Assembly: GCA_965234725.1 (NCBI GenBank) | Contig: CBDDUX010000021.1 | Location: 1 to 53,510 of the forward strand | DNA: 53,510 bases | DNA from: Thermoplasmatota archaeon | Lineage (GTDB): Archaea; Thermoplasmatota; Penumbrarchaeia; Penumbrarchaeales; Penumbrarchaeaceae | Direction: 5' to 3' | Shown: one piece after another, positions 1 to 53,510 of the stretch | How positions within the stretch are numbered: position 1 is the stretch's first letter | Layout: each line of letters opens with the position of its first letter | Program-made: the position numbers and the translations under genes | Notes under the pieces: generated by a model | Told to the model about the DNA's origin: nothing | What the model saw: only the letters and a program-made list of their open reading frames with translations | The model's database searches: none

Positions 1-178
1 ATTGATAGAAGTTGTCATTCGATCGGGAGGGTCACTGCTGGTCCTCACTTATTACAGGATCAGGTGTTGGTTCCTCGGCTTTTGGTATATCTTCTGGTAT
101 CGGGTCCTGGATCGGTTCCGGGGGCTTTGTATAGGCATAGGGGGTGTCCTGATCATGGATATCATGTATACCTGCCTG

Positions 179-3100
179 TTAAGATGGCTTCTTCCCATTC
201 TGCCGTAGATAGGAATCCCTGTCCCTGAAAGCCGGAGCTTTGGGTTCGGGTCTGATGTAAGCTTCACCTGGTGGAGGAGCTTGACTTGGAGGAGGGTGCA
301 TTGGAACCGACTGCATTGGAGGAAGCTGGCGTGGCGGACCCTGTGTAGTCACTGGATACATCGGGGGTAGTCGACCGTAACCAGGACCGGATCCTGGAAC
401 AGGGCCAAGACCAGGTCTCCCAATCTGACTCGGACCAAGAGATATCAAGGGTTGTCTCGGAGGTGATTCCTTCTGTTCTAAAGCTTCCTTTGCTTCTCTT
501 TCCTCCCTCTTCTTCTTGTTCCTGCGTATCAAACCAGGAAGGAACAGGACCAATAAGATGATCAGAAGAGGGATCAGAAAAGATGCGATACCCAAGATCA
601 CAGCTGTGGTGGTCCTTCCAGGTACTTCAACATCGATATCAGAGGGATCACCACTTCCAACAGCATTGTAGGGAACCACCCTGTAATAATAGGTCCCTGC
701 CTCGACATCCTCATCGGTAACTGACAAACTGTCAGCATCCAATTGCTTCCATATCTCAAGGTTCACAGGTGATCTTCCCCTGAAAATATAGTAACCGATC
801 ACCTGAAAACCATGATCGTTATCAGGGGGGAGCCACTTGATATCGACAGTATCAGTCGTGGCCTCTATTTTCAGGTCCAACACTATGGATGGGACTCCAA
901 GAGAGATCACTTCAAGGGAAGGACCTTTCGGACCTTCTCCAACAGCATTGACACAGGATATTTGATAAAAATAGGAAGTGCCATCCACCAGACTGGTATC
1001 TTCAAAGAATCCAGTACCGTCCAGGACCTCCCCAATACGTTCCATCTCTCCCTCGGTCAGACCGCGATAGATCACAGCTCCCATAAGTGGTGATCCACCC
1101 AGATCTTCAGGATCGGTCCAGTGAAGAACAACTGTTCCCATGTATGCCTTGGTGATCCAGAGATCGGAAACAGGACCGGGAACACTGACAGGAATAGCTA
1201 TAATGCGATCGCTCAAAGGACCTTCTCCAATTTCATTGAATGCCGATATCCTGAACACATATTCCTTTCCGTTCTCAAGGTCCATTGCTTTGAAAGAGGG
1301 TACGGACCCGATTTCCGAATATAGAACGGGTATGCCCCTCCCGTCCTCCACATAGATCCGGTATCCTGAGATGGAGAAACCACCATTTCCAGGGACTGTC
1401 CAATCGAGGTCAACGGAACCATCAGAAACCTCAGCAGATAGATCTTCAATGTAATCAGGAACGCTTCCAACCTTGATCGTGATAATTTCAGTATCTTCAC
1501 CGTCACCCAGTTCAGTGAAGGCAGAGACCTTGAACTGATAGATCACACCGGGTGACAAATCCTTGACAAGGAGGGAAAAGGCCATGGTCTCAACTTGTGA
1601 CCATTCGGTATCCACTTTCTCTTTATAGGATACATGGTAACCAACAACGGAACTGCCACCGTCATCAGATGGAGGATACCAGTATGATCTGAAGGAATCA
1701 AGCATGCGATCCAGATGGTATACCTCCGGAGCGGAGGGGAGACCAAATGGCTTGACTGGGATGATAGGGGAAAGAACGGATTCACCCCAAACATTCACGG
1801 CTGTAACTGCATAATAATAAACAGGACCATACTCAAGGTCCTTATCATGGAAATCGGGAGAATGGCTCGGATCGACATCGACCCGGGCAACATCCCTCAG
1901 GGAATGGATACTGGTACCACGATAGACACGGTAGAACTGAACATCCTCTCCACCGTTCTCGGGAAGGGACCACCAGATCCGGGATGAGAATAACATTGCC
2001 TGTCCGGATATGTCCGAGATCATGAATGGATCGGTCCCGGGTGTTGCAGAGATAGGAAATGATATGGGGCCATCACCGTTGATATTGAAAGCGGATATGC
2101 TGTAGTAATAGGTCAGTCCGTTCTCGAGATCATGATCCGAAAATTCAAGAAGACCGCTCCCAAGATCAAGGAGGAACAATGGTTGATCGGATTGGAATGA
2201 ACGATATACATGATAACCGAGGACCGGGGAACCTCCGTCATCTTCTACATCGTCCCAACCGAGGTCAACCATTCCATCTCCCAGAGAAACTGACAGACCG
2301 GTCACAGGACCGGGAAGACCGGAAGCCATTCCAGAAACAGGGAACGACAGCGGACCTTCTCCGAACATATTGCTGGCACTCAACCTGTAAGTGTACTTTA
2401 CACCGTTTTTAACCGGGTCAGTGAAGGAACGAACATCACCTCCAAACTCGAAATGAAGGGACATTTCTCCATCTTCCACCGACCGATAAAGTGTATATCC
2501 GGTGATAGGGAGGTCCCAATCCAGAGCTGGAGGGGACCACTTCAGATCGATCTCACCGTTCCCGGATATTGAAACAAGCTCCGTCGGGACTGAAGGAACT
2601 GTTCTGTACTCGACCTTCACCGGGGCGGTCCAGAGGCCCTCTCCCAGTTTATTGATTGCGGAAATGGAATAGAAATAGGTCTCGCCTTGAACAAGATCAT
2701 GATCGGTCAGGGTCATAGTGGCAGTATCGACCTGGCCAAGGAGCACCATATCATCCATGGACCAACCACGATATACTGAATATTGGTCGATATCGTAACC
2801 GCCATTGGACATTGGTGGTTCCCATATCAGTTCAACACCCGAATCCTCCTCGGATATCTCAAATCCTGTTGGAGTTCCGGGTAGTGTATTCGGGGTGCCA
2901 GAAACGGTCTCCGAAGGAGGCATTTCTCCATAGCCAGTAAGTGTATAGGTCAACTTATAGAGATAAGAGCCTGGATGCCTGTCCACCGTTGTATCATTGA
3001 ACCAATTAGTACCAAATGGAATTTTGAAGAGAGGATGCATGGAATCGTGGTATCCTCCACGATATAGACTATAATGGGAAATGTGAAATCTTTCAGATAT

Positions 3101-4738
3101 TTCAACAGGGGGGGAATCCCAGGATAGATTCACGAAGAAATCACCTGCTTCTGCTCTTAATCCATCAACCATGGGAGGAATTAATATCTCTCCAAATACG
3201 ATATTGGACCTTACACTCTCCCCTATTTCATTGAAAATTGATGAAACCGAGTAATAATAACGTTGAGGAAAAGATGAAATAATTGTATCATTGAACCATG
3301 TCTGATTACCAATCATCCGATATGGGTACATTAGATCGGGACTCATCCCCCTGAATAATTGATAATTTTCAAATGAATAATTATTGAAAATATCTTTGCT
3401 TGGGGGATCCCAGGATAGATTCAGATGGAAATATGATTCTGAAAGAGTTAAATTTCCAGGGGAAAACTCGTCAAAAAATAAACCGGATATATCAATTATT
3501 ACCGAATCAAAAATTGAACCATTCACAACTGTACAAGACAACAGTTTTCCGTCATCGGATATTACCGGATCGAAGGAATCAGGTGTGTGGATCGTGATCT
3601 CCTCTGATTCGTTGGTCCAAGTGGAACCCCAGTCCTTACTGACGATCATTTGTACCTCTTCAGGACTGCCTTCATAGGCCAATAAAAGAATTCTGCCTTC
3701 TGCTCTTCGGCCCAAGGTAAAACATGCATTGGAATAATAATAATTTGATAGACCTCTGGTGGACAATATACTTTTTTCACTGGACCAGGTCGTTCCATTA
3801 TCCATCGATATACAGATGTCGAGATCGTCGTTATTATTCGAGGAACCAGATATCAGAATTAGAGTTCCATTGATATTCTCACACCTCATATTACCGTATT
3901 TGATGGATGTGGACATTATCGTCTTACGTGTGGACCAGGTCGTTCCATTATCTGTTGAATACTTCATGTTAACATCGCCATTTCCACCCTGCCAGGCATA
4001 AAAAACCATGATCTTTGTAATAGAATCTACCTCGACCGTTTCAATATCAATGTTACCAGCAAAATTGATGCTGTCGATATTACTACCGGTTGTCCAGGAT
4101 GATCCGTCATACCTATAGAAGTAGGGCTGCCACTGGGAGTAACGAACTATGGCCACAAAAATATAGTCATCGTTATATTCCACATCGAAATTATGAGCAT
4201 ATCCTGATCTGATCGTGACCAATGATGCATCTTTGATATCGGACCAATTCGAAATTGACGCTTTTTTCATGAAAAGTGTATCACTTGAATGTGATGGCTC
4301 CCAGCCCGAAAAAAAAGCATAAATCTCTTCCTTCCAGACAAGCAGATGTTTGAAAATTGCATAAGTGTATTGAGTGGAGCTCCATAGGTCTACCCTGGAA
4401 GACCAGTTCTTTCCACCGTCCGTGGATGCGATCATGCTCACACCGATGCTGGGTCCCAGCTCCCAGGTATAGATATAGTAATAGGTTCCGTTATAATTGA
4501 TGAGCGTATCCCGGCTCGAGGCCTCGCTCTGTGTCCTGCCTTCAACATCAGAAATTGTTTTAAGGACCTCAACCTGGTCCGATTGATCCGATGAGGGAAG
4601 AGTGTGATGTATTGGATCTCCAACAGGTTCGGGATCGTTCTTATCAGGGATCAGATCACTATAACAAGATGTACCCAAGATCATTATCGAGAAAAAGCAA
4701 ATTGCAGTGACAAGCATTGATCTTTCTAATTTTATCAT
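179..4738 (-). CDS. Cell-surface protein: Asp-box (BNR/sialidase-like) beta-propeller head, ~10 FN3 domains, TM helix and Pro-rich cytoplasmic tail (paralogue A)
   Basis: Signal peptide; Asp-box motifs STDGGKNW, STDNGTTW, SMDNGTTW, SKDWGSTW; ten FN3 units (W.PP...Y.VYR...Y.Y.ISA.N..GEG); TM AVILGIASFLIPLLIILLVLFL followed by RRNKKK. Start set at ATG 4738 from AGGAGGT spacing; the ORF track uses GTG 4759. Confidence 0.88.
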   Translation of the reverse strand: MIKLERSMLVTAICFFSIMILGTSCYSDLIPDKNDPEPVGDPIHHTLPSSDQSDQVEVLKTISDVEGRTQSEASSRDTLINYNGTYYYIYTWELGPSIGVSMIASTDGGKNWSSRVDLWSSTQYTYAIFKHLLVWKEEIYAFFSGWEPSHSSDTLFMKKASISNWSDIKDASLVTIRSGYAHNFDVEYNDDYIFVAIVRYSQWQPYFYRYDGSSWTTGSNIDSINFAGNIDIETVEVDSITKIMVFYAWQGGNGDVNMKYSTDNGTTWSTRKTIMSTSIKYGNMRCENINGTLILISGSSNNNDDLDICISMDNGTTWSSEKSILSTRGLSNYYYSNACFTLGRRAEGRILLLAYEGSPEEVQMIVSKDWGSTWTNESEEITIHTPDSFDPVISDDGKLLSCTVVNGSIFDSVIIDISGLFFDEFSPGNLTLSESYFHLNLSWDPPSKDIFNNYSFENYQLFRGMSPDLMYPYRMIGNQTWFNDTIISSFPQRYYYSVSSIFNEIGESVRSNIVFGEILIPPMVDGLRAEAGDFFVNLSWDSPPVEISERFHISHYSLYRGGYHDSMHPLFKIPFGTNWFNDTTVDRHPGSYLYKLTYTLTGYGEMPPSETVSGTPNTLPGTPTGFEISEEDSGVELIWEPPMSNGGYDIDQYSVYRGWSMDDMVLLGQVDTATMTLTDHDLVQGETYFYSISAINKLGEGLWTAPVKVEYRTVPSVPTELVSISGNGEIDLKWSPPALDWDLPITGYTLYRSVEDGEMSLHFEFGGDVRSFTDPVKNGVKYTYRLSASNMFGEGPLSFPVSGMASGLPGPVTGLSVSLGDGMVDLGWDDVEDDGGSPVLGYHVYRSFQSDQPLFLLDLGSGLLEFSDHDLENGLTYYYSISAFNINGDGPISFPISATPGTDPFMISDISGQAMLFSSRIWWSLPENGGEDVQFYRVYRGTSIHSLRDVARVDVDPSHSPDFHDKDLEYGPVYYYAVTAVNVWGESVLSPIIPVKPFGLPSAPEVYHLDRMLDSFRSYWYPPSDDGGSSVVGYHVSYKEKVDTEWSQVETMAFSLLVKDLSPGVIYQFKVSAFTELGDGEDTEIITIKVGSVPDYIEDLSAEVSDGSVDLDWTVPGNGGFSISGYRIYVEDGRGIPVLYSEIGSVPSFKAMDLENGKEYVFRISAFNEIGEGPLSDRIIAIPVSVPGPVSDLWITKAYMGTVVLHWTDPEDLGGSPLMGAVIYRGLTEGEMERIGEVLDGTGFFEDTSLVDGTSYFYQISCVNAVGEGPKGPSLEVISLGVPSIVLDLKIEATTDTVDIKWLPPDNDHGFQVIGYYIFRGRSPVNLEIWKQLDADSLSVTDEDVEAGTYYYRVVPYNAVGSGDPSDIDVEVPGRTTTAVILGIASFLIPLLIILLVLFLPGLIRRNKKKREEREAKEALEQKESPPRQPLISLGPSQIGRPGLGPVPGSGPGYGRLPPMYPVTTQGPPRQLPPMQSVPMHPPPSQAPPPGEAYIRPEPKAPAFRDRDSYLRQNGKKPS
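183..3168. repeat. Copy 1 of a ~3-kb direct duplication (FN3 stalk, TM, tail)
   Basis: Colinear with 5012-7997 at the same offset (4829) at both ends and in the middle; high but incomplete nucleotide identity. Confidence 0.9.
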
Positions 4739-4755
4739 TCCCATACCTCCTGGAT

Positions 4756-7700
4756 TCACTCTAACACTCCCAATTTGTTCGATTTATTTTCCTCTTCTTT
4801 TATCAAATCCCTCTCTTCCATTGATCTTGGATGCTCCATGGAGGAGGCTGGATGGCCAATACCATCTGGATGGGGGTTACCTGTCTCATCTATGAGGGGG
4901 TCCTGACCTGGTGGATCAGTTTCCATTTGAGGATGTCCAACCGGTTCCGAAATTGACCTCATACCATTATTGGTAAAGATCTGCATATGATCATTTGATC
5001 TTACCAGGTCCGACGGCTTCATACCGTTCTGACGTAGATAGGAATCCCTGTCCCTGAAAGCAAGAGCTTTCGGTTCGGGTCTGATGTAAGCTTCACTTGG
5101 GGGAGGAGCTTGACTTGGAGGAGGGTGCATCGGAACCGACTGCATCGGGGGAAGCTGGCGTGTAGGTGCCTGTGTTGTCACCGGATACATCGGGGGTAGT
5201 TGACCGTAACCAGCACCTGATCCTTGACCAGGACCAAGACCAGGTCTCCCGATTTGAGTCGGACCGGGGGGCATCAGGGGTTGTAGCGGAGGTGATTCTT
5301 TCCTCTCCAATGCCTCCTTTGCTTCTCTCTCCTCTCTCCTACTCTTGTTCCTGCGGATCAAACCAGGGAGGAACAGGACCAATAAGATGATCAGAAGGGG
5401 GACCAGGAAGGATACGATACCCAGGATCACAGCTGTGTTGGTCCTTCCAGGTACTTCAACATCGACATCAGAGGGATCACCGCTTCCAACAGCATTGTAG
5501 GGAACCACCCTGTAGTAGTAGGTACCTTCCTCGACATCCTCATCAGTTACAGATAAACGGTCAGCATCCAATTGCTTCCATATCTCAAGGTCCACAGGTG
5601 ATCTTCCCCTGAAAATATAGTAACCGACCACTTCAGAACCGTGATCGCTTTCAGGGGGGAGCCACTTGATGTCAACAGTATCAGTCGTGGCCTCGATCTT
5701 CAGGTCCAACACCATGGATGGAATTCCAAGGGGTATTACTTCTAGGGAAGGACCTTTCGGACCTTCTCCAACAGCATTGACACAGGATATTCGATAATAA
5801 TAAGAGGTCCCATCGATCAGATCGGCATCTTCAAAGAATCCTACACCGTCCAGGACCTCCCCTACGCGGTCCATCTCTCCCTCGGTCAGACCGCGATAGA
5901 TCACAGATCCCATAAGTGGTGATCCACCCAGATCTTCAGGATCGGTCCAGTGAAGAACAACCGTACCCATGTATGCCTTCGTGATCAAGAGATCGGAAAC
6001 AGGACCGGGGACGCCGACAGGAATAGCTTTGATGCGATCGCTTAAAGGACCTTCTCCAATTTCATTGAAAGCCGATATTCTGAACACATATTCCTTTCCG
6101 TTCTCAAGGTCCATTGCTTTGAAAGAGGGTACGGACCCAATTTCTGAATATAAAACAGGTATGCCCCTCCCGTCCTCCACATAGATACGATAACCCAAGA
6201 GATCGAAACCACCATTTCCAGGGACTGTCCAATCGAGGTCAACCGCACCATCAGAGACCTCAGCGGAGAGATCTTCAATGTAATCAGGAACGCTTCCAAC
6301 CTTGATCGTCATAATTTCGGTGTCTTCTCCATCACCGAATTCTGTAAAAGCAGAGACCTTGAACTGGTATATCATACCTGGTGTCAGGTATTTGATCAGG
6401 ATGGAAAGGGCCATGGTCTCAACTTGTGACCATTCGGTATCCACGTTTTCTTTATAGGATACATGGTAACCGACAATGGGACTGCCACCATCATCAGATG
6501 GAGGATACCAGAAAAGCCTGAAGGAATCAAGCTTGCGGTCTTCATGATAGACCTCAGGACCGGTGGGAACGCCATAAGGTTTGACCGGGATGATAGGAGA
6601 AAGAAAGGATTCACCCCAAACATTCACGGCTGTAACTGCATAATAATAAACAGGACCATACTCAAGATCATTATCATGGAACTCGGGAGAATGGCTCGGA
6701 TCGACATCGACCCGGGCAACATTGGTCAAGGAATGGATGCTGGTACCACGATAGATACGGTTGAACTGAACATCCTCTCCACCGTTCTCAGGAGGGGACC
6801 ACCAGATCCGGGATGAGAATAACATTGCCTGTCCGGAAATATCCGAGATCATGAATGGATCGGTCCCGGGTGTTGTGGAAATGGGAAATGATATAGGGCC
6901 GTCACCGTTGATATTGAAAGCTGATATTCTGTAGTAATAGGTCAGTCCATTCTCAAGATCATTTTCTGAATATTCCAGAAGACCGCTCCCAAGATCAAGG
7001 AGGAACAATGGTTGATCGGATTGGAATGAACGATATACATGATATCCGAGGACCGGAGAACCTCCGTCATCTTCAACATCGTCCCAAGCGATATCAACCA
7101 TGCTGTCTCCAAGAGATACAGAAAGACCGGTTACAGGACCGGGAAGACCGGAAGCCATTCCAGAAACAGGGAACGACAGAAGACCTTCCCCGAACATATT
7201 GCTGGCACTCAGCCTGTAAGTGTACTTTACACCATTTTGAACAGGGTCAGTGAAGGAATGAACATCACCTCCAAACTCGAAATGAAGGGACATATCTCCA
7301 TCCCCCACAGACCGATAAAGGGTATATCCGGTGATGGGAAGGTCCCAATCCAGCGCGGGGGGGGACCATTTCAGAACGATCTCACCGTTTCCGGATATTG
7401 AAACAAGTTCCATAGGGGCTGAAGGAACTGTTCTGTACTCGACCTTCACCGGGGCGGTCCAGAGGCCCTCTCCCAGTTTATTGATTGCGGAAATGGAATA
7501 GAAATAGGTCTCGCCTTGAACAAGATCATGATCGGTCAGGGTCATAGTGGCAGTATCGACCTGGCCAAGGAGCACCATATCATCCATGGACCAACCACGA
7601 TATACTGAATATTGGTCGATATCGTAACCGCCATTGGACATTGGTGGTTCCCATATCAGTTCAACACCTGAATCCTTCTCTGACATCTCAAATCCTGTTG

Positions 7701-9591
7701 GAGTTCCGGGTAGTGTATTCGGGGTGCCGGAAACGGTCTCCGAGGGGGAAATTTCTCCATAGCCAGTAAGAGTATAGGTCAGCTTATAGAGATAAGAGCC
7801 TGGATACCTGTCCACTGTTGTATCATTGAACCAATTATTACCAAATGGAATGGTGAACATAGGATGCATGGAATCGTGATATCCACCCCTGAAAATTGTG
7901 TAATGGGAGATCTGGAAAGCGTCGGATATTGCAACCGGTGGAGGATACCAGGAGAGATTTACAAAGAAATCACCTGCTTCTGCTCTTAATCCATCAATAG
8001 GAGGTGGAAGGAGGACCTCTCCTAATACAATGTTGGAGAGAGTGCTTTCCCCTAGCTCACTGAACGTGATCCCTACTCCGTAGAAATATGAAACGTCTTC
8101 CATCTTTGAAATGGAATCATTGAACCAGGTAACATTTCCGATCAACCTGTAAAGAGATAAGGACTCATAGCTGGTCCCACGGTATACAACATAGTTCTCG
8201 AAATTGAATTCCGAAAAGAACCTGTCTTGAGGTGGGTCCCAGGAGATATTCATATGAAGAACAGATCTGGACAATGAAAGATTGGTTGGAGAGTAATCAT
8301 CGAGAACAAGGTCCCGCATATCATATATCTCAATATTTGAGGTTGAACCGTATGGGATTATCACACTCATATACTTCGTATTTCGTGTGATCATCGGGTC
8401 ATAGGCGATTCCATTCCTAAGAAGGAATTCATCCTTCTCATCGATCCAAGTTGCTCCATTATCCCTGCTAAAAAGCATCCTTATCTCATCATCCTTACAT
8501 TCGTAGACCAAACAAATTGTCCTGCCACCATCTCTAGAACCAAGGGATATCGAGTATTTAGACGACGTATAATTGGATGGCCCTCTTTCTTCCAGAAGGG
8601 TCTTCTCCTCTGACCAAGTTGTACCGTTGTCCTTGGAAACCGTGATCTGGACATCACCACCATTGATCAGGGCAGATACCAGACATATAGTTCCATTCGA
8701 TTCTATCAGATCATGTTCATAATAGCTAGTGTGATCGTTCATAACCACTTGAGCGTTGGACCAGGTTGAACCTGCGTTGCTTGAGGTTCTGACGTATATG
8801 TAGCCTGTGGAGTAGCTAGGAAAATAACTCCTGCAGTAACTGAAAATAAGCTTTGTTCCGCTTGTTGTTTTGATTGCAGCAATGCTGTTGAAGTAGGTCT
8901 GGCCAAGAGAGGAAAGGTAGGTTCCACTGGTCCAGGAGATCCCATTATATCTGTAAAAAATTGACCTCCACTGGCTGGATTGTACCATCGCCATGTAGAT
9001 GTAATCATCATCATATGTCAGCTTCCAGTTCTCTCCCTGTGAACTTCGGATCGATATCGTTGATGCGGTCGAAAGATCCTGCCAGTGGTCAACATCAGCC
9101 TTCTTCATGTAATCGGCCCTGTAATGATGCTGAGTGTGATGTCCGTTAATGAAAGCATATATTTCGCCTTTCCAGATCAGAAGCTCATGCCAAAGGCTAT
9201 CCGTATGGAATGTGGATGACCAGATATCCACTTTTTTTGACCAGTTTCCACCTTCATCCTTTGATGTTATCACACTAACAGTGATTACACTACTATTGAA
9301 CCATGAATAGATGAAGAAAAGTGTTCCCTGGTATTCAATGATCGGATCATGACCACAGGCCCTCATCTGAGAAAGGGGGGAAATCCCGGAAATATTGATC
9401 AAAGGTTGTATCCGGGGATGATGATCTGAACTTCCTGAAGATTCAGGGATCGGGGAGGAAGTTGAAAAGGGTCCTTCATTGGATGAAGGAACAAGAGATA
9501 TCACCGAACCAGGTAGGAATAGAATAATGGCAAATGCGAAAGCAAGAATCGAAGTGTTCCTTCTAACTTCTAATCTATCTTTTCCAATCAT
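4756..9591 (-). CDS. Cell-surface protein with Asp-box propeller, ~10 FN3 domains, TM helix and Pro-rich tail (paralogue B)
   Basis: Same architecture as paralogue A; Asp-boxes SKDEGGNW, SSNAGSTW, SKDNGTTW, SRDNGATW; FN3 stalk nearly identical to paralogue A. Confidence 0.9.
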   Translation of the reverse strand: MIGKDRLEVRRNTSILAFAFAIILFLPGSVISLVPSSNEGPFSTSSPIPESSGSSDHHPRIQPLINISGISPLSQMRACGHDPIIEYQGTLFFIYSWFNSSVITVSVITSKDEGGNWSKKVDIWSSTFHTDSLWHELLIWKGEIYAFINGHHTQHHYRADYMKKADVDHWQDLSTASTISIRSSQGENWKLTYDDDYIYMAMVQSSQWRSIFYRYNGISWTSGTYLSSLGQTYFNSIAAIKTTSGTKLIFSYCRSYFPSYSTGYIYVRTSSNAGSTWSNAQVVMNDHTSYYEHDLIESNGTICLVSALINGGDVQITVSKDNGTTWSEEKTLLEERGPSNYTSSKYSISLGSRDGGRTICLVYECKDDEIRMLFSRDNGATWIDEKDEFLLRNGIAYDPMITRNTKYMSVIIPYGSTSNIEIYDMRDLVLDDYSPTNLSLSRSVLHMNISWDPPQDRFFSEFNFENYVVYRGTSYESLSLYRLIGNVTWFNDSISKMEDVSYFYGVGITFSELGESTLSNIVLGEVLLPPPIDGLRAEAGDFFVNLSWYPPPVAISDAFQISHYTIFRGGYHDSMHPMFTIPFGNNWFNDTTVDRYPGSYLYKLTYTLTGYGEISPSETVSGTPNTLPGTPTGFEMSEKDSGVELIWEPPMSNGGYDIDQYSVYRGWSMDDMVLLGQVDTATMTLTDHDLVQGETYFYSISAINKLGEGLWTAPVKVEYRTVPSAPMELVSISGNGEIVLKWSPPALDWDLPITGYTLYRSVGDGDMSLHFEFGGDVHSFTDPVQNGVKYTYRLSASNMFGEGLLSFPVSGMASGLPGPVTGLSVSLGDSMVDIAWDDVEDDGGSPVLGYHVYRSFQSDQPLFLLDLGSGLLEYSENDLENGLTYYYRISAFNINGDGPISFPISTTPGTDPFMISDISGQAMLFSSRIWWSPPENGGEDVQFNRIYRGTSIHSLTNVARVDVDPSHSPEFHDNDLEYGPVYYYAVTAVNVWGESFLSPIIPVKPYGVPTGPEVYHEDRKLDSFRLFWYPPSDDGGSPIVGYHVSYKENVDTEWSQVETMALSILIKYLTPGMIYQFKVSAFTEFGDGEDTEIMTIKVGSVPDYIEDLSAEVSDGAVDLDWTVPGNGGFDLLGYRIYVEDGRGIPVLYSEIGSVPSFKAMDLENGKEYVFRISAFNEIGEGPLSDRIKAIPVGVPGPVSDLLITKAYMGTVVLHWTDPEDLGGSPLMGSVIYRGLTEGEMDRVGEVLDGVGFFEDADLIDGTSYYYRISCVNAVGEGPKGPSLEVIPLGIPSMVLDLKIEATTDTVDIKWLPPESDHGSEVVGYYIFRGRSPVDLEIWKQLDADRLSVTDEDVEEGTYYYRVVPYNAVGSGDPSDVDVEVPGRTNTAVILGIVSFLVPLLIILLVLFLPGLIRRNKSRREEREAKEALERKESPPLQPLMPPGPTQIGRPGLGPGQGSGAGYGQLPPMYPVTTQAPTRQLPPMQSVPMHPPPSQAPPPSEAYIRPEPKALAFRDRDSYLRQNGMKPSDLVRSNDHMQIFTNNGMRSISEPVGHPQMETDPPGQDPLIDETGNPHPDGIGHPASSMEHPRSMEERDLIKEEENKSNKLGVLE
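5012..7997. repeat. Copy 2 of the ~3-kb direct duplication
   Basis: Matches 183-3168; 7419-7668 is base-for-base identical to 2590-2839. Confidence 0.9.
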
Positions 9592-9595
9592 TCCA

Positions 9596-12500
9596 TCACA
9601 CTCCTGGACCTTTCAATATATCATTCTCACCACTGTTATCCCCCAGAGGGACATTGGCAGCCTCTTCGTTCTGTTCTTGGGGGATTTTCCTCACATTATC
9701 CTCTTGTTCATTTTTTCCGGAAGTAACAGGAAGATCCGGCATCGGGGGAAGTTCCCTTCTAACAGATGCGGTACCAAGGAGGTTTTCAGCTCCTCCAGGT
9801 AAAGAACCTGCGGAAGTGGAACCCGTGGTACCTGGACTCTGTACTTGGGGAGGAACTTCCTCTTTCCCATCATTATCCTCCTTCTTTCTCCTCACCAGAA
9901 AGATGATCAGTATCCCTAATCCAATTCCGATCAGGAGAGGAATTAGACCGGAGATCGTGTAGAGGAGCCATGTCCTCATGACGCTTCCCCCATCCGCTGG
10001 TTTTCCAAGGACCTCCATTGTGAAGGTTGTGGAATTTTGGGCATTCTCGCTGTCTGAAGCCGTTACAGTGATCTCGTGGATGCCCACTCCAAGGGAAAAG
10101 GTGACATTGCTGCCTTCCCCGATCCCTCCTTCCAATGAAGAGATCCATTGGTAGCTAATGACATCTCCCCAGATGAGGTCCTCATCATCGGAGTATGCGG
10201 TCATCTTGATAGGATCACCTTCTGTAACCACTAACATCTCATTCTCCATGGAGGTGACAGGTCTGGAAGGTGGTTTGTTCACATTGACCACGGTAATATT
10301 GAATGAATCCTGTAATGTATCGATCCCGTCGGTCACAGAGAATAAGATCGTATGTTTTCCCACCATAGCATTGTCGGGAATAAAGTAGAAGCTCCCATTT
10401 GGATAAGAGAAAATGTTCTCGCCTTCCAACATTCCCGGGATCCCATTGATCATCTGAACGTGAACGCTTTCCCCATCCCGTTCATCTTCAGCTCCGATGT
10501 CAATGAAGATCCCCATTCCTTCCTCAACTGAGATATCAGGCGGACTTATCCATTCCGGAACATCGTTCATCGGATCGACCATGACAGTAATATTTGCTGT
10601 TGAATTCAAGATCCCATCGGTCGCCATGATCCAGAGCCAGAACTCACCGTTCACATCCTCTTCCGGATCAAGTTGTATACTTCCAGTAACAACAGAGGGA
10701 GAGATCTCGTCGGGGCCGTTAACCTCGAAGGTAAGATGATCACCATCAGCATCGAAGAACCATTCAGTAGGATCATAGGTCACAGGACCGCTGTCCTCCT
10801 CTAACCTCAATGGTCCGGTCAAGGGAATTATCTGTGGGGCCGAATTCCCCACTTCAAAGATGGCTATAAAAGGTTGGCTTTCCTCAACACCGTCCCAGGT
10901 GGTAATATGAACCTCCCACTCCTCTCCTTTATTCAAGACCGGATCCTCATACGATCTATCCGGGGTAGTTAGATTGTCATCGTAAATGTAGAGGTCCCCA
11001 TTGTGGAAGATGTATATGTTGTATCTCAACTGCTCCTCCGGTGTTTCCACATCTTCCCCCGGAAGAACCATTGATGTGGCGATCTGTCCGCCTGTAAGAG
11101 GTGACTGCGGGGTTACAGATACAAGAGGGGGAAGAGGTCGGTTGTTCCTTACTATCAGTTTGGTTTCCATCTCGACGGTCTCTCCCACTTCGCCTGCTGA
11201 ATCAACGGGGGTTGCCCTGAAAGAATAATCCCCGACCATGGATGAGGTCCCTGTGGATACCCTGACCTCCCAGAATCCGTTATTCCAGAGAGGTTCGGAG
11301 ATGGTATCCTTTGTCCATGAATCTACACCGGGCATCTTAACCTCCACATCGAGTGAGAGATAAACGGGATCCTCCTCCATGTCAGAGGCCTCTATCCTGA
11401 GAAGTGTTCCTTCCGTCCTCCAGATCTCGGTTTCTTCTATCTCCATACTATCAATGGAAGGGGGGGTGGAAGATCCGAGTTTGATCCTCGTCAATCTTGG
11501 TGAGAGGGTCCCTGTCTTGAGGATCCGGACCTTTACATAGAATTCATCAATGCTGTCAGGGAGGTTGGCCAGAGTTCTACTACCCCAGTTAATTGGGGTC
11601 AAACCTCCTTCAGTGTTCAGAACATCCGAGGCCTCGGCCTCATACCCGGGAACTATGCTCATATTCGAGGAATGGATGGAGAATTTGCAGTAATCCTCAT
11701 TGGTAAGGAACTTCCCCTCGGCCCAAAGATGGTGAGGTGGGGTCTTCTCCACCTTGAATGGACCGAAAACACCATATCCGCTGAAGGATCCGCTGATCAG
11801 TTCCATTCCCAGAGAGGTGACCCTAACATCTTTCTTACTCGCGATGTAGAGCTCATTATCAACGGAGAGGGAAAAGGGGTATGATATCGTATAATTGAGG
11901 ATGATCGAGAAAAGAAAGGGATACTCTCCGGAAATTGAATCAAACAGGAATTCAAAGATGACGGAATCGGGGGTTCCAGCATCGTTCAATCCGGTAAGGT
12001 CCACAACATGCTGACAGCTCATACATCCTAAAGACCCATTAGGAGAAGAATGGACTGAAAATGAACCCACGGAGGGGTATATCCTCATTCCATCATGATC
12101 CCTCACAATGAATTCGAATGAATCCTCATTTTCAACTCCCCCAAGGGATAAACCCATCTGATCCCAGCTATGTAATGCCGGCACTGTTATGATACCCGTT
12201 TTCAACGAACCTCTCTGAGATCTTTCGTAGGTCCCGATCTGGATCTGGGTGCCGTTCATGAATACGGACATCTTCATATCATCACTCAAACAAGGACTGT
12301 GAACCGTCCCTGCACCAAAGCTGTCCAATTCGTAGTTCAATCCGGAATCCGATGATCTGGCGGTACTGATCCTTCCGTTTCCGTCCTCAAAGAGGATCAA
12401 TACGTCATCTCTGTGAGAGGATATCGTCATCTCACAATCTATGGGATCCATACCGTTGGAAATCACCTGAGATATCTCCCTGATATCGACTTGAAGTGAG

Positions 12501-13522
12501 CCTTTGGAAGTAAAGATCCCCAAACTGCCCTGTGATTGAAAATAGACGGCCCCATGGATCGTATCTCCCGTTCCGGTGGCAACCATATCCTTCATCACCA
12601 TGTTAGAGGTGGCAACCGTTTCAGGAGAAGAGGACCAGCTGGCACCTCTATCGGTAGAAACGATTTTCCTTATTGAAAGAGGGTTGCTTGTTTCAAAAAA
12701 TAAAAGTGAGATCACCTCGTTATTATTCTCCACCGTCCTTACGGGGGCAATGACCCCCATATTCCTCCCAAAGATCATTTCGGAGCTCCAGGTGCCGTTG
12801 GAATAGACGTAATACCTTGGCTGAACGATACCATCTGTTTTCATGAAAAAGAGCATCCTGTCCTTTACGCCTATCATCTTGGTTTGACTAACCGGACCGT
12901 TTAAGGTAAACGATTCATAATTGACCGAGGATATATTCCAGCAGTTTTGAAGCGGTGTGACCCTGACCATCGCATCGATATTCGAAGGGCCGTTCTTATC
13001 AATAATTCCAAAGAATAATTTCTCCTCGTGAACGAGGATCTCGACATTTCCCCTTGTCGTTCCATATGAGCGATCCACTTCGATATGGTTCCAGGAACTT
13101 CCGTCATCGGTGGAGATGGCAAGCATATAGGCCATGCCCTGCATGGGAGATGTTATGGTTTTCACATATCCCAACAATGTAAATCGACCCTCCACAACAC
13201 AGGTCCTGGCCGAGTGGATCTCCCTAAGGGATAATTCGCTGACTTCGAACCTGGATCTCTCTTTATAAGAATACGGATCAAGCTCAAGGTATGATCCCTC
13301 ACGCAACCTCAGTCCCTTATGTGAATCGATCCAGTCCCCTTCTCCTACATCGAGAACAGTACATGTTCTTGGAAGATCCATGTCAACAGAACGATAACTA
13401 ACGGGAGAATTCTGGGACAAAGGATACTGTTCTCTGCTTTCCGAGCTCATGACCGGAGGTAAAAGTAACAATAGGATCAATGAAAAAATTACCAACATTC
13501 TTCCATACACTACCTTGAACAT
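9596..13522 (-). CDS. Cell-surface protein: Asp-box propeller region, Ig/cadherin-like repeats, PKD-like domain and TM anchor
   Basis: Signal peptide; Asp-boxes STDDGSSW, STDRGASW; cadherin-like motifs (LEEDS...FFDADGDHL, VDPMNDVP, VVNVNKPP); TM WLLYTISGLIPLLIGIGLGILIIFLV-RRKK. Confidence 0.85.
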   Translation of the reverse strand: MFKVVYGRMLVIFSLILLLLLPPVMSSESREQYPLSQNSPVSYRSVDMDLPRTCTVLDVGEGDWIDSHKGLRLREGSYLELDPYSYKERSRFEVSELSLREIHSARTCVVEGRFTLLGYVKTITSPMQGMAYMLAISTDDGSSWNHIEVDRSYGTTRGNVEILVHEEKLFFGIIDKNGPSNIDAMVRVTPLQNCWNISSVNYESFTLNGPVSQTKMIGVKDRMLFFMKTDGIVQPRYYVYSNGTWSSEMIFGRNMGVIAPVRTVENNNEVISLLFFETSNPLSIRKIVSTDRGASWSSSPETVATSNMVMKDMVATGTGDTIHGAVYFQSQGSLGIFTSKGSLQVDIREISQVISNGMDPIDCEMTISSHRDDVLILFEDGNGRISTARSSDSGLNYELDSFGAGTVHSPCLSDDMKMSVFMNGTQIQIGTYERSQRGSLKTGIITVPALHSWDQMGLSLGGVENEDSFEFIVRDHDGMRIYPSVGSFSVHSSPNGSLGCMSCQHVVDLTGLNDAGTPDSVIFEFLFDSISGEYPFLFSIILNYTISYPFSLSVDNELYIASKKDVRVTSLGMELISGSFSGYGVFGPFKVEKTPPHHLWAEGKFLTNEDYCKFSIHSSNMSIVPGYEAEASDVLNTEGGLTPINWGSRTLANLPDSIDEFYVKVRILKTGTLSPRLTRIKLGSSTPPSIDSMEIEETEIWRTEGTLLRIEASDMEEDPVYLSLDVEVKMPGVDSWTKDTISEPLWNNGFWEVRVSTGTSSMVGDYSFRATPVDSAGEVGETVEMETKLIVRNNRPLPPLVSVTPQSPLTGGQIATSMVLPGEDVETPEEQLRYNIYIFHNGDLYIYDDNLTTPDRSYEDPVLNKGEEWEVHITTWDGVEESQPFIAIFEVGNSAPQIIPLTGPLRLEEDSGPVTYDPTEWFFDADGDHLTFEVNGPDEISPSVVTGSIQLDPEEDVNGEFWLWIMATDGILNSTANITVMVDPMNDVPEWISPPDISVEEGMGIFIDIGAEDERDGESVHVQMINGIPGMLEGENIFSYPNGSFYFIPDNAMVGKHTILFSVTDGIDTLQDSFNITVVNVNKPPSRPVTSMENEMLVVTEGDPIKMTAYSDDEDLIWGDVISYQWISSLEGGIGEGSNVTFSLGVGIHEITVTASDSENAQNSTTFTMEVLGKPADGGSVMRTWLLYTISGLIPLLIGIGLGILIIFLVRRKKEDNDGKEEVPPQVQSPGTTGSTSAGSLPGGAENLLGTASVRRELPPMPDLPVTSGKNEQEDNVRKIPQEQNEEAANVPLGDNSGENDILKGPGV

Positions 13523-13604
13523 GAGTTTAACCCTTCCTTGTGAATATTCAATTTATACTATTCATTAATAACTTTATTGGTACATGTTCAAAGTATATTC
13601 CATG

Positions 13605-14528
13605 TCAAGAAATGTTCATTTTTACCTTTCCCGAAGATAGTAGAACGACCCGTGATGGAGGATTCTTCCCGACCACTTCATATCCCGAGAGCTCTGACAT
13701 CCGGGAGGCAAAAACGGATATCTCTTCAAAAGATGGCATATTCTCCATCTTCATCCTCTCCCGTGAATATCCCACATAGACATATCCCTTGGGCTCGATG
13801 AAATCCGGATCAGCGATCTTATCAAGGGAAGCATATTCCTCCTCGAAACCAAGGTTCCATCCTTTAACAAGGGTATGTCTGGCCACGGTCCTGGTATCCA
13901 GGGATGGGAGAAGCTCAAGGGTCCTCATCAATCTCTCCCATCCATCACTGACCTTAGGTTTGCAAAGGGATCTGTATATCTCTTCGTTGGGAGCATCTAC
14001 AGAAATATATAGCTGAGTAGGAAGCGGGTCCAACCTTTCAAGGACCTCTGGAAACGTTCCATTTGTCACAAGGAACGTGGTGAAACCTCTCCTCTTATAT
14101 TCGGCGATTAGGTCCCCAAGGTATGGGTACATCGTGGGCTCGCCAGTAAGGGAGATCGCAACCTGATTGGGTTCTCTAGCCTCCTCCCAGACCTTAGGGT
14201 CGCATCTATCGTCCCCTTTGAAACCGGATACCAATCTTCTCTGGGCTTCGATCGTTCCATCCACAATTGTAACCGGATCGTCCCATTCCATCACCACATC
14301 CTCCGATCCCTGGTATCTCCAGCAGTACAAACAGGAGTGGTTGCACATATTGGCAACAGGGGTCATCTGTAGGCATCTATGGCTATTTATTCCGAAGAAG
14401 GACTGTTTGTAACAAACACGGTCCCTCATTATGGATTCTTTCAACCAATGGCAAGTCTTGACGGCGGAATGGTTCCCTACAACAGCATATCCCTGTTTCT
14501 CGAACATGGCCTTCAGATTGGGATCCAT
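13605..14528 (-). CDS. taw1: 4-demethylwyosine synthase TYW1/Taw1 (radical SAM)
   Basis: HSAVKTCHW, CYKQSFFGINSHRCLQMTP, CNHSCLYC (CxxxCxxC), AISLTGEPT, FIEPKGY; archaeal length with no flavodoxin domain. Confidence 0.95.
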   Translation of the reverse strand: MDPNLKAMFEKQGYAVVGNHSAVKTCHWLKESIMRDRVCYKQSFFGINSHRCLQMTPVANMCNHSCLYCWRYQGSEDVVMEWDDPVTIVDGTIEAQRRLVSGFKGDDRCDPKVWEEAREPNQVAISLTGEPTMYPYLGDLIAEYKRRGFTTFLVTNGTFPEVLERLDPLPTQLYISVDAPNEEIYRSLCKPKVSDGWERLMRTLELLPSLDTRTVARHTLVKGWNLGFEEEYASLDKIADPDFIEPKGYVYVGYSRERMKMENMPSFEEISVFASRMSELSGYEVVGKNPPSRVVLLSSGKVKMNIS

Positions 14529-14585
14529 GGCCTGGAAAATTGCATACCATACATAATATCATCGGATCAAAAGGTTCATCCATCT

Positions 14586-16256
14586 TCAGAATAGACCAAC
14601 AGCCTTTCCTTCGCTGTCAATGTCCATTTTTTCTGCTGCAGGGGATCTTGGCAGACCCGGCATTCTCATGATAGTACCTGTCATGGGGATCAAGAATCCA
14701 GCTCCAGCCGACAGGTGCATATCCCTGATGGTGATCTTGAACTTGGTAGGAGAACCCAGTAATGTAGGATCATCAGATAATGAGTACTGGGTCTTGGCCA
14801 TACAAATGGGTAAGGATGAATATCCCATTGCTTCATATTTTTCCATGGCCTTTGTTGCTTCCACTGTGAACTGGACCTTTCCCGCACCGTAGATGTTGTG
14901 GCATATGCTCTTGATCTTTTCTTTTATGGAAAGATGGTCCGGATACAAGGTATTGAAACAGTGAGGGCAGTTATGGATGACCTCTTTCAACTTCTTTGCA
15001 ACCTCAAGGGCTCCTTTCCCTCCGTTGGCATGATGGTCCGAAATAGCCACGGGTATTCCCATACCTTCACAGAGATGAAGGACCTCCTGGATCTCATCCT
15101 CATGATCATTTTCGAAAAGATTGATAGCAACTACGACCGGAACACCGAACATCTGGACTATACCCAGATGCCTTGCAAGGTTCGAAGCTCCTTTTCTCAC
15201 CGCAAGTACGTTCTGTTCTTCCAGGTCCTCCTTCATGATCCCTCCGTGCATCTTCAGAGAACGTGTCGTCACAACAAGAATGACCGCAGATGGGGTAAGG
15301 CCAGTGGTTCTGGCGAATATATTGAAGAACTTCTCCGCTCCCAGGTCCGAACCGAAACCGGCTTCGGTTATGAAATAATCGCTCAGGTGAAGTCCGATCA
15401 GGGTGGACAGATACGAAGATGTGCCGTGGGCGATATTTGCGAAAGGTCCACCGTGAACGAAAGCAGGAACACCCTCGATAGTTTGAACCAGATTGGGCCT
15501 AATAGCATCCCTCAGGAGCATTGTCATGGCACCGACGACCTTGAGATCCCTGGCAAAGACCGGTTCCCCCTTTCCGTTATATGCAATTATGATCCTTTCA
15601 AGTCTGTTCCTGAGGTCCTGAAGTGAGGATGATAGACATAATATTGCCATGACCTCGCTTGCGGCCGTGATATCAAAGGAATCCTCCTGCGGCATCCCAC
15701 TCTTCTCCCCTCCGAGACCGATCACGATATTCCTCAGTGACCTGTCGTTCATATCCATTACCCGGTGCCATTCTATTCTCCTGGGATCGATATCAAGCTC
15801 GTTCCCATGATGCATATGGTTATTGAGGACAGCGGCAAGCAGGTTATGAGCGGCAGTGATCGCGTGCATATCCCCAGTGAAATGTAGGTTGATATCTTCC
15901 ATGGGAAGGACCTGGGAATAACCTCCTCCGGCAGCCCCTCCCTTGATCCCGAATACAGGACCCATAGAGGGCTCCCTTATTCCGAGCATGACCTTCTCTC
16001 CCTGAAGAGATAGGGCCTGAGCAAGACCGATCGTCATTGTTGTCTTCCCTTCTCCTGCAGGCGTGGGACTCGTTGTTGTGACGAGGACCAGGTGGCCCTT
16101 TTTCTCATCCTTTACCCTTTCCAGGACCCCGAGGTCCACCTTCGCCTTGAAGGATCCCCAGGCCGAGACCTCACTCTCTTTCAATCCTGCCCTTTCGGCT
16201 ATGACCCCAATAGGTTCGAGGACAGCCCTCTGTGCGATCTCGATATCGGATTCCAT
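14586..16256 (-). CDS. fhs: Formate--tetrahydrofolate ligase
   Basis: PTPAGEGKTT, GIKGGAAGGGYSQVLPMEDINLHFTGDMHAI, HGGPFANIAHG, TEAGFGSDLGAEKF, CMAKTQYS; 556 aa. Confidence 0.97.
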   Translation of the reverse strand: MESDIEIAQRAVLEPIGVIAERAGLKESEVSAWGSFKAKVDLGVLERVKDEKKGHLVLVTTTSPTPAGEGKTTMTIGLAQALSLQGEKVMLGIREPSMGPVFGIKGGAAGGGYSQVLPMEDINLHFTGDMHAITAAHNLLAAVLNNHMHHGNELDIDPRRIEWHRVMDMNDRSLRNIVIGLGGEKSGMPQEDSFDITAASEVMAILCLSSSLQDLRNRLERIIIAYNGKGEPVFARDLKVVGAMTMLLRDAIRPNLVQTIEGVPAFVHGGPFANIAHGTSSYLSTLIGLHLSDYFITEAGFGSDLGAEKFFNIFARTTGLTPSAVILVVTTRSLKMHGGIMKEDLEEQNVLAVRKGASNLARHLGIVQMFGVPVVVAINLFENDHEDEIQEVLHLCEGMGIPVAISDHHANGGKGALEVAKKLKEVIHNCPHCFNTLYPDHLSIKEKIKSICHNIYGAGKVQFTVEATKAMEKYEAMGYSSLPICMAKTQYSLSDDPTLLGSPTKFKITIRDMHLSAGAGFLIPMTGTIMRMPGLPRSPAAEKMDIDSEGKAVGLF

Positions 16257-16330
16257 GGAGGTGAATCTAGATCATTATTGAATAATCTGTTCATTGTCAA
16301 ATACTATGAGATCATTGCCGGGATCAGGTC

Positions 16331-19078
16331 GTGATACCTTTGGATATCAGGGAGCTTGTTAGGTTGAAGAAGGGGATAGGCGGCCTGGAACCGCCTTACA
16401 ACATCGGCATCCTGCTTGGAAGGGAGAAGGCCGGAAAGGACCACATTGGTATCATCTACACCATGAACGGAGAATTGAAGATCAAATGGAAGAACCTCCG
16501 GGAAGCCTGGGGAAGGATATACCAGGGCGATAAAAAGGACACAGGGTCCATGAAAATGTTCCTCAAGCAAGCTTTGGATGAGGAAAGGAAAGGATTGATA
16601 CTTACTCTGGAGGCGGAAGAGATCATTGAAAAGGTTTCGATAAAGGACCTCTGGAATTCGATCATGGAAAAAAGAGAGAAATGGCGATCGGATGGGATTA
16701 ATACTCCAGATTTTTGCGAAAATGTGATATTAAACGCGGAAATGATCGGCAATCTGTTCTATGAACCCAAGATACTGGAAAAAAAACACATATCAGCAGT
16801 GGCAAAGGTCCTTTCTTCCTGTGATGATCCATCCCAACCTTACTTCCACAGGGTGGATATCGATGGGAAGCGTTCGTATCTGCCCTATAAGAGAGAAACA
16901 CTGACCAATATCAAGGATCACATATACCGATTGGAAGATCTGAGAAGTATCTTCATTCAGGTAACGGAAGAAGAGACAGGAGGTGGCCAAACAATCCGCA
17001 GTGCCCATTCTCGGTTCGAAGACCCGAGGGATGCTGTTCTTTCCCAGACCCAGGAATTGGAGATGGATATTATCTGTAATTGGGCAAAAATGTTCCTGGA
17101 AAAGGGTAAATGGATGTATACTGGCGATGGAGGTTTCGGGCTAGGGGGAACACCCGCAGGGAGAATGGAGAATTTCGATCTGGAAAGGTACATCTCCGAT
17201 CTCTCCCACCATATATCGAACACAGGTGGAAGGGATCTTGCCTCCGATCTGGTTGGAATGCTTTTAAAACTCGAAAAGATCAGTTGGATGAAAGCATCAG
17301 AACTGGTGGTCGATTATAATCTGGGTTCCGGAAAGAGGAAGTTCCACAGAGATTTCCCCCAGCATGTCCTGAGGAAAGCAAAGGGACTTAGCGGCAGTGT
17401 TGGAGAAGAGGAGATCAAGGGGAGAAAGGACCTGAGAGATGTGGAAACATATACCATTGATCCTCCGGATGCAAAGGACTTCGATGATGCCGTCTCGATC
17501 TCGACGGATGGCGAGGGTAATTGGGAGGTATGGGTCCATATAGCAGACGTGAGCCATTATGTCAGGTCCGGTGACCTGATCGATGATGAGGCAAGATACA
17601 GGGGCACATCGGTCTATCTTCCCACCGGCGTCATTCCAATGCTTCCTCCGGAGCTCTCCGAGGAACTCTGTTCCCTCAAAGAGGGAGTGGATAGATTGAC
17701 AGTAAGCACAATGGTCAGATTGTCCCCTGAGATGAATATCATTTCATTTGACCATTACAGAAGTGTCATCAAGGTCGATAGGAACCTTTCTTACGATTCG
17801 GTTGACAGATACATCAATGATGGGGTGGAACCTTTCATCTCGCTTCAGAAGGTATCAGAAGGTCTGAGATCAACGATACCAAGGCTGGACCTCGATATCC
17901 CCGAGAGAAGGGTTCGATTCACGGGTGATAACGAGATCGATGTGTTCTTAAAAAGACAGACAAAGGCCATGGTCATGATCGAACAGTTGATGGTGATCAC
18001 CAATGAAGCTGCGGCCTCTACTATCGGTTGTAACGGGCTCTCTGTCCCATACAGGGTCCACCCTCTTCCGGATTCATCCTCGATCGAGAAATTCAATGCC
18101 ACATGCAGATCATTGGGCCTCAACATCGAGCTTCCAATGGATCGGATCGAGGAAGATGTTCCCAAGGATGGAGGTGAAAGGACCTCCCCGGAGGAGGATC
18201 AAATGTTGAGATCACTTCTATCCGGTGGGAAGGTCAGTTTCGGGGCCTTGAACTTGGAATTCTCTGAAATGGAAGAAGAGGACGAGAAGGATGGACTAAA
18301 TGCCGGAGGGGAAGATATTGGAAATAAAAAGGCTGTCCCAAAGGAGGCAATAGACAGGGCAGTGGAGGCATTCAACAAGGCCCTGGAAGAGATCGGTTCC
18401 TTAGGGGATATGGACCGGGAGAACCTCCTTAAATTGCGTATGCTTAGGACAATGCCCCGGGCATTCTATTCCGAGGACAACATTGGTCATTTCGGTCTTG
18501 GATCCGAATGTTACTGCCATTTCACATCACCTATCAGAAGATACCCGGACATCCTGGCACATCGGGCGATCACATCCATCATCGAGAGAAATGGAGGTCC
18601 CGGATCGGGATCGGACCCACCCAGCAGGGAAGAGATATCCGGGATGATGGAGCATGTCAATGAAATGACGGGGGATGCGGAAGAATGGGAAAGGGAAATG
18701 GTCGATGTCGCCCTTGCAACTAGAACCTTCATGAACCAAGAGTTCAGGAACAGATCCCATGGTTCTATTGTGAGGTCCCTCACTCCATCAATGATCTTTC
18801 TGGGATTAGATGATGGTGTCACAGAAGGCCGGATACCAATAAGAACACTTTCACCACTAAGGCTGCATATCGATGACAGTGAAACATCGGTGATCGCATC
18901 ATTACAGGGAAACGAGGATGCTGATGTAAAAGACCCGATCATGGCAGATCTTCTGCAAAATGAAGGATCGGATATTATCCTCTTCAAGATCGGTGATAGA
19001 AGGGCCTGCAAGGTCCACTCGATCTCCATAGCTCAGGGGAAGATCGACCTGTCCTTCACCGCTGGTCATGAAAATTGA
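16331..19078 (+). CDS. RNB-domain 3'-5' exoribonuclease (RNase R/II family) with a long atypical N-terminus
   Basis: Catalytic motif TIDPPDAKDFDDA, VHIADVSHYV, RGTSVYLP, HFTSPIRRYPD, C-terminal S1-like region. Confidence 0.9.
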   Translation: MIPLDIRELVRLKKGIGGLEPPYNIGILLGREKAGKDHIGIIYTMNGELKIKWKNLREAWGRIYQGDKKDTGSMKMFLKQALDEERKGLILTLEAEEIIEKVSIKDLWNSIMEKREKWRSDGINTPDFCENVILNAEMIGNLFYEPKILEKKHISAVAKVLSSCDDPSQPYFHRVDIDGKRSYLPYKRETLTNIKDHIYRLEDLRSIFIQVTEEETGGGQTIRSAHSRFEDPRDAVLSQTQELEMDIICNWAKMFLEKGKWMYTGDGGFGLGGTPAGRMENFDLERYISDLSHHISNTGGRDLASDLVGMLLKLEKISWMKASELVVDYNLGSGKRKFHRDFPQHVLRKAKGLSGSVGEEEIKGRKDLRDVETYTIDPPDAKDFDDAVSISTDGEGNWEVWVHIADVSHYVRSGDLIDDEARYRGTSVYLPTGVIPMLPPELSEELCSLKEGVDRLTVSTMVRLSPEMNIISFDHYRSVIKVDRNLSYDSVDRYINDGVEPFISLQKVSEGLRSTIPRLDLDIPERRVRFTGDNEIDVFLKRQTKAMVMIEQLMVITNEAAASTIGCNGLSVPYRVHPLPDSSSIEKFNATCRSLGLNIELPMDRIEEDVPKDGGERTSPEEDQMLRSLLSGGKVSFGALNLEFSEMEEEDEKDGLNAGGEDIGNKKAVPKEAIDRAVEAFNKALEEIGSLGDMDRENLLKLRMLRTMPRAFYSEDNIGHFGLGSECYCHFTSPIRRYPDILAHRAITSIIERNGGPGSGSDPPSREEISGMMEHVNEMTGDAEEWEREMVDVALATRTFMNQEFRNRSHGSIVRSLTPSMIFLGLDDGVTEGRIPIRTLSPLRLHIDDSETSVIASLQGNEDADVKDPIMADLLQNEGSDIILFKIGDRRACKVHSISIAQGKIDLSFTAGHEN

Positions 19079-19153
19079 TTTTTCTATCATCTGAGAATAT
19101 GAACGCATATATTTAATTGAAATGTACTCCTTGAGGTTATTTGCAGTCTGGTG

Positions 19154-19174
19154 GAACCTGTTTTTAAAAGGTTC
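19154..19174 (+). promoter_or_regulatory. Putative BRE/TATA promoter of the DnaA-like gene, flanked by a short inverted repeat
   Basis: GAACCT-GTTTTTAAA-AGGTTC, about 25-30 nt upstream of GTG 19193; similar to AACCTTTTTAAA upstream of cdc48. Confidence 0.45.
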
Positions 19175-19192
19175 TCAATGGGGGAATGATCC

Positions 19193-22100
19193 GTGATACT
19201 GCCGAAAGGAACTATTGATTTCTCTAAGAAAGGTGGAGAAGACTCCATGGCGAAGGTCATAGAGAACATCTCTGAGGAAAAGAGAACTGGTTACATCCTG
19301 ATAATGGGTAAATTACTCAATCTGGATGGCGAAAACGATGACGTTACAGCTCAGCTTCTTTTCCAGGATGGCGAACCTAAATTGTGCGAGGCGGTGGTGA
19401 ACAAATCTTCCCATAAAGGCCCCGATGGTGTCAATTATCTTCTCCGTTCCATGATGAATCCGGATAATGAGATCGAAATGCACTCGAAGATCGATGTGGG
19501 ACCCCCATTGGCTTTCTTCAAGGAATGTAAGTTCGAACCATCCGATCTAAACATAGAAGCTTTCAAGAAATTGATAAAAGAGGAAGAAGAGGAAAGTAAG
19601 CACAGAGATGAGGAGAGAAGACGGAAGGAAGAACAAGAACAGAAGATAAGGGAAGAAGTAGAAGGCTGGACTAAATCCGGATTCAAGATAGAAGGATTCC
19701 CGGAGATCATGGAGTCCTCACATGAAGAGATAGTGAAATGGTATGAGGACCTCTCCTCCAACATCACAGAGATCAGATCGATACTGGAATGGGCCAGGAA
19801 GATCGAGGAGGTGGAGGTGAGCGACCTCAGGGACCAACTGGTAGAAAAGGCAAAGGTCCCTCAGAACATAGACGTCATAAGAAAGGTCAAGGGAGATCTC
19901 GAATCGAATCTTTCTGATATAAATGAGAAGAGAAAAGAGATGGAGAAATGGGTGAACCTCTGGAGAGATGAGGGATACAATACCGAAAGGATCGAAGAGA
20001 GTCTGAATGGAGACCTCGTGACCGCATGGAACAAACTGACCCATTTCATGGACGATATTCAGAAATTGAAGGATCATAAGGAGGAACTTGAAACCCTGAA
20101 GAAGGATGATCCGGGGGATCATTTCGGATCAGAAACAAGAGAGATAGATTTCCTTTTGAACGATCCTTTAGAGATCGAGAATATTGAAAGGCTGATCACC
20201 GAACTGAAGGAGACGATGAAGAAAGAGAACAATGAAAAGAGCAGCCTCATGAAAATTGTAAAGGAATGGGAGGAGAAGGGATACGATCTCTCAGGTCTGG
20301 AAAGTCATTTGGATAAGAGGCTTGATGCTTTCAGGACTGAGCAATTGGAAGTACTGAAGAACATAAGCAGAATGGAATCCATCAACGGTGAACTGGAAGA
20401 TCTTGACCGCAGGGACCTGGCAGATGAGATAGATGCTCTTAAGGAAGGGGTGAAGGACCCCTACTCGATATCCGATTACGAAACGGAACTTAAAGCCCTG
20501 AAGGAAAAGGTCGATGTCATTAATTCCAGGAGGAAGGCACTCTCCGAAGAAATGGAGAAGCTTTCTGAAGAGGGATACAACGTTGAAAGCATTCGAAATG
20601 AATTGGACTCCCCCATTGAAGGGCTGGAATCTCGGTTCGAGAGTTTCAAGGCCGATGTGAAGAAACTGAAGGCTATTGAGAAAAGGATATCCGATATGGA
20701 TCACAGGTGGCTTGAAGAAGCCTTTGAAGAACTCAAACCTCTACTCAAGGAGGTCTCGAAGATCGATGAGATAACGACCTCACTGGACGATCTCCAAAAT
20801 AAGATTGATAACAGGGAAAGGGAAAGGGCCCGTATCAGGAAGGATATGGAAGACTGGAAGGAGGAAGGTTTCATCGTCTCTGGGTTGGAAGAGGCCATCG
20901 AAGATGACATGGAGGTATTCACCACTGCTCACAAGGACCTTGGACAGAATATTACCAGGTCAAAGGATGAGCTCGCCTCACTGAGGACCATGAACGTGAA
21001 GTTCTTCCCTGCAGAAGCACAAGAGATAGAAAAGGCCCTTTATGATCCAAAACTGCTTGATCGGACCGTAGAGAACCTTGAGAGTTTCAAGAAGAAGGTA
21101 AGTGAAGACTGGAACCTCAGGAATAGACTCAGAGGAAGATTGGATGAGTTAAAGGAGAAGAGATGGGACATTGGAGATCTTGAATCTCTGATGGAATCAT
21201 CCCCCGACCTTATAAGAGAAAGGACCGATGACCTTGAAAGCAGGGTCTCGGACCTTGAAGGAGCGATCGAGAAGATCGAATCCTGGGATCCACTTGAGAG
21301 TAATTGGCTCTCAGAAGGGATCTCCGAGCTGAGAGAGCACCTTAGAAGACTGGAAGATAGGGATGGGGCTATGGAACACTTCCAAGATCTTGAGGAGAAG
21401 ATCAACAATAACAAGAAGGTGAGGACTGAGATCATTTCCCAGATGGAAGACTGGAAAGAAGCAGGTTATGTCACCCACACGGCAATGGATAAGGCGGAAT
21501 CTGTGATAGAGGAATTGGAGGAGGTTTTCAATGGATTGAAGACCAACATCACGAAGCTCGAGGAGCTCCAGAAACGCTTCGATTCACTCAAGATAGACCA
21601 TTTCAGATCAGAGGCAGAGGAGATCGAGTTCAAGTTGAACGATCCCTACCTTGTGGATGAGATCGTGTCGGAAATGGAGATACTGGAAGAGAAGATCAAC
21701 AAAGACGAGGCGAAAAGGGATGAATTCAGGACCAGGATCAAGGACTTCCTGAAAGAAGGATTCATGGCAGCAAGAAACCTGGAAAGCGTCTTGGAAGAGG
21801 ATATCTCAATCGTGGAGCTGGAGTTCAGGAATTTCGAAAAAGAGGTTCAATTCTTCAAAAAGTACATGGAATCCACCGGATTTGTGTTCCCAAATGATCG
21901 AAAAGAGGAGAAAGTGGACACTGAAAAAAATGTCCCGACCGAAGACACGAATAATGTACCTCCTGAAGAACCGGATAAGATCGAAGAAGAAGCAGTGGAC
22001 CCCAACGGTGTTGAATTGAAAACGGATGGTATGGATTTTTCCAGCTTCATCGTAGGTTCACCCAATGAGATAGCATATACAGCCGCATCTGATGTTGCCT

Positions 22101-22948
22101 CTGATCCTGGAAATACGTACAACCCACTCCTTATTCTGGGAGATGAAGGTGTTGGGAAGACGCATCTGCTACAGGCGATCTCAGTTAAGATCAAGGAAGA
22201 GAAGCCGAACCTGAACATCCTTTCCATTACCGGTGAGGAATTCATTGAGGAAATGAAGAAACACCGGGATAGTGGAAAGATGGAGGATTTCAGGGATCGT
22301 TTCAGGAACTCCGATATCCTTGTATTGGACGACCTCCACATCCTAAAGGCCTCCGAAGAGATCCAGGATATGTTCATCAACATTCTCAATGGATTCCTGG
22401 ACAAGGACAAACAGGTGGTCCTCTCGTCAGAGAGAGAGATCAAATCCATACCTAAGCTGGTGGATCAGATCAGGGCAAGATTGGATAAAGGGGTCAGCGT
22501 CGATCTGGAAGGGACAACACCTGACCTCAATAAGAAGATCATTGATATGATCGCAGGGGATAAGATCCCTGAGGAAGTCTCTGATTACATTTCAACCCAA
22601 CTTGGGGATGTAAGAAAGGTCAAGATAGCCGTTGAAGAACTACTGGCATCCGGGGATATGGAAGGAACTGAACTGGAAAAGACCAAAGAGATCGTGGACA
22701 GGATCACAGGAGACCGGGGCCATAGAAAGCTCACAGAAGCTCTTGAGGACACACTGGAAAGTATGAAAGAGAAGAGAAATGAAGTTGTTCTCTGTACAAA
22801 CTGCAATGAGGAGATCCCTGCAGATTCCACCAATTGCCCGAATTGCGGTGCCATCTTCGAGGAAGTTGAGATGAAAGAATGCCCCGTCTGTAAGAAACAT
22901 GTCGAAATCGAGGCTGCGAGCTGCTCCAACTGCGGTATGGACTTCTGA
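19193..22948 (+). CDS. Multidomain protein: DUF2226-like N-domain, ~98-aa helical repeats, DnaA-type AAA+ ATPase domain and double zinc ribbon
   Basis: FSSFIVGSPNEIAY...YNPLLILGDEGVGKTHLLQAI (Walker A), DILVLDDL (Walker B), QVVLSSER, IRARL, DVRKV; C-terminal CTNC/CPNC/CPVC/CSNC. Confidence 0.88.
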   Translation: MILPKGTIDFSKKGGEDSMAKVIENISEEKRTGYILIMGKLLNLDGENDDVTAQLLFQDGEPKLCEAVVNKSSHKGPDGVNYLLRSMMNPDNEIEMHSKIDVGPPLAFFKECKFEPSDLNIEAFKKLIKEEEEESKHRDEERRRKEEQEQKIREEVEGWTKSGFKIEGFPEIMESSHEEIVKWYEDLSSNITEIRSILEWARKIEEVEVSDLRDQLVEKAKVPQNIDVIRKVKGDLESNLSDINEKRKEMEKWVNLWRDEGYNTERIEESLNGDLVTAWNKLTHFMDDIQKLKDHKEELETLKKDDPGDHFGSETREIDFLLNDPLEIENIERLITELKETMKKENNEKSSLMKIVKEWEEKGYDLSGLESHLDKRLDAFRTEQLEVLKNISRMESINGELEDLDRRDLADEIDALKEGVKDPYSISDYETELKALKEKVDVINSRRKALSEEMEKLSEEGYNVESIRNELDSPIEGLESRFESFKADVKKLKAIEKRISDMDHRWLEEAFEELKPLLKEVSKIDEITTSLDDLQNKIDNRERERARIRKDMEDWKEEGFIVSGLEEAIEDDMEVFTTAHKDLGQNITRSKDELASLRTMNVKFFPAEAQEIEKALYDPKLLDRTVENLESFKKKVSEDWNLRNRLRGRLDELKEKRWDIGDLESLMESSPDLIRERTDDLESRVSDLEGAIEKIESWDPLESNWLSEGISELREHLRRLEDRDGAMEHFQDLEEKINNNKKVRTEIISQMEDWKEAGYVTHTAMDKAESVIEELEEVFNGLKTNITKLEELQKRFDSLKIDHFRSEAEEIEFKLNDPYLVDEIVSEMEILEEKINKDEAKRDEFRTRIKDFLKEGFMAARNLESVLEEDISIVELEFRNFEKEVQFFKKYMESTGFVFPNDRKEEKVDTEKNVPTEDTNNVPPEEPDKIEEEAVDPNGVELKTDGMDFSSFIVGSPNEIAYTAASDVASDPGNTYNPLLILGDEGVGKTHLLQAISVKIKEEKPNLNILSITGEEFIEEMKKHRDSGKMEDFRDRFRNSDILVLDDLHILKASEEIQDMFINILNGFLDKDKQVVLSSEREIKSIPKLVDQIRARLDKGVSVDLEGTTPDLNKKIIDMIAGDKIPEEVSDYISTQLGDVRKVKIAVEELLASGDMEGTELEKTKEIVDRITGDRGHRKLTEALEDTLESMKEKRNEVVLCTNCNEEIPADSTNCPNCGAIFEEVEMKECPVCKKHVEIEAASCSNCGMDF
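19640..21870 (+). repeat. Eight degenerate in-frame ~98-102-codon helical repeats
   Basis: W/L/F-x-x-x-G-Y/F anchors (one variant LKEKRW) at 19667, 19961, 20267, 20561, 20855, 21149, 21452, 21746; spacings 294, 306, 294, 294, 294, 303, 294 nt. Confidence 0.8.
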
Positions 22949-22963
22949 TGGGACCGGGCCAGA

Positions 22964-23602
22964 TCAACTTAGGTCGGGATCGTTCGCGAAGATGAGATAT
23001 ATATCTCCCTCCACCGCTTCTATTCGGATCTTCCCACTGCCGGGTTCATTATGGATCCCAAGTGTGCTACCCACCTCGATGACTCGTTCTTTTAGCTCCC
23101 ATTTCACTCCATCCATGGTAACCTTTGCTCTTTTTGACGCTGGAAGGACCGAAATGACAGGTTTATCTGTTGTTCCCTTGAACTCAGATCCCTCTCTTAT
23201 CAGTAGGACCTCATCTCCTTCCAGATGAAGTGTCGCAAGGATTCCCTCAGGGATGCAGTAAAGAAGATGAAAACTCGCAAGGATATGATCGGACCTTCCT
23301 CTCTTTCCACCGTAGATCTCTATCTGCTTGGGGTGTCTGGAGATCGCATTCATGACAGCAAGCTCCCCATCGGAAAGGTCCTTGTCTCTTTGATGGACCT
23401 CGATGGTTACACCTCTTCTTTCTAATTCGGACAGGACCGCCATATCAATAGAATCCATATCACCGATAACGATGTCCGCCCTACCACCAGCTGAAACAAG
23501 GGATGTGGCGCCACTGTCAGCACAGATGGTAATATCATCGTCTCGGATATCAAAAGGGGGCCTTCCTCCGGACAGTATGACAACACATCTGTTTCCCTTC
23601 AA
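22964..23602 (-). CDS. thiN: Thiamine diphosphokinase
   Basis: ICADSGA, IVIGDMDSI, DKDLSDGELA, GRSDHILAS, GSTLGIHNE. Start likely TTG 23602 (or GTG 23611) rather than 23677. Confidence 0.9.
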   Translation of the reverse strand: MKGNRCVVILSGGRPPFDIRDDDITICADSGATSLVSAGGRADIVIGDMDSIDMAVLSELERRGVTIEVHQRDKDLSDGELAVMNAISRHPKQIEIYGGKRGRSDHILASFHLLYCIPEGILATLHLEGDEVLLIREGSEFKGTTDKPVISVLPASKRAKVTMDGVKWELKERVIEVGSTLGIHNEPGSGKIRIEAVEGDIYLIFANDPDLS

Positions 23603-23695
23603 AGTAGTCACTTCCCTGATCAATACTGATCGATGGTAAAAATAGATAGCGAGGGGGCATCGATAATACCCCCTCAACTAATAGGTCCCTTTCCC

Positions 23696-26600
23696 TTACT
23701 TATTGTGAAGGTGGGGGAAGTCAGACTCAGGGAAGTCTTCTTCTACTTCCTTCTTCTTGCTCAGGACTTTAACGATAAGTGCCATTGCAACCAGGGCGAT
23801 TATTCCAGCAATGATGACCAGTACGAGGTAAAGGACGGTGTTGTCATCCTTCTCTTCCTCGCTATCTGCAACGGTGGGGTCCCTTTCGGTTGCACCTTCG
23901 AGATATTCCTGAAGGTTTGTGTCCCCATCCTCATCTGGGTCCTCGTTCTGGTCCCCGGGTGTCAGAGGATCGAACCCGAACCTTACTTCATATCCATCGG
24001 GTAGTCCGTCATCATCGGAATCAGGATCCCTTGGATCGGTACCCAGTTCGTACTCCCTGTAGTTTGTAAGACCGTCACCATCATAATCCCGGTTCCTGTC
24101 GTTGACGTTCTTATCAAGACCGTTCTTGTCCTCCCAGACATCAGGCATACCGTCACCGTCAGTGTCGAATTCCGATAACTTCTCAAGGACGATAACATTG
24201 AAGTGGACAGAATCGGAGTTCCTCGCCGAGTCATACACAGTCAATGTGAAGGAGTAATTACCCGAAGTCTGGAAGAAGTATGTTATCTCCTTTCCAACAC
24301 GGACAATATCATCTCCCAGAGGACCATCTATGTTCCAAACCCATTCGGTCACACCAACATTATCGGTGGATCCCATATCCCTAAGAACATAGGAATCGCC
24401 CTCCAGAAGTGTCATGTTACCTGGTCCCATGGCGATCGGAGATAGAAGGTCCTTGATATCGACGAACCTGGTAACCAATGCATCGTTGTCCTCAGCATCC
24501 ACCACTGAAAGATAGACAGTGATGTTGCCTACGGCACCTCCGAGGTCAACCATGAGTATGGGTCCGGTGGCGGTCATTACTGAACTGTCCGGAAGGATAA
24601 TGGTCCATGCATACAGGACTATCCCGACATTATCGTAGGAACCGCTGGCATTGCCATAGAGGAGTTCATGGTTCCCCAATACTGAAGGCATGTTAAGAAC
24701 TATAACAGGGGCATCGGCATCCCGAATATTGATTCTCGTTGAAACTTCAACAGCCGGGTTCACACCATCTGAGATCAGGAGGGTTACATTGTAGACACCT
24801 ACAGCATCGAAAACATAGGTGACTTCCATACCGTCCATGACCTCATCCATTATAGTCCAGGTGTAGCTGATTATGCCCACGTTATCTGTTGACATGTACG
24901 CAGAGAATGCGACCTCCTCATGCTGGAATGCTTCGGAGGGCCCTACTATCACAGGCACTGGGGGTTCATCATCCACAATATCGATGGTAAATGGATCTGA
25001 TTCAACAGTGTTCCCGGACGTGTCAAGGACCCTGAAATAGAATTCAAAGCCGTCACCATTATCGTTCGGGACCATCATGGAGAACATGAATGTGTTGCCA
25101 TCCCTCTCCATCAACTTTGTCATTGGGTCCATTCCAGTGAATGTATAGATCAATTCCACCCTGCCAATACCGATATTATCGGTTGCATTGACCTTGAACA
25201 TGAATTCCTCACCGGTAGCAGCCGTTGTATCCGAGAGGAAATCAACAAAGGCAGGCATATCATTGTCCAATACCTCAACCTGGAATGTGACCGTTCTGGC
25301 AGAATTGCCACCTAGGTCATAGGCCTCGATCCAGAAGTTAAGGGGATCCAGAGAGTGCGGAACATCCACCTCGAAGGAGAACGTCCCTGAGGATCCGGTA
25401 CCATCCATGAAGGGGACGGTTCCTGGCTGGGTCGTACCAAAGAAGTAGTACAACCTCGACCCGGAAACGCTTACATCGTCGCTGACATCAACGGATATGC
25501 CATAGGTATCTCCGGTATAGGCCTTCGGTTCGAAAACTGGTATACTAATGACAGGCTCGCTGTTATCGAGAATGTCGACTACCTGCTTATTGGCATCGGT
25601 TTCAAAGTAGTTGAAAGCCGGTCCGATATCCGTTGCATCGAACCAGTATGTCATCGTTCCACTCATTACCGGAAGATCAAGCAGATATTTGTAGACATCA
25701 TTGGAAAGGATTTCCATAGGTATGGTCTGTTCTGCAGTGTTGAAACTGAAGTAATAGTGGAGGTTGACCTCCAAGACATCGATATTGTCCGATACGATCA
25801 CCCTGAATGGGAAGTTATCCTGTCCAGCTTCAGCGATCTTGGGAGTCATATCTCCATATATCTCTGGAAGATCGTTGTCCAACACAGTGATGGTTGACTC
25901 GGTTGTGATGAACTCATTATAGGATGTGTCCCAGATTATGAACTGGTAGACTATCTGTGCAAGTGTATCTTCGATGGTCTGAACAAGGAACCAATTATTG
26001 CTGGATCCACGGGTCATCTCTAGCATCTCGAACTGGTTACCGTCAACATAACCATAGGTGAGATAGACCTGCATCACGCCGACATTATCCACAGCATCCA
26101 TGGTGAAGTTCTTGGGATCTCCGGTGGTTGCAGTGGTTGTGGTCCTGTCCATTGCCATGGAGGGCAGATCATTGTCGTATACCATATGGGTGAATCCGGT
26201 CTCTTCCATCCAATTCCCGGCAAGGTCCACAGCTGTGATGTTGTAGGTCAGGATATCCAGGGAATTCAGATTGATATTGAAAGCAACGGAATCCCACACC
26301 GTATTGGTGGAATCGTATGTCAATGTCAGGTTCTGGGCATTGTCCCAGTCCTCCGCATAGGTCCAAAGGACATGGACTGCCACAACCTCAGGGCCATCGA
26401 TGTTATCGTCGATCTCGATGGTGAAATGGAATGTGTCACCAGTTGTTGCCAGCATCGATTGGACATCTTCCACGGTGGGGACATCATTATCCTCGATGCT
26501 TACCTCCACAGTGGAGCTGGGGCCTGATTCCCACCAGTTGCCATCAACGTCTCTGAAGTTATAGTAGTAGAAGAGGTGGTCAAGGGAATCTATGGGTATT

Positions 26601-29600
26601 GTAATGGTTCCCGTTGTAATCTGATCATCACCAAGTCCGTCTCCTTCAATATCAAAAACTGTCAGGGACTTTTCCGATCCTGTTCCAAACCAGTAATTAA
26701 CCTCCACATGATCAATACCCACATTATCATTCAATGTAAAATTGAACAGGAATGTGTCGCCGGTCATTCCAAGTGTGTCAGAGTTGTCTGATACGAATGT
26801 AGGTGCTGTGTCATCAAAGACTGTCACATAGAAGACAGGGCTCGTTCCGACGTTCAGGTAATTATCTGTTGCCTCGAAGTAATACATCATCTGGGAGAAG
26901 TGGTCTGGGACCGTCAGGTCGTAGTAGAATGTGTCGAAGACAAGGTTGCTCATGGTCACCGAGGAATAGACCGCATCGGTAACATCCTTGTAATAGAGCT
27001 GAACGGTGGCTGCGTTGTAAGCAATGTTGTCATCCACCTTTACGGTGATCGCCAGAAGGTCTCCTGTTTCAGGGGTGTTTGGAAGGATATCAAAATCGGA
27101 GAAAGTTGGAGCATCGTTGTCATCCACATCCTGAGAATCGGTGATCACAACAGTGTTGCCTGATGTATCCTTGATGGTTATGGTATAGTAGACCTGTGCT
27201 ATGGAGTCATCCAGGTTTATTGTTAGACTGTAGGTGCCGTCTCCGTCATACTCCATATCGGTGGAACCGCCCAGATTGTTGTGCGACCAGGTAATAGTAA
27301 CAGAATCAACCGCCCAGTTATCGGATATTGCGACGTCGAAAGTATATGAATCCACTGTGGTTCCTGTTCCACAGTTATCCGTGTAGGTAGGATCATCGTT
27401 GTCTATGACCGAAAGGGTCACCTGGGAGGTCATGTTCGTGAATCCGTTATCATCTTCTGCAACAATGTAGTAGATGAACTGGTTGGAGCCACTGTAAATA
27501 TTGAACTCTATGTCGTAGGTATCACCGGTATTCTTGGTCATCTCGATGGTGTGCCAGGCCCCATCATCATTGTAATGTAGTGTGACCATTGCCACCTCTT
27601 GATCATCAGTGACATCTATTGTAACATTCACAGGATCCCCGGTTGTAAGAGTTCCGGGAGTCACAACAGGAGTTGACAGTTGAAGCACATTGACCCGGTA
27701 ATACACCGTATCAACCACCACCAGATGTCCGGCAGAATCATTAGCCGATAGGTTGTAATAGAAATGATCCGCCGAGGCAGGGATGGTTATGGTGAAGGTG
27801 AAGAAATCACCCACCTGGGAATACGTCATTAGGTCCGTGTATCCTGCAGTTGTGGTGTTGTCGAACTTGTACGACATCATCACATCTGTCAAACCTATGT
27901 TGTCTGTCCACTTGACAGTGACCTTCAATGTTCCACTTATAGGTCTTACAGGATCCATGGCAATATCCGAATAGACGGGTTTATCATTGTCTGAAACCGT
28001 TACTGTCATTATTGAGCTCGTTACAGCATTCATTGAAGAATCGGTGACGGTCACCGTGTATGTCATACTGGTAACCGCATGGTCCAATGTAATCGTTGCA
28101 CTGTATGTTCCGTCACCATCATTGTTGAGGGTGGTGGTGGTCCCAAGCGTTCCATGGCTCCATGTGACCTTGACCGAATCAAGGGCGACATTATCACTCG
28201 CAGCTACATCGAAAGTGAAGCTGTCCCCTGTGGTTCCTGTCGTTCCAGTGCTATCTGTGAATGTCGGGTCATCATCGTCAATTATTGCCTGTGTGTAAGT
28301 ATCGGACTCATTTGTGAAACCATTATCATCCTTTGCTTCGAAATAGAAATCCACAGACAATGTACCATCTATTACACCCTCGAAGTAGTATGTATCTCCA
28401 GAGTAGTACATCATTTCTTCTGAATACCAACCATCCCCTGGATTGAACCAGAAGGTGACGTTCATCACTGCATCATTGTCCGTCACATCAATAGTTACGT
28501 TTACAGAGTCACCGGTAGCTGGCGATGAAGGAGTGGCAGTCGGCAATCCGAACATGGGAAGATTTACCATGGAATACTCGGTCGGAGAGGTGACCAGATT
28601 GTCTGCAGCATCAGATGCGGAGACATTGAAGTAAATATGGTCACAGGTTGAGGGGATGGTCACAGTAAAGGTGAAGGTATCTCCAACCTGTGTGTAGGTC
28701 GTGAGGTTCGTGTAACCAGATACATTGTCCAGCCTGTACTGGAGCATGACATTCGTCAGACCGATATTATCCGTCCAGTCCACACTGACATCCAGTGTTC
28801 CAGTCATCGGGTCCTCGGGATCTATCATAATATTGTCATACTCAGGAGCATCGTTGTCGCTGACAGTTACAGTTGCAGTTGAACTGGTAACTGAATTGGT
28901 TGATGTATCAGTAACAGTGATGTCATAGGTCATGCTGGTAACCGCATGGTCCAGGGTGATCGTTGCACTGTATGTCCCGTCACCATCATCATCGAGGGTA
29001 GTGGTGGTCCCAAGGGTCCCATGGCTCCAGGTTACCGTGACAGTGTCGATCTCAATGTTATCCTCAGCAGACACATCGAAAGTAAAGTCATCTCCAGTTG
29101 TTCCTGAGGTAGGAGAGTTGTCAGTGTAGGTCGGAGGATCGTTGTCACCTGTAGTTACGGTTTCCTCATCTGTCTCATTCTCGAAACCGTTGTCATCCAC
29201 CGCCATCACATAGTATTTCAGCTCCTCCGAGGATTCGTTCACGGTGATATCAGCAGTATAGGTATCTCCGGAAAGTGAGGTCATGTTCATGACCATCCAG
29301 TCACCCATATCGTTGTAATAAAGGAACAAACCAGTCAATACATCGTTATCTGTAACATCTATTGAGAAAGTCACAGTATCTCCTGTCTTGGGTTCTGTTG
29401 GATTCAGTGTAATCGTCCCGAGCTGTGGCAGGTTGACCTCACTGTAATAGTTTGAAGATACTACCTGATTGTTGGATGTGTCAGTGGCCGTGACATTGAA
29501 ATATACATGGTCACAGGAGGAAGGTATGGTCAATGTGAAGGTGAACGTGTCACCGACCTGCACATAGGTTGAAAGTGTGGTATAATCGGAAACATTGTCC

Positions 29601-32600
29601 AATCTGTATTCAAGTTCCACTGCCTGCAGCCCAATGTTATCAGTCCAATCCACACTGATCTCCAGAGTGCCTGTTATTGGATCCTCAGGGGTCCAATCAA
29701 CGTTGGAGAACTCAGGATCATCATTGTCCGTCACGGTGACGGTCATAAGAGAACCAGTTGCAGTGTTCATGGAGCTGTCTGTAACGGTGATGGTATATGT
29801 CAGAGACCCCAGGGAGTCATCGAGGTCTATATCAAGGCTCCAGGTTCCATCAGAATCATCATCGAGAGATTCGGTTCCGCCTAATAATCCATGGGACCAT
29901 GTGACCTCGACATCATCAACTTCCACATTGTCATCCGTAGATATGTCGAATGTGAACGTATCTCCGGTCGTCCCTGTTGTAGGTGACCTGTCGGTGAATT
30001 TGGGGTCATCATTGTCTGTAACAACGACATCCCAGGTATCTGTCTCGTTCTCGAATGTGTTGTCATCCATTACCCAGAAATAGTATTCCAGGAGAAGTCC
30101 ACCGTCCGGAACGATATCAGCAGCATACAGGTCATTCATGTAGTATGTCATTGGTGTGGACTTCCAGGTTCCGTCATCTCTGTAATAGAGGATCACACTT
30201 GCGACCATGTCATTGTCCTTGACCTCGAATGTGATATTGAGGTTCTCTCCGGTCGTTGGAGATGCGGGAGTCAATGTCGCAGAGGATCCAAGCATTGGGA
30301 GGTTGACCTCAGTGTAATAAGTAGAGGTCGTTACCAAGTTGGAAGCGGAATCGGTGGCTGTGAAATAATAGTAGAGATGATCACAGGTCTGCGGGAGAAA
30401 CAGCATATATGTATAGGTATCTCCCACCTGGGAATAGGTTGTCCAGGACATATAGGAAGATGTGTTGTCTATCCTGAAATGTAGGGTTGGATTCATGACT
30501 GCGATGTTATCCACCCAGTCTACGCTCAGGTAGACCGCTCCGGTTATCGGCTCTTCCGGGTCCATATCGATATTGGAGTATTTCGGTGCGTCATTATCGC
30601 TCAGGGAAACCAACATGGAACTACCGGTCACAGAGTTCAACGAACCATCCTCTACGGTGACTGTATAGGTCATATCGGATAGGTCGTTGTCAAGTGTCAC
30701 TGTTCCTGACCAGGTATCATCGAAATTGCTGGAAAGGTATTTGACACCACCAAGTATGCCGTGGGTCCAGGTTATATAAACTGAGGAAACTCCAATGTTA
30801 TCGGACGTTGAAACATAGAACTTGAAGGAGTCGCCTGTAGTCCCGGAAGTGGGGGAGTTGTCAGTAAAGGCCGGATTATCATCATCTGAGAGGATGAAGG
30901 ACCACATTGGTGACTTTGTCATGTAGCCAAGGTCGTCATTAGCAGTGTAATAGTACTGTACCATGAATGATCCATCCACGGTGAAGTTTGCCCAGAACAG
31001 CTCACCAACGCCTGGTGTCATCATCATGGATTTCCAGGTTCCGTCATCGTTATAGTAGAGCATCACGGAATCCTCGTCCAGGTCCCCGTTGTCAGTGACA
31101 TTAATGGTAAGATTGACCCAGCTTCCGGTGGTCGGGACCATCGGGAGGACCGTCGGGTCGTAGAAGAACGGTTTATTGACCTGTGCGGACATGAGCGGAG
31201 TGGCCACTGAATTCCCTGCCAGGTCGGTTGCTCCGGATAGATAATAGATCGTGTCCACTGCATCTGTTATGTTGATGGACCAGGTGTATGTATCGCCCAC
31301 TACTGAAAGATTGGTCTCCTCAACGAAGGGGGAAGATCTATCGAACCGATATACCAATGCGGTTGAATCTATTACCACATTATCTGTCCAGTCAATGCTT
31401 ATCTTCAATACACCGGTCCTTGGCTCGGTTGGATCGAGCATGATATTCCTATATTGTGGTGCGGTCCCGTCTATAAGGTTCATTGTTTTGGGGGTCGTTG
31501 CCAGCCAGTTGTCATTGAGGTCCTTTGCCGTGAAGAGATAGGTCATCGGGTCCACGGATTTGGGCAGTGTGATAGTATATTCGTAGGGTTCGAGAAGCGT
31601 GATCGAGGCATTCGTGTGAGGGCCTGACCCGAACCAGTACTCTACGTCCAACTCGACTATACCGGTATTATCAGAGATCACCGGTCTGAAGGTGAAATCA
31701 TTGTTGGAATAAGCCAGAGGATCGGTGTCGTCGCTTATGATCACCGGTGCTTCATCATCCGTAAATCCCATACCGAATTTTGTAACAACACCATCATAAG
31801 TATATGAAGAACCGCTTGGATAATAGGGTCTTGTGGTCATGTATGCCCCAGGGGTTACCGGATATTCTCCATAACTTGGAGTATATGTAGCATGATATCT
31901 TGAATAACCGGTAAAATAGATATTATTCAAGTGGTCCGAATCAAGTGCATACATGTAATCATAATATCCACCGCCGATGTAGGAAGAATAACCAATGGAG
32001 GAACCGTCTGCACTCAGACCAAAGAAAACGCCGTCGTAATATCTGGATTGTGATGATTGAACAGCATTCAACACCGGGAAATCACTCGAATAGGTCCTTG
32101 CTGCCACATAGACCTCGCCTTCAGTCCCGACTTCAAGGCTGTCTCCGTCCATGTATTCGCTGTTTGTCCCTCCCATGAATGTTGACCAGACCAATCCACT
32201 TCCTGCAGCATTGAATTTCGTTACGAATAAGTCATATGAAGTACCCGCTCTTGATTCCTGGTACGCCCCTGATGTTGTTGGAAATTCGTTTCCGCTGCTG
32301 TAAGAAGATGAATAACGTGTATAACCCCCTACCACAGCTTGTCCATCATCATCAACACCGATTGCATATCCGTAATCGTAATAACCTCCTCCCAGCAGTG
32401 TTGAATATACTGCATCTCCATCCGAATCCAATTTGACACAGAATGCCTCTTCATAGGTATTCTTTACCGAAGTCTGATAAGCTCCTGAGGTTGTTGGAAA
32501 TGCAGATGAATCATAATCTGTTCTTCCCACAACATATGTGTAATCATTCTTATCAATAGCAACACCGTAACAATAATCACCTGAAGATCCGCTCCCAAGG

Positions 32601-34024
32601 AAAGTGGAGAAAACGATATCGGTTCCATCATCGTTCAGCTTAGTAACATAACCATCATATTCCGATGAATACTGGGGTCTTGATGATTGGAAAGCTCTCG
32701 AGGTTGTGGGCCAATCACCATATGTGGGTGAATATGTAGTTGAGTATTGCGTTCTTCCGACTATAACTGGATTCCCTTCGGAATCTATTGTAATATCATA
32801 AACGTAATCATTGTATGCTCCGTCTACAAGGGTTGAGAACACAAGGTCCGATCCATCCTGATTGAATTTTGTAACACCAATTGCATAGTAACCTGAGTAG
32901 ACGAAATTTTCCATAAAGGCTCTGGATGTGGTCGGCCAGTTGCCGGATGAAGAATAGTAAGTCCTGGCTGCGATGTATGCATAACCCTCATCATCAACAT
33001 CCACATAACATTCATAATCGGAGCCGTGACCGCCGATAAAAGTTGAATAAACCAACTCGGATCCTGCGTAGTTGAATTTGGAAAGGAAACAATCGTATGA
33101 AGAACTCGTCCTTGTTTCCTGATATGCTCCGGTTGTCGTTGGGAATTGGGGATTTGCGTTATATGTATATCCAGAAATGTAAGAACATCCCTCTCCGTCC
33201 ACTGCAATTCCATATGGGTAGTCATAATTTCCCCCTCCGATAAAAGTAGAATAATAAAGTGGATCGATCACGACGGTCCTGGTCCAATCATAATCACCAA
33301 GATCGAAAGAATACCTCTTACTATCAAGGACCTTGAAGGAAGCATCGATCTGCTCTCCTGTATCCGCATAGTATGCATAGAGATCGGAATCCACGATATC
33401 CATGCCATCCTGATATGTTATTACAAGGCTGTCATCATCAACCCTGAGGTCCTTGTGTCCGGAAACCTCGACCACGATATCTGATGAAATCGCATAGGGG
33501 TTGAGAATATAATCGTATTTCATCCCATCATCGCTGTAGTAATACTTGAGGTCGATGCCGCTCCAAAGATTGTCATACTGGACGATGTCGAAGGTCCTTA
33601 CCCCGGTCACCCAATCGGACCTATCGCCTATCATCCAGTTCTTCTTTCCCAACCTCTGATCGTATCCGGAGGCCCTGACATCCTTGTTTGCATCCACAAA
33701 ATCCATCTTGAGGATGTGTCCTGAGGTGATCACGGTCTCATCTAGATCATCCAGTTCATCTTCCTCAACGATGATGTTCATGATGATACCATCGTCATAG
33801 AAGGCCATCCCTCCGAATCCAGCCTCTCCGTAGAAAGACATATCCTGAGACCATTGCCCCTTGTTTTCAGTGAAAACTCCTGAACCCCTGACAAGGTCTG
33901 TGGGCTGGATTGGACCCTGCTCGGGTCCGTCCGATGCTTGGACCGGGAAGAAAGCTACCAGTCCAACAAAGGAAGAAATTAACATCGACATGGCTACAAA
34001 AATCGAGAGTGTCCCCTTTCTCAT
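23696..34024 (-). CDS. Giant 3442-aa surface protein: SBBP-type propeller repeats, long Ig-like array, PKD domains, Ca-binding DxDxDG repeats, TM anchor
   Basis: Signal peptide; FTENKGQW...[13 protein letters not shown]-domain; repeated [16 protein letters not shown] units; DN.GV..V.L.Y Ig units; [52 protein letters not shown]. Confidence 0.9.
27390..30885 (-). repeat. Four tandem ~870-nt (~290-aa, three-domain) internal repeats
   Basis: D-N/D-D-P-x-F/Y-T-D...GTT-G/V-D-x-F/Y-x-F unit starts near 30880, 30010, 29140, 28270 and 27400; DNA similarity visible between about 28070-28160 and 28930-29030. Confidence 0.8.
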
Positions 34025-34107
34025 GATATCACCTACTATTTACCCCAGGTAATTCTAGTACCTCTATAGGAATACTGCACGTTAAAACCCCTTAGTGATA
34101 TATAAAA
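34025..34107 (-). promoter_or_regulatory. TATA box and Shine-Dalgarno site of the giant surface protein gene
   Basis: TTTATATA at 34106-34099; AGGTGATATC immediately before ATG 34024. Confidence 0.6.
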
Positions 34108-34219
34108 GTTCGTTGGCCAGGGGAAGGTACTGGCTATTACCTATAAATACAAGGAAAAACAGGGGGCATATCTTAAAGACCAACGGAAAAGGACAGAAAT
34201 GTGGGGTTTCCAATGGATC

Positions 34220-37200
34220 CTATGTGTCCAAATGTCCGCTATTGATCTGACCGGGAGGAACCGGAGGTGGAGGTGGTACCGGATTTGATCCGGAGGCCAT
34301 TGCAATATGGACCATCCGTTCATGAGGCGGGATCTGCACAGGGATCTGTTGTAATGGTGCAGGGGTATGGTGTGACCTGTACCTGACCAGGACGACTGCC
34401 AGGACGCCCATGAGAAGTATAAGGAAAATAATGCTTCCGATGACCAGGAATAGGGCCCATGAAGAACCATTACCATCATCGTTGTTGCCATCCTGATCAT
34501 TGATCTCGATAGCCTTGACATCTATCACCATGGACTTTTCCTGTGTATTTCCAGCGGCATCCCTCACATATCCCGTAACCGTGAAGAGCCCGGGTTCATT
34601 GAAGGTAAAATTTATTAAGGCATCAGGTGACCAATCCTTCACCCCGCTGCCATTCCAATCCACCGCATAGAAGGTGATACCATTCTCATCTTCGGAGGAA
34701 GAGAGATCGAAGGTGACCGGTGAGCCAACCTCGATGATCCCATCCTCTGGGATGGCGACCTTCAGTCCGATGGATGGTAATGAGGAATCCTTTTTGAACT
34801 CCACCGACCTTTTATCCATCCTGTTACCTGCGGCGTCTGTTGCCCAGTAAAGAAGGGTTGCAGTTCCATCAGGAACCGAGATGGGGTCGCGATATACCTT
34901 AGCCTCCCCACCTGACCACTGGTATTCTATCTGGACCGGTGATGCCCTCTCATCCTCATTTAGGAGCATCAGTTCCACCTCCAGATCGCTGTTGATATAC
35001 CATCCATTGACAGTATTGTCAGATATCTCAGGTTCGATGAAGGGTGCTTTCATATCCACTTTGAAGAAGAAGCTGATGGGATCAGCGGGATTTCCTGCCT
35101 TGTCCTCAGCATAGATCCAGATCTCGGTGGTCCCTTCATTTATCTGGATCTGTCTGTCATACTCCAGGTATGGACCTCCATTTACGGTGTAATTGATCGT
35201 CATTTCCTCTTCAAGACCGGTCACCTGCAAGGTCGGAGCCATGGTTATCCATTTGCTGGAATTTTCCCGGTCATATTCCCAACCCTCAAAGGCTCCTTTC
35301 AGGACGGGAGTAGAGGTGTCTACATCCACTTCTATCCTTTCTTCCTCTCCTTGATTCCCAGCTTTATCGATGGGAAGCATTCGGATGGTGTGTCTTCCAT
35401 CTGGGATCAGTATCTGTTGGAAGAATCTGGTAAGTTCACCACCGTCTATAGAATAGTAAAGAGCATCAGCATCCTCAGAACTGAGGGACAATGTGGGAGT
35501 GGTGCGGTAGAAACCGTTCTTACCATCTGGCACATAGGGAAAAAGCTGGTATTCGATGGAGGGAAGAATAGTATCCATCTTGAACGATCTTGATTTCTCA
35601 TCCTCGGAGTTGCCCGCCTGGTCCACAGATCTCCAAAAGAGGGTCGAGGCCCCTTCAGGAGGTGAGAAAGGACTGGAATAGGTCTGATAATCATCATTTC
35701 CGAACTTGTATTCGATAATGGCATTGGGGTGGGCAGTGTTGAGTGTAACGAGGGGGGCGCTTGTATACCATGAATCCTCAGGCATATCCGGTTCGACAAC
35801 GACCGAGGAAGATGGAGTAAGAGTATCCACCTTCAGATCGAAGTACCTGTACGTTTCGGGATTATCATGTCTGTCAATAGCCCGAAATGAGATGTTCCAT
35901 ATTCCGTCAGGAATGTAGAATGGACCAAGATACTGCTGTTCGGCCTCGTTGTTCAACCTGTAATAGATTTTTGCAGAGATTTCAGAGGTCAATGTGATCT
36001 TGGGGGTTTCGACATACCAACCATCGAGTCCATTGGGGAGCTTGGGGCTTATGGAGAATTCAGTTACAGGTGGATCAAGGTCCAGTATATCCAGTTCATA
36101 GTTGAGATCGGAACCCGAGGTAGAAGTGGTTATCAGTCTGAATGAGCTGTATGTAACGCCCCAGCCATCGAGATCAATTGTCTTGGTCCTCGAACTTCCG
36201 AAATCGATGTGGACAACTGATCTGGGTGGGTTGGATTCGAAGTAGAGAGCGGCTATGGGAGTTCCAGCGGTGTAGGATAGTTTCAGCCTGTGGGTCTCTC
36301 CGGAATCTGAAGGTGAAGAGAACCTGATGGAATTGACTCCAAAGCCCTTGATCTTGCCTTCTCCGCTTAAGGAAGAGTCAATTGGTGTTCCACTGTGGGA
36401 TTTTGTCAAAGGCAGACGGATCTGTCCGTTGGGATAGGTCTTTTGAGAGTATGAATAGGTCTCACCATCACCTGCATTATCATCATTGACGTTAATTGCC
36501 ACCATCCATTTGGAAAATGCTTCCTCGAAATCATCACTTGAACCTGATGAAGCGAGACCGGCGTTAACTCCGGTGATCCCGTTGGTTGTTGACTTAACCA
36601 ACCCGTATGTGTAGTTCTTACCACCATAGTGTTCGAACATGTACAATTGGAAAAGGAAACTCGAACCATAATAGGAGGTTGTGGAATCGTAATAGAATGT
36701 GGAATCATCCACAACAACTGAATGCTTTGGTGCCCAGTTCAAGTAGGCGTAAACGTGTGAAGAGATCCCGGAGGTAATGCCGAATACAAGATATGCTGCA
36801 AGATCGGCACATCCTTCATCCACCCAGAGATTCTCATTGATGTCATACTGCCTGTGGACCATATGTTGAAATTCATGTGCTGCAATGATCCCACCCCAGG
36901 AGAAGTCGGATCTATCAAGGTGAAATTCATCGGTTCCAGGTTGATAAAAACCACCAGTGGAACTGGGACCATCAATATCTTCAACAAGGAAGGTAATGGC
37001 TGTAACTCTTTCTTGGGGATCAAATACCTCTTTAACCTTTGCCCATGAAAAATTGATGAAATCGTCTATTATTCTATCTAATTCTTGTTCTTCTTGGCCT
37101 GAAAGAGATCCTTGTGGAAATCTATTGGTAGGATTTACATCAACCTTGACAACAAGGAAACTATTCGAATAATATTCGCTCCAGGTTGCCCTTGTAGGTC

Positions 37201-37501
37201 CGCTGGTTAGTGTATTTGGAACCCAACCATACGGATGGATGACCGCATCATCGGGCATGGGTTCAAGGGTCTGTATGAAAGGAGAATCCGGACTGGCGAA
37301 TCTGGGACGATATCCAGCTTTCACAAGTGGGTCCTTGCCCGGATCATATCCATTTGGATATAATGTCGTTTGCAGGTCAGAGTTGCTCTCTGACTGCAAA
37401 CCAACCGCTGTAAGAGGTATGAATGATGCTGCCAGAAAAAGGAAGGCCAAGGCGATGACTGGTGGGGTGGATCTTATCCCTTTTTTGATTCTCTGGTTCA
37501 T
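34220..37501 (-). CDS. Membrane-anchored zinc metallopeptidase (M30/hyicolysin-like) with Ig-like repeats and a PKD domain
   Basis: Signal peptide; AAHEFQHMVH (HEXXH) plus WVDEGCADLA; repeated GWY...P.ITL...Y...IPDG...DKAGN units; TM WALFLVIGSIIFLILLMGVLAVVLV; poly-Pro tail. Confidence 0.82.
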   Translation of the reverse strand: MNQRIKKGIRSTPPVIALAFLFLAASFIPLTAVGLQSESNSDLQTTLYPNGYDPGKDPLVKAGYRPRFASPDSPFIQTLEPMPDDAVIHPYGWVPNTLTSGPTRATWSEYYSNSFLVVKVDVNPTNRFPQGSLSGQEEQELDRIIDDFINFSWAKVKEVFDPQERVTAITFLVEDIDGPSSTGGFYQPGTDEFHLDRSDFSWGGIIAAHEFQHMVHRQYDINENLWVDEGCADLAAYLVFGITSGISSHVYAYLNWAPKHSVVVDDSTFYYDSTTSYYGSSFLFQLYMFEHYGGKNYTYGLVKSTTNGITGVNAGLASSGSSDDFEEAFSKWMVAINVNDDNAGDGETYSYSQKTYPNGQIRLPLTKSHSGTPIDSSLSGEGKIKGFGVNSIRFSSPSDSGETHRLKLSYTAGTPIAALYFESNPPRSVVHIDFGSSRTKTIDLDGWGVTYSSFRLITTSTSGSDLNYELDILDLDPPVTEFSISPKLPNGLDGWYVETPKITLTSEISAKIYYRLNNEAEQQYLGPFYIPDGIWNISFRAIDRHDNPETYRYFDLKVDTLTPSSSVVVEPDMPEDSWYTSAPLVTLNTAHPNAIIEYKFGNDDYQTYSSPFSPPEGASTLFWRSVDQAGNSEDEKSRSFKMDTILPSIEYQLFPYVPDGKNGFYRTTPTLSLSSEDADALYYSIDGGELTRFFQQILIPDGRHTIRMLPIDKAGNQGEEERIEVDVDTSTPVLKGAFEGWEYDRENSSKWITMAPTLQVTGLEEEMTINYTVNGGPYLEYDRQIQINEGTTEIWIYAEDKAGNPADPISFFFKVDMKAPFIEPEISDNTVNGWYINSDLEVELMLLNEDERASPVQIEYQWSGGEAKVYRDPISVPDGTATLLYWATDAAGNRMDKRSVEFKKDSSLPSIGLKVAIPEDGIIEVGSPVTFDLSSSEDENGITFYAVDWNGSGVKDWSPDALINFTFNEPGLFTVTGYVRDAAGNTQEKSMVIDVKAIEINDQDGNNDDGNGSSWALFLVIGSIIFLILLMGVLAVVLVRYRSHHTPAPLQQIPVQIPPHERMVHIAMASGSNPVPPPPPVPPGQINSGHLDT

Positions 37502-37611
37502 GGTCTGATTCCTCCGGCAATTTTCTTTGCTATAAATTGTGTTTGATTCCGTGTATAAAAACGGTTGCTCCTAAATATGTCGCCGGTTATGTCAAGGTGA
37601 AGATACGTTGG

Positions 37612-37639
37612 CAAAAGTCCCATCTGAATGGAAATGGGA
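37612..37639 (-). terminator. Possible terminator downstream of cysS
   Basis: Minus-strand UCCCAU-N10-AUGGGA stem followed by CUUUU. Confidence 0.3.
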
Positions 37640-37688
37640 TATCCCTGCAATTTCGTACTGGATGTCTCACAGCAGGCATCGGATCGGT

Positions 37689-39137
37689 TCAAGCATTCCT
37701 ATCCTTTCTGATGCTCCAGGTCGTTGTTTCTCCATCCTCCAGGACTATTCCTGCAATTTCCAGACGATCGCGGATCGCATCTGCGGTGGACCAGTCCTTC
37801 CTTTCCCTTGCCTGTTTACGGACATCCAGAATAATGCCAATGATCTCGTCAAGTAGTTCATGCCCGATCTCATCCTTCGAAACAGGTTTCAGGATGATCC
37901 CCAGAAGATCCGTCAATTCATCAAGGATCGAAAGGAGCGGATAAGCATTCTTTGGCACAAGTCTTCCCTGTCTCTGAAGGTCCTTCACCTCACTGTCCAT
38001 CTTGAAAAGGACGGCGACCGCGATCCTAGTGTTGAAATCATCGTCCATTGCCTGTGTGAATTCCTTCTTCAACGCAAATGCCAGCTTAAGGATATCCGGA
38101 TCCGGCTCACCATGATCAGGTATTACTCCCTCCTCATGTTCCCCGGAAATATTCACCAGATTCTCTCTTAGCTTGATCAATCTATCCAATGATCTTTCTG
38201 CCTCTTCCAAAGCCACATCCGAAAAATCGATGGGAGACCTGTAGTGTGTATACACAAGGAAGAACCGTAGTACCATGGGATCGAAACGTTGGAGTACGTC
38301 CTTTATCGTGAAGAAATTACCCAAAGATTTGGACATCTTCTCCTTGTTGATCTCAACGAAACCATTATGGAGCCAGTATTTAACGAAAGGATCACCCGTA
38401 TACGACTCCGATTGAAGGATCTCAGATTCATGGTGAGGGAAGATGAGGTCCATCCCGCCTCCATGAATGTCCAGTGTCCTCCCGATATATTTCCAGGCCA
38501 TCGTGGAACATTCAATATGCCAACCTGGCCTGCCCTTACCCCATGGTGAATCCCAGGATATCTCTCCTTCCTTTGCAGCTTTCCATAACGCAAAGTCCTT
38601 CGGATTCCTCTTCTCCTCGTTCTCCTCTATCCTTGCCCCATCCCTCATATCCTCCAGGGATTGATGACGGAGTTTCCCAAAGATGTCCTTAGCCTTTTCG
38701 ACCTGAAAATATACAGAACCGTTCACCTCGTAGGCGTATCCTTTCTCGAGGAGTCCTTTGATTACAGTGATCATGTCCGGTATCGTCTCTGAGGCCTTAG
38801 GATGGACATCAGCCTTTCTGATGTTAAGTAGCCCCATATCCTTGAAGTATTCCTGGATGAAGTTCTCAGAAAGGACAAGGGGGGGAACATTCTGGTCCTT
38901 GGACCTATTGATGATCTTGTCATCTACATCTGTGAAATTCTGAATATAGGTGACCTTCAATCCTTTGAACTCGAGGTATCGGCGGATCACATCGAAAGCC
39001 ACATAGGACCTGGCATGGCCCACGTGGCAGTTATCGTAAACCGTGGGTCCGCAAACATACATTTCGACCTTCCCTTCTTCCACAGGAACAAATTCCTGCT
39101 TGACCCTGGTCTCTGTGTTGTATACCTTTAAGACCAT
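37689..39137 (-). CDS. cysS: Cysteine--tRNA ligase
   Basis: MYVCGPTVYD.CHVGHAR, QNFTDVDDKII, DFALWK, GRPGWHIECS, HGGGMDLIFPHHE, KMSKS. Confidence 0.98.
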   Translation of the reverse strand: MVLKVYNTETRVKQEFVPVEEGKVEMYVCGPTVYDNCHVGHARSYVAFDVIRRYLEFKGLKVTYIQNFTDVDDKIINRSKDQNVPPLVLSENFIQEYFKDMGLLNIRKADVHPKASETIPDMITVIKGLLEKGYAYEVNGSVYFQVEKAKDIFGKLRHQSLEDMRDGARIEENEEKRNPKDFALWKAAKEGEISWDSPWGKGRPGWHIECSTMAWKYIGRTLDIHGGGMDLIFPHHESEILQSESYTGDPFVKYWLHNGFVEINKEKMSKSLGNFFTIKDVLQRFDPMVLRFFLVYTHYRSPIDFSDVALEEAERSLDRLIKLRENLVNISGEHEEGVIPDHGEPDPDILKLAFALKKEFTQAMDDDFNTRIAVAVLFKMDSEVKDLQRQGRLVPKNAYPLLSILDELTDLLGIILKPVSKDEIGHELLDEIIGIILDVRKQARERKDWSTADAIRDRLEIAGIVLEDGETTTWSIRKDRNA

Positions 39138-39216
39138 TTATATGTCCTCCAAGGGGTCCTCTATCCAACTTTGAATATATGTATCATTCCAATGGTGCCA
39201 ATATCCTGACCTTATC

Positions 39217-39615
39217 TCATTCCAGAGATTCCATTATGAGCTTTACCGCCCTTGCATTCCTTTCAACGGGGATCCATTGAAAGAAGCATTGGTCGAACTT
39301 GAGCTGTGTCTTCCTCGCTTTAAGGAGATAATCCATTGAATCAAACTCCCTTCTAGGGACCTGGCCGTTCATATAGTTCACAACCGACCTTGAGTCACCC
39401 TTCATGATGAGCCGCTTCACATTGTTCTTGGCCGCAAGCTCCATACCCTGTATCAGGGCTTCCCAGTGAGCCCGAGAGCCTGACCCGGCATAGGGGACTG
39501 CGCCACCGATCTCGTCCACAACAACATCTCCATCCATCAGGACTGCTCCAACGGCCATCTGGGCACCGTTGTATGGCACGGAACCATGAAAATACACTTC
39601 TTTGTTGGCTTCCAT
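39217..39615 (-). CDS. RNase HI-family protein with a degenerate active site
   Basis: VYFHG...AHWEALIQGM...KGDSRSVVNYMNG...WIPVERNARAVKL follows the archaeal RNase HI pattern YFDG...AEY.AL...KGDS.LV..QMNG...WVPRE.N..AD.L. Start ATG 39615 or 39639. Confidence 0.8.
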   Translation of the reverse strand: MEANKEVYFHGSVPYNGAQMAVGAVLMDGDVVVDEIGGAVPYAGSGSRAHWEALIQGMELAAKNNVKRLIMKGDSRSVVNYMNGQVPRREFDSMDYLLKARKTQLKFDQCFFQWIPVERNARAVKLIMESLE

Positions 39616-39722
39616 ATTCAAACCCTGGTCTATATTCATAAGATAATATTTAATAAGAACGTGGGAGGGCCCTTATACCCTTAAACCCGATCTGGAAAGA
39701 TCCTGAAAATGTCGATATCATT

Positions 39723-40118
39723 CTATTTGGAGCGGTTTCCTCTCCGGAACTTCGTATCCTTGTAGGGTCTTTTATTGGAAGAACCGTATCTGGGGCCTGA
39801 TCCTTTCTTATCCTCCCATTGTTTCCCTGGCCCTCTGCTCCGGGGTCCTGACCTTCTTTCATTATCGTCTCTGGACCTCATTGGCCTGTCAGACAGGTAA
39901 AGGTCCTTACCAAGGAGGCCTCTTAAGATTCCCTGGTCCTTCACTTTTGGACTCAGAATAACATATGGAGATGTTACCGGTCCGGTGATCCTTATGACCT
40001 TTCCAACAGGATTGGACCTCATATCAACGAGAATAACACCCAATCTGGGTGGGGATCCGCACCTCAGGACAATATTCCCTTTATTGGAGAAATTGACTAC
40101 CTTTCCGGCGGACTTCGT
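39723..40118 (-). CDS. gar1: H/ACA RNP protein Gar1 (probable ACG start)
   Basis: KSAGKVVNFSNKGNIVLR...PPRLG...VGKVIRITGPVTSPYV is the Gar1 barrel pattern, followed by a basic R/G/K tail. The frame is open 25 codons upstream of the TTG in the ORF track. Confidence 0.85.
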   Translation of the reverse strand, partial: TKSAGKVVNFSNKGNIVLRCGSPPRLGVILVDMRSNPVGKVIRITGPVTSPYVILSPKVKDQGILRGLLGKDLYLSDRPMRSRDDNERRSGPRSRGPGKQWEDKKGSGPRYGSSNKRPYKDTKFRRGNRSK

Positions 40119-40202
40119 GATATCACCTTGAACCCCAAAAGACTAGGTGCCTTTAACCGTTTCCTTTTAAACACTTACAAAAAAGGACCAAAAAGATAAT
40201 GA

Positions 40203-40895
40203 TTGGTGTTCAAGCTGTCGGAACAGGAGGATTTTCGATTGGAGGTGGACTACTACTACCTTCTGGGGGTCGCAGATGATTCCAGTCTTAAAGAGATCAG
40301 AACAGCCTACAGAAGGATGGCGGAGGTATACCACCCAGATAAGTTGAGGGAACTTCCGGAGGTCACCAGGAAGGAGGGAGAGGAGATAATGAGGCTTCTG
40401 AACGAAGCCAAATCCGTCCTGATGGATCCAGAAAGAAAAGCCAGATATGATGAGAGGATCGGAGCTGGCATCGAACTGGAGGATGCAGTGATCGTCCAGG
40501 GCCCCGGTTCCGATGGTGGTGACGTTTTCATGATAGCTATCGAAAAAGAGACGATAGCGAAGAAGATGGCAAGGGTCCTTGGTTCGATGAAAGTGGCGTT
40601 CATGAAGGACAGGGATTTCCAACATAAGATATCCATTGCAGAGGAAATGGTGGAGGCACAGGTAATCGAGGACGATGTTCCTAAGACCTCGAGTGGATCC
40701 GGTCCAATTATCGTTGAAGAGGAAGATGAAGAGGTGGAGATGAAGCTCCAATTCACTGTGGTCGATGATAGTGGACAGAAAGAGGAGAGAAAAGAGGGAA
40801 AGGGAAAAGAGAAGAAATTCAAGATCTTAGCCATCGAGGGGAATGAGGATGATGGCATCACCGATGAAGATGAGGTGGATATGGAATGGGAGTAG
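40203..40895 (+). CDS. J-domain (DnaJ class III) protein with acidic C-terminus
   Basis: DYYYLLGV...EIRTAYRRMAEVYHPDK...LNEAKSVLMDPERKARYD; no G/F-rich or zinc-finger region. Confidence 0.85.
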   Translation: MVFKLSEQEDFRLEVDYYYLLGVADDSSLKEIRTAYRRMAEVYHPDKLRELPEVTRKEGEEIMRLLNEAKSVLMDPERKARYDERIGAGIELEDAVIVQGPGSDGGDVFMIAIEKETIAKKMARVLGSMKVAFMKDRDFQHKISIAEEMVEAQVIEDDVPKTSSGSGPIIVEEEDEEVEMKLQFTVVDDSGQKEERKEGKGKEKKFKILAIEGNEDDGITDEDEVDMEWE

Positions 40896-40897
40896 GG

Positions 40898-41536
40898 ATG
40901 TCCGATGATATCGACAGACTCCTTACCAGGGTCCAAGCGGTATCGATCGGGGTGCTTACCGAAGATTTCTCAAAGATCCATGATCTGATCGCAGTGGCCA
41001 AGGAGATCGGTCCCAGGATCGTAGTAATTGGAAAGGATGATCCACCCCCTGGGGACCTTGACTGTATCCTGATAGATGAAACTGGAAGCTTCCAGATGGA
41101 TGAGATCATTTCCACCAGGATCGTGGAAATGATGGATGATCCGGAGGGGTCCATCCTAAGGGCAATTGCGGTAGCCATGGATGCCATATCCCCAACCATA
41201 CTTGTTGCAGGGATCGATCCAGGTAAAAGACCAGGCCTTGCTTTTCTGGCCGATGGGCGCCTGGTATCGATCTACAAATCATCAGCATCTGAGGATGCTG
41301 TGAAGAGGGTCCTGCTGATGAAGAGAGCTCTCCAACCAGAGGGTTTGCTGGTCAGATTGGGGGATGGAGATCCATTGAACAGGGATGTCGAATTGAATGA
41401 ACTTTTCAAGGCGGGTCTATCTGTTGAGATCGTAGATGAGAGTATGACCACCACCTCGAGGAGATTTCGTGACGAGACCTCCGCCGTTGCAATAGCGATC
41501 ACACCTGGATCTCCGGTAATAAACAAAGATATTTGA
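40898..41536 (+). CDS. RNase H-fold (YqgF/RuvX-like) protein
   Basis: VAGIDPGKRPGLA, VRLGDG, IVDESMTT, RDETSAVAIA motif series. Confidence 0.7.
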   Translation: MSDDIDRLLTRVQAVSIGVLTEDFSKIHDLIAVAKEIGPRIVVIGKDDPPPGDLDCILIDETGSFQMDEIISTRIVEMMDDPEGSILRAIAVAMDAISPTILVAGIDPGKRPGLAFLADGRLVSIYKSSASEDAVKRVLLMKRALQPEGLLVRLGDGDPLNRDVELNELFKAGLSVEIVDESMTTTSRRFRDETSAVAIAITPGSPVINKDI

Positions 41537-41562
41537 GTATCAGCGGATATATCTCCAACATC

Positions 41563-41574
41563 AACCTTTTTAAA
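41563..41574 (+). promoter_or_regulatory. Putative BRE/TATA box of cdc48
   Basis: AACCTTTTTAAA upstream of SD AAGGAGG and TTG 41627. Confidence 0.5.
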
Positions 41575-41626
41575 CGTCATTGGTTATCGATATGATAGAT
41601 ATCTGTTATTATGAAGGAGGGTCACG

Positions 41627-43831
41627 TTGAAGGACAAGATCGAGCTCAGGGTGGAACCCACGTTGAAGAACGATGTGGGTTACATGAGGGCAAGACTATG
41701 CACCGCTACAAGGGAACAGCTCAACGTATCCCCGGGTGATATTATCAGGATCAAGGGGAAAAAGGAGACTGCTGCCGTGGTCTGGAGAGCCCCCATCCAG
41801 GATGAGAACAAAGATATGATCCGGATAGATGGGATCACGAGGAAGAACGCAGATATCTCGATAGGGGACAAGGTGGAGATCACAAAGGTCGAGCCAAAAC
41901 CAGCGGAGAAGATCAACATATCACCTGCAATTAAGGACCTCCCACAGCTTCAGTTTGCGAATGGAATAGATAATTTCATCAAGAAATCGCTGCTCAAAAG
42001 GCCGGTCCACAAGGGTGATACACTGATCATTCAGGGCATTGCTTTGATGGGGAGCCAACTACCATTCATCGTGTCCTCCACAAAACCTGCTGGAATAGTC
42101 CAGGTCAATGTTGACACTCAGATCAAGATATCAAAAGAGTCCATTGTCGAGGATATCGTCTCAAGGGTCGTATATGAGGACATAGGGGGCCTCAGGGAAG
42201 AGCTGGCCAGGGTTAGGGAGATCATTGAACTTCCTTTGAAACATCCGGAGCTCTTTGACAGACTCGGTATAAAACCCCCAAAAGGTGTTCTGCTTCATGG
42301 ACCCCCTGGAACCGGAAAGACCCTTATCGCCAAGGCTGTTGCTACAGAAAGCGGTGCCTCATTCTATTCCATCCAGGGACCCGAGATAATGAACAAATAT
42401 TACGGTCAGACCGAAGAGAATCTCAGGAACAAGTTCCAGGAAGCGGCTGAAAACCTCCCTGCCATTATTTTCATTGACGAGATCGATTCCATTGCTCCAA
42501 AAAGGGACGAGGTAAAGGGAGAGGTCGAAAGAAGGGTCGTAGCTCAATTATTGACATTAATGGACGGCCTGGAGGAAAAGGGCAGATTGATAGTCATAGC
42601 TGCTACGAACAGGGTAGATCATATCGATTCCGCCCTGAGGAGACCCGGACGTTTCGACCGTGAAATTGAGATCGGGGTTCCGGACCGGCCCTCCAGGGTA
42701 GAGATCCTTCAGGTACATACAAGGAACATGCCCCTTTCGGATGACGTGGACCTCGATGATCTGGCCGATATCACCCATGGATTTGTTGGTGCGGACCTTG
42801 CTGCCCTATCAAGGGAAAGTGCAATGAAATCATTGAGAAGGTACCTCCCAGACATCGACCTGGACGGACCCATCTCCTCCGAGATCCTTGTAAGGATCGA
42901 GGTTACAATGTCTGACTTCAAAGAAGCCCTTAAAGAAGTTGAACCCTCGGCCATGAGGGAGGTGCTAATAGAGGTCCCAAGGGTTCCTTGGGATGCGGTT
43001 GGCGGCTTGAGTGAGGTCAAACAGATGCTTAAAGAGACCATCGAATGGCCTATGACCAACCCCGGATCCTTCAAGAAGATGGGAGTGAAACCACCAAGGG
43101 GCGTACTTCTTTATGGTCCACCTGGAACGGGAAAGACCCTGCTTGCAAAAGCTGTTGCAACAGATACGAATGCCAATTTCATATCCATCAAAGGACCTGA
43201 GGTCCTTTCCAAATGGGTGGGGGAATCCGAGAAAGCGGTAAGGGAGATCTTCAAGAAAGCAAAGCAGGTTGCTCCGTGTATCATATTCCTGGATGAGATA
43301 GATGCCATAGCTCCCAGAAGATCCTCCGGAACCCATGAACACGTCTCCGAGAGATTGGTCAACCAACTTCTAACTTCCATGGATGGTATAGAGGAGACCG
43401 TCGGGGTGATCGTCCTTGCAGCAACCAACCGCCCGGATATCCTGGACCAGGCCCTTCTCCGGAGCGGGAGGTTTGACAGGATGATATTCATCGGACCTCC
43501 TGGTCCAGTTGAAAGACATGCCATCTTGAAGGTCCATACCAAGGATATGCCACTTGCAAAGGATGTTGATATCGAGGACCTTGCTGTAAGGATGGAAGGT
43601 TTCACCGGAGCCGATATTGAAGGGATCTGCAGGGAAGCTGCCATCATTGCACTCAGGGAGGACCTTTCTTCCAATATCGTCAAGGCCTATCATTTCGAAG
43701 AGGCTTTGAAAGATGCGAGGCCGTCCGTTGACGATCGGACAGTGGAAGCATATAAGCAGATAATGGAGGAGTGGAAGGGCGGAATAAATAAGAAGGAGAA
43801 ACAAGATAAAGGCATCGATTACTACGGATAA
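41627..43831 (+). CDS. cdc48: CDC48/VAT AAA+ ATPase
   Basis: N-domain plus two AAA modules (GPPGTGKT twice, [36 protein letters not shown]); C-terminal YYG HbYX motif. Confidence 0.97.
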
Positions 43832-43853
43832 TATGAATATGGGGTGACGATTA

Positions 43854-44096
43854 ATGAGGTTCTTCGCCAATGAAATTCAGGATAAATATGTCATGTCTAG
43901 CGACGGGAAGTACCTCGGCCAGGTGGACAACCTCGTTGTCGACACCAAGACCGGGAAGGTTCTTCATTTACTGGTACTCCCATCCGAAGAAGTCGATATC
44001 AGGAAGTTCAGGCTTGACTCACAGCAGAGACTTGTCTTACCTTTCAACAAGGTCAAATCCATCAAGGATGTCCTGATAATGTCCTCACTGGATTAA
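43854..44096 (+). CDS. PRC-barrel domain protein
   Basis: KYVMSSDGKYLGQVDNLVVDTKTGKVLHLLV...LPFNKVKSIKDVLI; 80 aa. Confidence 0.88.
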   Translation: MRFFANEIQDKYVMSSDGKYLGQVDNLVVDTKTGKVLHLLVLPSEEVDIRKFRLDSQQRLVLPFNKVKSIKDVLIMSSLD

Positions 44097-44132
44097 GCGC
44101 CCCGCTGTCCACCAGGGTGGAGCAAAGGAGGG

Positions 44133-44843
44133 GTGGAAATGGATATTATTGATATTCCCAAGCTATCAAAGGGATTTACCCTCATACCATCATTGGCAGT
44201 GATAGGCAAGACCCCTGTGTGGGTCAAAGATGGAAAATACAATCCTATAAGGTTCGATAACAGGACCGTATCTCCCGAGGCCATAGCACTTGCCTTTTCA
44301 AAGGTCTATGAAACCATTCATTATCTGGATATTTCAGGGATCAGGAACGGCAAAGTGGAATGGAACACATTCCAGGCTGTGGTCGAATCATCCAAAGAGG
44401 TCTGGGCCGATGTTGGTATAACATTCTCCGAAAGTGTAATAGATCCACTTATGTCCGGAGCCGCCAACGGGATCATCTCCACCAAGATGATACAATCCAT
44501 TGAAGAGATAGCAGCAGCTTTCGAGATGACCGAGAATATTATACTCCAGATCGATTACGATAACGGGATCATCGCAAAGGACCCGGTGATCAAGGATATG
44601 ACCCCCGGAGAACTTGTAAGGGAGATGTCCTCTTTCGGAATGGATTCTTTCATTTTCGAAAACCTCGCCTCTGAAAGGAAAAGTAATTCAAAAGTCCTGA
44701 TCACCCAATTGCTCCAGGCCCTGCCCTCCGGAGGTCGATTATACGCAGGGGTAGAGGAGATCAACGAACTGGGTCCTCTTGACGAACTCGGCCTTGACGG
44801 AGCAATTATATCCATCTCAAGGCTGATGAGGGGATTCTCTTGA
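44133..44843 (+). CDS. HisA/HisF-related TIM-barrel protein
   Basis: LIPSL, IHYLDISG, VWADVGI, GAANGIIST, LQIDY, LYAGV, GLDGAII pattern. Confidence 0.65.
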   Translation: MEMDIIDIPKLSKGFTLIPSLAVIGKTPVWVKDGKYNPIRFDNRTVSPEAIALAFSKVYETIHYLDISGIRNGKVEWNTFQAVVESSKEVWADVGITFSESVIDPLMSGAANGIISTKMIQSIEEIAAAFEMTENIILQIDYDNGIIAKDPVIKDMTPGELVREMSSFGMDSFIFENLASERKSNSKVLITQLLQALPSGGRLYAGVEEINELGPLDELGLDGAIISISRLMRGFS

Positions 44844-45313
44844 CAGACGACCTGAAGATGATAGTCGTATCCATCTTCAAGATGGGCAAGGGTGAATCAC
44901 TGTCAAAAATGGAGATGAGGAACCTCATCGTATACAATCTGAGATGGTTTGGACCGGAGGAAGGGGACAGGATCATACAGGCAGCCTTATCATCAGGAAT
45001 GGTCCAGACAGATAAGGACGGGAATATTACACCGACCTTTGATATCAATGAGATCGATGTGAATGTTGATTATGAACCCCCAAAAGGGTTGGATACCGAG
45101 AAACTTATCAGACCCCTATTCGAAAGACTGATAGAATCAATAACCAGGACCGGGATGGACAGGAAGGAAGCTGTAAGGTCTATCAACAGGAAGGCGGAGG
45201 AATACAATCTGTTATTTCCCTGTGCTGCTCTTTATATTGGCATCGAAAGGGGAGCGAGAATGTCCATGTTCTATGCGGAAGTGGAACATTCCATCAGGTT
45301 CGGGGAGAGGTGA
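44840..45313 (+). CDS. DUF2240-like protein
   Basis: LKMIVVSIFK..GESLS...LRWFGPEEG......A...G.......ITPTFD.....V..DYEP...LFERLIE pattern; start overlaps the upstream stop. Confidence 0.7.
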   Translation: MTDDLKMIVVSIFKMGKGESLSKMEMRNLIVYNLRWFGPEEGDRIIQAALSSGMVQTDKDGNITPTFDINEIDVNVDYEPPKGLDTEKLIRPLFERLIESITRTGMDRKEAVRSINRKAEEYNLLFPCAALYIGIERGARMSMFYAEVEHSIRFGER

Positions 45314-46956
45314 ACTTGTCAGAGGAACTGACTGCCCTGAACCTTGAGGAAGCTTGTCATGATGTCAGGAAGGGTGATAGTAGGTCAATTGACAGATTAT
45401 GCCTTCCTTATATTCGAAAAAAAAAGGGATTACTTACCTTCCTGAGGGGTGATCCCGATCGATCATCGTTACAGCCAGTGGAACTCATAGCCTCATCAGA
45501 AGCATTGCAAACAGTTGGTCTTTACAGAGAGGCTGTCCATCCACTTGATGAACTTGTAAAGAGGGCGGGAAATGCTCATCGAATAAAGGACCTGGCGCTT
45601 GCCAGGGCCGGACAGATCGCGTTGTCAAGGGGGCTTCCTCTGGATCTTGGACCTATAATCTCTGAACTCGGCCTCTCCAATCGTGATCTGGAGTCAGCTA
45701 TGATCAGAATGCGATCCAATAGGGGGAAAAAGGAACCATTGATCGAGATGGAGAAGGACCTCTTACAGTCCATGCTTCTCCATCAGAGGACCTCCTGGAT
45801 CGAATCCGGCATCCTGTCCTCCGGACATCTGAGAGCAGCCCACCAAGGTTTCATGAAGGCCAAGGAATTGGCTCGATCGCTTCCATCGGAAATTACATAT
45901 CATCACCAGGCGAGATGTCTTCTTCTATCGGGAAGGTTTCTTCTTGATATAGGAGATCATGAACAAGGGATGGAAGAGATACGAAAGGCCCTTTCGATCT
46001 CGAGGGATATCGGTTCGATCATCTTGATCCTGGAATGTTTGCTTTCGATAGGTGCATGGACAGAGGATGATGCAAAAGCAGGTGAAGCACTAAAAGAAGC
46101 CCAGGATATTGCCTTGAAGATAAGGAATAGCAGATCCATGGCAGATGCGGGATCGATATTGGGGAAGAGAATGTGCAGGGTAGGTGAAAAGGAAGGGGTC
46201 GATAGGATCCTGCACTCAGCCGGGATCCTGAAGGAGGTCACATCTGCTTTGGACGCTGCCGTGGAGGTCTCCGAAGCTTCTCTATGGTCCATAAGATTGG
46301 GTGACCCTCAAAGAGGTATCGATCTGGCTAGAACTGCTTACAAGGACCTAAGGGCTACCCATGAAAAAGAGATCCTTACACGGACCTTGTCAATACTCTT
46401 CTATGGATATCTGGCCTCTGACGAAAGGAAGAAGGCAAAGAAACTGCTCATTGATATCATAACCAACCATTCTGTTAAACGGTTCCCCGAGAGTTTCTCC
46501 ATATTGAAAGAAGCTGTCAGGGATGTCGCATGGCTCAGAGAGGATCCGGACACCAAGGAACTATTTGAGGAAGAGACCGTTTATCTGATCGAAAGGGGAG
46601 CATTGGAAGAGGTCAAAACAAGGGCAAGGGAGGCCTACCCCAACGAGTTCGGAGCGATGCTGAGGGGGATCGAAAGGATTACACACATCGAACCAATAAT
46701 GGAGGGCTCCGCGAACAGGTCAACGTTCATGTTCTCCATGTTTTCAAGGTTCAGCCAACGAGAGGTTCCAGGAGAAGGTGTTGTTCATTCTCACCCTTCT
46801 GGTTCTGCCAGACCTTCAATGGCCGATGTATCTCTCTTTGGAAGGTTCCCCGGGATAAATATCATAATTGCATATCCTTTCGAAGATGATTCAATGGCAG
46901 CTTATGACAGAATGGGGAATCGGGTCAAGTTGAAGATAGCAGAAAGGGGAAAATGA
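45310..46956 (+). CDS. TPR-like helical repeat protein with a C-terminal JAB1/MPN+ (JAMM) metalloprotease domain
   Basis: AREAYPNEFGAML...VHSHPSGSARPSMADV (E...HxH...S..D); N-terminal ~420 aa of A/L-rich TPR-like helices. Confidence 0.85.
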   Translation: MNLSEELTALNLEEACHDVRKGDSRSIDRLCLPYIRKKKGLLTFLRGDPDRSSLQPVELIASSEALQTVGLYREAVHPLDELVKRAGNAHRIKDLALARAGQIALSRGLPLDLGPIISELGLSNRDLESAMIRMRSNRGKKEPLIEMEKDLLQSMLLHQRTSWIESGILSSGHLRAAHQGFMKAKELARSLPSEITYHHQARCLLLSGRFLLDIGDHEQGMEEIRKALSISRDIGSIILILECLLSIGAWTEDDAKAGEALKEAQDIALKIRNSRSMADAGSILGKRMCRVGEKEGVDRILHSAGILKEVTSALDAAVEVSEASLWSIRLGDPQRGIDLARTAYKDLRATHEKEILTRTLSILFYGYLASDERKKAKKLLIDIITNHSVKRFPESFSILKEAVRDVAWLREDPDTKELFEEETVYLIERGALEEVKTRAREAYPNEFGAMLRGIERITHIEPIMEGSANRSTFMFSMFSRFSQREVPGEGVVHSHPSGSARPSMADVSLFGRFPGINIIIAYPFEDDSMAAYDRMGNRVKLKIAERGK

Positions 46957-47083
46957 ACATAAGAAGGAGCAGCAGTGGAACATCTTCCTCGCGCACGAGT
47001 CGGCTCCACTGCAGGAACGGAGTGGGGTTTGAAATAGGGGATTGAGAGTGTGTGGGTTAAAAATTAAAGTATCACTCCGCACT
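46955..47083 (-). ncRNA. Candidate small RNA with a k-turn
   Basis: TATA box at 47113-47106; stem GCGGAGUG/CACUCCGU; second stem GCAGUGGAGC/GUUCCACUGC enclosing C-GA-CUCG-UGCG-CGAG-GAA-GA-U. G-U pairs form only on the minus strand. Confidence 0.6.
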
Positions 47084-47105
47084 GAATATATTCACCCAAG
47101 GAGTA

Positions 47106-47121
47106 TATATAAATTCTAATT
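47106..47121 (-). promoter_or_regulatory. BRE/TATA promoter of the candidate sRNA
   Basis: AATTAGAA-TTTATATA, centred ~26-27 nt upstream of 47083. Confidence 0.55.
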
Positions 47122-47271
47122 GAATATTTGAAACGTTATTTAAATATGTTAGAAAGTCCGCTTACAATATGTATAACGGTGTATATCACTAAAAAATCCC
47201 ATTTCTTATTACGGACAGATGAATAAACCAGCATTTTTACCTAACCCAATGATCTCAACTAACTCCGCCTC

Positions 47272-47291
47272 ATTTCAATGCTCATTGAAAT
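47272..47291. other. Perfect inverted repeat ATTTCAATG-CT-CATTGAAAT
   Basis: 9-bp arms with a 2-nt spacer just past the DsrE-family stop codon; possible protein-binding site. Confidence 0.45.
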
Positions 47292-47292
47292 A

Positions 47293-47637
47293 TTAGAAGG
47301 TAAGGACCTTGTCTCCTCTTTTCAATTTTTCTGTCAAGGGTTTACCCATGTAGATGACCTCCACCCCTATTCGCTCGAGTCCTTCAGTGAGGTCCAAATG
47401 GTCGGTGCATGCTTTGCAGGCTGTCACCTTGACACCGCTACTGATCATATGGGAAAGTCTCACATTTATCTCCTCATCATTGACAGCAAGTCTTGCAGAA
47501 GGACCCCAGATGCAAAGCTCCACATCATCGAACCATCCATGGAGCTTTGAGTTCAGTGCATAGACAAGGACCGTTTCTATGGCCACTTCCCTGTCCCCTG
47601 AGGACCAAAGGATGAACAATTTACCTTGCTCTGCCAT
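47293..47637 (-). CDS. DsrE-family protein
   Basis: LFILWSSGDRE...YALNSKLHGWFDDVELCIWGPSA...VTACKACTD...YMGKPLTEKLK. Confidence 0.88.
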   Translation of the reverse strand: MAEQGKLFILWSSGDREVAIETVLVYALNSKLHGWFDDVELCIWGPSARLAVNDEEINVRLSHMISSGVKVTACKACTDHLDLTEGLERIGVEVIYMGKPLTEKLKRGDKVLTF

Positions 47638-47680
47638 GGGCCCTGCATATATTGGCAATTACTTAATCCAAACGGAGATC

Positions 47681-48742
47681 TCATGCCCTGTTCAAAAGAT
47701 ATGATGCAAGTTCCATAAGGAAATCCTTGACCTCATGGTCCAGGTCAGAGGATACAAGGGCCCCGAGACCTTTGGCATTGAGGTCCTTCGCCATCTTTCT
47801 GGAATACTCTTCACTTCCACAAGTTCTGATCATGGACCTAATGACTTCGGCTTCTTCAACAGTCAGTTCCTTGTTCCCGAGACCATCATTGATTATCCTC
47901 CTTTCTTCCTCGGAAACAAGTTCCAGAGCTTTCATTATAAGCAGGGTCCTCTTTCCCTCCTTGATATCTGCAAGGTCCTCCTTTCCGCCTCTTTTGGGAT
48001 CACCGTAGAAACCGAGAATATCATCAATGATCTGAAATGCAATACCCATGGGTATTGCAAAATCGGTTAGGGCCTTGAACTGTTCCTCTGAAGCTCCGTG
48101 AAGTGCAGCGCCGATATGAAGCGGCCCTTCAAGTGTATACCTGGCGGTCTTGTACTTCTGGACCTTCAATACCAACTCCTCGGTCCATTCGGGAAGGGCC
48201 TCGCTGTATATATCCAGGATCTGACCGTAACCAGTGTCCCTGATCATATCTGCCTGCAATCGAAGGGCTTCCAGGATCCTGTCAGATGGGAATCCCGATG
48301 AGATAAGTGCCTTTTCCCCGAGGGATTCCGCCAGATCCCCTGCAATGATCGAAATGTTGTATCCGAATTTCACAGGATCTCCCCTGTATCCGGATCCGGT
48401 GTGTAATTCTTCCATGAGTTTGTGGAACGAGGGTGCCCCTCTTCTTTCGGGGGATTCATCGATGATATCGTCATGGATCAGAAGCATTGACTGTATGAGT
48501 TCAAGGGAAACCGATGCCTTCCTTGCCCTGTCCAGGTCTTTTCCCCCCACTGCCTGGTATCCCTTGGTGACAAGGATCGATCTGACCCGCTTCCCTCCTC
48601 GGAGGGTATATTCCTTGATCAGTTCAAGGACCTTGGAAGCATTGTTATCATTGATGATCTGGGTCATTTCCTGGTCCATGAAGCTCTGAATATGGGCCTC
48701 GATCTTATTCCTCTCAGCCGAAATGACATCCTTGAACACCAT
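47681..48742 (-). CDS. Polyprenyl diphosphate synthase (probable GGPP synthase)
   Basis: GGKRVR, FARM LIHDDIIDESPERRG, GQILD, KTARYT, SARM FQIIDDILG, DIKEGKRT. Confidence 0.93.
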   Translation of the reverse strand: MVFKDVISAERNKIEAHIQSFMDQEMTQIINDNNASKVLELIKEYTLRGGKRVRSILVTKGYQAVGGKDLDRARKASVSLELIQSMLLIHDDIIDESPERRGAPSFHKLMEELHTGSGYRGDPVKFGYNISIIAGDLAESLGEKALISSGFPSDRILEALRLQADMIRDTGYGQILDIYSEALPEWTEELVLKVQKYKTARYTLEGPLHIGAALHGASEEQFKALTDFAIPMGIAFQIIDDILGFYGDPKRGGKEDLADIKEGKRTLLIMKALELVSEEERRIINDGLGNKELTVEEAEVIRSMIRTCGSEEYSRKMAKDLNAKGLGALVSSDLDHEVKDFLMELASYLLNRA

Positions 48743-48881
48743 TTTTTCACCTTGTTACCCGGAGATAAAGGATATGGGATATGAGCATTGCGCAGGGATG
48801 CGTCCTTCATCAGTTCTTTCCCCCGGGAATTATATAGATAATTTAATTTATTAAGAAGATCAATGTTTTTACAGGGATAAT

Positions 48882-49142
48882 ATGTCAACTTTATTGACGA
48901 ATACGTGGATGGAAGGTGTCAGAACTAACCTGCCCAAATGCCCGGCATGCGGAGGGGAGGTCGAGTACGGATACCTCGTATCAAAGGAGACCATACAGTG
49001 GGCAGGGAATATCAACGGGAACAGGTTCACAGATCTGGAGAAACCAGTCACCGGGCCATTCAAGAAACCACTGGGTGTTGCACTTGCCAGGTGTCATGCC
49101 TGCAAATTGATGATAACCGTCTATCCTCCGGAAAGACCCTGA
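48882..49142 (+). CDS. Small zinc-ribbon protein (PF20097-like)
   Basis: KCPACGGEVEYGYL...ARCHACKLM. Confidence 0.75.
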   Translation: MSTLLTNTWMEGVRTNLPKCPACGGEVEYGYLVSKETIQWAGNINGNRFTDLEKPVTGPFKKPLGVALARCHACKLMITVYPPERP

Positions 49143-49154
49143 GGATCCCTGACA

Positions 49155-52100
49155 CTACTCTTCATCATCGAATGTGATGGTACCCGATACCGTGGGGCTC
49201 TCGATCCCATCGTCTTTCTTAGGAGGGGGGACGTTCATTATTGATTCCTTTGGTATCTGAAGGGTCCTTCTCTGATCGAAATCTGTACCGGTCCCGGCTT
49301 TTTGATGCTGGATATCGGATTTGAAGTCCTTCATCTTGAACTCCACCTCCGTGTCCTTCTTTGACACTTTATAGGCAACGAATCCCAATCCAACCAGGAT
49401 TGCCACAAGTACGATCCCCAGCAGGATCAGCAGGACAAGTGTCCAAACGGATCTTTCTTCCTCCTTCCCCGCTTCTGTCTTCTTGTACTCGAGAACCTCT
49501 ATTGTGTGATTGAACCAGTTTTCAGCCCCGTTCCAATCCTCTACCCTTATGGATATATCGTAACTATCGATCTCAGAGTAGTTGTGGAATAGGGATATGA
49601 ATTCTCGAATGTCGGTGGAGACATAGTAATCCATAGCTTCGCTTTCCCCGTCACCCCAAGTTACAGTGATGTTCATGGTATCCTCCGGGTCCAGGATCCC
49701 CAATACAAACCATATTCGGCATGTACCGTTGACATTCAACCTGAATTCCAGGTCCGTGCCGGAAAGGTTCAGGTCGGGTATCTTATTCTTCTTTTCAACA
49801 TCCTTGAAGAAGAAGAATGGAGAGATTGTCTCATTCACCCATCTGTATGTCAGATAAGCCCTGTAGGTTCCGGAATTGGATCCCAGTGTATATCTCATGG
49901 TGTCCCTTACATTGGTCCTCTGGATATACTCCGGTGTCCCGGTCATTGGTATGAAATTCCCCGCATACAACCGCTCTACCACTATCTCCGGATCCCTGAC
50001 ACCTTCCGGGTCCACCCATGGTTTGTACTGAAGCTGGAGATATGAGTCCTCCACTAGAAGCTTCAGGGTATTCTCGTAAGTATCTATTGAAGAAGTGGAT
50101 GTCCTGATCACATCCGTCGTGATATTCCCGTACCTTTCTGCTTCCACGTTCACCCTGATCTCGATCTCTGTTCCTGGCAGAAACTTCCCGACCCTTCCCA
50201 TAGAATTTCCAGGGCCGATCCTGACGGTATAAGGCCCCCTTTCTGAAAGGTCCCCCTGTCCAGGTAGGGCTTTGGCTTCCAACCAGTATGCGATGAGGCC
50301 ACCTGACGGCCATTGGTTCCAGGAGACAGAAACGCCAGAGACACCTTTTGATGAAACCACTGCGGAGATATTCTCCGGTGGATTCGGATAGATCTTCAAA
50401 GGCCAGATAAGGTGAGAGGTGGTGTTCCCATCAAAGACAAGGAGTTCGATTTCATATGTGCCCAGCTTGGTATAGTTGATGGCGATCGTGGGGGATGTTG
50501 AGTTGGTCAACATCGGAATTATCCATATGAAACTGAGATCGTCCCCGTCAGGGTCGGAGGAATCAAGTGCGGAAAGGGTGATGTTCTCCCCGAGCCTTGC
50601 CCAACTGAAACCTGTGACCACAGGTATCGGATCATTTGTCCTCTCCAACACCTGGACATCAAGTTGGAAGGATGCTGTTGAATTCACACCTGTTGCCGTG
50701 ATATCAATGGTGGATTGACCTAGTTCAGTATCATTCACGTTGATGATCTGGATATCTATGACCATGCTGGTCTTCGGCTTAACAAGGAATCCTGAAGATG
50801 GTATGACTGGAGAGAGACCGGAAGTGTCCGACTCCCCTTCGAGAATGAAAGTGTCATACCGGTTGCCAGTGTTGGTCAATCTTAGTTGGACCGTCTTTTC
50901 AGTGTCCCTGCGAACAGAGGTGAAAGGAACAGCGAGTGACAGTGTAGAGGAATGGACCTCTGGTATGGGGATCACGGTCCCGGAGACAATGTTGTTATTC
51001 TCATTCGATTCAGCTATCCTCTCCTCATAATCGACAGTGATGGTGAAATCCTCGGGATCTCCCCAGATCTGGAATGGTGGGAATGATACGTTCTTTTCCT
51101 GGCCTGGTCCAATGGTTAGCGCCCGCCATTTTGAGAAATCATCCGGTCCCTCAATAAGGAGACGGAAGTTTTCAGCTATGGATTGTCCGTCATTGCGGAT
51201 AGTTGCATTGATGGTCACTTCATCTCCGTCAATTGCAGGGTCAGGATAGAAAGACCAATTGACCAGTTTGAGGTCCGGAGCGATGGAGAGGAATTCCTCC
51301 CAGGCCCGGTCATAAAGAGCCTCGTAAACGGAAGAGAGGTTCTCGGCTGATGCCACCAGATTCTCAAGGGTAAGGTCCCAGAGGGTCTCATTGAAACCTC
51401 TTATTCCCAGATATCTTTGATCATAATCCCAGCAGTACATGAAATCCTTCAGCATGATATCGTAATTATATCCAACAGTGATGGTCGAACCATCATAATC
51501 CGTTATCTGAACCGGGGCCTGTCCCCTTCCATTCACCCATTTGGCAAGATCAGAGGTTGCCGAGTGGACCGTATCTGCATCTATACCTTCAGGAGGGTCG
51601 AACGAATCATTCCAGAAGGTGTCATAAAGTACCTGCATGTTGACATCGCTCCAGACCCTGGCCTCGTAATATTCCCGGTAGGGGTAATTGACTTCTGAGG
51701 GGTGGTATCTTGGAACAACGGAAAGCTGATCCCACTTAGAGTAGTCGGTATGCCCGAACTGGGACATGTCTCCAAGATATTTTGACATCTTTCCGGCATT
51801 GTAGGCCGCTGCATGCATCAGCCTGACCTCTTTTGCCTCCCCGGAACCCCCCCCTGCAAGGAGCCAGGCAGTCAAGTTCTCCACGGATCTGTTTGCAAGG
51901 AGCTGAGCATATCTCACAGCATCTGTCTGGGGATCCTGGCCTGGTTCGGGGTTGTTGATGAAATACTCAACCGTTACACCCTCCGGACCATCATCCGTCC
52001 AGGCAAGGAAATTATCATTTTCCCTGGGGAACATATTATCCTCATTGTAAGAAACCGGTTCATCATCCGCCCCTAAAGGGTCGAACCAGAACATCATGAA

Positions 52101-52313
52101 TGAGGCCTTTGTCTGATTCTTCTCGTTCAGAAGTTCAAGGGCCTTATGGGCGATCATGTCCTGGATGCCATAATTGGGTTTCACGGGACTGTCATTGTTT
52201 CCGTCTGTCCATGCTTGGGCATCACCTCCATTGCTATGGAATGCCATAGGTCCGAGCATGGTTAGCAAAAGTATGGATGCTGATAGGATGACCTTATATC
52301 TCCGGGCTGACAA
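49155..52313 (-). CDS. Surface protein with a Zn-PLC/P1-nuclease-like N-domain, CARDB, PKD and Ig/FN3-like domains, and a TM anchor
   Basis: Signal peptide ending AQA-W; YGIQDMIA, KYLGDMSQFGH; CARDB PDLKL...ATIRNDG...VDYEERIAESNENNN; PKD SSDPDGDDLSFIW; TM WTLVLLILLGIVLVAILVGLGFVAY. Confidence 0.82.
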   Translation of the reverse strand: MSARRYKVILSASILLLTMLGPMAFHSNGGDAQAWTDGNNDSPVKPNYGIQDMIAHKALELLNEKNQTKASFMMFWFDPLGADDEPVSYNEDNMFPRENDNFLAWTDDGPEGVTVEYFINNPEPGQDPQTDAVRYAQLLANRSVENLTAWLLAGGGSGEAKEVRLMHAAAYNAGKMSKYLGDMSQFGHTDYSKWDQLSVVPRYHPSEVNYPYREYYEARVWSDVNMQVLYDTFWNDSFDPPEGIDADTVHSATSDLAKWVNGRGQAPVQITDYDGSTITVGYNYDIMLKDFMYCWDYDQRYLGIRGFNETLWDLTLENLVASAENLSSVYEALYDRAWEEFLSIAPDLKLVNWSFYPDPAIDGDEVTINATIRNDGQSIAENFRLLIEGPDDFSKWRALTIGPGQEKNVSFPPFQIWGDPEDFTITVDYEERIAESNENNNIVSGTVIPIPEVHSSTLSLAVPFTSVRRDTEKTVQLRLTNTGNRYDTFILEGESDTSGLSPVIPSSGFLVKPKTSMVIDIQIINVNDTELGQSTIDITATGVNSTASFQLDVQVLERTNDPIPVVTGFSWARLGENITLSALDSSDPDGDDLSFIWIIPMLTNSTSPTIAINYTKLGTYEIELLVFDGNTTSHLIWPLKIYPNPPENISAVVSSKGVSGVSVSWNQWPSGGLIAYWLEAKALPGQGDLSERGPYTVRIGPGNSMGRVGKFLPGTEIEIRVNVEAERYGNITTDVIRTSTSSIDTYENTLKLLVEDSYLQLQYKPWVDPEGVRDPEIVVERLYAGNFIPMTGTPEYIQRTNVRDTMRYTLGSNSGTYRAYLTYRWVNETISPFFFFKDVEKKNKIPDLNLSGTDLEFRLNVNGTCRIWFVLGILDPEDTMNITVTWGDGESEAMDYYVSTDIREFISLFHNYSEIDSYDISIRVEDWNGAENWFNHTIEVLEYKKTEAGKEEERSVWTLVLLILLGIVLVAILVGLGFVAYKVSKKDTEVEFKMKDFKSDIQHQKAGTGTDFDQRRTLQIPKESIMNVPPPKKDDGIESPTVSGTITFDDEE

Positions 52314-52401
52314 AGGAACTCCCCCACCCCCTAACCGGATAGATTCTTAAAAATGTTCTTAGTTAACGCATCAATTAACTACATGAAACATATTCGATAT
52401 C

Positions 52402-53427
52402 GTGAGATCGGTAGTGTTGCTTTCCGGGGAGGATGTGGATCTTGCCCTCGGGGAGCTGGAAGGAGTGATCTCATCACTTGGTGTAAGGTGGGATATAGAG
52501 GACATTGATGGGAGATTGGCTATAATCAATGGTATTGTCCCGGAAGGAACCGCCCAAAGAATGGGGCTCTGCCATTTCTCGGGGGATCTTTACGGGTCTT
52601 GTGAGCCATCAATAGGCGATATCCGGGAGATGATACGTTCATATCTTCAAGTGATGGTGAAGGACCGATCGATCTCTGTGAAAACAATTTCACCTGCTAG
52701 TATAGAACCACTTTCTTCATCCACTCTTTTTGAAGAATTCTGCTCAATTGCAAGGGAACAGGGGTTCAAGGTCAATTACAGGTCCTCGGAACATCAGACC
52801 TTTCTTATTATCGGGAAATTTGCATATATGGGAGAGATCAAGGAGACAACTTCAAGGGACCTGACCAGGTCCAGAAGGGGATCCAAAATGCCCTTCAACA
52901 GGCCGATCATGATGGAACCGCAACTTGCAAGATGCATGGTCAACCTTTCCGGGTTACCCCTTTGTTCCACCATCCTCGATCCTTTTTTGGGTCCCGCCGG
53001 ACTCTCATTGGAGGCTGGACATCTCGGACACAAGGTCATAGGTGTTGAGAGGGATCCTGCTATTTTTGAAGGAGCCAGATCGAATATTGAAGCTCAGGGC
53101 CTTTCCGAGATGATCGAACCCCATCTCGGGGATTCGAGATCGCTGGATGATTATGATTGGTGGAACGAGATCTCTTCAATAGATGGGATCGTAACGGATC
53201 CTCCCTTCGGCAGGTCGGCACCCCTCATGGGTGAGGACCCTTCCAGGCTGTTAAAAGAGGTCCTTACGACTGCTGGTAGGAAGATGAAAAGGGGTTCTCC
53301 ACTTGTCTTGGATACAGATAGGGAGGAGAATCTGATGGAACTGGACACGTTCGATCTTGTGAGGACCTTTCCATTCAGGGTCCACAAGAGCCTCACACGG
53401 TATATTGGCGTCCTGAGAAGGACCTGA
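52402..53427 (+). CDS. trm11: tRNA (guanine-10-N2)-methyltransferase Trm11/TrmG10
   Basis: LLSGED..LALGEL N-terminus, THUMP-like region, PF.RP.MM.PQLARCMVNL, ILDPFLGPAG, TDPPFGRS, RVHKSLTRYI. Confidence 0.85.
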   Translation: MRSVVLLSGEDVDLALGELEGVISSLGVRWDIEDIDGRLAIINGIVPEGTAQRMGLCHFSGDLYGSCEPSIGDIREMIRSYLQVMVKDRSISVKTISPASIEPLSSSTLFEEFCSIAREQGFKVNYRSSEHQTFLIIGKFAYMGEIKETTSRDLTRSRRGSKMPFNRPIMMEPQLARCMVNLSGLPLCSTILDPFLGPAGLSLEAGHLGHKVIGVERDPAIFEGARSNIEAQGLSEMIEPHLGDSRSLDDYDWWNEISSIDGIVTDPPFGRSAPLMGEDPSRLLKEVLTTAGRKMKRGSPLVLDTDREENLMELDTFDLVRTFPFRVHKSLTRYIGVLRRT

Positions 53428-53510
53428 AATTTGAAGATGTTCCTATTTAAAATATTTAAGAGCCTGTCTGAGAAATATGAATGTAGACGCAGATTGAAAA
53501 ATGCATAATC

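Follow-up and report, generated by a model that had tools for sequence, protein, structure and literature searches.

DnaA is the textbook bacterial initiator of replication, and its ATPase is viewed as an engine that melts DNA at oriC. Hda, a stand-alone paralogue of DnaA domain III, acts via an arginine-finger contact and not by binding DNA boxes. The same Bac_DnaA ATPase occurs in a family of DnaA/Hda proteins without domain IV from bacteria and metagenomes (P0013, P0014, P0034 and P0100), which includes tandem double-ATPase forms; two named members are bacterial. Among structural proteins, tandem helical repeats of ~100 aa are found in EzrA (PDB 4uy3) and in spectrin and dystrophin.

The gene described here lies in a 53,510-nucleotide stretch of archaeal DNA, hereafter the window, and encodes a protein in which a DnaA-type ATPase is placed C-terminal to a head and rod of ~900 aa and N-terminal to zinc ribbons. 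The core and lid of this ATPase align end to end with domain III of the bacterial DnaA chains 8bv3 and 8btg (B. subtilis), 2z4r (T. maritima), and 1l8q, 2hcb and 3r8f (A. aeolicus), with E-values from 2e-36 to 9e-28, and it shares with DnaA the Walker A and B motifs, the box VII Arg, sensor II and an equal Walker spacing. In contrast to DnaA, the rod protein lacks domain I, the domain IV HTH and the reading of DnaA boxes, resides in an archaeal host with Orc1/Cdc6, falls under the TIGR00362 cut-off, and carries a module that is dispensable in its orthologues. The domain-IV-less proteins have no head, rod or double zinc ribbon, and the architecture of Hda is entirely different. EzrA is among the weak fold matches of the rod, whose repeats are predicted to form long antiparallel helices; it has a transmembrane anchor and no ATPase, and the rod has no sequence-family match.

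Anatomy of the rod protein

The gene (19193..22948, + strand, stop included) is one open frame of 1251 aa in the ORF list of the window. Its GTG start is fixed by the N-terminus M-I-L-P-K-G...GGE, which is kept in the orthologues. The upstream intergenic region (19079..19192, +), read directly, contains TATA-like stretches rich in A/T and, 8 nt 5' of the GTG, a G-rich patch. A small contig from an RNA library begins at 19160. Three small RNA-library contigs map onto the gene, a weak hint that it may be transcribed. Since independent contigs of another study bridge both of its ends, the gene is not a chimera or an assembly artefact. The preliminary description had allowed for a bacterial or chimeric contig at this place; this is not the case, as judged from these bridging contigs, the TYW1 and CDC48 genes that provide an archaeal context in the window, and the two Orc1/Cdc6 genes of the genome. 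The records of the relatives are titled as Thermoplasmatota MAGs.

The head (aa 1-127; 19193..19573, +), delimited by AlphaFold, profile and conservation data, is predicted to adopt an alpha/beta fold of the order beta-alpha-beta4-alpha-beta (pLDDT 88), and its invariant residues are L3, P4, G6, G14, G15, G33, Y34, G46, F57, G60, L64 and P104. With a head profile, the other long-form proteins that have a head are recovered at E-values no higher than 1e-23, and the domain is found in 31 of the 37 genomes of the class, usually in a single copy per genome. A likeness to DUF2226 had been proposed for it, and language-model feature similarity gave the only hint in the same direction (0.87, rank 5, below the lead threshold of the tool). 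This identity is not supported: the DUF2226 profile PF09987 matched neither the head alone (E<=10) nor anything in the whole genome (E<=0.01), while the control in M. jannaschii was positive. A fold search with the head model found no significant match among solved structures (best Z 5.5). The head is a family-specific domain not seen before, without a Pfam model. Among the sequence observations of the preliminary description, those on the frame, motifs, AAA+ module, rod, zinc ribbon and archaeal context thus stand, and only the DUF2226-like head is not confirmed.

The rod (aa 128-904; 19574..21904, +), previously outlined as a repeat region of ~750 aa, resolves into eight helical repeats with a period of 98-102 aa, placed in register and marked by the signature W-x-E-E-G-Y...L-E: R1 (aa 128-226), R2 (227-328), R3 (329-426), R4 (427-524), R5 (525-622), R6 (623-723), R7 (724-821) and R8 (822-904). 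The mean pairwise identity of the repeats is just 19%, and the AlphaFold model predicts R1 and R2 as long antiparallel helices. The length of the rod is constant: in 26 of 27 proteins, 897-955 aa separate the head start from the ATPase start, and this holds even where identity falls to ~25-30%. Assuming ~5 nm for each repeat, its length would come to ~40 nm. Foldseek found no solved fold for the rod model at E<=1e-3, and both the best helical match (Z 7.0) and EzrA (Z 5.9, rmsd 4.9, 122 aligned residues) lie below the stated noise level of the tool for helical repeats. Because the fold searches with rod and head gave no significant match, we use the term 'spectrin-like' as a description only.

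An acidic, proline-rich linker follows (aa 905-945; 21905..22027, +; E 22%, D 13%, P 11%), which is the least conserved part of the protein, with a mean identity to orthologues of 0.25. Beyond the ATPase, a short segment defined from the alignment (aa 1176-1199; 22718..22789, +) connects the lid to a double zinc ribbon (aa 1200-1251; 22790..22945, +). The latter has four CxxC motifs, at positions 1201, 1215, 1230 and 1244, and passes the PF12773 (DZR) cut-off of 27.3 with 30.0 bits for the whole protein and 34.2 bits for the isolated C-terminus (Pfam span aa 1201-1248), in agreement with the earlier view that a double zinc ribbon stands in the place of domain IV. Of 12 orthologues, 10 keep the cysteines and the remaining two do not have the domain.

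The DnaA-type ATPase and the initiator question

The AAA+ core, or domain IIIa (aa 946-1104; 22028..22504, +), was delimited by PF00308, PDB matches and a motif audit, and the lid, or domain IIIb (aa 1105-1175; 22505..22717, +), by alignment to the DnaA lid in PDB chains and TIGR00362. Bac_DnaA (PF00308) matches aa 948-1104 (22034-22504) with E 2.4e-44 and 151.8 bits, which fits the domain III previously placed at ~22031-22720 once the lid is included. The core contains Walker A (G983-H991), Walker B (D1046/D1047), the sensor-I region (S1079-R1081) and the box VII Arg (R1096), and the lid contains the sensor-II Arg (R1141). All six motifs quoted earlier (FSSFIVGSPN, YNPL, GDEGVGKT, LDD, IRARL and DVRK) are present. 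The spacing from Walker A to Walker B equals that of B. subtilis DnaA, i.e. the initiator-specific insertion is present.

Helicase-loader identity was rejected, as DnaA models and structures score far better than those of DnaC/IstB: the IstB/DnaC family PF01695 reaches 34 bits, NF038214 48.6 bits against a cut-off of 200, and the PDB match to DnaC/DnaI E ~1e-5, compared with E 2e-36 for the best PDB matches, the DnaA chains 8bv3 and 8btg. By these comparisons the ATPase is a member of the DnaA clade rather than of DnaC/IstB.

An alternative or auxiliary initiator or regulator of replication, for example an Hda-like one, would be in line with this membership in the DnaA/Hda clade, and one JGI family record does bear the name 'chromosomal replication initiator protein', as had been expected of automatic pipelines; other public family records read 'hypothetical' or 'zinc-ribbon domain-containing protein'. 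However, the rod protein stays below both equivalog cut-offs, with 190.5 bits against 343.9 for TIGR00362, of which only profile positions 68-339 of 437 are covered, and 55.3 against 194.8 bits for the Hda model TIGR03420. In the profile comparison that had been suggested, Bac_DnaA matched and Bac_DnaA_C was not found: neither Bac_DnaA_C nor DnaA_N is among the Pfam families listed for the protein (25 of 27), a local domain IV profile detected none of the 42 archaeal ATPase-bearing frames, the window's protein included, and Bac_DnaA_C (PF08299) matched nowhere in the genome (completeness 97.65%), with a positive control in 10 bacteria. No canonical DnaA was found in the genome. It does carry two Orc1/Cdc6 genes on other contigs, both matched by Cdc6_C (PF09079), and Pfam did not find this winged helix in the rod protein. 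Since the genome has no domain IV and has two Orc1/Cdc6 genes, the conclusion that the rod protein is not an initiator of replication is well supported, as the preliminary description had held, and the ATPase module is absent from the orthologues of eight genomes. We regard an initiator or regulator function as very improbable.

The motif audit covered 31 ATPase-bearing rod proteins. The E. coli DnaA residues named as equivalents are presumptive. The Walker A Lys and the box VII Arg are retained in all 31 proteins and the Walker B Asp in 30, whereas the sensor-II Arg is retained in 21 and is absent from the closest non-identical relatives of the window's protein. The position that we take to be R281, presumably a residue stabilising the E. 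coli DnaA oligomer, is Gln in the window's protein and in 9 of the 31, and the sensor-I Asp is replaced by Glu in the window's protein. In the window's clade, Ser stands at the position of the 'B-motif' Lys, which we take to be the residue of B. subtilis DnaA that contacts ssDNA (K14 S9 Q3 R2 E2 among the rods overall). All ATPase-bearing orthologues keep an uninterrupted frame over 350 residues. This conservation indicates that the ATPase, where present, is under selection for nucleotide binding and a contact in trans, and the invariant ATP-binding residues together with the trans-acting Arg fit an ATP-dependent self-association.

The comparison with DnaA relatives proposed earlier was made with a 113-row tree, in which many rod ATPases cluster with domain-IV-less DnaA/Hda proteins. 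A 60-row cluster (SH-aLRT 90) unites the domain-IV-less forms, 13 of the 23 head-bearing rods and short archaeal forms; the 11-row subclade of the window lies outside it, and its branch is very long, at 2.03 changes per column. A single origin of the rod-type ATPases is compatible with the tree test (p-AU 0.80). Because of the long branch, the Gln at the presumed R281 position, the sensor-I Glu and the loss of the sensor-II Arg in relatives, the module may be changing its function or decaying.

Orthologues and the accessory module

The family is confined to uncultured Thermoplasmatota. In 11 related loci, the gene order is shared and the orthologue has 1181-1271 aa. Head and ATPase are joined in one frame in 17 genomes, versus 8 related genomes with complete rod-only frames that end after repeat 8 and have neither ATPase nor zinc ribbons; in the four of these eight for which synteny was examined, the rod-only proteins (909-979 aa) occupy the same slot among the RNB, X, TPK and giant-protein genes. 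The ATPase module is fully lost in three genera, the zinc ribbons alone are missing in one clade (L043/L044), and at one locus two rod genes stand in tandem, one copy with the ATPase and the other without. The complete rod-only orthologues, their synteny, the ribbon-less clade and the tandem pair lead us to regard the ATPase as accessory. As judged from these sequences, head and rod are the constant core of the family, and the DnaA module and the zinc ribbons are accessory to it. The preliminary description had put the DnaA module at the heart of the protein; neither this part of its interpretation nor the DUF2226 likeness is supported by the evidence, while its views on the initiator question and on mislabelling are retained.

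These losses also bear on the possibility that the protein is purely structural and that its ATPase is inherited, disused and heading for loss in this lineage. Besides the three genera without the module, the long branch and the sensor-II Arg that is gone in 10 of the 31 proteins, the closest non-identical relatives included, are as such a decay would predict. Neutral decay would not be expected, however, to leave the Walker A Lys and box VII Arg invariant and every ATPase-bearing frame intact, and the window's protein itself retains Walker A, Walker B, the box VII Arg and the sensor-II Arg; we hold a disused ATPase to be unlikely.

Gene neighbourhood and the giant surface protein

A survey of architectures and neighbours in Thermoplasmatota, as recommended earlier, yielded the rod-only forms; the neighbours are housekeeping genes that do not point to a partner. 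In 7 of 12 loci, and in 5 of 6 further annotated loci, the gene immediately upstream, in the same orientation, encodes an RNB exoribonuclease, and a Ski2-like helicase is encoded two genes away at one distant locus. These genes would suit a nucleic-acid tether. The ATPase would then form an ATP-dependent spiral on ssDNA or RNA, by analogy with DnaA domain III on ssDNA, further contacts with nucleic acid would come from the zinc ribbons, and the rod would link the nucleic acid to the target of the head; chromosome organisation and RNA decay are examples of processes that such a tether could serve. The retained domain III fold, the Walker spacing of B. subtilis DnaA and the presence of zinc ribbons point the same way. 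But the RNB adjacency is limited to one taxonomic family, where the entire neighbourhood is inherited, the presumed ssDNA-contacting Lys is Ser in the window's clade, and ATPase and ribbons are wholly absent from eight complete orthologues, which makes the tether rather unlikely in our estimate.

Two genes from the rod gene, an adhesin-like giant protein of 3442 aa is encoded. The rod, TPK and giant genes are adjacent in all eight loci of the first set where the contig reaches, and in four further loci. In family f1, the giant protein ends in a transmembrane helix and the tail motif K-x-P-V-E-E-[FL]P-E-x-x-[FY]PHLY-K in 10 of 10 complete C-termini, and this tail is conserved while the extracellular part diverges; in the present genome, the motif occurs in that single long frame only. 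These observations favor a membrane-skeleton anchor, with the head or rod binding the conserved cytoplasmic tail in the manner of dystrophin or spectrin. On the other hand, the rod and giant genes are convergent and do not form one operon, the order-level relatives (f2) have the adjacency yet not the tail, and at six distant rod or related loci neither a TPK gene nor a protein with the tail was found nearby. One 1032-aa ORF at these loci, located two genes away from a head-less ATPase protein, has no more than a weak local match to the giant family. The adjacency may thus represent inherited gene order, and we consider the anchor improbable.

The explanation that we prefer, at about even chances, is a cytoplasmic scaffold of fixed length that carries an accessory module for ATP-dependent self-association, its function being deduced from sequence. 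The core would be the N-terminal head on a fixed-length rod of eight ~98-aa helical repeats. The ATP-bound AAA+ module would most likely join copies head-to-tail via the box VII Arg, as DnaA domain III does, and in this way the C-termini of several rods would be gathered into one hub, with the zinc ribbon supplying an additional protein or nucleic-acid contact and the heads kept at a defined spacing from it. To the observed anatomy, conservation pattern, dispensable ATPase and missing initiator features, this scaffold model adds, by inference, self-association, a function as spacer or ruler, and the existence of a partner that the head binds.

The existing records that call such proteins 'chromosomal replication initiator' are misannotations. 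The DnaA engine has been kept, with its ATP-binding and trans-acting Arg residues intact, in archaea that use Orc1/Cdc6 to initiate replication; all of its DNA-addressing parts are gone, a fixed-length rod and a new head are fused to it, and several sister lineages have discarded it. The family is thus a natural test case for the action of a DnaA-type AAA+ module released from replication, and it indicates an undescribed large structural protein in widespread sediment archaea. It is a long shot, more doubtful even than the anchor, that with this protein a first component of an archaeal skeleton at the membrane or cortex has come to light, organised in the manner of dystrophin or spectrin: a ~40-nm ruler with its unique head on the conserved cytoplasmic adhesin tail and a DnaA engine, captured from bacteria, that clusters the rods in response to ATP. 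If true, the ATPase of a replication initiator would have found a second use in cell architecture, as a switch for polymerisation.

Anatomy and archaeal setting of the rod protein

The rod protein is encoded by a single open frame on the + strand (19193-22948, 1251 aa, as given by the ORF list), and the GTG codon at 19193 was taken as its start because the first residues, M-I-L-P-K-G-T...G-G-E, are kept in orthologues of other genomes. A G-rich patch is located 8 nt before this codon. The Bac_DnaA domain of Pfam is matched at aa 948-1104 (E 2.4e-44), which corresponds to window positions 22034-22504, and a genome-wide profile scan returned the same coordinates; with the lid included, the alignment to solved DnaA structures reaches about aa 1152-1167. 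The top PDB matches of the ATPase are the structures from B. subtilis (8bv3/8btg, E 2e-36), T. maritima (2z4r) and A. aeolicus (1l8q/2hcb), whereas the DnaC, DnaI and IstB structures are matched at E ~1e-5 only. All six motifs quoted in the preliminary description were found in the protein, and the two other modules that it had recognized, the double zinc ribbon and the repeat rod, were both borne out. The former is PF12773 with four CxxC at the C-terminus (aa 1201-1248), and the latter consists of eight in-register repeats between aa 128 and 904, with periods of 98-102 aa, that have the signature W-x-E-E-G-Y...L-E in common and a mean pairwise identity of only 19%.

The proposed DUF2226-like character of the head was not upheld. 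Pfam gives no DUF2226 match for the isolated head at E<=10, and the DUF2226 profile is silent across the whole genome, with a positive control in M. jannaschii. The sole hint of DUF2226, a feature score of 0.87 in a language-model protein atlas, is a lead only, as are the atlas scores of 0.90 to unnamed archaeal clusters and 0.85 to PatA_N for the head, and the score of 0.78 for the rod repeat. AlphaFold models of aa 1-330 (pLDDT 87.9) and aa 1-127 (pLDDT 88.2, pTM 0.83) predict an alpha/beta head, with the element order strand, helix, four strands, helix, strand, followed by long antiparallel helices. Foldseek retrieved nothing at E<=1e-3 for either the head-plus-two-repeats model or the head-alone model. 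In VIA-align, the best Z of the rod was 7.0, and the head was aligned with acetolactate decarboxylase (Z 5.5), the NucS N-domain (5.3) and PPC/DUF296 (4.9), all of these values being under the noise level of the tool. Neither the predicted head nor the predicted rod therefore significantly matches a solved structure, and for this reason 'spectrin-like' or 'EzrA-like' is used here as a label for the repeat pattern, with no established relationship.

The possibility of a bacterial or chimeric contig, raised in the preliminary description, was addressed through gene content and independent assemblies. TYW1, CDC48, CysRS and the like are encoded in the window, where searches for tRNAs and Rfam families were negative, and its genome of 3.54 Mb is 97.65% complete; the records of head relatives are titled as uncultured Thermoplasmatales, Thermoplasmata or Thermoplasmatota MAGs at 15/15 loci. 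Marine-sediment contigs of a separate study span the passage from the upstream RNB exoribonuclease gene into the rod gene (18162-21248; 85 differing letters over 3087 bases) and from the rod gene to the downstream TPK gene and giant adhesin-like gene (21246-24000; 68 over 2755), which amounts to about 97% identity. Since these independent contigs bridge both ends of the rod gene, the DnaA module is no chimeric join. The RNA library X13 yielded only four short contigs, and such libraries can contain DNA.

The same genome has two Orc1/Cdc6 genes, and profile searches for domain IV, the DnaA-box-reading HTH of bacterial DnaA (PF08299), found none in the whole genome, with positive controls in 10 bacteria. 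Domain IV is likewise found in 0/42 archaeal frames carrying the ATPase, so that the suggested comparison of Bac_DnaA with Bac_DnaA_C agreed with the initial view of an ATPase detached from its DNA-binding domain. A role in replication, the function that the DnaA match by itself might suggest, is thus very improbable.

Relatives of the ATPase and their distribution

Relatives were collected at two depths. A word-indexed collection contains seven other proteins of 1249-1267 aa, with the C-terminal part 52-86% identical to that of the window's protein, and one more distant relative of 1168 aa. With aa 908-1251 as query, an exhaustive search returned 14,993 matches at E<=1e-3 (264 of them at E<=1e-30), and the best 150 of the 14,993 fall into four groups. 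Distant proteins of the same layout are represented among these 150 by P0017, P0043, P0077, P0078 and P0120; no head was matched in P0096, which does carry ATPase and zinc ribbons, and P0068 is without the ribbons. The head profile recovers the remaining head-bearing long-form proteins at E 1e-23 or better, and a word-based search, which distant relatives may escape, turned up a single partial record and no stand-alone heads among proteins of 67-223 aa. The second group comprises short ATPase-plus-zinc-ribbon forms. Another consists of tandem double DnaA-type ATPase proteins of 580-700 aa without domain IV (P0013, P0014, P0021-P0024 and ~35 more in the best 150), a family of which we know no description; P0034, a single-domain relative in their tree cluster, is recorded under the bacterial name 'DnaA/Hda family protein'. 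The last group is canonical DnaA, in which 8/8 tested proteins (425-453 aa) have both Bac_DnaA and Bac_DnaA_C, and 6/8 have DnaA_N.

The ATPase is common in the class to which the window's genome belongs, with Bac_DnaA detected at E<=1e-20 in 32/37 genomes, often in several copies; in a sample of the phylum it was found in 31/301 genomes, 23 of these 31 being from the same class. Among the 23 other genomes of the window's taxonomic family (f1), Bac_DnaA is matched one or more times in 22, those with an ATPase-less rod protein being among them. A 438-aa paralogue in the window's own genome (G000, contig C3, L001:1054-2370, + strand) combines a coiled-coil/low-complexity N-terminus, Bac_DnaA (E 1e-57) and an acidic tail with no domain IV, and short forms of this kind make up one clade (support 92).

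In a tree of 113 rows, a single cluster of 60 rows (SH-aLRT 90) gathers most proteins lacking domain IV and stands separate from most canonical DnaA; the cluster includes at least two proteins with bacterial names on record. The first trees set the 11-row subclade of the window's protein, whose branch measures 2.03 changes per column, apart from the remaining rod proteins and beside another long row. We attribute this separate placement to long-branch attraction, since a 47-row tree nests the subclade inside its starred clade (98) of 15 rows, all of which are rod proteins, and an AU test does not reject one rod clade. Constraining all 20 rod rows together, a group named partly after a tree had been inspected, improved the likelihood by 14.8 units (p-AU 0.80), so that the data do not reject a single origin for the rod-type ATPase. 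The trees are unrooted, and therefore no direction of transfer is readable from them.

Public records name the family members 'hypothetical protein', 'zinc-ribbon domain-containing protein' and once 'chromosomal replication initiator protein'. A literature search of openly available full texts found no account of the rod-protein family, and archaeal DnaA-type proteins are unmentioned in those passages of PMC11880632 that deal with DnaA. The rod protein is a DnaA/Hda-clade AAA+ domain within an undescribed architecture.

Gene order, module content and rod length

The rod gene adjoins a TPK-like gene in 12/12 loci of the first set, and the giant surface-protein gene is next in line in the 8 loci whose contigs reach that far. 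The RNB nuclease gene is upstream in 7/12 loci, and an RNB (RNase II/R-type) gene lies upstream on the same strand throughout family f1; in the window's RNB protein (16331-19078), the N-terminal 365 aa (16331-17425, + strand) have no Pfam match. A creatininase gene is directly downstream in 5 loci and was not detected in the window's genome with the query used; it was set aside as a housekeeping enzyme.

The giant protein (3442-aa ORF, 23696-34024) ends in a TM helix and a short cytoplasmic tail (23696-23780, - strand), and its conserved tail would imply a cytoplasmic binding partner. The rod protein could be an anchor for this neighbor, given that the TM helix is followed by the tail K-x-P-V-E-E-[FL]P-E-x-x-[FY]PHLY-K in 10/10 complete C-termini of family f1 and that the giant protein is the one long frame of the window's genome with this motif; however, the corresponding protein of the f2 relatives is tail-less, and distant loci have neither the tail nor the adjacency. 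Such an anchor is quite improbable. Further giant genes are located at 34220-37501 and 49155-52313, and three successive very large ORFs (1526, 1611 and 1308 aa) occupy 179-13522 on the - strand, the third having Big_9, PKD and BNR-like matches; the window is therefore rich in giant surface proteins.

The DnaA-type ATPase is dispensable to the head-plus-rod protein. The same slot is occupied in four further genomes by a gene for a protein of 909-979 aa, with a stop codon just after repeat 8 and the TPK gene directly next, and these four proteins have neither the ATPase nor the zinc ribbons. Across the class, the head is present in 31/37 genomes: 8 genomes from three genera have complete rod-only frames, 17 genomes, the most distant families among them, have head and ATPase joined in one frame, and the other frames are cut at contig ends or split. 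Module content varies in other ways as well. The L043/L044 clade has the ATPase and no zinc ribbons, genome G003 has tandem rod genes (L061:5827-12866, - strand) for a 1335-aa protein that carries both ATPase and ribbons and a 1004-aa protein that carries the ribbons (four CxxC) and no ATPase, and a 761-aa frame (G002:C159:150-1445) has the ATPase almost directly after the head, with no long rod. By parsimony rather than by rooted reconstruction, we infer that the full form is ancestral and that the ATPase module was lost more than once. In genome G001, head-plus-rod and ATPase are located in two overlapping frames (L063:5170-10693, - strand), suggesting that the gene is split or frameshifted or was misassembled. 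At L057 (5998-7860, + strand), the orthologue frame ends mid-rod at 621 aa, with the contig running ~120 bases further; gene truncation or an error in sequencing may be the cause.

Unlike the module content, the length of the rod is fixed. The distance from the head start to the ATPase start is 897-955 residues in 26/27 distinct proteins (median 933), the lone outlier having 1198.

State of the ATPase residues and proposed role

A motif audit of 31 rod proteins, 18 short forms and 29 canonical DnaA distinguished two sets of positions, each of them held by 29/29 canonical DnaA. The Walker A Lys (K989), the Walker A Thr/Ser, the His after Walker A, the box VII Arg (R1096) and the Gly after box VII are present in 31/31 rod proteins, and the first and second Walker B Asp in 30/31 and 29/31, respectively. 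Substitutions are frequent at the sensor-I Asp (D20 E6 Q2 K1 N1; Glu in the window's protein), at the Arg four residues before R1096 (R19 Q9 K2 H1; Gln in the window's protein) and at the sensor-II Arg (21/31), which the window's protein keeps and its closest non-identical relatives have lost. The alignment position that we equate with the ssDNA-contact lysine of B. subtilis DnaA carries Ser throughout the clade of the window's protein; the equivalences to this lysine and to E. coli residues are presumed.

We read this pattern as selection for nucleotide binding and for the trans-acting arginine contact wherever the module exists, with hydrolysis control and ssDNA contact not uniformly conserved. 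A vestigial ATPase, as the substituted sensors and the dispensable module might suggest, is rather unlikely beside the invariant Walker A and box VII residues. A tether for nucleic acid is also unlikely, considering the Ser at the presumed ssDNA contact. A complex prediction for three ATPase copies (aa 940-1180) with ATP scored 0.00 in two runs and is uninformative either way.

At roughly even chances, we favor the rod protein as a fixed-length cytoplasmic scaffold. Its head would bind a partner, and the rod may act as a ruler. Where present, the DnaA/Hda-type module would gather the C-termini by ATP-dependent head-to-tail association via the box VII arginine, and the zinc ribbons would supply an additional contact.
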